A program made the position numbers and the translations under genes. Below the pieces are notes generated by a model, which did not search any database, was not told the origin of the DNA, and worked only from the letters and a program-made list of their open reading frames with translations. From Octopus vulgaris (lineage: Eukaryota), in the NCBI GenBank assembly GCA_951406725.2, contig OX597823.1, positions 25,668,001-25,732,000 of the forward strand: a stretch of 64,000 nucleotides of DNA, given 5' to 3'. This document shows, piece after piece, positions 1-64,000 of the stretch (position 1 is its first letter; each line of letters opens with the position of its first letter).

Positions 1-2669
1 AGCTGCGGGAAGTTGCGCCTCACAAACGGCGCCCACACCTGTTCACCGTCGTCGATGAATTTCCAGAGATGTCGCAGTCTCAGCGCATGCCTGCGCATCA
101 TCAACCACGGCATGCCCAGTCCTCCATTCAACGGATGTTGACAGCAAATGGACTTCCTCACCATCGGAACGCCACCCTTCCACAGGAAGCGGAAGAGTAT
201 GCGTTCCAGTTTGGTGATGGTGGCGTCGGTACAAGGTACGACGGTCAGGCGGTAATCGATGACGGATGCGATGTACGCGTTCGCCACCTCCGCCCGGCCT
301 TTTAGAGACAGCTTTCTCTCGGCCCATGTTTGGCTGAGAGCGACCACTCTACTCGTGATCTCGTCCCAGTTCTTATCCATTTGGAGGTCCGGACTGAACC
401 AGACCCCGAGCAATTTAACCTGTCCGTCCGTCCAGCGTCCCACTACTGAGCCGCAGTCGGACGGCATGGGCTTGCTTCTCCAGGTGCCGAGTAGCAAACC
501 CACTGACTTTTCCGGGTTAATCTTTGCTCCCGTCACCGTTTCGTATTTTCTTAGTGTCTCGCCGACCAGCTCGATGTGCTCGTAGCTCGACACTATGACG
601 GTGACATCGTCCGCATATGCCGACACGCTCGTCCCGCAACCCAGTTCCCGTGGGATGCCCCTCAGTGTCGCCAGCTTCCGCAGTAGCGGCTCGAGAGTCA
701 ATACATACAGAAGCGCCGACAGGGGACACCCCTGACGGACAGAACGCGTGATGTCAAACGGTTTAGACAGGTGACCGTTCACCCGAATCACCGATCGGAT
801 GCCGCTATACAAGGCAGCGATCCAACCGCGGAAGACGGGACCGAAGCCAGCCGCCCTGAGGACGGCCGCCAAGTACCGATGGTCGACCCTATCGAAGGCT
901 TTAGACTGATCCAAATTTATCAGCGCCCCACCCATGCCAGGATGATTAACTACCCTGTCCACAATTTAGCGCATCAGATGGAGGTTGTCATGTATGGTTC
1001 TGCCCGGCACGGCGCATGTTTGCGCCCTGTCGACCAGTTTACCAATGACAAGCGCCAATCTCTCGGCTATTACTTTGGCCAAAATTTTCAAATCTGCGTT
1101 GAGCAGAGTGATGGGCCTGAAATTATCTATAAAATTCCCCTTGTTTGAGTCTTTCTTCAGCAACGTCACTGCACCTCGGCTCACGAAACCGGGGATTCTC
1201 CCGTTTTGTTGCCAGTTGCAGTAGACTGATGCCAAGAGGTCGCCAAACAAGTCTGGCATTCGACAATACAGCTCGTAGGGTAAACCATCCAATCCAGGCG
1301 ACTTATCCCTCGGGCAGCCCGCCATCGCATCCCACACGTCAGCGGCTGTGATGGGACTTTCACAACACTCCGCTTCTCTTGCCGAGAGCTGCGGCAGGTC
1401 GGTCAGGTAGGCACTGAAATCCATCCCTCGTTCCGACCCACCACTCGCACCAAACAGTCGAGCAAAGTGCTGTTGAAAGGCCTCACACATCCTTTCGGGT
1501 TCGAGTAAACTGCATCCCTGTTGATCTATTAGAGACCGAATGGTTGATCTGTTGCCACGCTGCGCCTCCGCTACCCGGGCCTCTCGCGCAGCTTCAATCC
1601 CTTCGTTCCTTAAGGCACGCATTTTAGCTCTGACGACGCAACCTTCGTGCTTGGCGTTGAGGTGTTGGTCGAGGGCCATCCTCGCAGCCAGCACGTTGGT
1701 TGCGCTGCCAGTGGTAAGTGCCTCTTCTAGTTTCTTAACTAAGTCTCCCTCTACTCTATTTCGTTCTATCGCTAATTCCTTGCTAAACCTAATTGATTCC
1801 GATTTTATTGCCATTTTCAGGGCGTACCACCAGCGGTTGTTAACGACCGCTCCCGTCAGCGCCCTCTTAATTAACTCGCTAATCCGGTTCCTGTAAACCT
1901 GTCGCGCTAACAGCGACGTGTTCAGTTTCCAGTAACCGGGACCCTGCCTATGTGTTTTATCTAAGTCGAGCGTACACGTAACAAATTTGTGATCTGTGTA
2001 GCTGACTATTTTAAATTGTGGACATCCTACACTATCCCTATCCGCTGTCCTGCATAGAATTCTATCTAGATAAGATCTCGACGATCCGACGCGGTTTGTC
2101 CAAGTCCACGTTGGCACGTTCGGATGGTCGAGTCGGAACCTGTCAGACAAATGGAAACGTCTGAGCAGGTCTTTGAGGCTCTTACACCCCCTTCTATTCC
2201 TATCCCTTCCCACATAATCTAGATGCGTGTCCAAGGTAGCGTTCCAATCCCCTACTAACAGTAAAGGTCTAGACGTACCCAGGAAAACCTCTAGACGTCT
2301 GAAGAAATCCGCCCGACCCGTTAAGGACGGTGCATAAACTGCCATCAGACGGAATGCACACCCATTTCTGCCATCCACGTCCAAGACAACCAGCCTACCC
2401 TCCGGGTCTAGGAATATTGCTCTTACTTTTACATTTAGACTCTTTCGAAAAAGCACTGCAGTACCTCCACCACCCATGTTCGGCAGACAGGGAGAAAAAT
2501 AAATGTCAAATTGATTGCCAAACATGGACTCGAGGGCCCGCGGCTTACTGAGTCTGGTTTCGCTGATAGCTACTATATCCACGTCCAGTGACTTGATGTC
2601 GTTTAGAAGGTAACCTTGCTTCCAAGCCGACGCCAAGCCACGCGCATTCACACAACCTAATTTAAGCAT
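1..2669 (-). pseudogene. Copy A ORF2: apurinic-like endonuclease plus reverse transcriptase, with one in-frame stop at 966-968
   Basis: NARGL, SETRL, GDWNA and YTDH endonuclease motifs; SPGLDGLP, FRPITLLN, LDQSKAFD, RQGCPLS and YADD RT motifs. TAC in copy E is TAA here, and the frame continues past it. Confidence 0.9.
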
Positions 2670-2735
2670 ACTTTACATTTACGAAAATTGTGTTTTACAC
2701 ACTATATTAGAAGAGACAAGAGGCAAGAAGTGAGG

Positions 2736-4508
2736 TCACTTACTCATTTTAAAAGTTTCATTTTTTTCTTCTTCTTCTTTTGTATCGTTTTTGATGAGGT
2801 GTTTGTATAGTTTTTTCGACAGGTATCGTTGATACCCGCCTACCGCATTCGGAAACAATGTTTTCAGTATGTGGTGTTGTGCTTGTGTTATGTGTAAAAT
2901 TCTGATGTGTTTCGGTGGTGTGGTGTGCGGATGATTGTTTGTCTTAAAGTCATCTTCACAGACGACCATGTTAGATTTGATGTAGTCCATTAATTCTTTA
3001 TTGTCTGTGTCTATTGCAGTTAGTTGTGTGTGTGGTTTTACGGGTTCATTACTTTTTTGATTGTCTAGGGGAATGTTGTCCTGAGTTAGATATCTCCCTG
3101 CTTTAATTCCTTGTTTGGTGGATTTTTTGGATCTTTTTCTTTTACCCCCTGTGGATATTTGCCATTCCGTCGAACTTTCCTCGTCCGACGTATCAGTATG
3201 GGGTAGAGGCAAAACATTTGCATTACTATGTATGCTTGTATAAATTGTTGATGTTTTGTGCGGTGTTTGTGTTGTTGTGGTTTTAGGGGTAGCATTTGTC
3301 TTCTCGTCAGTGTTTTCTGTCTTTTTAATTGTCCTCCTGGGTGTGGGCGTGGGTCTATTTTTTGTTAATTCAACAGGTTTAATTGGTTGTGAAGTCAACG
3401 GTGATTGTGTTGGTACTGTTTTTCTTGGTGATGTTGTTGGGGTTTGTTTGCTGGTTTGTTGTTTTTCTTGGCGTTGTTCCATAATTGAGTGTGTTGGTGT
3501 TGGTGTTGGCAACAAAGGGATTTTATTTGTTTTCTGAATTGTTCTTTCTTGTTTTTTCTGTACCAGATCGCACTTGGCAATCAAATGTTCGGGGCTGCCA
3601 CATTTGTAGCATCTAGGCTTTTTGCCTTCTGCCATAACATATAGGCATTGCCCATTCTCCAAGTATATCTTGTCGGGTAGGCTCTCGATAGAGGCCCCCT
3701 CAATCTGGATGGTCACTACTACTGTTTTTCCACCCCAATTGTCGTTTAGGTACACGGCTGTTTCTAGAATATTGATCTTTTTCAAGTGGTAACAGATTGC
3801 CCCTGTTATCCATTTGTTCGGCATATCGGGGGGTACATTTCTGATAGTAATTCTACTCACCCTCTGGTTTTTATAATAAGGGACCATGATGATTTCATCA
3901 TTTCCCAGAGACTCAGTAGAGTGAGCTTTTGCCACTTCCTGGTTAGGGAAGCGGACCACTACTGTGTTAAACTGGGGACCCCAGTTTATATACTCTTTTT
4001 CTTTCATTATGTTTTTTAAACATTTCTCCACATCAGTTTTTGTAATCTGTTCATTTGGTTTTTTGTTTTTTCTAATAATTTTATATACAATTGTCTTATT
4101 TTCTATTTCTTGTTTTATATGTTGAGGTGTATGCAGGACTAAATCTTGTCCACGGGTTGTAAAGAGAGCTCTTGTTTCTATGAGCTCTTCATTTGTGAAT
4201 GTAACAATCTCCTTTTTCTGGCGAAGAATATCTGCGAAATTTACTGTTGTTGACTTTTTTGTATTGGCATCTTCACTATTAGATAGTTCATTTTTATTGT
4301 TGTTCTTGTTGTTGCTGTTGTTTTTGTCAATAGTTTTCGTTTCAGTTTTATTTTTATCATTTATGTTGGTCGTGGTAGTGGTGGTGGTGGTGGTGGAGGT
4401 GGTGGTGGTAGCAGTTGTTGTCTCGTGGTTGCTGTTGTTAGTGGTGGTGGTGGTGGTGGTGGTGGCGGTGGTGACAGGGCTGTTAACGCACGTGGTTGCA
4501 GCGTTCAT
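2736..4508 (-). CDS. Copy A ORF1 (590 aa): nucleic-acid-binding protein with CCHC zinc knuckle and T/N-rich low-complexity N-terminus
   Basis: Uninterrupted ORF; CYKCGSPEHLIAKC = C-x2-C-x4-H-x4-C; lies directly upstream of ORF2. Confidence 0.88.
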   Translation of the reverse strand: MNAATTCVNSPVTTATTTTTTTTNNSNHETTTATTTTSTTTTTTTTTNINDKNKTETKTIDKNNSNNKNNNKNELSNSEDANTKKSTTVNFADILRQKKEIVTFTNEELIETRALFTTRGQDLVLHTPQHIKQEIENKTIVYKIIRKNKKPNEQITKTDVEKCLKNIMKEKEYINWGPQFNTVVVRFPNQEVAKAHSTESLGNDEIIMVPYYKNQRVSRITIRNVPPDMPNKWITGAICYHLKKINILETAVYLNDNWGGKTVVVTIQIEGASIESLPDKIYLENGQCLYVMAEGKKPRCYKCGSPEHLIAKCDLVQKKQERTIQKTNKIPLLPTPTPTHSIMEQRQEKQQTSKQTPTTSPRKTVPTQSPLTSQPIKPVELTKNRPTPTPRRTIKKTENTDEKTNATPKTTTTQTPHKTSTIYTSIHSNANVLPLPHTDTSDEESSTEWQISTGGKRKRSKKSTKQGIKAGRYLTQDNIPLDNQKSNEPVKPHTQLTAIDTDNKELMDYIKSNMVVCEDDFKTNNHPHTTPPKHIRILHITQAQHHILKTLFPNAVGGYQRYLSKKLYKHLIKNDTKEEEEKNETFKMSK

Positions 4509-4832
4509 CTCACCGAATTTTACGTTGGCATTTTCCGTGCGAACGTTCTTTTTTTCTCTGTCGTTTCCAGACTAGGAAATGTTGTTCCATAAAAGAACGC
4601 GACCAGCGTTCAACAATAAAATTTCTAGACATTTTCTAATGTCGAGAAGAAAATAATAGAAATGAAATGGGGTCGAAACTGCCCCTAGGGGCGAATTCCT
4701 CCCTTGGAAAAGCACTCAAATGAAAGTTGGTTGCCTTACACACCTTATTTGCAAAAATCTACACAAAAATTGGCCTATAAATAGTCGAAATAAATGATTA
4801 CCTTCGGAGCTGAAACGACATCACATCCGTCA

Positions 4833-4895
<63 letters not shown>
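4833..4895. repeat. (GATA)n tract between copies A and B
   Basis: Perfect tetranucleotide run. Confidence 0.98.
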
Positions 4896-4896
<1 letters not shown>

Positions 4897-5209
4897 CTTT
4901 CTTTTATTAGCCACACAGGGCTGAATACAGAGGGGACAAATACAAATGCAGAGCTTTTCTTTTCGAGGGTGGAAAAAAATAAAAAATGTAAGATTGTGAT
5001 CAAAAGGGATCGAGAGGAGGAAAAAAAAAAAAAAAAAAAAGGAAAAAAAGAAAATCGTGTATCACAGAAATAATGGTGTAAACATTGATATAACAAGATT
5101 GGGTTCATCCGTGGGAAGAAAAGCCTACAGAAAAGACCACGGGAACCCCAGTCAGGGAGGAAATAAACACATGAGGTCAAAAATGCTCTCTTTCTTTCTT
5201 TTTTACGAT

Positions 5210-8200
5210 CTACAGGATCATGCTCAAAATGGTTTCGTTACTAGCACGCACCATCTTTGCAACATTCACCCATCTTTTTTTGAATCTTTCGCGAGACAAA
5301 ACTTCCCTCTCCATTCTCACCTTCCTTTTCAAGTGATACTTGAAAAAGTTGATGAGCGATTGGCCAGAGAGGTAAGCGTTTGTCTCTAATCCTTTCGCTC
5401 GAGTCCACCACACACATTCTTTCACCATGGCCACCAGTACGATGAAAACTGCCTTGCCTTCCCGGTTGAGGGAAGGGGGCGGAGCAATTCTCACGATAGA
5501 CTCGGCCGATAGGCGGATTCGTCCCACACGTGACAGCAGCCGTTCGGCATAAGCCCACAGGTCGGAAATGGTTGGACATTGCACGAGTGCGTGCAGAACG
5601 GTTTCGTCGCTCTGACCGCATCTCGGGCAAGTCGGTCCAGTGTGTCTGGAACCGTGTCTGTAGAGCTTATCCCGAACAGGTAATGCTTCTCGATAGCACT
5701 GCCAGGCCAGGGATCTTTGGTGATTGTTCATAGGTCCCGGCCCGAAAGTTGTCCTGAACAGGCGGGTCAGGTGTTCCTCGTCGACGCCCAGACTCTGCCC
5801 GAGTTCGTCGTCGCACCTCCCCTCCACTAATCCTCTATAGAATGCCTTTGTTGTGATGGAGTCGCACAAGTTCGATCCCGGACGGCAGAGTTGCTTGAGA
5901 GCAACGCGACACTCGCGGTGCCATTCGCCTAGCCTCGGTCTCTGCTTGATCCATGACTGTAGTTCGTCCAAGGAGACGAGCTGCGGGAAAGCGCGCCGCA
6001 CAAAAGGCGACCACCGTTGTCTATGAAGCGCCGGAGATGTCGCAGTCTCAGCGCATGTCTGCGCATCATCAAACACGGCATGCCCAGCCCTCCATTTAGC
6101 GGGTGTTGGCAGCAAATGGATCGCCTAACCATCGGAACGTTTCCCTTCCACAAGAAGCGGAAGAGTATGCGTTCCAGTTTGGTGATGGTAGGGTCGGGAC
6201 AAGGCACGACGGTCAGACGATACTCGATGACGGATGCGATGTACGCGTTCGCCACCTCCGCCCGACCTTTTAGGGATAGCTTTCTCTCAGTCCATTTCTG
6301 GGTGAGAGTAGCCACCCTAGTCGTTATCTCGCCCCAGTTCTTCTCCATTTGGAGGTCCGGACCGAACCAGACCCCGAGCAATTTAACCGGTCCGTCCGTC
6401 CAGCGTCCCACGATGGAGACGCTGTTGGACGGCATGGGCTTGCTTCTCCAGGTGCCGAGCCGCAAGCCCACTGACTTTTCCCGGTTAATTTTTGCTCCCG
6501 TTACCGCTTCGTATTCTTTCAGTGTCTCGCCGACCAGCTCGATGTGCTCGTAGCTCGACACTATGACGGTGACGTCATCCGCGTATGCAGACACGCTCCT
6601 CCCGCATCCCAGCTCTCGTGGGATGCCCCTCAGCGTCGCCAGTTTCCGCAGTAGTGGCTCAAGAGTCAGTACATACAGCAGCGATGAGAGGGCGCATCCC
6701 TGACGAACCGAACGCATGATGTTAAAAGGTCTGGATAGATGACCATTTACGCGAACTACTGAGCGGATGCCGCTGTATAAGGCAGCGATCCAACCGCGGA
6801 AAACTGGACCGAAACCAGCCGCTTTGAGGACAGCCTCCAAGTAGTGATGGTCTACCCAATCGAAGGCTTTTGATTGATCCAAATTGATCAGCGCCCCACC
6901 CATGTCAGGATTTTTAACTACCTTGTCTATGATGTAGCGCATCAGATGGAGGTTGTCATGAATACTTCTACCCGGCACGGCGCATGTTTGCGCCTTGTCG
7001 ATTAGTTTCTTGATGACAAGCGCCAACCTCTCGGCTAACACCTTGGCCAAAATTTTCAAATCTGCGTTGAGCAGAGTGATGGGCCTGAAATTATCTATGA
7101 CGTCCCCCTTGTTTGGGTCTTTCTTGATCAGTGCCACTGCTCCTCGCTTTACAAAAGCAGGAATACTCCCGTTCTGCTGCCAGTTGCAGTAGACAGCTGC
7201 CAAGACGCCTCCAAACAAGTCTGGCATATGAAAATAAAATTCGTAGGGCAGACCATCCAAGCCTGGTGACTTGTCTCTCGCGCAGCCTACCATCGCATCC
7301 TGTACATCCGCAGCTGTGATAGGCTTTTCACAAGACTCCACCTCCCTTGCTGAGAGTCGTGGCAAGGCATGCAGGTAGGCACTAAAGTCCACTCTGCTTT
7401 CTGACTCACCACTTGTCCCAAACAGTTGGGTGAAGTGTTGTTGAAAAACCCCACACATCCTTTTAGGCTCGAGCAATTCGCGCCCCTGTTCATCTATAAG
7501 AGACTTGATGGTGGCTCTGTTGCCTCGTTGCGTCTCCACCACTCGGGCCTCTTGGGCGGCTCCAACTCCTTCGTTCCTCAGAGCACGCATCCTAGCTCTG
7601 ACAACGCATCCCTCGTGTTTGGCGTTGAGGTGTTGGTCGAGGGCCAATCTCGCCGCCAGTACGTTGGACGCGATGCCAGTTCTAAGTGCCTCTTCTAAAA
7701 CCTTAACTAATTCTCCCTCTATTCTATTTCGGTCTAATGCTAGGGCTCTACTGTATCTGACTGATTCTGCTTTAATCGCTTTTTTAGGGCATACCACCAT
7801 CTGTTGTTGATGATGGTACCCGTCAAAGCTCTCTTAACTAATGTGCTGATCCGGTCCCTGTAAACCTGTCGTGCTGTAAAAGACGCGTTCAGTTTCCAGT
7901 AACCAGGACCCTGCCTATGTGTCTTATCTAAGTCAAGTGTACAAGTCACAAACTTGTGATCTGTGTAACTGACTATATGAAATTGTGGACAACCTACACT
8001 ATTTTTATCTATTGTCCTACAGAATACTCTATCTAAGTATTATCTGGACGACCCGATGCGGTTACTCCATGTCCACATTGGCACATTCGGGTGGTCCAGT
8101 CGGTACCTGTCAGACAGTTGGAAACGTCTGAGCAGGTCTTTGAGGCATTTGCATCCCCTTCTATTGCTATCTCTGCCCACGTAGTCTAGATGCGTGTCCA

Positions 8201-8636
8201 GGGTGGCATTCCAATCCCCCACTAAAAGTAAAGGACGAGACGTTCCCATGAAAGACTCTAGACGTCGAAAGAAATCTGGTCGGCCTGTTAAGGACGGAGC
8301 ATAAACTGCTATCAGTCGAAAAGCACACTCATTGCTGCCATCGACATCCAAAACGACCAGCCTACCCTCCGGGTCTAGGAAATTTGCTCTTACTTTGAGA
8401 TCCAGACTCTTCCGGATAAGCACCGCGGTGCCACCTCCGCTCATTCTCGGTAGACACGGAGAAAAATAAATGTTGAAATGTGTACCGAAAATGTGCTGGA
8501 GTGCCCGCAAGCTGTGGAGTCTGGTCTCACTGATGGCTATGATATTCAGATTTAGTGACTTGATGTCATTTAACAGGTAGCCTTGTTTCCAAGGCGACCC
8601 CAAGCCACGTACATTTATACTACCTATTCTGAGCAT
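5210..8636 (-). pseudogene. Copy B ORF2 (APE endonuclease, RT, C-terminal zinc finger); stop at 8040 and frameshifts near 7790 and 6015
   Basis: ORF pieces 8040-8654, 7740-7949, 5929-7800 and 5210-6115; YADD; CPRC...H...C motif; 10-nt deletion relative to copy D near 6015. Confidence 0.9.
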
Positions 8637-8678
8637 GTTCCGATAAAAGTGCAAAAAAGGAAAAGGAGAGAGAAAAGG

Positions 8679-10795
8679 TTACTTGTTTTTCGAAAGTTCT
8701 TTGTCTTTCACCTCACGGTCTTCTTCTATGAGGCTTTTATACAGTTTTTTCGATGAGTACTTTTGAAATCTCCCTACTGCATCAGGGTAAAGAGATTTCA
8801 GGGTGCTGTATGTGTTCTGTGTCACGTGTATTATTTTAATGTGTTGTGGTGGTGTTGTGTGTGGGTGGTTACTTGTTTTTATGTCGTTTTCAGTAATGTT
8901 AGTGTTTGACCTAATGTGTTCCATTAGGTCGTGGTTGTTTGTGTTTATGGCTGTCAACATTTTTGGGGGGTTTGATGATGGTGTGTTTGTGTTGATGTGT
9001 GTGTTTTCTGTGGATGTTTTTGTTTCGGGAGTGGTGTATCTTCCCGCTTTGTTTGTTATTTTTTCTTTTCTTTTTTTCCCCTTTTTCTTCTCCCCCTGTG
9101 GCTATTTGCCAATCTTCCGTGTCTTCTTCGTCTAATGACAGATCAGACGAATCGGAGTCTGGAAGAGGGAAAGTATTGGGGTCTATTGTCGACTGTGTTG
9201 GTGTTGGTTGGTGAGCGTTTGGTTGTGGTGTATGCGGTTTTGGATGTGGGGTTTGGGTATTTTGTGTTTGAGTGATTGTGGGTATTGTTGTGTTGTTTAG
9301 GGTCTCAATTTTGTGGGGATTTGGAGTTGTAATTGTTTCTTCATTTTTGCTGGGTGTCTTTTTGGCAGATGTCCTTGGTTTGGGAGTTGGTATATTCTTG
9401 GTTGTTGTTGTTGGTGATGCTGCTTCTGTTCTTGGTGCTGCAGTTGGTGTGGTTGTTTGTTTGGTGAGGTTTGTTCCTGCAAAAAGTGGTGTGGGTAGTA
9501 AACCTTGTTTATTTGTTTTTGTTTCCGGCTGCTGTTGTTGTTGCTGTTGTTTTCTTGCGGCAGATTTGCAGTCTTTTTTGAGGTGTTGCTCACTGCCGCA
9601 TATGTAGCAACGTGGTCTTCTGCCATCGACGACCACATATAACTTGTGGTCGTCTGATACACATATCTGGGTGGGTATTTTTTTTATATCTTCATGATGT
9701 ATATGTAGAAGAAATTCTATTTTTTTTTCCCACCCAGTTTTTATGCTCTGTGACTGTGGTTTCCAAAATAGTATAATTCGCCATTTTTACGCATAAGGCC
9801 TTTACAAGCCATAGACTATTGGCTATTTTGGGGACATTGTTTAGAGTGATCTTAGTCACTTTCTGTCCCCGATAGCTTGTTCATCTGAGTGAAGAGTTAG
9901 CGTTGAGAAATGTCTAGCTAACTCTTCGGTGTAGAAAACAACTTGTATGTGGGCAAATTTGTTCCACCAGGTTACATATTCTTTGTGATCCCAGATGGGT
10001 TTCAAGCACTTCTCTATTTTGCTTGTGTTGGCCTTCTCTGGGATTTTTGTTTTTTTTGTTAACTATTTTATAAATGATTGTTCGTCTTTTTTCATTTTCC
10101 AAAATGTCTTCTGGTATGTTTATTTTTACTATACCTTCTGATTCTGTTATTTTGATGTTCGTGTCCTGTATTTGTTGAGCCGTAAAGTATATTGTTGTTT
10201 TTTTTTCTTTAATCGCCTCAGCGAAATTTGTTGTTGTTTTGTTATTGTTGTTGTTGGCTGCAGTTTGTAAAATTGGTGTGTTTGGTTCGATCGTGCAAGT
10301 AGGAAGGGGTGGAAAATTGCCTGCGTACTTTAGTCCTGCACTAGGGCAAAATTCGACATTTCGTTTGCTTGTCGTCGTTATTTTTTCACTTGTTGGTGAT
10401 GGAGTGAGCAGTGGTTGAAGGGAATTGTTGTTGTCGTCGTTGTTGTTGTTGTTGTTGTTATTGTCGTTCTTGGTGACGGCGGTGGTGTTGGTAGTATTAG
10501 TAGCATTGACGGCACGGTCTTTGGTGGCGGTGATGGTGATGTTGGTGTTGTTATTGGTGGCGATATCTTTAGTAGGGATAGCAGTTTTAGTAGCAGATTC
10601 TGCCATGGTGTTGGTGGTGGTGGTGGACTCACTGATGGTGTTGACGGTGCTTGGCCTTGCGACCTTTGTTTTGTATTTGTTGCTGTTGATGGTGGTGGAG
10701 TTGTCAGGTTCGGCGTATGCTAACAGAGCATCCTGTTTTTCTGTTTCTGCGTCACGCTTGACTTGCAACTCAGCCTCGCGGTGGCCAGTGGCCAT
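8679..10795 (-). pseudogene. Copy B ORF1, frameshifted, with CCHC knuckle
   Basis: Pieces 9914-10825, 8911-9636 (CYICGSEQHLKKDC) and 8679-8960; C-terminus homologous to copy A ORF1 (NHPHTTPP, SKKLYK). Confidence 0.85.
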
Positions 10796-11012
10796 TTTGG
10801 AAATAAAATGGCTAAATGAAACCACGAAGGCTATGAGAATTTTTTCTTTTAAATTTTGCCCACAAGGGGCAAAATTTTGTGTCGATATTTATCAAAGGTT
10901 TACAGTGGATGTTGTTGCACAACTTTTAAGCACAAAATGTTTGTCAATATACACTTTTAAATAGTCAAAATAAATGATTACCTTCGGAGCTGAAACGACA
11001 TCACATCCGTCA

Positions 11013-11027
11013 ATAGAGAGATAGATA
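11013..11027. repeat. Short imperfect (GATA)n tract between copies B and C
   Basis: atagagagatagata. Confidence 0.85.
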
Positions 11028-11920
11028 TGTTTCTTTATTAGCCACACAGGGCTGCACACAGATAGAACAAATTACAAGGTAGAGCTTTTCTTTTGAAGGT
11101 TTAAAAAAAAAAAAAATAATAATAATAATAATAATAATAAAATAAAAAATAAAATCAAAAGGGATCGTAAAAGGAGAGAAAGAGGACAAAAAAGGGGGGG
11201 TTAAAAAAAAAGGGGGAGGAAAAAAAATTGATCAATAGGGATCGTTATCACAGAAATGTCAATATGAAGTGTAAAGGGGAGGACAGGTGAGGTTTACCCG
11301 TGGAAAGAAAAGCCTACGGAAAAGACCACGGTAACCTCAGTCAATGAAGTCACATGTTATATTTCTTTTTTTTTTTTTTGCAAATAAGCAACTCTCTGTA
11401 TTAATTTTTACGGTTCATAGAATCATAGTCAAGGTGGCTTCGTCATTCATACGTGCCATCCTTGCTACATTCACCCATCTTTTTTTAAAACATTCACTAG
11501 ACAAAACTTGCCTCTCTACTCTCACTTTTTTCTTCAAGTGATACTTGAAGAAGTTGATGAGAGATTGACCAGAGAGGAAAGTGTTTGTCTCTAATCCTTT
11601 CAGACGCGTCCACCAGATACATTCTTTCGCCATAGCCACAAGTATGATAAAAATAGCTCTTCCTTCCCGTTTGAAGGAAGGAGGCGTGACGATATTAACG
11701 ATAGACTCGGCGGATAAACCGACACGTCCCACACGTGACAGCAGTCGTTCGACATAAGCCCACAGGTGGGAAATTGCTGGACACTGCACGATTGCGTGCA
11801 GAGCGGTTTCGTCGCTCTGCCCGCATCTCGGGCAGGTCGGCCCCGTGTTTCTCGAGCCATGCCTATAGAGCTTATCCCGAACGGGTAGCGCTTCTCGGTA
11901 GCACCGCCAGGCCAGGGATC
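11028..11920 (-). mobile_element. Tx1-clade copy C, 5'-truncated (ORF2 C-terminus plus 3' UTR), third subfamily
   Basis: ORF 11415-11789 homologous to the B/D C-terminus; conserved 3' terminal motif GCCCTGTGTGGCTAATAAA. Confidence 0.9.
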
Positions 11921-11938
11921 AGATAGATAGATAGATAT

Positions 11939-11993
<55 letters not shown>
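11921..11993. repeat. (GATA)n tract between copies C and D
   Basis: Tetranucleotide run with one variant unit. Confidence 0.97.
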
Positions 11994-13360
<1,367 letters not shown>

Positions 13361-13525
13361 CTTTTTATTATAGCCACACAGGGCTAAACACAGAATAAAA
13401 ATGGACGAAATACAATGTAGAATTTTTTCTTTTCGAGGTGGTTTGGGTGGGGCAAGAAAAAAAAAAAAAAAAAAAAAACGTTTGATCAATAGGGATCTGT
13501 GGGTTGTGTGGTGTATAAAAAAGCA

Positions 13526-13556
<31 letters not shown>

Positions 13557-13672
13557 TCACAGTTTAGGTGTAGCCTTGGAAAGAAAAACCTACAAAAAAG
13601 ACCAAGGTCACCTCAGACAGTTCGAAAATGAACACATGAGTAAGTCGCCTTACTTCTCGTTGTCTCTTTTGG

Positions 13673-16600
13673 TTACAGATTTATGCTTAAAATAGTGTCG
13701 TCTTTCATACTGGCCATTTTTGCCACTTTTACCCACTTTTTATTAAAACATTCATTCGACAAAGCCTTCTCTCTATTCTCATCCTCCTTTTCAAGTGGTA
13801 CTTGAAAAAGTTGACGAGAGACTGACCAGAGAGGAAGGTGTTTGTTTGTAGTCCTTTCAAACGTGTCCACCACACACATTCTTTCGCCATAGCCATCAGC
13901 GTTTTCCCTTCTCGTTTAAAGGAAGGTGGTGGAACAATATAGATGATAGACTCGGCCGATAGGCAGGCCCGACCTACACGTGACAACAGCTGTTCGACGA
14001 AGGTCCACAGCTCTGAAATATCTGGACACTGCACGAGTGCGTGCAGAACGGTTTCGTCGCTCTGATCGCATCTCGGGCAGGTCGGTCCGGTGATGGTTTT
14101 CGAACCGTGTCTGTAGCTCTTCTCTCGAACAGGTAGTGCGTCTCGATAGCACTGCCAAGCCAGGGATTTCTGGAAGTTATCCATAGGCCCCGGCCAGAAC
14201 GTCGTCCTGAACAGGCGGGTTAGGAATTTCTCGTCGACGCCCAGGTTTGCCCCGAGTGTGTCGTCGACCTCCCCTCCACTAGTCCTCTATAGAACGCTTT
14301 AGTCGTTTGTAAGTTGCACAAGTTTGACCCCGGTCGGCAGAGCTGCTGTAGAGCTTGGCGACACTCTCGGTGCCAATCGCCCAGTTTCGGTCTCTTCTTG
14401 ATCCACGTTTGCAGTTCGGTCAGTGAGACGAGCTGCGGGAAGGCGCGCCTCACAAACGGCGCCCACACCTGTTCACCGTCGTCGATGAAGTTCCAGAGAT
14501 GTCGCAGTCTCAGCGCATGCCTGCGCATCATCAACCATGGCATGCCCAGTCTTCCATTCAACGGATGTTGACAGCAAATGGACTTCCTCACCATCGGAAC
14601 GCCACTCTTCCACAGGAAGCGGAAGAGTATGCGTTCCAGTTTGGTGATGGTGGCGTCGGGACAAGGTACGACGGTCAGGCGGTAATCGATGACGGATGCG
14701 ATGTACGCGTTCGCCACCTCCGCCCGGCCTTTTAGAGACAGCTTTCTCTCGGCCCATGTTTGGCTGAGAGCGACCACTCTATTCGTGATCTCGTCCCAGT
14801 TCTTATCCATTTGGAGGTCCGGACTGAACCAGACCCCGAGCAATTTAACCGGTCCGTTCGTCCAGCGTCCCACTACTGAGCCGCAGTCGGACGGCATGGG
14901 CTTGCTTCTCCAGGTGCCGAGTAGCAAACCCACTGACTTTTCCGGGTTAATCTTCGCTCCCGTCACCGTTTCGTATTTTCTTAGTGTCTCGCCTATCATC
15001 TGGATGTGTTTGTCGCTCGACACTATGACGGTGACATCGTCCGCATATGCCGACACGCTCGTCCCGCAACCCAGTTCCCGTGGGATGCCCCTCAGTGTCG
15101 CCAGCTTCCGCAGTAGCGGCTCGAGAGTCAATACATACAGAAGCGAGGGGACACCCCTGACGGACCGATAGCTTGATGTCAAACGGTTTCGACAGGTGAC
15201 CGTTCACCTGAATCACCGATCGGATGCCGCTATACAAGGCAGCGATCCAACCGCGGAAGACGGGACCGAAGCCAGCCGCCCTGAGGACGGCCGCCAAGTA
15301 CCGATGGTCGACCCTATCGAAGGCTTTAGACTGATCCAAATTGATCAGCGCCCCACCCATGCCAGGATGATTAACTACCCTGTCCACAATGTAGCGCATC
15401 AGATGGAGGTTGTCATGTATGGTTCTGCCCGGCACGGCGCATGTTTGCGCCCTGTCGACCAGTTTACCAATGACAAGCGCCAACCTCTCGGCTATTACTT
15501 TGGCCATAATTTTCAAATCTGCGTTGAGCAGAGTGATGGGCCTGAAATTATCTATAAAATTCCCCTTGTTTGGGTCTTTCTTTAGCAAAGTCACTGCACC
15601 TCGGCTCACGAAACCGGGGATTCTCCCGTTTTGTTGCCAGTTGCAGTAGACTGATGCCAAGAGGTCGCCAAACAAGTCTGGCATTTGACAATACAGCTCG
15701 TAGGGTAAACCATCCAATCCAGGCGACTTATTCCTCGCGCAGCCTGCCATCGCATCCCGCACGTCAGCGGCTGTGATGAGACTTTCACAACACTCCGCTT
15801 CTCTTGCAGGTCGGTCAGGTAGGCACTGAAATCCATCCCGCGTTCCGACCCACCACTCGCACCAAACAGTCGAGCAAAGTGCTGTTGAAAGGCCTCACAC
15901 ATCCTTTCGGGTTCGAGTAAACTGCATCCCTGTTGATCTATTAGAGACCGAATGGTGGCTCTGTTGCCACGCTGCGCCTCCGCTACCCGGGCCTCTCACG
16001 CAGCTTCGATCCCTTCGTTCCTTAAGGCACGCATTTTAGCTCTGACGACGCAACCTTCGTGCTTGGCGTTGAGGTGTTGGTCGAGGGCCATCCTCGCAGC
16101 CAGCACGTTGGTTGCTCTGCCAGTGGTAAGTGCCTCTTCTAGTTTCTTAACCAGGTCTCCCTCTACTCTATTTCGATCTATCGCTAATTCCTTGCTAAAC
16201 CTAATTGATTCCGATTTTATTGCCATTTTCAGGGCGTACCACCAGCGGTTGTTAACGACGGCTCCCGTCAGCGCCCTCTTAATTAACTCGCTAATCCGGT
16301 TCCTGTAAACCTGTCGCGCTAAGAGCGACATGTTCAGTTTCCAGTAATCGGGACCCTGTCTATGTGTCTTATCTAAGTCGAGCGTACACGTCACAAATTT
16401 GTGATCTGTGTAGCTGACTATTTTAAATTGTGGACATCCTACACTATCCCTATCCGCTGTCCTGCATAGAATTCTATCTAGATAAGATCTCGACGATCCG
16501 ACGCGGTTTGTCCAAGTCCACGTTGGCACGTTCGGATGGTCGAGTCGGAACCTGTCAGACAAATGGAAACGTCTGAGTAGGTCTTTGAGGCACTTACACC

Positions 16601-17081
16601 CCCTTCTATTCCTATCCATTCCCACATAATCTAGATGCGTGTCCAAGGTAGCGTTCCAATCCCCTACTAACAGTAAAGGTCTAGACGTACCCAGGAAAAC
16701 CTCTAGACGTCTGAAGAAATCCGCCCGACCCGTTAAGGACGGTGCATAAACTGCCATCAGACGGAATGCACACCCATTTCTGCCATCCACGTCCAAGAAA
16801 ACCAGCCTACCCTCCGGGTCTAGGAATATTGTTCTTACTTTTACATTTAGACTCTTTCGAAAAAGCACTGCGGTACCTCCACCACCCATGTTCGGCAGAC
16901 AAGGAGAAAAATAAATGTCAAATTGATCGCCAAACATGGACGCGAGGGCCCGCGGCTTGCTGAGTCTAGTTTCACTGATAGCTACTATATCCACGTTCAG
17001 TGACTTGATGTCGTTTAGAAGGTAACCTTGCTTCCAAGCCGACGCCAAGCCACGCGCATTCACGCAACCTAATTTAAGCAT
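13673..17081 (-). pseudogene. Copy E ORF2 (APE-RT-zinc finger), several stops and frameshifts
   Basis: Pieces 15996-17081, 14947-15762, 14220-15182, 13729-14184 and 13673-13879. Confidence 0.9.
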
Positions 17082-17147
17082 AATTGACGTTTACGAAAAT
17101 TGTGTTTCACACACTACATTGGAAGAGACAAGAGGCAAGAGGGAAGG

Positions 17148-18904
17148 TCACTTACTCATTTTGAAAGTTTCATTTTTTTCTTCTTTTGTAGTGTCTTTGA
17201 TGAGGTGTTTGTATAGTTTTTTGGAGAGGTATCGTTGAAACCCGCCTACCGCATTTGGAAATATTGTTTTCAGTGTTTGTGTTATGTGTACAATTCTTAT
17301 ATGTTTCGGTGGTGTGGTGCGCGGATGATTGTTTGTCTTAAAGTCATCTTCACAGATGTCCGTGTTGGATGCAATGTAATCCATTAATTTTTTTATTGTC
17401 TGTGTCTATTGCAGTTAGTTGTGTGTGTGGTTTTGCGGGTTCATTGATTTTTTGATTGTCTAGGGGGATGCTGTCCGGAGTTAAATATCTCCCTGCTTTA
17501 CTTCCTTGTTTGGTGGTTTTTTATCTTTTCCTTTTACCCCCTGTGGCTATTTGCCATTCCGTCGAACTTTCGTCGTCCGACGAATCAGAAGGAGGTAAAG
17601 GCAAAGCATTTGCGTTAATATGTATGCTTGTAGAAATTGTTGATGTTTTGTGCGGTGTTTGTGTTGTTGTGGTGTTAGGGGTAGAATTTGTCTTCTTGTC
17701 ACTGTTTTCTGTCTTTTTAATTGTCGTCCTCGGTATTGGTGTTGGTCTATCTTTTGGTTCTGCATGCTGAATTGTTTGCGGCGTCAACAGTGATTGTGTT
17801 GGTACTGTTTCTTTTCTTGGTGATGTTGTTGGGGTTTGTTTGCTGGTTTGTTGTTTTTCTTGGCATTGTTCCATAATTGAATGTGTTGGTGTTGGTGTTG
17901 GTGTTGGCAACAAAGGTTTTTTTATTTGTTTTCTGATTTGTTCTTTCTTGTTTTTTCTGTGCCAGAGCGCACTTGGCAATTAAATGTTCTGGGCTGTCAC
18001 AGTTGTAGCATCTAGGCTTTTTGCCTTCTGCTACAACATATAGGCTTTGCCCATTTTCTAAGTGGATCCTATCAGGTAGGTTCTCGATAGAGGACCCCTC
18101 AATCTGGATGGTCACTACTATTGTTTTTCTACCCCAATTGTCGTTTCTGTATACGGCAATCTCTAAAATATTTATATTTTTCAAATGGTAACAGATTGCC
18201 CCTGTTATCCATTTGTTAGGAATCTCGGGGGGTACATTTTAATAGTAATTCTACTCACTCTCTGGCCTTTGTAATAAGGTACCATGATGATTTCCTCATT
18301 TTGCAAAGACTCCGTAGAGTGAGCTTTTGCCATTTCCTGGTTAGGGAAGCGGACCACCACTGTATTAAACTGGGGACCCCAGTTTATATATTCTTTTTTT
18401 TTTCATTATGCTTTTTAAACACTTTTCTATGTCCGTTTTTGTAATCTGTTCATTTTGTTTTTTGTTTTTTCTTATAATTTTATATATAATTGTCTTATTT
18501 TCTATTTGTTCCTTTATGTGTTGAGGTGTATGCAGCACTAAATCCTGCCCTTGGGTTGTAAAGAGTGCTCTCGTTTCTATTAACTCTTCATTCGTAAATT
18601 TTACTATTTCTTTTTTCTGACGCAGAGTGTCAGCGAAATTTACTGGTGTTGTTGATTCTTTTATATTAACGTCTTCACTATGAGATAGTAAGATATTTAT
18701 TTCATTTTTATTGTTGTTCTTGTTGTTGTTGTTGTTTTTGTTAATAGTATTCGCGTGAGTTTCATTTTTATCATTTATGTTGGTCGTGGTGGTGGTGGTG
18801 GTGGTGGTGAAGGTGGTGGTGGTAGCAGTAGTAGTCTCGTTGTTGTTGTTAGTGGTGGTGGTGGTGGTGACAGGGCTGTTACCGCAAGTGGTTGCAGCGT
18901 TCAC
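17148..18904 (-). pseudogene. Copy E ORF1, frameshifted, with CCHC knuckle
   Basis: Pieces 18365-18904, 17747-18184 (CYNCDSPEHLIAKC), 17521-17979 and 17148-17384; homologous to copy A ORF1. Confidence 0.87.
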
Positions 18905-19225
18905 TACACCACGTCATTCAGGTTTGCACTTTGCGTGCATAAGTTCTTTTTTTGTCCTAGCGTTTCCAATCTAGGAAAATGCTGGTCCATAAAGGAACCA
19001 GCGTTCTACAATAACATTTCTCGACATTTTTTAATGTCGAGAAGAAAAATACACAAATTAAATAGGGTTGAAACTGCCCCTAGAGGCGAATTCCTCCCTT
19101 GGAAAAGCACTCAAACGAAAGTTGGGTGCCTTACATACCTTATTTACAAAAATGTACACAAAATATGGGCTATAAATAGTCAAAATAAACGATTACCTTC
19201 GGAGCCGAGGTTGACAACACGTCCG

Positions 19226-19226
<1 letters not shown>

Positions 19227-19299
<73 letters not shown>
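19227..19299. repeat. (GATA)n tract between copies E and F
   Basis: Perfect run. Confidence 0.98.
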
Positions 19300-19935
<636 letters not shown>

Positions 19936-20434
19936 AGAAACAAAGAGAGAGAAAGGGAGAGGGCAAGAGATAAAATATAAGCTACAGGCAGAAAAGAAAA
20001 GGAAACAAATATTTTAATGTTATTTTTATATGTGTGTTGTAATGTATGTGTGTGTGTGTATCTGTCTCTCTATCTGTTTGTATATACGGGTGCATATATG
20101 CATGGGATTGCATTATATTAAAGGAATACCTGCCCTACACATCTGCATGTGCTGTAGGTGGGCAACAGTTGGTTGAAACGTCATTGGTAGTACATGAGTA
20201 AAAGCAAACACATGCAGTTTTCTAGGATAAAATTGCTGTCACAAATACCAATACCGTAATTATTATCAAGAGTTTTCTCAATTATTAAAATCTGCCATTA
20301 GCCATGTAATTTTCAGAAACCACCAAATTAAAATTCATGTTAGATAATTTTATACAGGGCTTTGTTCGAACCTGTTACCCATTTCCCCTGCATATGTTTA
20401 TGAACATAAAACATGCGTATAAGCACACACACAT

Positions 20435-20476
<42 letters not shown>

Positions 20477-20599
20477 TCATGTGCTTTGAGACATCTGTAA
20501 ATAACTGGATTGTAGTGATATATCCTTTTGTAATACATATACCTCTCTCTTTGTGTGTGTTTGTGAAGTCATCTCAGTATGTATATATGTGTATAGTCT

Positions 20600-21700
20600 T
20601 CATCATCATTACCATCATCATTGTTTAACGTCTGCCTTCCATACTGGCATGGGTGGGATTGTTTGACAGGAGCCATCCAGGCAGAAGTCTGCACTAGACT
20701 TCTGTGATTGTTTTGGCAGGATTTTTACAGCTGGGTGCCCTTCCTAACACCAACCACCCAGCAGAGTGAACTTAGTGCTTTTTTGCATGGCACAAGCACA
20801 GGTAAGGTCAGTTTTGGCAAGGTTTTTACAGCTGGATTCCCTTCCATATGCCAACCACTTTACAGTGAGAACTGGATACTTTTTAAGTGGCACCTGCAAC
20901 TGACAGAGTCACCAAGTAACCTGCAAGACAAAAATGTTTTGAGAGGAGACAGGGCATTGGAAGAGATGATCTTTTATCAGATGATGACAGGCTATGATGA
21001 GACAGAAACATGTGTCTTGCTGTAGAGGAGATACACAGTTACAGAGAGAGAGAGAGAGAGAGGGAGAGAGTGGAGAGAGAGGGGAAAGAGAGAGTGTGTG
21101 AGAGAGAGAGAGAGAGAGCAGAAATGAGGAGAGAAACAGGTGCGTTGCTGCGAAAAAGATACATGGTTACCTGAGCTGAGGGAAGTGCAGGAGAAGGAGA
21201 GAGAGGGGAGACATCAGGACAGAGATGATGGCAAAGTGCCAGGCATACTCACATATATTCTAATATTGAACAGTGAGAATAAGTGCTCAACACTGTATTT
21301 CATCATCGTCGTTTAACATATGTTTTCCATACTGGCATGAGTTGGACGGTTTGATACGGAGCTGGCCAACCAGGGAGCGGTCCAGACTCCAACTGTCAAG
21401 TGTGGCATTGCTTCTACAGTTGGATGTCCTTCCTAATGCCAACCACTTTACAGAATATGCTGGGTGCTTTTTACATGCCACCAGCTTGGGGGCATTTATA
21501 CAGCACTGGCACCAGTGCATTTTTTGTGACACTGGCACTTGCAAGGACAAGCCTGTATGTATGGATGACAGCAATTTTACTTAGCTTGATGTATCTTTTC
21601 AAGTACAGCAAATCATCACAACTACTAGTCCCTTGTCATTTCCTCAATGAGGCCCAGTGTCCGAAGATCCTTTCTCACCACTTTGTCCCACATCCACCTG
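20600..21700 (-). mobile_element. Old LINE-derived dispersed repeats (two related 3'-end copies starting near 20600 and 21300)
   Basis: Both begin (CAT)n-gtttaac..ttccatactggcatg; a third related copy lies at 23433. Confidence 0.55.
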
Positions 21701-21859
21701 ATTTCTTATTCCATTCAAATTTTGACCTGCTATAATCACTGATTATATTTTTTCACTTCATTATATATTCTACAATGTTTTTGTTCACATACACACATGC
21801 ATACATCCATATTGCCAACTTACATATATTCACATATATATATATATTCTTTTCTAAGA

Positions 21860-22057
21860 CACAAGGCCTGAAATTTTTGGGGAGGGGGGGCAGTCAATTA
21901 GATCAACCCCAGTACCCAACTAGTAATTAATTCACCAACCCCGAAAGGATGAATGGCAAAGTCGACCTCAGCAGAATTTTAACTGATAATGTAAAAACAG
22001 ACAAAATACCGCTAAACATTTTGCTCGGCAGGATAGCACTTCTGCCAGCTCACCGCC
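21860..22057 (-). mobile_element. tRNA-derived SINE copy
   Basis: Minus-strand head GGCGGTGAGCTGG (A-box-like); the core aaggatgaatggcaaagtcgacctc recurs near 47.2 and 47.5 kb. Confidence 0.65.
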
Positions 22058-22061
22058 TTAT

Positions 22062-22187
<126 letters not shown>

Positions 22188-23432
22188 AAACATATATACA
22201 ATTTACAACTACACAAATACAAATGTTCTAACACACATGCACACACAAAATATACCCTCACTCCCACATCTATACTCCTCCACAAGTACAGAGGCCCGCA
22301 CATCCTACATAGAGTTACTGTTGCTGGTGTTGTTTAACCCTCAGCGAGCCTTAACTGAACAGACCTATGATCAAAAGCATTCCAACCATGACCATTTTAT
22401 CTTTTTCCTGAGGGAGACAGGGGCACAATATTTTATCCTTTCCTGAAACAATAATGAGTGATTTGAAAAATATTTGGATGCTATTTTTAGCAGATTGAGT
22501 AACCACCTAGAAGCTTCTTTGTTAAAGCTTTACCACACATGGTGGTTAAATATTCAAAAGATCAATGGCTTTTGGCAATTATTTCCAGATGGCTTTTTAA
22601 AAACCATCTGGAAATAATTTGTTTAACTAAAATCTTAAAATAATGAAATTCTAAAAATACAACAATATTTAGCAAAAAACAAAATGAACATCCTGAAACA
22701 CAACAATATTCTAAAGATATATCTGTTAATTATTTCATGCACATGCATGCAAACACACACACATACACACATAAATATATATACACTTACAGACATACAC
22801 ACAGACCTATATAGACACTTGATAAAAGAATCAGTAATAGAGTACACATGAACAAGAGACTTTTCTAAAGTATGTGCTCTGGCTAATAATCTTTTAACCT
22901 ATGAGGGATTAACTATGATGTCAAGTGGAAAATCCTTTCCAAAGCCAAACCCTATAAGAACGGGTCAAAAAGATGTTCAATATGTTCTCTCAAAAACTAT
23001 ATCTTTTAAAGAACTAAAGACCCTCCAATGACTATGTAAATTCCAGGAATGAGATTTTTTCTTTATGTCCACACTTAAAAGAATGTATCTCGGTGCAATT
23101 TGAAGATAAACCACCAGACATCTTCAGCCATTCCCATCTGGTTTACGTATTTTTGACATATGTACATTGTAACGTTGGTTATCTCCCCTGTGTTTTCCTA
23201 TTTGTTTCTTTATGTTTTCTTCCTTGTGAGTGTTCTTTGTTCAAATATCTCCTGCTTTGAGCACAACTGACAAACTGTCTTGTTTATATCAACTTGAAAA
23301 ATGGCAAAATAGATTTCTTTCAACCAAGAAACCCTGGGTGACTGTATTTCACAAGACTTGAAAATTTTCATTATAGCATTAGCTTTACTCTCTTACTTGA
23401 CCTTCTACTTGTTGAAGCCTCATCAAACATAA

Positions 23433-23950
23433 TCATCATCATCATCATCACCCTCATTGTTTAACATCTGCCTTTCATACTGGTATGAGCTGGACAGGCT
23501 GACAGAAGTTGGTCAGGCAGGGGCCTGTGCCTGACATCTGTGTCTGTTTTGGCACACTTTTTAAAGCTGGTTGCCCTTCTTAACACCAACCATCCAGCAG
23601 AGTGGGCAGAGTGCTTTTTGCGTGGCACAAGCACAGACAAGGTGTGGACTGAATGTTTTTTGAAAAGCACCAACACTGGCAGGGTCACCAAATAACTTGC
23701 AAGGCAAAGATCTTTTGAGAGGAGAGAAAGCATTGACGGAGGAAGACAAAGACCCTTTGAGAGGAGGGGGAACTGGTGGAGGTAATCTTGTGTCAGATGA
23801 TGAACGGTTTGAGTGTGATGGAAAGACAGAGAGTGAGAAACAGGGGTCTTCTTGTAGAGGATGTATATAGTTACCTGGAGATAGAGAGAGGTCAAGAACA
23901 AGGACAGAAACAGGTGTGCTACTGTAAAGGAGATACATGACTATCCAGCC
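23433..23950 (-). mobile_element. Third copy of the (CAT)n-tailed LINE-derived repeat
   Basis: Similar to 20600-21050. Confidence 0.55.
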
Positions 23951-24489
23951 TGATTGAAGAGCAAGAGAAAGATAGAGAGAATGGGAGATAGCAAGTGTGC
24001 AAGAGAGAACAGGAGAGAGATGGTGGTGAAGTGCCAAGGCATACTCACAAGGAATGGGGATCAGATTATAAATGAGATGATACAGTTCTATATTTTAGAG
24101 ATGAGAAATTATGTACATTATTTACATTTGATGGATATTTGTCCTCATCTTGTTTGTTGTTAACACAAATGAGATGGTAAGGTAAAGGAAGAGAGAGATA
24201 GGCTGTGGCAAGTGCCAGGGCATAACGTAAAGGTATGGAGGTCATAATATAAGTGGCAGGGTATTGCCAAAGAAGCATAAGGGCCAAGAGTAGTGCAGTG
24301 ACTGGTGAAAACCTGGGATGGCAAATGTACAGTGAGCAGGGCCGTGAGGAGAGGATTGGGGAGTGAGAGGTAAGCCTAGTGCATGAAAGAGGAAATGTGA
24401 GGAAGAGATATAGTTTGGTTTGTTGGGGTAGCGTGTGTGGAAAGTTTTATAGTTGCATGTGAGTGGAACACACAGTGCTTCTAGAACTC

Positions 24490-24850
24490 AGTCTCGCTTC
24501 TTAAGAACCTCATATCACCTGACATCTTGATCCAATGTCATTTCCTCTGTGAAGCCCAACGCCCAGAGATCGGTCCCCACCACTTCATTCTATGTCTTCC
24601 TGGGTCTCCCTCTTCCACAGGCACCATCCACTTTCAGTGAGCAACATTTCTTTATACAGCTGTCTTCATTCATATGCATCACATGTCCAAAGCAATGTAA
24701 TCTTCTCTCTTGTATACTGCATTTGATTTCTCTTATGCCCAACTTTTATCTCAAGACATTTTCACTTTGTTGTACATGTGCAATAATGTTGCACATCCAA
24801 CAGAGCATACAACATTCATTTCTCTCTAGTCGATGCATGTCTTCTGCATT
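24490..24850 (-). mobile_element. Decayed RTE-type LINE 3' coding fragment
   Basis: Minus strand reads ...FGHV.HM...CGRGRPRKT, typical of RTE C-termini. Confidence 0.5.
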
Positions 24851-26207
24851 CCTGTGTGATCTTAGTGCTTATTGTTCCTGCACCTCTGCCACAGAAGACA
24901 CAGAAGACACAGAATAACAAATACAACCCAGCAGGATTACTGATAAACAACTGTAATTACTGGAAGATCTACTACTTTCTGTGAGTAATTTGAATTTCCC
25001 TCAAAATAAGTTAAAGAATTCCAAACCTACAGTTTGGGACAAAAATTTTAGAATCATAAATATCTCCATTTTTGTGTGAACATTTTGCCGTCACCTCTTC
25101 CTTGAGTATCAGATTATGTAAAATGCCTTTATTGTAACAACACAATTAAATGCACGCTAAAAGTATGACACCACAATTAAATGCACGCGAAAAGTATGGA
25201 CGTAAACACCAGCTAACCTTTATCTTCTTCTTGACATACCTTTTATTGCAATTGCATTATTAAACACGCGGAGAATAAGAAGAAAAAAAAAGAAAAAGAA
25301 AAGAAAAATACTATTTATAGTTTTGCTCTGCTCGTACATGACTCTATTCACAAGTACTGCTTATAGTCGGCCCCTCCTTTGATTTTTCTCAAAGTCAAGG
25401 TCACTGTTTCACAAGTTCCATCAACACTGTTGCGGTCAATTTGAACTCTATTTGACCGACCGTTCTTCATCACACTTCATGAGCTATTTACTACTGCTGC
25501 TATCAGAATTTACTGCAGTTACTACTATCGCTACAATTAGAAACATTCAAGTTCACGATGAAACCGAAATATCTTTCTCCGGGTCTGAAGTATACCGGTG
25601 GCACCAACGAAAAATCCCTTTCTTTCTCTGTGCTGGGAGAAAAGAGAATTTACTATAAAAACAAACCCCCAGCCCTCCCTCCAACGTATAATTTACTTTA
25701 AAAAGAAATACTTTAAAAGGGAAAAACGTGAGAATAAAAAAGAAAAATTAATAATCTAATTTAACAATAGACAAAAACATGTGCCTTCTCGCACATAAAC
25801 ACAGTATTCAAACATGCGCAGATGCAATTATTGAAGTACTAAATGGCACGTCAAGTGATATTTAATCGTGTGGAACATGTTACATGCATATCAATATTCT
25901 AAAGTTTGGACATACTATCCCTTATCCTAAAGCTGCTTCAGACAATTAGGAAGGGTTCCCGACTCGTTGCACCGTCTGCTTTCAATCTTGGATTGTGATT
26001 CGGCTCAGCCCAAACTCTCTCAGTTTTAGTCTGCTGTTGCCTACTCCTATGCTTTCAATCTTGGATTGTGATTCGGCTCAGCCCAAACTCTCTCAGTTTT
26101 AGTCTGCTGTTGCCTACTCCTACAGGGATTGCACCTGTTTTTGTTCCTGATTTAACCCCGATTTGTCCTAGAGCCCATAGAGGATTGTTTTTAGTCAACC
26201 ATCCATC

Positions 26208-27660
26208 ATGTCAGCTACCTACGCATCGAAACTGAGATCTGCAAGTAGGGCTTCTCATCAAGATGATGGTCCTACCAACAGTCAACTCAACGAACAGTTG
26301 CTGTTGCTCAAACAAGAGGTTGAGCACCTAAAGTCTGTTGTTGCTCTCTTACTGAATAAACAGTCTCCTGTTGACGCAGAGTCACCCTTGATTTCTTCCC
26401 TGGAGACGTCCAAACCGAAGAGAACAAAATCGAGGCGGCCAAAGAAGGCGAAGGAACCGGCAGTCGTTTCTGCACATGATCGTTCCCGTGCGGATTCTTC
26501 CTCATCTGCCTTTTCGGTCCCGGAGGTTCCCCAACCTAATTTGAGGAGCGTAGACTCAAACCCACTTGAAGACCGTTGTTCTCCCCAAATGAAGAAACGT
26601 CGTCAAAACTCCAGTGGGGCGGATTTAGCTATGAAACCTGACCACGATAAACGGTCTCCTGTTGACGCAGAGTCACCCTTGATTTCTTCCCTGGAGACGT
26701 CCAAACCGAAGGGAACAAAATCGAAGCGACCAAAGAAGGCGAAGGAACCGGCGGTCGTTCCTGCACATGATCGTTCCTGTGCGGATTCTTCCTCATCTGC
26801 CTTTTCGGTCCCGGAGGTTCCCCAACCTAGTTCGAGGAGCGTAGACTCAAACCCACCTGAAGACCGTTGTTCTCCCCAAAAGAAGAAACGTAGTCAAAAC
26901 TCCAGAGGGGCAGATTTGGCTATGAAACCTGATCACGATAAAATCTGTTTGGATTCTCCTTCACTTGTCCTTCCCATTAATGCCATTGCTCAACCAATTC
27001 TGAACGATCTCGATGTGGGTTCATCTGGGGAGTGGTGCTCCCCAAACCGAAGAAGAGGCAGTGCAGTTCCAAACCACGCGGGAAAATTATGACCACTAAA
27101 TCCATTCCGATCGACCCCACAGGCCGACATAAGTCCGATGGCTATGAAACCACTCTTTCGAAATCCTCCAACGAAGAATCGAATACCGCAGCTCATAGTA
27201 GAGAACTTTTTGCCCACTCAAGATCGGCAATAATATATGGCAAAGCGGAATCCACCTGTGATACAGGCATAAACCGCCTAAAAGATGACATTAATTTTGT
27301 TTCCATTTTGGTTGGAAAATTGTTCTCTGTGAACGAAAATGTCAGTGTTCTTAAGGTCGCTCGGCTAGGAAGATTCCAAGCGAACCCAACCGCAGATACT
27401 AGACCACGCCCAATAAGGGTAATCTTTTCTTCTGATCGGGAGGCTTCAGTCTTTCTGAACAGAGCTCAGACGCATGCCTGGGAGGACCCCAATATGGGTT
27501 TTCGCGAGGAATACTCACTAAGAGAGAGAATTCGCCGGAGGAACCTGATATCCGAGCTAAAGATGAGGAAATAAATGGGAGAGAAGGGTTTACGAATCCA
27601 AGATGGACAGATAATCAAGTCCTACCTCTGGTCCCATGCTGTAGTGCTGACAGGGAAAGT
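26208..27660 (+). pseudogene. CR1-type ORF1 with a 97-aa internal tandem duplication, a frameshift near 27090 and a stop at 27572
   Basis: ORFs 26208-27092 and 27032-27574; the RLGR...RPRPIRV motif is typical of CR1/L2 ORF1; short coiled-coil-like N-terminus. Confidence 0.7.
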
Positions 27661-27663
27661 GAT

Positions 27664-30552
27664 GTGAGGGCAAATCGAAGTGAAGTTGATACCCCCGTCA
27701 ACGATGCTATCTCTGATGCCCTTTATTCTGCTTGTTCCCCAACTCCCGCCCCTCAGACTTCACAGCTCAGCATCGTCTACACCAACTCGTGCTCCTTATT
27801 CCCAAAGTTCAGTGAACTATTTACACTGACCCTACGCGACTCCCCTGATGTGATAGCTATCACCGAGACTTGGCTGACTCCAGCAGTAAAGGACTCAGGA
27901 ATCCACCTGCAGGGCTACGTCCTTTTCAGATGTGACAGAGGAAAAAGGCGAGGTGGTGGTGTTGCTGTGTATGTTAAGTCTGAGCACAAACCGTCCTGCG
28001 GTATTCTACCCACAAATGCTCAACCTACAACCAAATTCGATGCCGTCTATTGCAAGCTGAGCCTATCTGAGTTTTGCCTGCCCGTGTTGGCTGTCTACAG
28101 GCCGCCTCTAGCCGACCCCCAGGACGATGCTCATCTACTCGAGGCGATAAGATTCGTTTCAGCTTCGCATGACTGCTTGGTACTAGGCGACTTCAACGCT
28201 CCCATGATCGATTGGCCCGCATCAATTTGTACAACATCTTCCCGGTTCGGCCAGGCCCTTCTTGACGTGGCTGAAGATTGTTTTCTATCGCAACATGTTG
28301 AATATCCGACAAGGCATCGGTCTGGGCAGCAGCCATCTATGCTAGATCTGGTATTCTCCCGCTATCCAAGATCAGTGTCAGACGTATCTGTGTGCGCCCC
28401 TCTTGCCAAGAATGATCATGCGGTCCTGAAGTTCGTCATGCACACAACTTTTTCCACGCCCACGATTACTTCGCTGCCACGTAGAGTTTTCTCTGCAATT
28501 AATCTTGAAATTCTAACCGAGGCTTCCGCGCTTCTGGACTGGCGTTCCCTGATGACGTTGTCCTCAGTTGACGAACTATGGTCATCCCTCAAAGCATATG
28601 TAATCTGTTTGACTGACCAGGCAGTTCCCGTTGGACTTCCCAAGAGGAAGAAACACAAGCCCTGGGTGACGAAGAAGGTTAAACGAGAACGTCGACTCAG
28701 AGATATTGCTTGGGCTGAATTCAAAAATCTGGATTCGACTGCAGCTTTTGAGGTGTACAAAACTCAACGAGACCGAGCCGTGAAAATTGAAAAGAAAGAA
28801 CGCTTCAGTTATGAATACAAAATCGCGGCAAATGCCAGTAGCAATCCAAAAACCTTCTTTGCCCATGTCCAGCGGAATTCCCGCTTGAACAACCAGATTG
28901 TAACATTGGTAGACTCAACAGGCGTATCGATTGAGGACCCTTATCAACAGAGTCAATTATTTGCCGAGGCTTTTTCAACTATTTTCAAACAAGATGATGG
29001 TCGTGAACCCCCTCCATTTGATAGATCGGTACCTCCAATGCTTCGATTGATCATCACGCGGGACCAAGTCAAACGTGTTATTCAAGGCCTCGATGTCAAC
29101 AAGGGTCACGGCCCTGACGGCATACACCCACGGGTTATCAAAGCGTTGGCTCCGGTCATCTGCGAGCCCTTAACACGACTATTCAATATGTCATTGGCGA
29201 CGGGTGTTATACCTGCAGACTGGAGAACAGCGATAATCTGCCCAATTTTCAAGAAAGGGAGCCACGAAGACCCGCTTAACTACCGACCGGTTTCCCTTAC
29301 ATCAATAATCAGCAAGATGTTCGAAACCATCCTTAAGAAAAGTATGATGCTCCACCTCCTAAGCACAGCCTCGATCACTGATTCCCAACACGGCTTCGTG
29401 CCGAAGAGATCATGCTTGACCAACTTACTAGTAATGGAAGAATTGGTGACGCGCATCCTCGATGATAGTGATGCTGTTGACATCGTTTTATTGGACTTTG
29501 CCAAAGCTTTTGACTCGGTAAACCACCGCCTACTACTTGTCAAGCTTCAAGCATATAGTTTCCACCCGGATATTGTACGATGGGTTAGTGCCTTCCTCTC
29601 AGATCGCTCCTTCCAAGTTCAAGTTAATGGTTCGCGGTCCGACGTCTCCAGTGCGAGCAGTGGCGTGCCTCAAGGTTCAGTGCTTGGGCCCTTGTTGTTC
29701 TTAGTCTTCATAAATGACTTGCCCGACGACCTCACGCAACACACCCTTCTATTTGCCGACGATATCAAACTGGTCGCTCCTCGCGGTAGTATAGAGGATC
29801 TTCGTCGATGCCTCCACCAAATTTGGAAGTGGTCTAACGATTGGGACCTGTGTCTGAACGTGTCAAAGTGCTGTCATCTGCCTGTCGGCTCTACTCCTGC
29901 AACTCAACTTGATTTCGAGCCGGGTCGTCTGCTGCTGGAGAGGACCGATCAGGTAAAGGACCTGGGTATCTTGGTGGATTCCTCCTTTTCGCCTTCGGCC
30001 CAGTGCGTCCATGCTGCCAACAAAGCGCGCGGAATTCTGTTTTTGATTCGACGGTCATTCGGAATGCTCACAGCAGCCATATTCCTGCCACTCTATGTCA
30101 CGCTGGTGAGACCCATATTGGAGTATGGGATTCAAGCCTCTTCTCCTTATCTCCTCAAAGACATACAGCACCTCGAAAGAGTCCAGAGGCTGGCTACCCG
30201 CCTGGTTCATGGTCTCAAAAATTTGTCCTACGAAGAAAGGCTGAGGACGCTCGACCTTTATTCTCTTGAAAAACGCCGCCGCCGTGGTGATCTCTTTCTC
30301 GCCCACAACATCATAAGCGGGAAGTGTAACCTCTCGAAAGAGCTGTTCTTCACTCCTGCTCCGGAGCGTCGGCTGCGGGGTCATTCCGAAAAGCTCTACC
30401 TGCGACGATTTCATCTCAATCGAAGGAGAGGAGCTTTCTCCGTCCGGGTTGCGGATCCGTGGAACAAGCTGCCAGATGAGATGGTGAAGATGCCAACGAC
30501 CGCTTTGTTCAAAGCCTCCCTGGACCTCAAGTGGCCTGAACTCTTTACATGA
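27664..30552 (+). CDS. CR1-type ORF2, endonuclease-reverse transcriptase (962 aa, uninterrupted)
   Basis: ITETWL, GDFNAP, NDH, GPDGIHP, NYRPVSLTS, LDFAKAFDSV, GVPQGSVLGP, FADD, LRGH and WNKLP motifs. The true start codon is uncertain. Confidence 0.93.
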   Translation: MRANRSEVDTPVNDAISDALYSACSPTPAPQTSQLSIVYTNSCSLFPKFSELFTLTLRDSPDVIAITETWLTPAVKDSGIHLQGYVLFRCDRGKRRGGGVAVYVKSEHKPSCGILPTNAQPTTKFDAVYCKLSLSEFCLPVLAVYRPPLADPQDDAHLLEAIRFVSASHDCLVLGDFNAPMIDWPASICTTSSRFGQALLDVAEDCFLSQHVEYPTRHRSGQQPSMLDLVFSRYPRSVSDVSVCAPLAKNDHAVLKFVMHTTFSTPTITSLPRRVFSAINLEILTEASALLDWRSLMTLSSVDELWSSLKAYVICLTDQAVPVGLPKRKKHKPWVTKKVKRERRLRDIAWAEFKNLDSTAAFEVYKTQRDRAVKIEKKERFSYEYKIAANASSNPKTFFAHVQRNSRLNNQIVTLVDSTGVSIEDPYQQSQLFAEAFSTIFKQDDGREPPPFDRSVPPMLRLIITRDQVKRVIQGLDVNKGHGPDGIHPRVIKALAPVICEPLTRLFNMSLATGVIPADWRTAIICPIFKKGSHEDPLNYRPVSLTSIISKMFETILKKSMMLHLLSTASITDSQHGFVPKRSCLTNLLVMEELVTRILDDSDAVDIVLLDFAKAFDSVNHRLLLVKLQAYSFHPDIVRWVSAFLSDRSFQVQVNGSRSDVSSASSGVPQGSVLGPLLFLVFINDLPDDLTQHTLLFADDIKLVAPRGSIEDLRRCLHQIWKWSNDWDLCLNVSKCCHLPVGSTPATQLDFEPGRLLLERTDQVKDLGILVDSSFSPSAQCVHAANKARGILFLIRRSFGMLTAAIFLPLYVTLVRPILEYGIQASSPYLLKDIQHLERVQRLATRLVHGLKNLSYEERLRTLDLYSLEKRRRRGDLFLAHNIISGKCNLSKELFFTPAPERRLRGHSEKLYLRRFHLNRRRGAFSVRVADPWNKLPDEMVKMPTTALFKASLDLKWPELFT

Positions 30553-30639
30553 ACACCACCCTGTACTTAACTCCATGTCCCCCTACATGGCCTTGCTATT
30601 TGCTTTTGAGCCAAATTAACTAACTAACTAACATACAAA

Positions 30640-31433
30640 GAAAACCAAATCTGTTTATCTATCAGTGATTCTACTGCACCTCTTACGCGTCCATAGTCTA
30701 CACTGGGTGCAGTGAAAAGAATTACTTCCAACTCCTTTCCTACATATTGAGCCTGGCCATATACTTGATGGAAAGAGAGTATTATCTGCTTTCTTGTTAA
30801 CAACAACTTTGGTCTTTGTTAGATTAACTTTAAGGCCCTTTGATTCCAGGTTTTGCTTCTACACCTGGAATTTCTTCTCCAAATCTGCTACAGATTCTGC
30901 AATAAGAGCAAGGTCATCAATATGTAGTAGTTCCTGATGGGTATCCAGTTTTGAATTCCTTTATTACGGCCTGAAGGACTCTATGAAGAATAAGACTGTG
31001 TTGAAAACTGAACCCTGGTGAACCCCTACCTTTACACTAAATTCTTCATTGTACTTGTGGCTGACTTCAACTGTACTGACAGTACCACTGTGCATGGCGT
31101 ATACAGCTCTAACAAGCCACTCTTCTACTCCTAACTTACTTAGAGACCACCAGATAACAGAGCAAGGGACTCTGCCAAAAGATTTCTCCTTTCAGCAAAA
31201 GGTAAGTACAATGGCTTACTTTTGGCCAATTACCTTTCCTGGAGCTGTCTCACTAGGAAGATGGCATCTGTAGTACTCTTCCCAGGCACAAAACCAAACT
31301 GCATCTCATCTAGTTTAATTCTATTCCCAATCAATTGAGCTATAACTCTCTCTGCAATTTTTATGACCAGATCCAGCAGCTTGATATCTTTGTGGTTGTT
31401 TCTATCTAAGGCATCACTTTTACCCTCGTAGCA
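30640..31433 (-). mobile_element. Decayed RTE-type RT fragment
   Basis: Minus strand reads CYEGKSDALDRNNHKDIKLLD..., MQFGFVPG, VHQGSV, LHIDDL. Confidence 0.7.
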
Positions 31434-31441
31434 ACTTTATG

Positions 31442-31473
<32 letters not shown>

Positions 31474-31660
31474 TGTATGTATGTATGTATGTATGTATGT
31501 ATGTGTGCGTGTGTGTGCATGTATTCTTCATATTCGTGTGTTTGTGTGTTCATGTTTGTATATGGCCATGTGTTTCACTCTTCATTTGTGCGCGTTTGTG
31601 TGTGTGCGTTTTCTTGTCTGTCCGTATTATCTATGTTCTTATCTGTTTACTTACGTATCC

Positions 31661-31719
<59 letters not shown>

Positions 31720-31800
31720 TAAGAAAATGAAAAAAAAAAACGGATAAAAATTTATGTTCAGATGTTTTTATTTAAAGTCATTCAAATTCAGACATAGAAA

Positions 31801-31894
31801 TTCCCACCTACAGCTGTTTCCATACACAATTCTTTAATTTCAGAAATAAAATTCCATATTCAAAACCACTGAATTGGGTATATCATCGGGGAGA
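31801..31894 (-). ncRNA. Degenerate type I hammerhead ribozyme (Penelope pLTR-like remnant)
   Basis: Minus strand: TCTCC-CCGATGA-long stem II-GAAAC-AGCT-GTA-GGTGGGA; the core has a U-to-C change. Confidence 0.6.
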
Positions 31895-32110
31895 ATTACA
31901 AAAGGAAGTTATTTAACAACGTGTAGGCTAACCTACGACAAACTCAGAAGTGTTATTTTTTTTAACGCAAGTGTTCGGTAGAAACTGTCATAGCCACATA
32001 TAAAAAAATAAACAGGTTCAACACATGTTTGCTCGTGCCATTATGATACACAATAGTTCATTGATGATGTTATGACAGTTAAGATATAAATATTATCGAG
32101 AGAAAAAGAA

Positions 32111-32695
32111 TCTCTTATTATAAAAGGCAGATTTTATCTGCCTCCGTTTGGGAGTTATAGAAATCTACAATATAGGATTTCTTCAATTACAATTTACCTA
32201 GCATTTTTAAGAGTAGAATGCATCGCGTCATGCCAGGTCCAGTTTTTAAAATTTAAACTCCAATTAAGCAAAATTTACAGAAAACTCACATTCTGGTGTG
32301 TGTGTCAAATGCTTTTCTTAGTCTGGTTTACACCACACGCAAACGCACACACACAGTGTGCAACGAATAAAATGAAAGTAAATAGCGACAGAGTGATTTG
32401 AGGAAGACTAAACTGAAAGTATTTAAACCACTACTCAAAAAATAAAAAAACACAGCAAACAGAAACAAATAAATACATAACCATATTTTTCCATTTTAAT
32501 GCATTTTTTTCGCTTTTATATAAGGGAAGTAACTCTCTAAAAATATCTACGATGTGTCAACGATTTTAAAAAATTTATCTTAATTTTTTTTCAGTTTTTA
32601 ATGCATTTTTTGGCTATTTTTTGGCTATAACTCTCTAAAAATGCTTATATAGTTATTTCCCTTACCATCCGAGCAACGCCGGGCGATATTGCTAG
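32111..32695 (+). mobile_element. Non-autonomous Helitron (~585 bp)
   Basis: Starts TC(TCTTATTATAAAAGG) after an A and ends with the GC-rich hairpin CCGAGCAACGCCGGG followed by CTAG before a T; no target duplication. Confidence 0.78.
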
Positions 32696-33011
32696 TAGTA
32701 GATAAAACTAGTGAATAGGTGAGAACGTTGTAGATTAATTGTTAAGGAGAGAGCAGCTAGACACATTAATTCATCAAGCATATGCCTATCAGTAATACTA
32801 CAGATTAACAAAATATATCATATTAAACTCCACCCAACGCCATCCAAAATTGCTACGTCAATGTTTACTCAAATGCACAGCTGCTGTCAAATGATTGAAA
32901 CAAGTAAAATAAAAAAAGGACTGCAGCTGGAAGTTCTCAGATGATACCAAGGCGAAAGGAGAAATAAATTGAAAGGTATACTGAACAAATGCTCCAATTG
33001 GTCATAACCGC

Positions 33012-33430
33012 TTTATATCATACCCAAATTATCATAAATCAAATAGAAATATATATTAAAACTACAGGGCACCCAATGGTATAATCCAGCAGTATAAAAT
33101 ATACACATATACACGAATAAAAGGTGATACAACCTAAAATACGAGTGTAGTTGAACAAAGAAAAATATATGGAATAAATTAATGCATAATATAAGCAACT
33201 AAAAATTTATATTCATATATTCTAGCGCCATAGCCTTAAATTTTTAGTCACTTTTATTATGCATTAAATTATTCCATATATTCGACTTCACTCGTACAAC
33301 CTTTTTAGGTTTTATCACCTTTTATTCGTGTATATGTGTATATTTTATACTGCTGGATTTTACCATTGGGTACCCTGTTGTTTTAATCTATATTTATATT
33401 TGATTTATAATAATTTGAGAATGATATAAA
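33012..33430. repeat. ~420-bp imperfect palindrome (foldback/MITE-like)
   Basis: Arms ~33012-33210 and ~33237-33430 are reverse complements with a short loop. Confidence 0.85.
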
Positions 33431-33481
33431 GTGGTGTTGAACGATTGGATTGTTTATCATTATACCTTTCAATTTATTTCT

Positions 33482-33566
<85 letters not shown>

Positions 33567-33791
33567 AATTGGATACGTAAGTAAACAGATGAGAACATAG
33601 ATAATACGGACCGACAAGAAAACACACACACACAAACGTGCACGAATGAAGAGTGAAACACATGGCCATATACAAACATGAACACACAAACACATGAATA
33701 TGAAGAATACATGCACACACACACACGTACATATACATATACATACATACATACATACATACATACATACATACATACATACATACATACA

Positions 33792-33827
<36 letters not shown>

Positions 33828-33989
33828 TACATACATACATACATACATACATACATACATACATACATACATACATACATACATACATACATACATACAT
33901 TGCTACGAGGGTAAAAGTGATGCCTTAGATAGAAACAACCACAAAGATATCAAACTGCTGGATCTGGTCATAAAAATTGCAGAGAGATA

Positions 33990-36326
33990 TTTGGCATGGG
34001 AGAGAGAAACGAGAGAGGAGAACGTTTGGCTACCATGGCAGAGGCGAGGCAGCTCTACATCGGAAACAGCCTATTCAGGAAGAGGGAGAGGAAGAGGTGG
34101 ACTTGGATATCGCCGAACTCTAAGCACCGAAGCGAGATCGACTACATCCTGGTTGATAAGCGACGCATATTGCATGACGTCTCCGCCGTGACGCCATTCA
34201 ACACCGGCAGCGATCATCGTCTGGTAAGGGCGAGGGTCGTCATCGACGAGAAGAGGGAGAAGATGGCGTTATATTTGGCGTCGAAAGGAAAACGTGTCCG
34301 AGTCTACAACGAAGCAAAGCTGCAGGAAGCCATCATGCAGGAAGACTGGTGCCAAGGAGACGACATAGACGATTACTACAACTCACTGATAGGGAAACTG
34401 AAGGAGTGTTTAAGGAAGGCTAAGGGTGTATGCCCAAGAGAAAAGAAGGGAAAAATCTCGGAAGAAACTACGAAGTTACTCGAGAAGAGGAAAAATATGA
34501 AGAGGACTATTGAAGATCACCTTGAATATTCCATTCTCAGCAGAGTGATTCGTCAGCAACTAAAGAAAGACTTTGAGGCATACCGGATGGAGAAGCTCTT
34601 GAAGGCCGCAGAGGAAAAGAAGAGCCTCAAGAAATGCAAGAGGGACATGGTACTATATAGATCGGAGGTGACGGCCCTGAAAAATACAGATGGAATATCG
34701 GTCAACGAGAAGAACGAGATGGAAAAAGTTTGTGAAGACTTCTACACCAAGCTCTTTAAGTCTACCAGAAATGTCCAGCCGTTACCACCACTCCAACAGG
34801 AAGAAAACGTGCCACCTATCCTTGTCAGTGAGGTTGAAAGAGCCATCGGCTCGATGAAAAACGGAAAGGCTCCAGGGAAAGACGGTATAACATCGGAGGT
34901 GCTAAAGTCAGGCAGAGAGCAGCTCTGGAAAATCCTCGCTGAGCGATTTACGCACTATCTAGACGAGGGAAGAATTCCCTCGCAGTGGAAAGAGTCAAAT
35001 ACCATCCTGCTGTATAAGAAGGGCGACAGAGAAGATCTAAAGAACTACCGACCCATATGCCTGCTGTCTCACGTGTGCAAGCTGTTCACGAATATAATTC
35101 TGAACAGGTTGTCACGTCGTCTCGACGAACAACAACCGAGGGAGCAAGCAGGTTTCCGGAAGAACTACAGCACAATGGACTATATATTTGCTCTAACGCA
35201 ACTGCTTGAGCGAGCAAATGAGTACAAGCTGCCTCTTTGCGTTGCGTTTATAGATTATGAGAAGGCCTTCGATAGCGTCGAAACCAACGCAGTGCTGAAC
35301 TAGCTGCAGAGGCAAAGAATCGAAGCGCAATATGTGCAGCTGCTCAGAGAGGCAAATTCCGGATGCACCACCGACATAGCTCTACTGTCATCACCCATAC
35401 GAGTGCCGGTCGAGAAGGGGGTGAAGCAAGGAGATACAATCTCCCCAAAACTTTTCACTGCATGTCTCGAACAGATCATCAGAGGCATCGAATGGCAAGG
35501 TGGTGTCAACATCAATGGCGAGCTCCTCACTCACCTCCGTTTCGCTGACGACATCGTACTCATCGCTGAAAACATGGATCAGCTTCAGACCGTGCTGACG
35601 GAGCTCGACATCAAAAGTTCTGCAGTAGGTCTCAAGATGAACCGCATGAAAACAAAGTTCATGCGGTCAGACAATGTACCAACAGGTCGAATGGTGATCG
35701 GCAGTGATGAAATAGAAGAGGTGAGAGAATATGTATACCTGGGACAGGAAGTAAATATTTGCCGGGATATCAAAAAGGAGATCTCACGGAGAGTAAGAGC
35801 CGGATGGAAGGCGTTCAATGGCATAAGGGATGTGCTCAAGGGAAGGTTGGACAGGACCACCCGCGCCAACCTCATTAACAGTGCAGTTCTGCCTGCAATG
35901 TTATATGGTAGTGAAACATGGGCTACCACAAAGAGAGAAGAGCAAAGACTGGTAACGGCTCAAAGAGCCATGGAAAGGTCAATGCTTGGTTTCTCGTTGA
36001 GAGAGCACATAAGTAGCAAGATCATCAGAAAGAAGTCCGGCGTGAGAGATGTCATCACAGAGTATACACGCAGCAAGTATAGATGGGCTGGACACGTCGC
36101 CCGGCTCACCGATAATCAGTGGACGCACGCAGTTGTCGAGTGGTACCCGCGTGAGCGGAAAAGACCACCCGGAAGACCTCCACGACGGTGGAGTGACGAT
36201 TTCAGGAGGACGATTGGGATCCCGTGGATGAGAAAGGCGCGATCCAGAGAGGAGTGGACAGCGTGCTGTGACCAGCGGTGTCAAATGGACGCCTGACGGA
36301 CTGGTCGGTCAAAGTGATCAAAGTGA
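33990..36326 (+). mobile_element. RTE-clade LINE, 5'-truncated, with a single in-frame stop at 35301
   Basis: Same-frame ORFs 33996-35303 and 35334-36296: IDYIL, GSDH, NYRPICLL, DYEKAFD, QGDTISP, FADD, WAGHVAR; tail (TCAAAGTGA)2 then (TA)n. Confidence 0.92.
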
Positions 36327-36338
36327 TATATATATACA

Positions 36339-36389
<51 letters not shown>

Positions 36390-36408
36390 CATACATACAT
36401 ATACATAC

Positions 36409-36468
<60 letters not shown>

Positions 36469-36476
36469 GTACATTT

Positions 36477-36772
36477 GTGGAGGCGCAATGGCCAAGTGGT
36501 TAGAGCAGCGGACTCGCGGTTTTGATTCCCAGACCAAGCGTTGTGGGTGTTTATTGAGCGAAAACACCTCAAGCTCCACGAGTCTCCGGCAGTGGGGTGG
36601 TGGCGATCCCTGCTGTACTCTTTCGCAACAACTTTCTCTCACTCTTTCTGTTGGCCTGCTCGCTTAGCCAGTGGGGTGGCGTTATTTGAAGGCTAAAGCA
36701 ATGCGAAGCGCATTGTGACCAGCGATGTGTAGCAACATCTGATAGCCTGGTCCGTCACGGTGATCACGGTGA
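36477..36772 (+). mobile_element. tRNA-derived SINE with an RTE-like 3' tail
   Basis: A-box-like TGGCCAAGTGG and degenerate B box GGTTTTGATTCC; the 3' end resembles that of the adjacent RTE; flanked by (TA)n. Confidence 0.75.
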
Positions 36773-36829
36773 TATATACATATATATATACACACATATA
36801 TATACACATATATATACACACACACACAC

Positions 36830-36892
<63 letters not shown>

Positions 36893-36959
36893 TAAATATA
36901 TCTTTTTACTCTAATCTTTTTACCCCTACTCCCAATTGTACTTTTTACTCCTACTCCCA

Positions 36960-37412
36960 GTTATACTAGAAAGATTAGAAGAATAAAGCAGTACATTGCT
37001 TCCCGTAATTCTGATATTTTGCTTTTGATATTGATTTTTAATATTCGTATATTTAATATATTTCGATTTATTCCTATTCCTATTTCCTGTTATTATTCTC
37101 CAATCCATGTTAGTATGGGAAACGACTAGGTCGTTAGAAGTCCCAATACCATCAGGACAATATACCAATTTCCATTTATATCCAGCTTTACTTAGTGCGA
37201 CATTATAATAGTCGATATTTTTATTGAAAACTTCATTATTAAATGATAAATTTAAACTAAATTTTTTTACAAAACCAGGATGGTTGCTTTCAAAGTTAAT
37301 ATACCTAAGACTAGAGTTTGATATATGTTATGGATATTAACCTGTTATGGATATTAACCTGTTATGGATATTAACGGTGAAAGGAGCATTATCCCTAAAA
37401 AGACCGCCTTCT
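36960..37412 (-). mobile_element. Penelope-like element fragment (RT C-terminal part), inverted relative to the next fragment
   Basis: Minus strand reads GGLFRDN..., YINFESNHP and YYNVALSKAGY; a 17-bp unit is triplicated at ~37329-37376. Confidence 0.6.
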
Positions 37413-37475
37413 AAATCAGGAAAGTCCCTTCCTAGGATAGATAGAATATAAATCGCAACCAAAAAAAAAAAAGCA

Positions 37476-38230
37476 ATGGAGAAAATTGAAGTGGATGTTT
37501 CTAGGAGAGATGTTCCGATTCCAACCAGAAAGGAATATATGAAGGACCTTATTCGAAAAACAATGGGATTTATCCATAGATTTAGATGGAAGGCTTGCCA
37601 TTATGATAAAAAATATGATACACCAACAAGTAGCATAACTGAAGAAAAAGACCAATTTATTAGTGGATTATTTAAGATAAAAGAATACCTGTTACCAACT
37701 GGTCACCATGCCAGTTTTGAGGATGAATTATGGAAGATTATTAGAAATGTAAAATTTAAAATGCATCCCCTTAGAGGTAATGGACACTTGAAAGAACTGA
37801 AATGCATCATATCAGAACTTGGAAATAAAAGCAGAGTAATTGTTCACTCAGATAAGATTGGAAACTTGTATAATCTGGACATAAACTACTACCATGAGCT
37901 TTTGAAAAAAAATTGCAAAAAGTTATAAAATCTCTAAAAGGAGTATGTTGAGAACTACAAACTTAATTTCTAAACAAATTATGGAAAATTACAAATTAGA
38001 TGATAAAACTGAACCTTTTGTTCCTAAAAGACAGAATTATTTTAAAAGATCATAAGGAGAATTTTTATAGTAACCCTAAAGTTAGATTGATTTGCCGAGG
38101 TAAATTTGACTTGGGTAAACTTAGTAAAGCAATTTTAGATAAGTATATTCCTGTTCTTAAAGATAATGTAAGATTGCAACTCTGGTCTAATTCCTATAAG
38201 GCAATTGATTGGTTTAATAGAATTAAATTT
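37476..38230 (+). mobile_element. Penelope-like element fragment (N-terminal/RT start)
   Basis: VPIPT...FIHRFRWKA, HSDKIGNLY, LKDHKENF..NPKVRLI and QLWSNS..IDWF motifs. Confidence 0.7.
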
Positions 38231-38640
38231 AATAGTGCATGCTGGTAGCACAAACCTTGAAACTTTTCAGTATTAAATTGCATGCTATTCTTCTCAGCAC
38301 ACTTGTATATTTCATGCAACTCGCATTGTAGGTGCATAGCACCTTCAGGGTTCTGCATCACGTGTGAGATTTTTGTACCATATGCATAACTTGTGATCGT
38401 GGCTCTCTGTGTGGCTGACAGCATATCTGAGAGGGCCATTATGAACAGTAGTGTGGCCCCAAAACAGTGCCTTGCAGAACACCGCTCACTATTTGCTTGT
38501 CATTGGAGGTGACCCCATTGGCTACTACCACCTGACTTCTATCCTTCAGAAAGTCATGCAGCCTTTCTCCAATTTCATGACTATGTCGAGATTTCACGCA
38601 GTTTGGGACATATCATTCCATGATTGACTTTATTGAAATT
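38230..38640 (-). mobile_element. Decayed CR1-type RT fragment
   Basis: SGVLQGTV..., SYAYGTK (from YADDTK), NSMQFNTEKF. Confidence 0.65.
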
Positions 38641-38856
38641 TAGATCCAATTAATTTTAATAATTTCGAATTTATTATTATCGATTTAAAGATATAGTCAC
38701 AAAACGCGCGTAGTCAATTCAATGTTTATTTAATTTACTGATTTTCAGAGTAATATTTATTATATTTAAATATTTTCTTTATGATTTAATATAGATATCT
38801 TTCACTATCAATTGAATTACTTAATAGAGGCTATTTCTTTTAATTATATACATACG

Positions 38857-38922
<66 letters not shown>

Positions 38923-39659
38923 TATATTTATATATATTTTATATATATATATATATACATATATATATTTATATATATTTATATATATATATATATATAT
39001 ATACATATATATATTTATATATATTTATATATATATATATATATATATATAACATTTTAGGGTGGTATATATAAAATGCTGCGGAGCCACTGTTGAAACA
39101 AAATCCTTCGCACGAACTTATCATTATTATTATTTTTATTCCACGCAGAACCATAATTTCTTTCTTCAAAATCTTTTTATTTATATATTTTTCACTGTGT
39201 GAAGTTCAATTCTGTGTTAGAGTTTCAGTTTTATCAGACATTTTTTTCTTCTGCATTCTTTTTTTATATGTATTTTCCACTGTGTGTATATTACTTTTCC
39301 CTGTATGAAGTTCAAATCCCAACCTGGGATTTTTCACGTTTCTTCCACTGCGTGAGCTCCGAGTCCTCGTTGCCACTGATATGTCCCGCATTATAACGAC
39401 GTCCTTTCGTCGTCTGCCTGATTGGATCGTACAACTTCCCTCACTAACTGCGTTTCTTTTATTTGGCTACATGGGACCAACAAAGGGAGGACAAACAAGA
39501 CCAGACAATACATAAAAGGAGGGGGAGTCATGTCGGATGATTTACAATGATATGAATTTTAAAAATTTAAACATGATTTTAAAATTCTTATGTGATTTCA
39601 AGGATCCAGTTGACTACCGACGTCCGACGTGATACTTTTTGCTTTTCCCCTGGCTCTAC

Positions 39660-42600
39660 CTACCTGGTTCCATTCACGCACAGCATCCTTTCTACAGACT
39701 TCCATCTTCTTGCGTACATAGTGTGTGACATGTATCTCTTCTCCAGCCTGATCTTGCTCTTGAGGTGGTAGTTAAAAAAGTTAACCAACCCTTGGCCGGG
39801 GATGAAGGCATCTGTCGCTATCCCTCTTGCACGCGTCTTCCATACTGTCTCTTTTAGTATGGCTACCATGCAGAAAAAGAAGGCCTGCCTCTCCCTGTTA
39901 AGGGAGAGTAGGTAGCACAATCTTAATGATAGACTCAGCTGATAGCTGTACTCTTCCCATTTTCGATAACAGTTGTTCAGCAAAGTTTATCAGTTCCGTT
40001 AATTGCGTACACTGTACGAAGACGTGCGGGACAGTGACATGTCGGTGGGTCGGCACGACCGTGCCTCGATAACCTCTCTCGAACAGGTAAAACTGATCGA
40101 TAGCACAACCAACCCAGGGATTTCTGATAATTATCCAGATACTCTAGTCCAAAGATTCTCCTAAACAGGATGGTCACCTGATTTCAATCGACGCCCAGAG
40201 TCTCCCCTAGAACATCGTCTGATATAAACACTACCAGCTTGCTATAGAAATCCGCTGTGGAGCTCCTGCTGCCGGTATTGGCCACCCGAGAGAGCAGCCT
40301 GAGTGCCTGTCGACTGCCATTTGCCCTGCCTAGGTCTACGCTTGATCCATGAACCAATATCCTGTAGGGATGTCAATTGAGGGAAGAAAAACCGCACGTG
40401 CGGTGATCACACCTGCTCACCATCCAGGTAGAGCCAGAGGTGCTTAAGCCTTAGCGCGAACTTGCGCATTCTCAACTACGACATCCCTAGCCCACCCTTT
40501 AACGGTTTTGGCAGCAGACAGAGCGTCTTACAAGTGGTCCTCTTCTCTTCCACTAAAAGTGGAATAGAAGTCGTTCCAGCTTCTTCAGTCACAAATCGGG
40601 ACAAGGCACAACAGTCAAGCGGTAAGTGATAACAGAAGCTATAAGCATCTGTGCCATCTCCACCTTTCCTTGCAGAGATAACGCCATAACAGACCAGGTC
40701 CAGGTTAAGGCAGTTACCCTGCCTGTAACCTCGCTCCAATTCTTCTCTATCTGGAGTTCTGGACCGAACCAGAACTCTAGCATCTTAATCGAAACTTCCG
40801 TCTAACGTCCCATGACGTTATTGGGCAGCATCGACTTGCTCCTCCAGATGCTGAGTTGCAAGCCGGCTGACTTGTCCTGATTAATTACTACTCCTGCCAC
40901 CGCTTCGTATCCTTTGATGGCGTTTTCTACACTAGGTAGCAAACCTTGATCGGACACGATGATGGTGATGTCATCCGCGAACGGTAGCTGCTCCTCCGCC
41001 CCATAGATCATGCGAAACGCCCCCTCAGCCTCCATCCTTCGCAGAGATGTCTCAAGAGCCAGCATATACAAAAGTGGAGACAAGTGACATTCCTGGCGAA
41101 CTGGGCGCTCAATATTGAACGGTTTCGAGAAGAAACCGTTCACCCGGTCGACAGACTCGATGTTGCTGTACAAAGCAGCGATCCAGCCACGGAAAGTCGG
41201 GCCCTGCCCGGCCGCCCCGATATCCGCTGCCAGGTACCGATGGTCGACCCTATCAAATGCTTTAGACTGGTCTAAATGTACGAGTGCCAGAAAGTTTACC
41301 TACCCTCTCTAAGGAGTAGCATATGAGTTGAAGATTGTTGTGTATCGACCTGCCTGGGATTGCTCAAGTCTGACCTTCCCCAACAAGGCCTTCCACGATC
41401 TGCGTCAACCCCTTTGCTAGCATCGTGGCCAAAATCTTTAACTCTGAGTTTAGCAGAGTTATGGGCCTAAAGTTACTTACGATATCCTCCTTGCTCGGAT
41501 CCTTTCTGATCAGAGTCACTACCCCACGAATTGCAGCTTTGGGAATGCTGGCCAAATGTGTCCGAATAAGTCTGGTATGCTTTTATAAAACTCAGTGCAG
41601 ACCATCAAGTCCCGGCGATTTGTCCCTGGTGTACCCGGAGAGCACCTCGACAACCTCCGCAGCCGTGATCGGTCCTTCACAGCTCTCAGCTTCTCATGCC
41701 AAGAGACGCTGCCCCTCAGCTAGGAAGTCCCGAAGGGCCTCACCATGGTCCAGCGCACCGCCCCTCCAGAACAACTTAGCAAAGTGCTTGTAAAAAACCT
41801 CACACATCTCATCTTGTTCTTTGATCGAACGCCTTTGATCCTCAATCAAAGATCTAATCGTTGCATCATTGCCATATTGGGTTTCTACCGAGCGTGCCCA
41901 CCCGGTAACATTAATTCTTTCGCGGTTCACTGTACGAACTGCATTCCTCATGTTTGTCTCTGACGTAATGTCTAGGGCCATTCACGCTGCCAGAATTGGG
42001 GAAGCAGAGCTCAATCTCAACGCCTCTTCTAAGGTCTTAACTAAGTTGCCCCGTACTCTATCCCTATCTAAACTTAGCTGCTGGATAAATTTGATAGACT
42101 CAAATCGAATGGCTTTTTTGAGGGCAGACCACCACCTGTTATTCAACACGGCGCCGGTTAATGTTTTCATCACTAACTCCTTAATTCGAACAAAATAGAC
42201 TTATTTAGCGTCCAGTAGCCGGATCACCGTCTATGTGCTTTATCTATGTTCATCCTACACTTCACTAATTTGGGATCCGCGTAGGAGAACTGAACAAATT
42301 GTGGACATCTAAAACTAGCCTTATCTCTAGTTCGTACCACTATCCTATCTATATAAAACCTGAGCACGCCATCCAGGTCCGCACAGGGATGCTCGGGTGA
42401 TCAAGTCTATAACGATCCGCCAGCTGAAACACTCCTACCTGACGAGCCACCATTATCCAGACGTGCATCCAGAATAGCGTTGTAGTCTCTTAACACAACT
42501 AATGTCTTAAACATCACGAGAAAACCCTCGAGGCGCCGATAGAAATCAGTCTGTTTACTTTTTTACACCAGGTGCATATATTCCGACCAACCTGAAAGCT

Positions 42601-44995
42601 TTATTGCTGTATGTCAAGTCAAGGATGACCCGCCCACCTTCAGGATCTACAAAGATTGTACTTGTCTTCAGAGCCAAGCCTTTTCGGAGAAGAAACACTA
42701 TGCCTCCTCGACCTCTGTTCTGGCTAGGGGACATGATTTTCTCACAGCCATTGAAGAGAGTTGATAAGACTTGTAGCCTGCCCAGCTTGGTCTCTGTAGC
42801 AACCATCACATCCATATCCTGTGATCTGAGGTCGTCGAGAAAACAAGATTGTTTCTACTTCGAGCTCAGGCCACGCACATTCAAGCAATCAAGTTTAAGT
42901 GAAGCCATTGAAAACGACAAAAAGGTTCTTATCTTTTTGTCGAGAAGGTAAGGGTCGACCTTGGTCTTTCTGAGGACCCCTCTCTCGTTGGTTTTTCTCT
43001 TTTTGTGGAGTCTTTAGTTGTTTTGGCACCTCTATTATCCGTCAGATGTTGACTGGATGCCTTTCTTTTAGTTGTCTAAATAAAGTCTCGGATGTTTTAG
43101 CTAATCTCATGGATAAGTCCTTATGTTCAGAGTACATCTTTGTTGTGTGGTGTAATGAGATTATGGTATATATGCATTGATTTTTAGGGTTGTATTTCAC
43201 CGTTATTTTTTGTCTTTTTCATTAGTTTTGGGCGTTGGGGAGCAGGGTTTTTCATTTCTGTATGTAGTGGAAGTGGTTGGGGCGGGAGTGAGTTTGGTAG
43301 CGAGAACACATCTTTTTGCTCTTTTTCGGTTTCTCACTTCGAGTCCTCCCTCCTGGTCGACTACCTCCATGTCGACAAGAAGGAGAATTTAGCCTCTGGG
43401 CAATGATATAGGTGTAGGCGTTGGTATGGGTGTCGGTATATGTGCGTGTGTAGGTGTAGGATTGATTACTGGTGCATGTGTGGATGCAAGTATGGGTGCA
43501 GGCGAGGCTGTGTTTTGGAGTACTTGTGTAGAAATGGGAGTGGGTAATTCTTCTTTTTATCCTATTTTCTTCCTCTTTTTGTAGTGCTGGTTTCCGAGGG
43601 AAGTTCCTCAGTGGCAGAAGAGACACATTTGGCCCTTATATGACCTTTCTGGCCGCATTTAAACCATCGAGGTTTTCTTCTCTCGACCTGCATCTGTAGG
43701 GCATCTTTACCCATGAGCATTCTCTCTGGCATTTCCTCTACGTCACTTGGGGCTGCCGCCTGTATTAACACCTCTACGCACTGCCCCAGCCAGATTTGGG
43801 GGTCGGAGCGTTTGATTTGTAAAATATTCATTTTCTCTTCCTGGTTATAACAAAGGACAGCTATTACCTAGGCGACATCACTTTCTGGTGGCACTTCTGT
43901 AATTTTAATCCAGGATGTCCTTCGTCCTAGATAGGTAGGCACCTCTTCTGTTGTTAACGTTAGCACAGAGTGCTCGCGGGCTTTCTCTATGCTGTGGAAC
44001 CTTACCTTTATAGAGGCGTATTTTTCCTCGGGCCACGTAGGAGATATCTCTCCAAATGGGTCCGAGACATTTTTCTATTTTCTCCCGTGGCATATTTTCT
44101 ATTTTGCGGTTTTTTACGCCGTAACTTTTATATATAATGTTTTTTCTCATTGTTTGGTTATATCGTCGGTGGGAGAAATTTTAATGTCGCTCCTGCTTGC
44201 TTTTAACATGCCGAAATATGACTGTAGTGATATTTCTGTATGACTGCGCGTATGACTGTATGACTGCGTTGTATTCCTATTATTTCTGTTTTGGTTTTCA
44301 TAGCTGCCGCGAATCCGTATGTTAAATTTGATACTACCATCTCTTCATGTGGTACACCTTCGCTCTCAAAGAACGGCATTTTTCTTGATTATTTCTACCG
44401 ACATGGTAAAAAATAATCAAAACTTTTCTCTTTCAGAGAGAAAACAACAAAGTTTTTGCTTATTGTAGATAATACTCTAAAATAGTTTCAAATCCTTCCT
44501 CCGTCGGGGAAGGAACACAATTTTAAATTAAAACAGTTCACAAATGTGTAATCCAATAAATAAAATTTTCTCTAATCAGAGAGACACAATATTATGCAGT
44601 TCAAATCCTTCCCCCATCGGAGGAGGAAAACATTTTAATGAAAACAGTTCACTAATGTGTGATTCAAAAGAAAAGTTTTCTCTCGTAAGAGAAACAACAA
44701 TAAATAATTCAAATCCTTTCCCCGTCTGGGGAAGGAACACAGTTCAACAAAAATTTACCAAAACTGACCATAATTCACAATTATAGGAAATATTACAATC
44801 TTCCCCTCGTAGGGGGAAAGAACACAAGTTCGAAAACAACACCTGCCAAGCAGGCAACATTTTAACAAGGCAAACAATTCAAACAACAACACTTTAACAA
44901 TATCTTTGAAAAGGAAAACTAACAAAACATGACTTCTCTTTCAAATGAACTTGCCGCTCGTACGGCATTATTCGCGTACCTTCGCTGACTGACAC
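39660..44995 (-). mobile_element. Old, heavily decayed Tx1-clade element (ORF1 ~43000-44400; ORF2 ~39660-42910)
   Basis: Fragments homologous to the array ORF2 (VDPEGG, NFRPITLLN, FADD, WFGPELQIEKNW) and to the ORF1 knuckle (FKCGQKGHIRAKC). The ends are approximate. Confidence 0.85.
44420..44832. repeat. About four diverged ~90-110-bp monomers in the 5' UTR of the old Tx1 element
   Basis: The motif aatccttcc..cgtc..ggggaaggaacac recurs near 44487, 44600, 44708 and 44797. Confidence 0.75.
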
Positions 44996-45064
44996 TACTT
45001 ATTAAGTCTGCCCACTATTAGTCGTGGACCAGCCCACTTCTCACCTGGGGGCGTCCACCTCAAC

Positions 45065-45235
45065 AATTTGAATATGTATGGCAAAGATGAGATACAAGTG
45101 AGTTCCTTGGTGAACACGGTCCATTGTTTTAGTACGGATATTAGAATGGAATTTGGACTCAAGAAATCCGGAAAAATTTACCTGAAAAGAGGCGAGGTAC
45201 AGTCCCTAGCGGGATAGAATTACCGAAAAGAGACT
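45065..45235 (+). mobile_element. Short RT fragment related to the element at 48.2-49.9 kb
   Basis: Reads ...FSTDIRMEFGLKK..LKRGEV. Confidence 0.5.
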
Positions 45236-46409
45236 TTTAACTAATAATAATAAAAACAGCAAGAATTTGCGTGTGCAGCTGTAGATTTCCACTACGACGT
45301 TAATGGAAAATTTGTTAAGTCTTTGACATTCAGGGACGGTCATGAAGTTGGTGTGTATTGGAATTCAGAAGATGTTTTCCTTCGTCTTTGTTGCTCCATA
45401 GTTTTCTAAAATCTTCAATCTTTGGTAAATATTTTGACAATATCTGATATGTCAAAATTAAAGTCTGTAAAAGAAACAAATCACATCAACATCATCATCA
45501 GAGACATCATCTTCATGATCATAACATTGTTAAAAACACTAGCAACAGAAATGAAGGAGGAGGCCTCTATGCAATCGTTCACCTAATATAACTAATTACT
45601 AAATCTTCAAATAATAACCTAGCGCAAATATTCTGGATAAACTAATCCTGGATAGAATATGCCAGAAAACTAACTTCAGGACTCACTTTATGCCCATATT
45701 ATGCTGTACAGATCACAATGAGTTCATGTTTGTATCACCACGAACAGCACACTTTCTGTAGCCATCGTGTTATTTAATCCTCTGTATCGCGGCACAACTA
45801 TATGAACTGATATATGACGCATCAGCTTTGCCTATTTTCCTTTGTCGTATCCAGTCTTCAAAACCTAGAGATAGATCTATGTCCTGCCTCTTGGTAAATT
45901 TCTTTGAAAGAATTGTCAGATGAAGTTGCAGAACATTTTATGGCATACTACTCTTCCTTGCTTTTATTTATTTTTTCAGGGTGCTTTTCCAAGTTGAATT
46001 CATCTCTTCGGTTGGTAACATTTGTAAAGCTTGAGTTGAAACTGTCTCAAACGTCTGTGTTTACAAATGTATGCGTATGTGAAATTGTCATTTTTCTGGA
46101 TATTTTTTTTCAAGGTACAACAAATATCTGAGTTAGACTGTATGTCTTCTGTTTATCTTTTTGATATCTTCTAAACACTTCGAGGCGTATCGCACGACCA
46201 TCTCAGTGGATACGATTTTTACAAATTATATTTTCTCTGAAGTGTGAAATGCAAAGTTGCTTTCTGCAAAATGGAACTCTGATCGCAAAAATAAATGAGT
46301 AAATAAATAAATTAATATATATAAATAAATAAATTAATTAATTAATTAATTAATAATAATAATAATAATAATAATGGCTTCCTTGCTGGAGTGGGCCTCC
46401 CAAAATGTT

Positions 46410-46875
46410 AAAAGAAGATATAATATGCCTTGTTCACAAAGGAGGAAGAAGAGCAGATACTAAAAATTACAGGCCTATCCTCTCTAACTTCATATGTTAG
46501 TAAAGTCATGGAACTCATTGTCAGAAGGAGGCTTATTATGTTCCTAGAGGAACATATCTTGCTCACAAACACGCAACATGGCTTCCATTCAGGAAGGAGC
46601 TGCCTCACACAGCTACTACAGCATTTCGACTGGGTACTGAAAAAACAGCTCAGCCGTTCAAATGTGGAAATGATATATCTCAACTTTGCTAAGGCCTCCG
46701 ACAAAGATGATCATGGGATATATAACAAACTGTGTGACCTTGGTATCATGAAAAACTAGGTGATTGACTGCATAACGTTTTAGGAAGTAGAAGTCAGAGA
46801 CTTGCAGCCAATCGTGCCTTCTCTAGGAAGACATCAATTCTCAGCTGAATCCCTCAGGGAACTGTACAGGGACCA
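46410..46875 (+). mobile_element. Decayed CR1-type RT fragment
   Basis: QHGFHSGRSCLTQLL, IYLNFAKASDK, IPQGTV. Confidence 0.75.
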
Positions 46876-47189
46876 TATATATGCGCGCGCGCTCGTGTGT
46901 ATAATACATTGCGCTGTATTATTTGACAAGGAAAGAATGAAATACCAATAAAGCAACAGAGCTACTTACAGTTAATAATACAAGAAATGCTATGTGGGTA
47001 AGACTCCATCTATAGCCAAATATATCTAAAATAGGTCCAGCAACTATAAATCCAGTGAGTTGTCTGCGAAAAACAAAATCATAAAAAAGAAACATCACAA
47101 AGATATATTTTATTTGTAACAAGCATTATGAAGTTAACATTATTATCAAACAAAAATAATAGTAATAATAATTATGCTTTCTACTGACG

Positions 47190-47385
47190 CACAAGTCCTG
47201 AAATTTGGTGCGGGGGGATAAGTCGATTACATGGACCCAGTACTTGACTGATACTTATCTTATTGACCCCGAAAGAATGAAAGGTGCACTCGACCACGGC
47301 GTAATTTGGACTCAGAACGTAAGGATGGCCACAATGCCACTAAGCATTTTGCACGGGTTGCTAAACATTCTGCCAGTTCACCACC

Positions 47386-47442
<57 letters not shown>

Positions 47443-47666
47443 GTAATAGTAATCCTTTCTACTAAAAGCACAATGTCTGAAATTTTGGGGGAGGGGACTA
47501 CTCTACTACATCGTCCCCAGTATCTGACTGGTACTTAATTTATCGACCCTAAAAGGATGAAAGGCAAAGTCGACCTCGGCGGAATTTGAACTCATAACGT
47601 AAAAACAGACAAAAAACATTAAGCATTTCATCTAGCGTGCTGACGATCCTGCAAGCTCGCACTTTC

Positions 47667-47668
<2 letters not shown>
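47190..47668 (-). mobile_element. Two SINE copies (47190-47385 and 47467-47668) separated and flanked by (TAA)n
   Basis: Similar to each other and to 21860-22057. Confidence 0.65.
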
Positions 47669-47699
<31 letters not shown>

Positions 47700-48179
47700 T
47701 AATAATAATAATGATGGTGATGATGATGATAATAAAATGCGGCACACACCACCCCACCTGCACGAGAATGCAATAAATGATTCAATAGAAAGTTGCTTCA
47801 AACTATCATATATCGAAAAATAATAGTGTTGATGGCGTTGTTGACGAACATTACTTTAGATTCTGTTATCAGTACGATAGATACTAAAAATATAGGAGAC
47901 ATTAATTTACTGAACTATGCAGCAGGGGAAGTAGTCAGCAGGAGATTAGATATCTCACAGGGAAATTTTTTCAAGAGAAAATGTGGAAAAGAGATATAGC
48001 TGGATATAGATGTGGAAAAGGAGATATAGCTGGACATAAATGTGGAAAAAGAGATACAAAATAAAGTTGTTGTAACGTAAGTTTTTACGTACAATATATA
48101 AGATAAACAGACAACAGTAAAAACAATGCAACGAACATGGATAAGTGAATGTTTGAGTATATTCAGTATAGCAGACGAC

Positions 48180-49868
48180 ATAAGAGAATTAATTTGCTTT
48201 ATTATGAAGTAATGAAAAGTAGATCTCTACCCAGGTGACACACTCTTAGGGTAAGTTAATATTAAAAGAGGGATTTTCCAGGGGCACTCGCTTTCTCCTT
48301 TGATATTTGTCTTATGTTTGATCCCCTTCAGTTTAGTATTAAGGAAGGCAAAGTCAGGGTATCAATTCAGAAATAGTAAGGAAAAATTAACCATTTGCTC
48401 TACATGGATGATCTGAAGCATTTTAATAAGAATGAAAAAGATATAGGTACTTTAATATAGACTGTAAGACTCTTCAGCAAAGACAGGCATGAAATTTAGC
48501 ATAGATAAACGCGCAATATTACTAATGAGAAGGGGACAGGTAGTCAACAGCGAAGGCATCCAATTACCAGATGGCCAAACATTAACATCATTGAAAGGAG
48601 GAGAACGTTATAAGTATCTAAGCGTATTACAATCTGACCGAGTACTAGCTGTAGAAATGAAAACGAAAATTGAGAAGGAGTACATCGGAAGGGTTAGGAA
48701 GCTAATAAAGTCAAACCTAAATGGTCCGAATCTAGTGAAAGCTGTAAATACTTGGGCAGTATTATTACTTAGATATTCAGCAGTTTTTATAGATTGGACA
48801 AAAACTGAATTGGCAAAGCTAGACAGAAGAACTAGGAAGGAATTCAATATGAATGGAGGATTCCACCCAAGGGCAAGAGTAGCAAGAGGTTGATATCACT
48901 AGAAGACTGCATGGAGTTAACTAGAGTACATATAGACTCCTATGTAGGTAATAGTAAAGGAGAGTCACTAAAAACTACTAGAGTCACAGCAAGACATAGG
49001 GGAACTAAAACACTAAACGAACTTGAAAACCAGAAAACAAAACAGAACAGAAATTATCTGACTGGCAGGAGAAAGCTTTGTATGGTAGATTCCCAAAGAT
49101 AACTGCAGCAAATAGTAGTTGTGAGACATGGTTATAGTTGCAGAAAGGAAAACTGAAAAGGGAGACAGAAAGTTTGTTAGTAGATGCACGAGATCAAGCA
49201 TTAAGGTCTAATTGGATAAAAGCCTAGATAGAGAAAAAAATAGATTCTCAATGTCTGTTATTCATATCAAAACAGGAAAGCGTTATTCATATAGTAAGTA
49301 AATGTAGTATATTAGCACAGCATGAATTCAAGAAAAGACATGACAATCTAGGGAGAGTAATCCACTATGAGTTATGTAGAAAGCAAGGATTTGAACATGC
49401 TGATAAATGGTATGAACATGAACCTACTAACGTACTAGAAAGTAAGAAGTACAAGATGTTATGGGACTTTAACATTCAAACTGACAGGGTGATAAAAGGC
49501 CTGATTTAGTAGTAGTAGATAAAGAGATAGAAAGTGCCAGATAATTAACTTTACAGTCCCAAATGACGAAGAAATTAATATGAGAGATATAGAAAAAATA
49601 GCAAAGTAGCAGGACTTAGCCACTGTATTACAGAAACTGTGGAAAGTGCGGGTAAAATGTATCTCAGTAGTTATAGGTGCATTGGGAACTATCCCTAGAG
49701 TTCTGAACAGATGGATAGAGAAAATAGGCATAAAACCCAGTTTAGTACAGCTACAGGAAACAGTGTTTTAGGGACAGCAAGGGTACTTCGGAGGGTTCTT
49801 GGCATCTAAGGTTACTTCTAGCCCGATGTTACGATATTTTTCTCTTCCAACAGTATAATTTGTGGCGC

Positions 49869-49870
<2 letters not shown>
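48180..49870 (+). mobile_element. Decayed R4/Dong-like non-LTR element (RT plus C-terminal restriction-like endonuclease) ending at (TAA)n
   Basis: GIFQG.SLSP, LLYMDDLK, KRHD, WYEHEP, LWDFNIQTD, RPDLVV and VIGALGT motifs; the 3' end abuts (TAA)n at 49870-49977. Confidence 0.8.
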
Positions 49871-49962
<92 letters not shown>

Positions 49963-52704
49963 TAATAATAATAATAATGCCGTGGAGCCACTTCATGTAG
50001 TTTCAGAGTATTACATAAGAATACGCAGGAAGTTAGTGCTCATCTCGTGGAACAAAGATTCTGGCGTAAAATTTAAATCGTCACTTTATATAACCCTAAG
50101 CACAACATTCCAGAAACTTCGAATTGCAAATGGACGAAATTTTCATAATCCGTTGATGTTTGCCGCCGTTAGTCGATACATGCCAACAATGCTGATTGAC
50201 CGGTAAACGTTCACATGGGGATTCTATTCTCTCAAGGGTTTGGTTGTGCCTTTTGTGGCTATATGTGTAAACTGTAGTATTTTGGTAGAAATCCAAGCAA
50301 GGTGGTTCGAATCTGGCTAGAACATAGCATCAAGTGCATGAACAGTATAGAGAACAAAACACAAGACAGAAAATTAAAAGAAACATAAATGAGAAAGAGT
50401 GTATATCTACATTAAGTATAGTGCTGGCAAATTTTGGGAAGATAAAAGTTTTGAAAGTGTGCTGACAAATAACAACTGCTACGGATGTTTATGCTATGCT
50501 TCAACAATTCTGAATGTGAAAAAAATCTTTCCGAACATCATAGATGCTGCGCTGTTTTATATTAAATAAGGATGTCCATGGGTAATAAAGATATTCAATT
50601 CAAAAAGGTGGCCAGAGTTGTTGGAAAAGTGGTGGATAATCTTGCGTATCTTGAGTATCTGTGTCTATTGTCATTACTGGGAAAAGACATAATTAATCAG
50701 GTGTAATGCAGGCGACTAAGAGTCGGTGATCGTGTTTATAGTCTTAACTTTAACCCTTCTCAAATATAACAATATTGGTTTCAAGATATGATTTCAGACT
50801 CAGAATTCTTTAAAGACATTGAAAATCCAAATACCCATATCTTCTTTCTTCATAAATATATATTTATGTTTTTATAGAAACGTTTACGTATAATTCCGAT
50901 TGTATTACTTAAAAATATAATGACACACATATTTCAAAACTTATGTCTCCAGTTTAATCGGCCCAGAGTTATAGTAAACATTTGCTTAAGGTGTCGTGCT
51001 GTGGAAACCGAACCCGAAATCATGTGGCTTCAAACCGAATGCCCTAACCATGTAGTCATGCCACTGTGTATATCAATTATTGACATATGATATGACACTT
51101 TTGTCAGGAAAATATTAATCATATGATTAGCGGGTGTGGCATTAATGGTAAACTTATTGGGTTGTTCAGAAAAAAGCTGAAAGCGTAGACTGTGTTGTGT
51201 CTGTATCAACAGTCGCTCGTCTACTATTCTTTCTCTTTCTCCCTTCCTCTCTGTCTCTGTCTCTCTCTTTCTCCCTGACTTTCTTTAATGTCACCATCAG
51301 AACATCATCTCATTGCTAAAACTGTATTTTTAACTCTGCTCTATATCATCACTACCTTCAACTAACTTTTTTAACCACGTAATAAATATTACATTCACCC
51401 TACCTCATGACATGGATGCTTATCTCACCGTCTTTTCTCTCTCCATCTTTTTCTTTCTTTCTCTTTCTGCCTCACTCTTCACTTTATCCTCTTTTCCTCT
51501 CTTGCTCTTTTCTTTCTCCCTCTTTTTCTTTAATCACATAAAAGCGTTACTGACGGGTTAAGTAACGTAATGACAAGCAGAATTATTACAAGATGTTTTT
51601 GTATCTGCTTGTCAATCTGTAAACTAAAGTTCCATCATATGCTGTTCATATTGTCAATTTCCCAGACATGTGGTGAGGCATATCCTTATCTCATACCTAT
51701 TTCTTTATGGTGTTAGTGCTGATAACACAATCATCGACAACATCATCTAATATAAGGGACGATCAAGAACAGTGTCCAAGAGGTTTTTTGCGCAGTAAAT
51801 ATAAATATTTTAATACTTACCCAAAATATACACTCGTGTTGAAAGTGCTGCTTATTGTACTGGATTCATGTAAAGTTTGCTCCGTTTTATCGCCACTAAA
51901 AATCAAACACAAATACAATTTGTCAAAGATGTAAACTGAACTGTAATGCAATGTCTGATAAATACCTTTTAAATACAATGTTGTCTTAAAGTGACTAAAA
52001 TTAGAGCCCGCAATCGCTAGTTTTCATCTCCTTGCTGTATCCCTACAAAATTATCTGACCACCTTAACCTTATAAATCTGTAGTTTCATTTGTTCCGGCT
52101 AGTTATGTCCTAAGTTCAAATATCATGGCTTACACAGATGGCTGACCCAGGTTAACACCACAACGTGGTACCTTGAGTTTCCTTTAGCGGCTTTAGCATA
52201 GTTCACTCAGCTGCAAGCAGTAGGAACAGATTTCCACTCAGAGAATAACTTCCTCCCTCTTACAAGTCTCTCGGAGGCCCTGTAATGAGTCATGGGAAAA
52301 GCCTTCCCTCCCGACTAAAAAACATAAAAAATAGACGAACTGTATTTCTAGGAATTTCGACAGCCTATTCTAATTAACTTCATTTTTCGTCTTCCTTTGA
52401 TCCATTCTTTTGTTTCCAGAATAAAACATAGTATTCTGCAGATCATCTTACTGAACATAACTCCTCTTGATCAGGATGCCAGTCTCCAATAGGTTTTGGT
52501 TTATATGCCAAGTGAGAGATGTAGATTTTCTCGGCAGAAGGATATTGGATTATCTGCCAAGAGGTCATAGGTTAGTATTATTTGATTACTAGAGGTGTTG
52601 ACTCTTGTCAATACACTCATCTCTAATTCAGTTGGGTAAATAGCTATCACTGTTTAGTACAACATTCTCCAGTGTTGGCTGTGAAAGTACAGCAGTTTAG
52701 TTTG

Positions 52705-52899
52705 TGTATAGCCATACACAAAAATATTAACGGAGACCCAGATTTATTCAGTTAAATACGAGAGCGATAGCCGCCAGTCAACTCCTGCTTAGCAGAAAGT
52801 CCGCATAACCGGATGTCAAATTAGCCGCAGACCATCTCCCTAGCTAGCCCGCAGCGAAGTTCCTGTCTACATTCCATGTGTTAAATTCTTGGGCCTACA
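52705..52899 (-). repeat. 3' LTR of the Gypsy element
   Basis: TG...CA ends; similar to 55170-55394. Confidence 0.75.
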
Positions 52900-55169
52900 T
52901 ATAGCTCCCCGCTCTCCAGAACTGTTGTCTGTCATTGGAACCGAGAAGGTGTTTTAACTGCCCTGCCCATGTGTGTGGTTACACGGCTCTTTGGTGTTTG
53001 TTCCTTGCCAAGGGTTGGTGCGATTTGCTTGGGGCGGCTTCTGTTTGATGGTCGAGCTACTTGGACGGAGCTGTCAATATCGAGATGGGCCAGCTTCAAC
53101 ATTTCAATGGAAACTGCTCCTTGTCGTCCGCCAATTGAGAGTTGGAATGGTCTGTCTCCCGGACATATGACTTCCTATGGGCCATCGCAGGGTGACTGGA
53201 GGGGTTTTCGTCGTGTGTCACGTCGAACGAACACGAAGTTATCCGTGCAGAGATCGTTTCATATGTATGATCTAGGTGCACCATGTGTTGACATGAGAAT
53301 AGGGCACAACTGGCCCACACTCTCTCAGTTGCGTGAGGTATCTTTTGACATCCGGGTCTAATTCGGAAGGAACTCTCGTAACACTGTAAGAGGGGCACCA
53401 TACAGCATTTCCGCGGAAGAAGTGGTGAGATTTTCCTTTGGGGTGGCGTGGTTTCCCAGCATCACGCATGGAAGCTGATCAAGCCAAATGGACCCGTTAA
53501 GTCTGGTTGTCAGGGTTTCCTTCAGGCGGCGGTGAAATCTCTCCACTAATTCGTTGGCCGCGTTTCCAGGCCAAAGGGTTTACGTAAGAAATCATACAGC
53601 CAGAAACGAGCACTCACTGCGGTTTTCGTCTTAGTATTAGTATTTTGTGGTAACCACAGATGAGATCGACCTTCGAGAAACCGAGCACCTGGCTAGCTGG
53701 GCTGAGAAGCCCTGTAAGGGCAAAATGGGGTAGCGATCAGGTGTCGTATCTGCATTGATATAGCGGTAATCTCCACAAGGTTGAAAACCCCCACTGGGTT
53801 TTGGTGTCACATGCAGGGGTGACAACCAAGGACTACTTGATCGGCGAACTACGCCCAATGCCTCTATATTACCAAACTCAGTCTTTGCAACAGCAAGTTT
53901 GTCTGGTGGTAGACGACGTGCACATCTGTACACTGGAGGGCCAGTGATGGGGATGTGGTGTGTTACTCCGTGGAGGGCTGTATGTTTGGAGAATTTCTGG
54001 GAGAGGCGACTCGAAAGGAGATTCGAGAATTCATTCTCCGTCTGAGAGACGGTTGCTATGCGGGAGGCAGCATGTGCAGATGTTGCCAGAGACACGGAAG
54101 CGCATGTGTTGTTGTCGATGAGTTATCTCCCCTGCAAATCAACCTGTAGCACGTATGCTCGAAGAAAGTTTGCTCTGATAAGAGGCTGATAGACATCGGC
54201 GATGGTGAATGCCTATGTGTATTTTGTGAGTCGATGTTGAGAGAAAGGATGCTGCAACCGTACGCCTCGATTGTGGATCCGTTGGCGGCCGTTAAAGGTT
54301 GACCCTGCTTTCAGTAACGGAGGTCCCTTGCCGACGTTGGGATCACGCTAACTTCTGCTCCTGTGTCGATTAAGAATCTTCGTCTGAAGTTCCGATCGCA
54401 GACATAGAGGAGCAGTTGATCATGTCTGCCGACCGCCAGGGTATTCAATGGCGGCCGGCCCTGGCTTTTCCCGGGGCCGATGGCCAAGGAGTCCTGAAGC
54501 TACATGGTTGCATACATTTCGTAGACTTTTTGCCGAACTTTGTGTGGTGGAAGCATAGGTCGTCTTGTTTAACTCTACCATGTCTCAGGGCAGACCCAAT
54601 GGCGTTGACTATAACACCACTGGATAAAAAAATGTGTGTTGGCTACTTTCATAAACTGCCGCAAGTCCTTGATCTCGGTCTGAATTATGAGGGTCTGAAC
54701 CTAGGGTGGTAACTTACCGTGGAATATTTCCCAAAACAAAAAGAAAAGTGATTCATCAGGTGGAAACTAATGCCAACATCATACCAACTCCAAAGGTATG
54801 GAATCGCTCAATTCTTCCTCCAGTATCTTGGCTGCCGCACCTCGGTCGCTCCGCCGGAATGTATCCACAAACCTGTCTTTTAACGTAGTGTATTTGTGCG
54901 TTGTCGGGGGTTGGGTTTAAATGTCCAGCACCCTCGTGGCCGTGTCTGCACCTAGTGCCGCTACTACATACGAATATTTCGTTAGGTTTGGAGTTATTTT
55001 AGGTACGTTAAATTGCGCTTCAGCCTGCACAAACCATAGCTCAGCTCTCTTCAGCCAGAACTGTGGTAGCTTTAGTGCTGTTGCGTGATCACTTGCTATG
55101 TTTATCTGATTTTCTGTTTACTTCGATGTGCGAAGCGAAAGCTGTTGTTCTTCCGAGGGGGTCACCAGT

Positions 55170-55394
55170 TATAGCTTTAGTTAAGGTATACACAAACAAA
55201 GTAGCGGAGACCCAGAATGTGCCAGTGAAAGATTTATTGAGTTAAATACATGAGAAGAGTGACAGCCGCCAGTCAAGTCCCGCTTAGTAGAAAACCCACT
55301 TAACCGGAAGTCAACTTCGCCGCAGACCATCTCCCTAGTTATCCCGCAGCAATGTTTCTGTCTATAGTTCATGTCATAGATCTTTGGGCTATAC
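55170..55394 (-). repeat. 5' LTR of the Gypsy element
   Basis: Shares cggagaccca, gatttatt, gccgccagtcaa and gcagaccatctccctag with 52705-52899. Confidence 0.75.
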
Positions 55395-55689
55395 CCTTCA
55401 GCGGAATTAATAAGATATTTATTGATTTGTAATTCTGTGATCGGTTCCTCGCATGGGACAATACTAGCTATAAATCAGTATTCTATCTGGGGGCACATTT
55501 TTCTCTTACACTGTGCAACACTCAATATCCTACAAGAGATCTGTGGCCATTTTTATATGCAAAATGACGTGGGAAATCCATTTCTGGTCTTCTTTTTGTT
55601 GAGTTAAGCATGGTTTCTACAGAATTGTCACTGTATACCCTTTTTGTCACTATTATTAAATAAAATTCTCTACCGCATTGTAACCAGTT

Positions 55690-57080
55690 TTGTTTTATCG
55701 CCTCCAGACTCAGGGTGTGTGGCATGTTCGTGTATAAGTTCGTCACATCGAAGCTTGCACGTATGTTTTCCGGAACACTGGGTAGAAAACTACGGGGAAT
55801 TCATAGAAAAACGCTTCAAAACAGACTTTATCACCAAAGTCATCCAATTAATACTTGAAGAAAACACATTCACATTTAACAAGACATCCCGACAGATAAA
55901 GGGCACGGATATGGGCACGAAATTCGCACCTTCATATGGCAACTTGGTTATGGATTTCTTTAAGAACAAACAATACGAGGAAATAGGGAAAAATCTTCGA
56001 ACACGACTTCAGAGAAGACATCAAGTAAAAATGGAAACGCTACCACGATGACTGTTTCATCTTTTGAAACAGGTCAGAAGAAGATCTACGAACATTCCAC
56101 ATCCTCAGCACGCTTCCCCCATCTATCAACTTTACGACAGAAACCAGCTATAACGAACTTCCCTTCCTAAACATCAACATCAAGATACACAACACCATCG
56201 TCACAACAGATATCTACTACAAAAAACCGACACACACCAACATTTAAATTTCTACTTCTGCCACCCATCCCACATAAAAAGAAACATTCCATGTAGTATG
56301 GCAAGACGCATAGTGGTCGACTCACAAACACGCCAAATAAGACTAAATGAACTTATAAACTTCTTACTAGAACAGAAATACCCACTCAAATTAATAGAAA
56401 ACGGAATCTCAAGAGCAATGAAACTGGACATCACACAACTCAGAACTCCAAAAAAGAAAAACAAAGAAAATATCATCCCATTCATAAACACACACAAGCC
56501 TGGAGTTACCAACATGTTTCAAATTATACAATCAAACTTACCAATAGTCCTACAAAGCCCCAAAATGGGAAACCGATTAAACAAATACTGCTTAAGAAAC
56601 AGTAAACTCCAAGAGAAAAACCTGAAAAAACAGACAAGAGCAAAATTCTCATCAGAGAATGAAACCGAACTCTTTGTGAAAGAATGTGGAGATAGTAGAT
56701 GTGGGATCTGCAGTAACCCTATCTACAAATATATAGAGGAAAACAGCCAAATAAAATTTAAGAGTGGACACACATTCAAAATAAATGCAAACATGAATTG
56801 CAAGACACAAAACTTAATATATTGCATAACCTGTTCCACATGCAAGGAGAACTATATAGGTGAAACTGGCAATTCTTTATGCCAACGAGCCAGAATTCAC
56901 TGACAACATATCCGACAGGGAGAGCTGCAAAAAATTCCACTAAGTAAACACTTAGAAACATGTGGAGAAAGAAGACTCAAGATCTTTCCTTTCTATAAAT
57001 GCCCAAGGAATGACACCTTCTTCAGAAAAAATATGGAACAACACTTCATAGCAAAATTCCCCCCCATACTGAATGGCTGA
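55690..57080 (+). mobile_element. Penelope-like element, 5'-truncated: RT C-terminal half, Cys-rich linker and GIY-YIG endonuclease
   Basis: GTDMGTKFAPSY, PFLNI, SCHP.H.K.NIP, CGDSRCGIC, LIYCITC..C.ENYIGETG. Confidence 0.85.
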
Positions 57081-58659
57081 AAATATGAAAATCACATCAA
57101 TTTCCTTATAAACCCATCTGGAACCCTAAGATATATGCATGTGTGTGTGTGTGTGTGTATGCATATACATAGATAAAGACATTTTTGCATCCAGATTTTC
57201 CAACCCATACCGGCATGGGAATCAAACATTGGACAATGATGATGATAATAATAATAAGTCCAGACAATTTTTTGAAAAATAACTTTCATTATTCTTCATC
57301 AAAACAGACCCCCCCCCCTTAGAGTAACCACCTGGTCTTGCCATTTTCACAAGAATCAACTTCTATTGAAAGCCCATCTTCTATTGAACTGACCAACTGT
57401 ATAGATATAAACACATTTTTTCTTCTTTCTTTCCTTCAATTTTCCATTGACATTAAGAAAAAGCACATTTTTTCACTTTGCAAACATTTTTCTTTCAAAC
57501 CCCCTAGTGAGCTGGCTGAACCAAAGTAAGTCTCTGTTCCAGCCACCAACTTAAAAATATTCTTTTTCTTTATCTCCTGTTCAAAACACTTCCTTTCAGA
57601 TACACAGGCACATGCACGCACGCACACACACACACACACACAATTATTAATTGACACTTGAAAGCAAGAGAAATAATATTCTTAAGATTATAGAACTGGA
57701 AAAGCACAGGGCAAGTTATTACACTTGGAAAATATTGCAGCTAAGAATAAAATTTCAAATAAAATATTTAAATTTAGAAAATATTAGCTTTTATTAAAAA
57801 ATTTATTACAAGTCACTACCACTTCTATTTCTAATTACTTGCTACTTCTATTAAAAATTTAAAAAATAACTTAAAATATTTTTTGCACTTATTAATTAAT
57901 AATTAGAAATTTGAAAATAGGCTATAAAAATAGTAGTAGTACATAATTTTAACAATAAATAGAATAATTCAAAAATTGGTTATATATTACAGTAAAATCT
58001 ACCTATAACAGTAAATTTGCTTGAGTTATTGCCTAAGTTATTACGAAGTCTTCACATTTTTAGTCTTGACCCGATGCCTATTTTTTACATAATGAATTTG
58101 TCTATCATTTATACTATTCTACTTTGCGTAAAACTTTAACGATATTGGTACTTCTGGCTCTCATCTTTTCAATATTCTAGTGTGTCAGTATTTTAACTAA
58201 ATGATGGTACCTTTTTTTAATTATAATGTTACGTTTTTAATATTCAAATTTTATCCTTCGCTGCAATCTTTTAAGTAAAAATTTTCTTGTTCTATACTTT
58301 ACCAGATGTAATAACTTGTATTGAACTTTTCCAAGTGAAATACCTTATCCTGTACATTTCCAGTTTTATAATTTTAAGAATATTATTTCTCTTGCTCGCA
58401 TTTTTCCATGTAATGTGTGTGTATGTATATATATATATATATGGTAGGACAAGGGGAAAGAAAAAGAAAGAAGTAAGGGGAGAGATATAATTTTACTTAC
58501 CAAACATACTTACAAATCAACCGATATATTATCACGGATGACAGGTTATAGAAATACCCAAATAGCAGAATAGCAACGACATCCAACCAAATATATCTGC
58601 AAGGAATCAAAAAGGGTGATCTTAAGACAGACTAGAACATGTGTGTGTATTACGTGCGC

Positions 58660-58709
<50 letters not shown>

Positions 58710-60954
58710 TACTTATCTATGTTTATCTGCCCGTATTTAATCGTCTTTATTCCAAAATCATGTGGAATATTTCCTTAGAGGCTTACTACATCAAAACGAA
58801 GTAAAAGTGAATTCGTTTCTGTTATTTGGGAAAGATAGGACAGGAAGTCGATGTAGAGGAAAGCTATAGCACTGAATAATTTAGAAAGTATATTGAAAAG
58901 GCATGAAAGAGATACCTTGACGACTGCTTTTAATCCGGACAGAATCTCTAAATACTCTGGAAAATATCAATATCCGCCTGAACAACCTCCCTCCTCGTTT
59001 CTTTCTCACTCTCACATCTATTAATATTTTTCAATATTTCTCTCCCCATAAAGAAATTTTATGGAATGATGTCAAAGTAACACACGTGTAGTCCCAACCG
59101 AGCGAGGGCATTTTATGTGTGTGTGTGTGTGTGTGTGAGGGTAAAAACATCTTTAGTGTTCATATTAATCAGTCAAATGTGATGCTTATTTGTTCACGGT
59201 ATTTTGAATTATTAAGGTTCAAGAGCAATGTCCACAATATTTGCTTGTAACTTTGTGAATTTTTTTACATACAGTTTTGAAATTTTTCCAGTGGATGCTT
59301 TATGTACCACTGGATTAGAGCTATGTAATTTTAGCTGATGTTGCTGAGTAAATTTGACTTTCATGCGCAGATAATTTTAATTAGCAGGTGTAAAAGCAAT
59401 AACATTGAAAGTCTTAATGTATCTTACTTGTTTTGTTATTAAAATTATCCCAGATGGCAACCGACAAACATTTTGCCACTTTTCAAGATGAGGTACATTA
59501 ATTTGAATTAATTAAAATACAAGTATAATCGGTACAAGATTTGATTCTTTCGGTAAATATTTCGTACCTAGGTGTAGAATAATTTCTTTCCATAGTTTTT
59601 CCGGGTGCATTCAACGTATCTGACCTCCAAACATGTCACAAGCCACTTTTTTTTCCCGAAAGAAATGTGGGAGGGGGGGGGGGATCTCGAAGTTTCCCAC
59701 CAAGGAAGTTTTGCTTCGCAGGTCTTTTTTTTCCAGATTATTTTGCATGCTTTCAACAAATATGACATCGAAGACATGCGTAAACGGCTCCTTTTTCCAG
59801 GAAAGGAAAGATTTGGCTGCTATTTCTAGCATGCCCTGCTACCACGTAACAGCTGTTTGCGTTCAAACCGAAATATTTACCAACTTTTTTCCTTCTACTT
59901 ATTTTTTCCACTTTATGGAAGTCAATATTTTCTCTGTTGACATCCACTTCAGCGAGGTCACAGATCAAGTGGAAAAACATCAATCACTGTTTCCTCTTGA
60001 CAGGAAAAAGAAATTTTCCGCTCTCTTTGCAAAAAAACAAGCGGGTGTATTTGGTTTCAAATCCAGGCAGGGTCAAACGAGGTCCTACAAGTTATTTATA
60101 ATAAGTGGCGTTATATCGAGGTTCAAAGAATGACGCGTACAATATTAAATGTGCTAAGACAATCTGAAAACAGAAACTTTTAAATGTTTACAGTTTTTGC
60201 GAAATTTTTGCGTTAACGGACTTAACAGACGCTAAATATAACGGAAGTTAATTAGTCCGATAATGATTTTTAAAGTTAACTTAAAAATTAAGTCGTTAAC
60301 ATAAATGTTAATTTCGTTAATTAACGATTAACGGACTTACGCCCAGCTCTATATATTTAGTACCATTTTCTGTACCCATCTTAGTGCCTTTCAAACATAT
60401 CACCCCACCTCCCACTCCTCACACATATTCCGTCCTTACATTCTTATATTTTCCTATCCCTCTTCGACTCCCCTTCCAACCTCCTCATAATATCTTGACC
60501 ACCATCAAACATTCCTTTTTCATTTTATCTTCTTCTTTCTTCTTTTCTTTCTTTCTTCTTTCCTCACCTATTCCTTTTGACCATTCTCCTCATTTTAACA
60601 TACATGTATATTCTCTTCTCTCTATCTACTGAATACTATCACTACTTTCTCAAAATTTCATTCACACCACATGACCCCTTTGAATGAGCAGCACATGGAA
60701 TCTTCGTCTCTACACTTTCCATTTGTAATAACAAAATATGAACTCTTATCGGAATTTACATACCACGAACAAGAAGCATTTCTACCATTTCTACACACTG
60801 CTTTCTTTGGATAATGGAACTGCAACTATAGCATCCTACATATATTTTTATTTTTACTGTTATTCTCTTATTTCTTTTTATACTTCTTATTTCTATCCTT
60901 TTTCAAAATAACTCCTTATATTGAACTCTACTGTTTGCCTCTATTTAGCCCTTT

Positions 60955-61005
60955 CACATCTCTGATGAAGGGATATCCCTAATAGCCCAGATACAGCTGT
61001 ACAAA
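60955..61005 (+). ncRNA. Degenerate minimal hammerhead ribozyme (Penelope pLTR-like remnant)
   Basis: CTGATGA-A-GGG...CCC-A-GATAC-AGCT-GTA; GAAA is mutated to GATA. Confidence 0.5.
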
Positions 61006-61251
61006 ATTCCACACAGCCTTGGCTTTGTTGTCTCATTTTATTTAACAAACACACACACACACACATGTATGTATGTATATATATATTAGAAATATTGAAT
61101 TTCTAAATGTCTGAAAGAGACATGAGCGATAGAGTGGTTGTATACTGTCAACATAACGTGACAGTCCCGTAAAGGGAATTACAGGGACACGTTTCCTGTG
61201 TCCTTATATTTGCGAAGGGGAGGCAAGCACCATCACCAGCTAGGGCTAGCA

Positions 61252-61298
61252 CCTAGAGACATGCATGTTTCTGAGTCTTTGCTCGTCATCAGTCCAGG
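61252..61298 (-). ncRNA. Type I hammerhead ribozyme with an apparently intact core
   Basis: CCUGGA-CUGAUGA-C-GAG(caaaga)CUC-A-GAAAC-AUGCAU-GUC-UCUAGG: 6-bp stem I, palindromic stem III, GUC cleavage triplet. Confidence 0.8.
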
Positions 61299-62708
61299 GT
61301 AGCCAGTCCTGCTAGTTGAGATGCCTGCCAAGGCTTCGCAAATATATATATTTTCAGTGAAATCTATTCACTGGTCACCGAAATTAGAAATATTGAATTT
61401 CTAAATGTCTCAGAGAGATATGAGCGGTGGTGTTTGCGCAATTTTCTATGCCAAAGTTTGGTAAAAGTCCTTCCAGGATTTTTCAGATGTATATCACTGC
61501 ATATCTTCCCCGCTTTCGTTCTAGGGAGTAGAATCTTCACTTTTTCAGCCTTTTTCAGTAGCTGACAGGTTACATTGAGGTTATTTTCTTTGTATATAAT
61601 TTTATACTTGGGGGCAGTAGTCTAAGTGGCCGAGGGCTTATCCAGAAGACCATCATGGTTTCCTATTCCTTCATTCCGAAAATTCGGAGAATCCATTCGG
61701 CCAACAATCTCCATGTTTTGTTGTTCTTCTTACTTCAGTTCTTTTGGATTGCTGTGCAGACAAATGGGTCTTGCTTCCATACCTGTTACACAAAGTCGTC
61801 TACCTTGAATGCGGAGCTTTAAGGTTTTCATAGCACTTTGTACATTTCACAGCTCTGAAATTGTTTTGTGGTTTTGCTGGATCATAATGAGTTGAATTTC
61901 CGCAGCGATGGAACCTGACCACATACCGCAGAATGTCATATCTGCACTGACTACCTGCTCTTATTGTACCGCGAATGTGACACAATTTGAGCAGATTATC
62001 AGATCAGATGTGACATTTCACCGATAACCCTGACACTGAATCTTTCTACTCTTGTGTTTCTCCAGCTTATAGGCAGGTGCGTCGCTTTGTATTTGGTTTT
62101 GTACTATCACCCCTTCTTCTGTTTTAAAAAGGAATATTAGCTCACATGAAATATATGCCAAGGCTGCTTCCAAATCATAGTTGAATAGGACAAGAAAATC
62201 AACTATATTTTTGGTAAGAGATACATTGTTTTCTACCTCACTGACATGGATTTGCGGAAGGCTTGCCACAGTTCAGTGAACAAAATACTAGAAGGCTTTC
62301 AATCTTTCAACAAAATGTTCTATACTAAAAGTTTCCTCTTCAAAAGAACACAAGCAAAAGACATGTTTTACTTATTCGTGTTTACATCCTAAGTGCATGT
62401 ATTTGTTGCTGTTGACAAAAATTCTAATCGGTGGAGTCAACATATCTGTTTTCTTTTAGTTCGTGTTTACAATTAATACTTTGCGTTTCAATTAATTCAG
62501 CTTTCTGAAGGGTTTCTATTCTGTATGTGAAATGTATTATTTAGTACATTTTCAGTTTTGTTTTTGGAGACATGGTGTAAAATTCTCATGACTATTTTTC
62601 TTTTACTATATTATGTCAGTAGCGTGAGAGAAAAGAAATTTTGTTCAAAAATATACAAAAACCTTATTTCTTTTGAAAGTCCAAACTTTAGAAATTTATC
62701 TCTATGCG

Positions 62709-63270
62709 AGTATTTTGGGGTAAAAACTCTATTTCAAGTGTTAAAATCATTTTTTCTTTTTGTAAACAAAACACTTACATACGTCGCATTGTATAATAAA
62801 AATATTAATCCATCACTTCTCCGCCCCCTTTTTTCTGAGAGGCACCTTCTCCATAAGATCCTATCAGAAGCAATCGTCATTAGACTTAGCGGCTGGATTC
62901 CCAAGCGTGATCAACAGAAAGTATGGATATTATAGAACCATCTCGCTCTCGGCCTACCTCAAGTCTCCTGTTGGTTGGGGTATTTTGGGGTAAAAACTTT
63001 ATTTCAAGTGTTAAAATAATTTTTTTCTTTTTGTAGATAAAACGTTTACATACGTCGCATTGTATGATAAAAATATTAATCCATCATTTCTCCGCCCCCT
63101 ATTTTCTGAGAGGATCATGGTATTAAAGTCCCCACACACCTTCTCCATAAGATCTTATCAGAAGCAATCGTCAGTAGACTTAGCGGCTGGATTCCCAAGC
63201 GTGATCAACTGAAAGTATAGATATTATACAACCATCTGGCTCTCGGCTTACCCCAAGTCTCCTGCTGGTT
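62709..63270. repeat. Tandem duplication of a ~270-290-bp unit at the 3' end of a minus-strand LINE remnant
   Basis: gtattttggggtaaaaact... occurs near 62710 and 62980; the second copy has an insertion of about 20 bp. Confidence 0.85.
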
Positions 63271-64000
63271 GGCTCGGCTTGAAGAATCCGACATGCAATT
63301 CTTTCCTACAACATTCTAATCATATGTCCGTAGAACCGAGCCTGTGACTTCTCAGAGTGGAATACGAGTAACTCGATCTGGAGAGGTTTCCTGATCTCCA
63401 GGCTATGCACCCTGTCGAGTAACGTTACTCCAGAGATCCCCAGGAGGAATCCCATTTTGGCCACTGTATTCGCGATCGTATTCATTAGATCATTACCCGA
63501 CATTCGGCTTTGTATCCGTTCGGTTTCTTGTTCTTCAACAAAAGTGCATTCGGCATCCTGCCCGCGCATGAGTACGAACACAGACCAATGTATACAGATA
63601 TAGAAGGTTGAATTCCTCTTGATCACATATTACAGAGTAAGATGTACATTGCCAAGCCAATAAACATAGATACACTACAGAGAGATAGATTTTGAAGCAG
63701 TACCTCTGCGAGTCATTATTGTTTTTATTATCAGAATTTTATAAAAATCGTACGGACAACTTACTTGTGTTCTATTCCCAAGAAAGGCGATGGACCGCAG
63801 AGCAATAATGCACTGACAAGTAAAATATTTGACACAATGAGCAGACTTTTCGAATCTGACTGAAAGGAAAATAAACACATTAATTAGCTATTCAGTATTC
63901 TGAAATATACTAATATATCAATATTATACATAGTGTTAGGAAATTATAATTTGTAATGTTAAGTTAAACAGGTAAATAGTTTTTCATGTTTACTGTAAGG

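Follow-up and report, generated by a model that had tools for sequence, protein, structure and literature searches.

The 3′ untranslated regions (UTRs) of a LINE that inserts into (TATC)n repeats of the octopus genome share a hairpin and a distal purine tract. Judged by sequence comparison, the two constitute a real RNA element under selection, which most likely folds into a long-range pseudoknot of H-type containing a triple helix. We favour a role of this fold in target-primed reverse transcription (TPRT), as a family-specific platform for the reverse transcriptase (RT) that the element encodes, a reading to which we assign a probability of about 0.4, over ENE-like stabilisation of the RNA, a pseudoknot free of triplex, and explanations at the level of DNA or of primary sequence.

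The analyzed window, a stretch of 64,000 nucleotides, holds at 1-19.7 kb a head-to-tail array of minus-strand LINEs with (TATC)n between the units. Element A fills 1..4832 (minus strand); the 3′ UTR of this element (L041:9115-9177), immediately outside the window on the left, bears an E-type motif, the sixth copy. The (TATC)n target repeat at 4833..4895 (minus strand) separates it from element B, whose frameshifted ORF2 (5210..8636, minus strand) has its stop 72 nt before the GG that closes the hairpin loop. A domain search identified APE endonuclease, RT and zf-RVT domains in ORF2 and a weak zinc knuckle in ORF1, the zf-CCHC score of which falls just below the cut-off. An intact copy elsewhere in the genome encodes an ORF1 of 721 aa and an ORF2 of 1,145 aa, and ORF2 is open over ~1,150 aa in many copies; the LINE is apparently young and active. 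From all fetched loci 136 distinct LINE-type ends were pooled, a biased sample since many of them had been selected by the loop: a TATC-type repeat follows 126 of the 136, and a run of at least eight A directly after the element was found at none.

The traits of the Tx1 clade are present, namely a CCHC knuckle in ORF1, APE, RT and a C-terminal zinc motif in ORF2, and a target preference. Placed by domain layout and target preference, the host is an APE-type, Tx1-like, microsatellite-targeting LINE. Its nearest protein relatives (41-48% identity) are unnamed, the named ones are 28-33% identical and none of these is close; a pufferfish pol-like protein, 28% identical to ORF2, is one that we take to be a Tx1-type element. 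Two distant relatives on metagenome contigs (L057, L063) presumably end in or beside a putative U2 snRNA, a Keno-like targeting. Named precedents for microsatellite targeting are the Tx1 families Kibi, (TC)n, and Koshi, (TTC)n (PMC4494074), which are likewise APE-RT LINEs with a preference for a microsatellite; the target of the present LINE is in contrast (TATC)n, and the accessible text of that report mentions no 3′-UTR structure for Kibi or Koshi. The 5′ end of the element (window 4790-4832, 10970-11013, 19185-19225) is well kept between lineages and abuts the TATC repeat; the element is likely to have an internal promoter. Unrelated to the array ORF2 (21-25% identity) are two further APE/RT LINE ORFs, at 27436-30552 (plus strand; 1,038 aa, open) and 33933-36296 (plus strand).

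The five stems, 22-nt loops and tracts described in an earlier, sequence-only reading of the window are all where it had placed them, on the minus strand, although for copy B it had delimited the tract as 4954-4964, which spans only the A/G part of the full tract at 4948-4963. Following copy B along the RNA (all minus strand), the 5′ strand of stem 1 (5137..5148) comprises an outer GGGUUC (5148-5143) and an inner CCGUGG (5142-5137), and leads into the 22-nt loop UCUUUUC-U-GUAGG-CUUUUCUU-C (5136-5115). Within this loop, UCUUUUC (5130..5136) is the predicted Hoogsteen strand, matching AGAAAAG in parallel, and GUAGG-CUUUUCUU (5116..5128) is the 5′ strand of stem 2 and the Watson-Crick partner of the tract. 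The 3′ strand of stem 1 (5101..5114) reads CCACGG (5114-5109), AU and GAACCC (5106-5101), and is followed by a variable pyrimidine-rich spacer (4964..5100), looped out in the predicted fold, by the purine tract AAAAGAAAAG-C-U-CUGC (4948..4963; full tract AAAAGAAAAGCUCUGC), which forms the 3′ strand of stem 2, and by a terminal 51 nt (4897..4947) made of a U/C-rich hinge, the small hairpin AGCC-CUGUGU-GGCU and AAUAAAAGAAAG. The other copies, all on the minus strand, are C at 11079..11339 (hairpin 11288-11339, tract 11079-11094); D, of the same subfamily as B, at 12046..12238 (hairpin ~12188-12238, tract 12046-12061); E, of a third lineage, at 13417..13613 (hairpin 13566-13613, tract 13417-13433); and F, a 5′-truncated copy of C's lineage consisting of UTR only, at 19351..19700 (hairpin 19651-19700, tract 19351-19366). 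The spacers of all three lineages also contain one or two copies of the word GAUCCCU(A/U)UUGAUC (4990-5015, 11150-11250 and equivalents), which sits amid poly-pyrimidine runs, can form a 4-bp hairpin with a 6-nt loop, and is a possible candidate for a protein-binding site.

Genome-wide counts, made over the 2.8-Gb assembly that contains the window, gave 7,128 exact matches to a 23-nt loop pattern and 0 to the reversed control. Of 30 loci selected for the loop, 29 have the tract downstream, and among the 136 LINE-type ends the tract was present in all and the loop in 128, the other eight being 5′-truncated within the spacer. A scan rule, written after the motif had been seen, called for a stem of at least 6 bp, a mirror pyrimidine repeat of at least 6 in the loop and an exact downstream complement of at least 8. 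With 300 dinucleotide shuffles made per UTR for all five UTRs, none of the 1,500 satisfied the rule, and it found no other match in the window and none in 509 kb of control loci, both strands being scanned. Motif-bearing contigs occur in public sequencing runs of 11 studies and three organisms, a record of presence only, and viral contigs gave 0 motif matches. Rfam, for which the sequence-only reading had proposed a comparison with ENE models, yielded no ENE match and no other match at gathering level in window positions 1-21000 and seven further loci; over the same sequences relaxed thresholds returned simple-repeat noise only, with no ENE, MALAT1 or telomerase family.

All five UTRs carry the motif, as had been claimed, but they are not independent and represent three lineages only. 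When per-column majority codons for the last 150 aa of ORF2 were compared at fourfold-degenerate sites, six subfamilies fell into three lineages (B/D/H, C/F/G and E/A) that are 34-38% apart; C and F differ at 1 of 68 such sites. Across B, C and E, 18 of the 22 loop positions are invariant, compared with 23 of 48 fourfold sites (p=0.007), as are 10 of 12 inner-stem positions (p=0.03) and 6 of 7 Hoogsteen positions (p=0.07), these p-values being generous because the motif was picked for looking conserved. Flanking UTR positions are invariant at 4 of 11 and 3 of 10, and between-lineage identity is 42-58% of aligned columns for the spacer versus 80-94% for the motif. On these comparisons, purifying selection acts on the loop in the source elements.

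Pairing was examined in an alignment of 34 UTRs (four from the window and 30 others), drawn from 45 by leaving out truncated, deleted or mis-cut hairpins. Of its 849 pairing cells 95.6% are paired, compared with 44-58% when the partners are slid, and stem 2 cells are paired in 97.7%. Two-sided changes occur at five pairs: the outer stem has three, and the inner stem and stem 2 have one each (that of stem 2 being C-G to U-A, in E), so that the compensatory changes previously reported for the hairpin are borne out at 4 of the 12 stem-1 pairs. Three of the five belong to the E branch, and a count of five is also reached in 42 of 500 shuffles; the pairing changes therefore do not amount to formal covariation. 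By its four two-sided changes the hairpin is nevertheless well supported. The proposed Watson-Crick pairing of the tract with the loop, GUAG included, extends over 12-13 bp and is fairly well supported by one two-sided and two G-U-compatible changes.

The one-sided stem 2 changes that mark subfamilies are G-U in RNA sense (U-G in B, G-U in E) and mismatched on the other strand. This bears on the idea that the motif acts in DNA or antisense form, as H-DNA or as a purine-motif triplex in first-strand cDNA, or serves as a primary sequence for protein binding, the pairings being incidental. A homopyrimidine mirror repeat is a signature of H-DNA. The loop contains such a repeat and the hairpin scores better on the plus strand; the hairpin alone gave z -0.3 to -2.1 in sense, where its stability is nothing exceptional, and z -2.4 to -2.7 in antisense, which is neutral evidence at best. 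H-DNA, however, needs neither a flanking stem nor a distant tract, both of which are kept here with two-sided changes, and the stem 2 changes are wobble-compatible in the RNA sense only. We regard a DNA-level or sequence-only role as very unlikely.

In RNA form, the loop-tract duplex is calculated at -16.4 kcal/mol for copies B and C, -10.5 for E and -15.9 for F, and is stronger in all four than the best spacer competitor (-7.2, -6.3, -8.9 and -11.1 kcal/mol for B, C, E and F), although in E the margin over a local spacer hairpin is just 1.6 kcal/mol. Stem 2 very probably forms across the 130-290 nt spacer. The strand order S1-L1-S2-S1′-L3-S2′, both helices of which are supported by sequence, corresponds to an H-type pseudoknot. 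The top pair of stem 1 is G-C in all 34 aligned rows, whereas a C-type variant with G-G at this pair makes up 10 of 100 among the matches listed, so the top pair is dispensable for spreading. A third long-range helix, from the start of the UTR to the terminal hinge, was considered and rejected, being no better than shuffles in three of three subfamilies (465, 193 and 350 of 500). Stalling of the RT at the knot was likewise dismissed: in the 8 of 136 ends where the hairpin is missing, truncation points are spread over the spacer with no pile-up, in what is a small and biased sample. One copy (L173:1000-1195) has no Hoogsteen strand owing to a deletion between two CCGT words, which possibly arose by RT slippage at the structure.

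The parallel match of a third strand to the tract, as proposed earlier, is found in exact register over 6-7 positions: UCUUUU(C/U) runs parallel to AGAAAA(G/A), with C facing the sole internal G. In E all three strands are altered together, as the sequence-only reading had it; the change is concerted but constitutes one event, and the E tract usually has at least one extra base, often with a C-to-U change, the standard register from the A-run to CUAC being retained in 2 of 25 further E copies. It is because of this usual extra A that E rows are off register at the central G. The change in F was correctly described as limited to the Hoogsteen base, giving U.G-C, and is seen in 15 of 100 among the loop matches listed; it affects the distal triple of the predicted helix. 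U.G-C triples occur in yeast telomerase (PMC13541005), and in a telomerase-derived pseudoknot the distal triples are the least important (PMC2836554). With one concerted and one contrary change over three lineages, the label "covarying" was overstated for the third strand. A crude A-form cylinder, which reproduces a deep-groove crossing of ~10 Å, leaves 4-8 Å between the third strand's end and the first base of GUAG. One linker base could bridge this gap, and seven triples together with a GUAG/CU(A/G)C helix may be sterically feasible. The linker base between the third strand and GUAG varies freely.

Stem 1 and a Watson-Crick stem 2 could also form, as a plain pseudoknot or as alternative folds, with the 5′ pyrimidines serving merely as a linker or a protein-binding word. 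The evolution of the third strand is compatible with this, since one change is concerted and one contrary, its invariance alone reaches p=0.07, and all four pyrimidine combinations are seen at loop positions 7-8; sister elements of the L107-L112 type, moreover, appear to hold an ordinary long-range stem at a similar place. Such a fold leaves aside, however, that UCUUUU lies exactly parallel to AGAAAA, directly above stem 1 and with its C opposite the only G, that the full arrangement appeared in none of the 1,500 shuffles, and that the U.G-C triple has its counterpart in yeast telomerase (PMC13541005). We consider the pseudoknot without triplex quite unlikely, and think that UCUUUUY probably lies in the major groove of stem 2 and forms a triplex.

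In the platform reading, the hairpin and the distal purine tract would fold into an H-type pseudoknot with a pyrimidine-motif triple helix of 6-7 triples, in which UCUUUUY would occupy the major groove of stem 2 and one free pyrimidine would link it to GUAG. The fold would dock stem 1 beside the terminal module of hinge, hairpin and AAUAAAGAAA, where ORF2p might bind the knot or be positioned by it at the start of copying in TPRT, and would unwind it afterwards. Precedents come from several polymerases. Pseudoknots with U-A-U triples serve telomerase and alphavirus polymerases (PMC7583470, PMC9479738), and A-clade R2 proteins start TPRT by way of a 3′-UTR pseudoknot with base triples (PMC12222951, 10.1101/2024.11.11.623112). 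Once stem 1 is docked, the LINE would present a pseudoknot, hinge, stem and A-rich end in the arrangement to which these R2 proteins bind.

The telomerase RNA pseudoknots of human and Kluyveromyces lactis resemble the LINE motif in being of H-type, with loop 1 pyrimidines parallel to stem 2 purines, mixed U.A-U and C.G-C triples (one C.G-C and five U.A-U in K. lactis; PMC7583470, Table 1), a long intervening loop and a reverse transcriptase as partner. Unlike them, loop 1 of the LINE starts 1-2 bp above the helix junction, there is no Rfam sequence match, and the predicted structure resides in the 3′ UTR of an mRNA which, being copied in its turn, has to be unwound. The motif is no telomerase RNA, a non-coding RNA with a template that TERT binds, but part of the 3′ UTR of a two-ORF retrotransposon. 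A-clade R2 elements (R2Tg, R2Pm; PMC12222951, 10.1101/2024.11.11.623112) are also site-specific non-LTR elements, with a pseudoknot, hinge, terminal stem and A-rich end in this order. Their pseudoknot, however, is confined to the last 65-67 nt, holds three triples and binds an RLE-type protein (PMC12222951), whereas the LINE knot is long-range, with stem 1 130-290 nt upstream of the tract, has 6-7 consecutive predicted triples and belongs to an APE-type element. The alphavirus 3′ CSE (PMC9479738) is telomerase-like too, with U-A-U triples near the template 3′ end that the polymerase needs, but operates with a poly(A) tail and a viral RdRp.

The same knot and triplex might instead act in an ENE-like manner, as a protein-independent block to 3′-5′ decay or an aid to translation, in an RNA perhaps devoid of poly(A). 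MALAT1/MEN-beta and KSHV PAN ENEs likewise have two facing U-rich strands on a G-C-topped stem, and in most LINE copies G-C pairs adjoin the U-strands; as in MALAT1, a genomic A-rich tract with G and C interruptions is matched by the U-strands (PMC7583470). Plant and fungal transposon ENEs, too, lie in 3′ UTRs (PMC7583470, PMC12501189, PMC13541005), and in the plant LTR element Evade both the amount of RNA and mobility are increased by an ENE (PMC12501189). The lack of a run of at least eight A at all 136 insertions would fit as well. The topology, however, is that of telomerase: the analogy drawn earlier held for the H-type pseudoknot but not for an ENE, given a terminal loop of 22 nt that has neither an upper stem nor an internal loop (4/4 copies folded), a loop apex GUAG that pairs with the tract, and an internal tract with no blunt end, no poly(A) and no tRNA-like end. 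ARAGORN, which could miss an element of mascRNA size, found 0 tRNA-like genes in 1-21000 and hence no tRNA-like processing signal. The tract is internal to the element and ends ~51-52 nt before the TATC repeat; with ~51 nt of element 3′ of it, the knot cannot cap the 3′ end, and a nuclease halted there would leave a useless template deprived of the terminal insertion module. The 27 LINE-type ends discussed below were selected by their terminal motif and so cannot reveal RNAs that end at the tract. On balance, we find the ENE-like role somewhat unlikely and retain the platform for the RT as the favoured reading.

The last ~45 nt of the element, comprising the U/C-rich hinge, the small hairpin and AAUAAAGAAA, are common to older sister Tx1-like families and to a tRNA-type SINE. 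Matches to the terminal pattern number 118,591 in the genome, and of 100 listed, 73 belong to SINE tails, which lack the tract, and 27 to LINE ends, which have it. Read depth over the terminal bases was ~tenfold higher in four public runs. The SINE (L149-L171, L114) is present in ~10^5 copies, has a tail matching the last ~45 nt of the LINEs, and has a central part that we take to resemble the Nin/Deu domain; by sequence, its tail is borrowed from a Tx1-like element. A SINE often has its tail in common with the LINE that mobilises it (PMC4758252), so the separate terminal ~45 nt, and not the knot, are likely to be the ancestral signal recognised by the RT. TATC follows the SINE in 0 of 23 loci, and on the forward strand genome-wide TATC follows it 75 times and GATA 60 times (p=0.23), near the 0.2% background. 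As the SINE is not enriched at TATC, the terminal motif alone is insufficient for entry to the LINE's target, although exclusion of the SINE could equally reflect a cis preference or the need of a UAUC tail for primer pairing. Mobilisation of the SINE into TATC by the LINE was rejected: TATC lies on both sides in 7 of 8 loci, but the opposite-orientation control is about as common.

More speculatively, an APE-type animal LINE may have independently evolved a telomerase-like, long-range knot with a helix of 6-7 triples, required by its RT, as a password against a SINE of 100,000 copies that mimics its last 45 bases, which would make this the first long natural RNA triplex in L1/Tx1; we hold this combined proposal to be unlikely. 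It offers a testable idea of how a LINE keeps from mobilising a SINE with a copied tail. Among the full-text articles searched, none describes a pseudoknot or triple helix in the 3′ UTR of an L1/Tx1 element, or a (TATC)n-targeting Tx1 family. The transposon triplexes listed in the accessible parts of the 2020 and 2026 reviews are ENE-type internal loops gripping poly(A), none of them in a LINE; they come from plants, fungi, a slime mould and stickleback retroviruses. An octopus repeat annotation of 2026 (PMC13282606) lists recently active L1-Tx1 families, and the word "structure" does not occur in its main text. If the predicted fold is correct, an H-type version in a LINE would be a new architecture among transposon triple-helix elements and would link template handling in L1/Tx1 to the pseudoknots used by the RTs of R2 and telomerase. 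The motif, in two pieces of ~50 and 16 nt, is of a size that suits direct structure work.

Searches of the genome with C-terminal parts of outside relatives returned only the TATC clade (34-40%), and the hairpin was absent by rule scan and covariance model (best E=2.1) from 32 metagenome loci with 23-48% identity and from 20 sister-family loci. The sister families have the terminal motif and no knot, so the knot is not a general need of this RT lineage; as far as sampled, it is an addition specific to the TATC clade and, within the loci covered, at most family-specific. A decayed sister Tx1-like element, represented at window positions 39450-45000 (minus strand) and by L107-L112, has 36-60% amino acid identity depending on the segment, and the copy at 39450-45000 shows the same kind of terminal motif with no pyrimidine-loop hairpin. 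L107-L112-type sisters have an apparent long-range stem of their own (CAUGUCGGGYG / CAUCCGACAUG), and their 3′ flanks are mutually alike, suggesting another repeated target. In a further sister family (L115-L126), most 3′ ends run straight into the head of a different SINE-like repeat, a pattern by which this is a SINE-targeting Tx1-like family.
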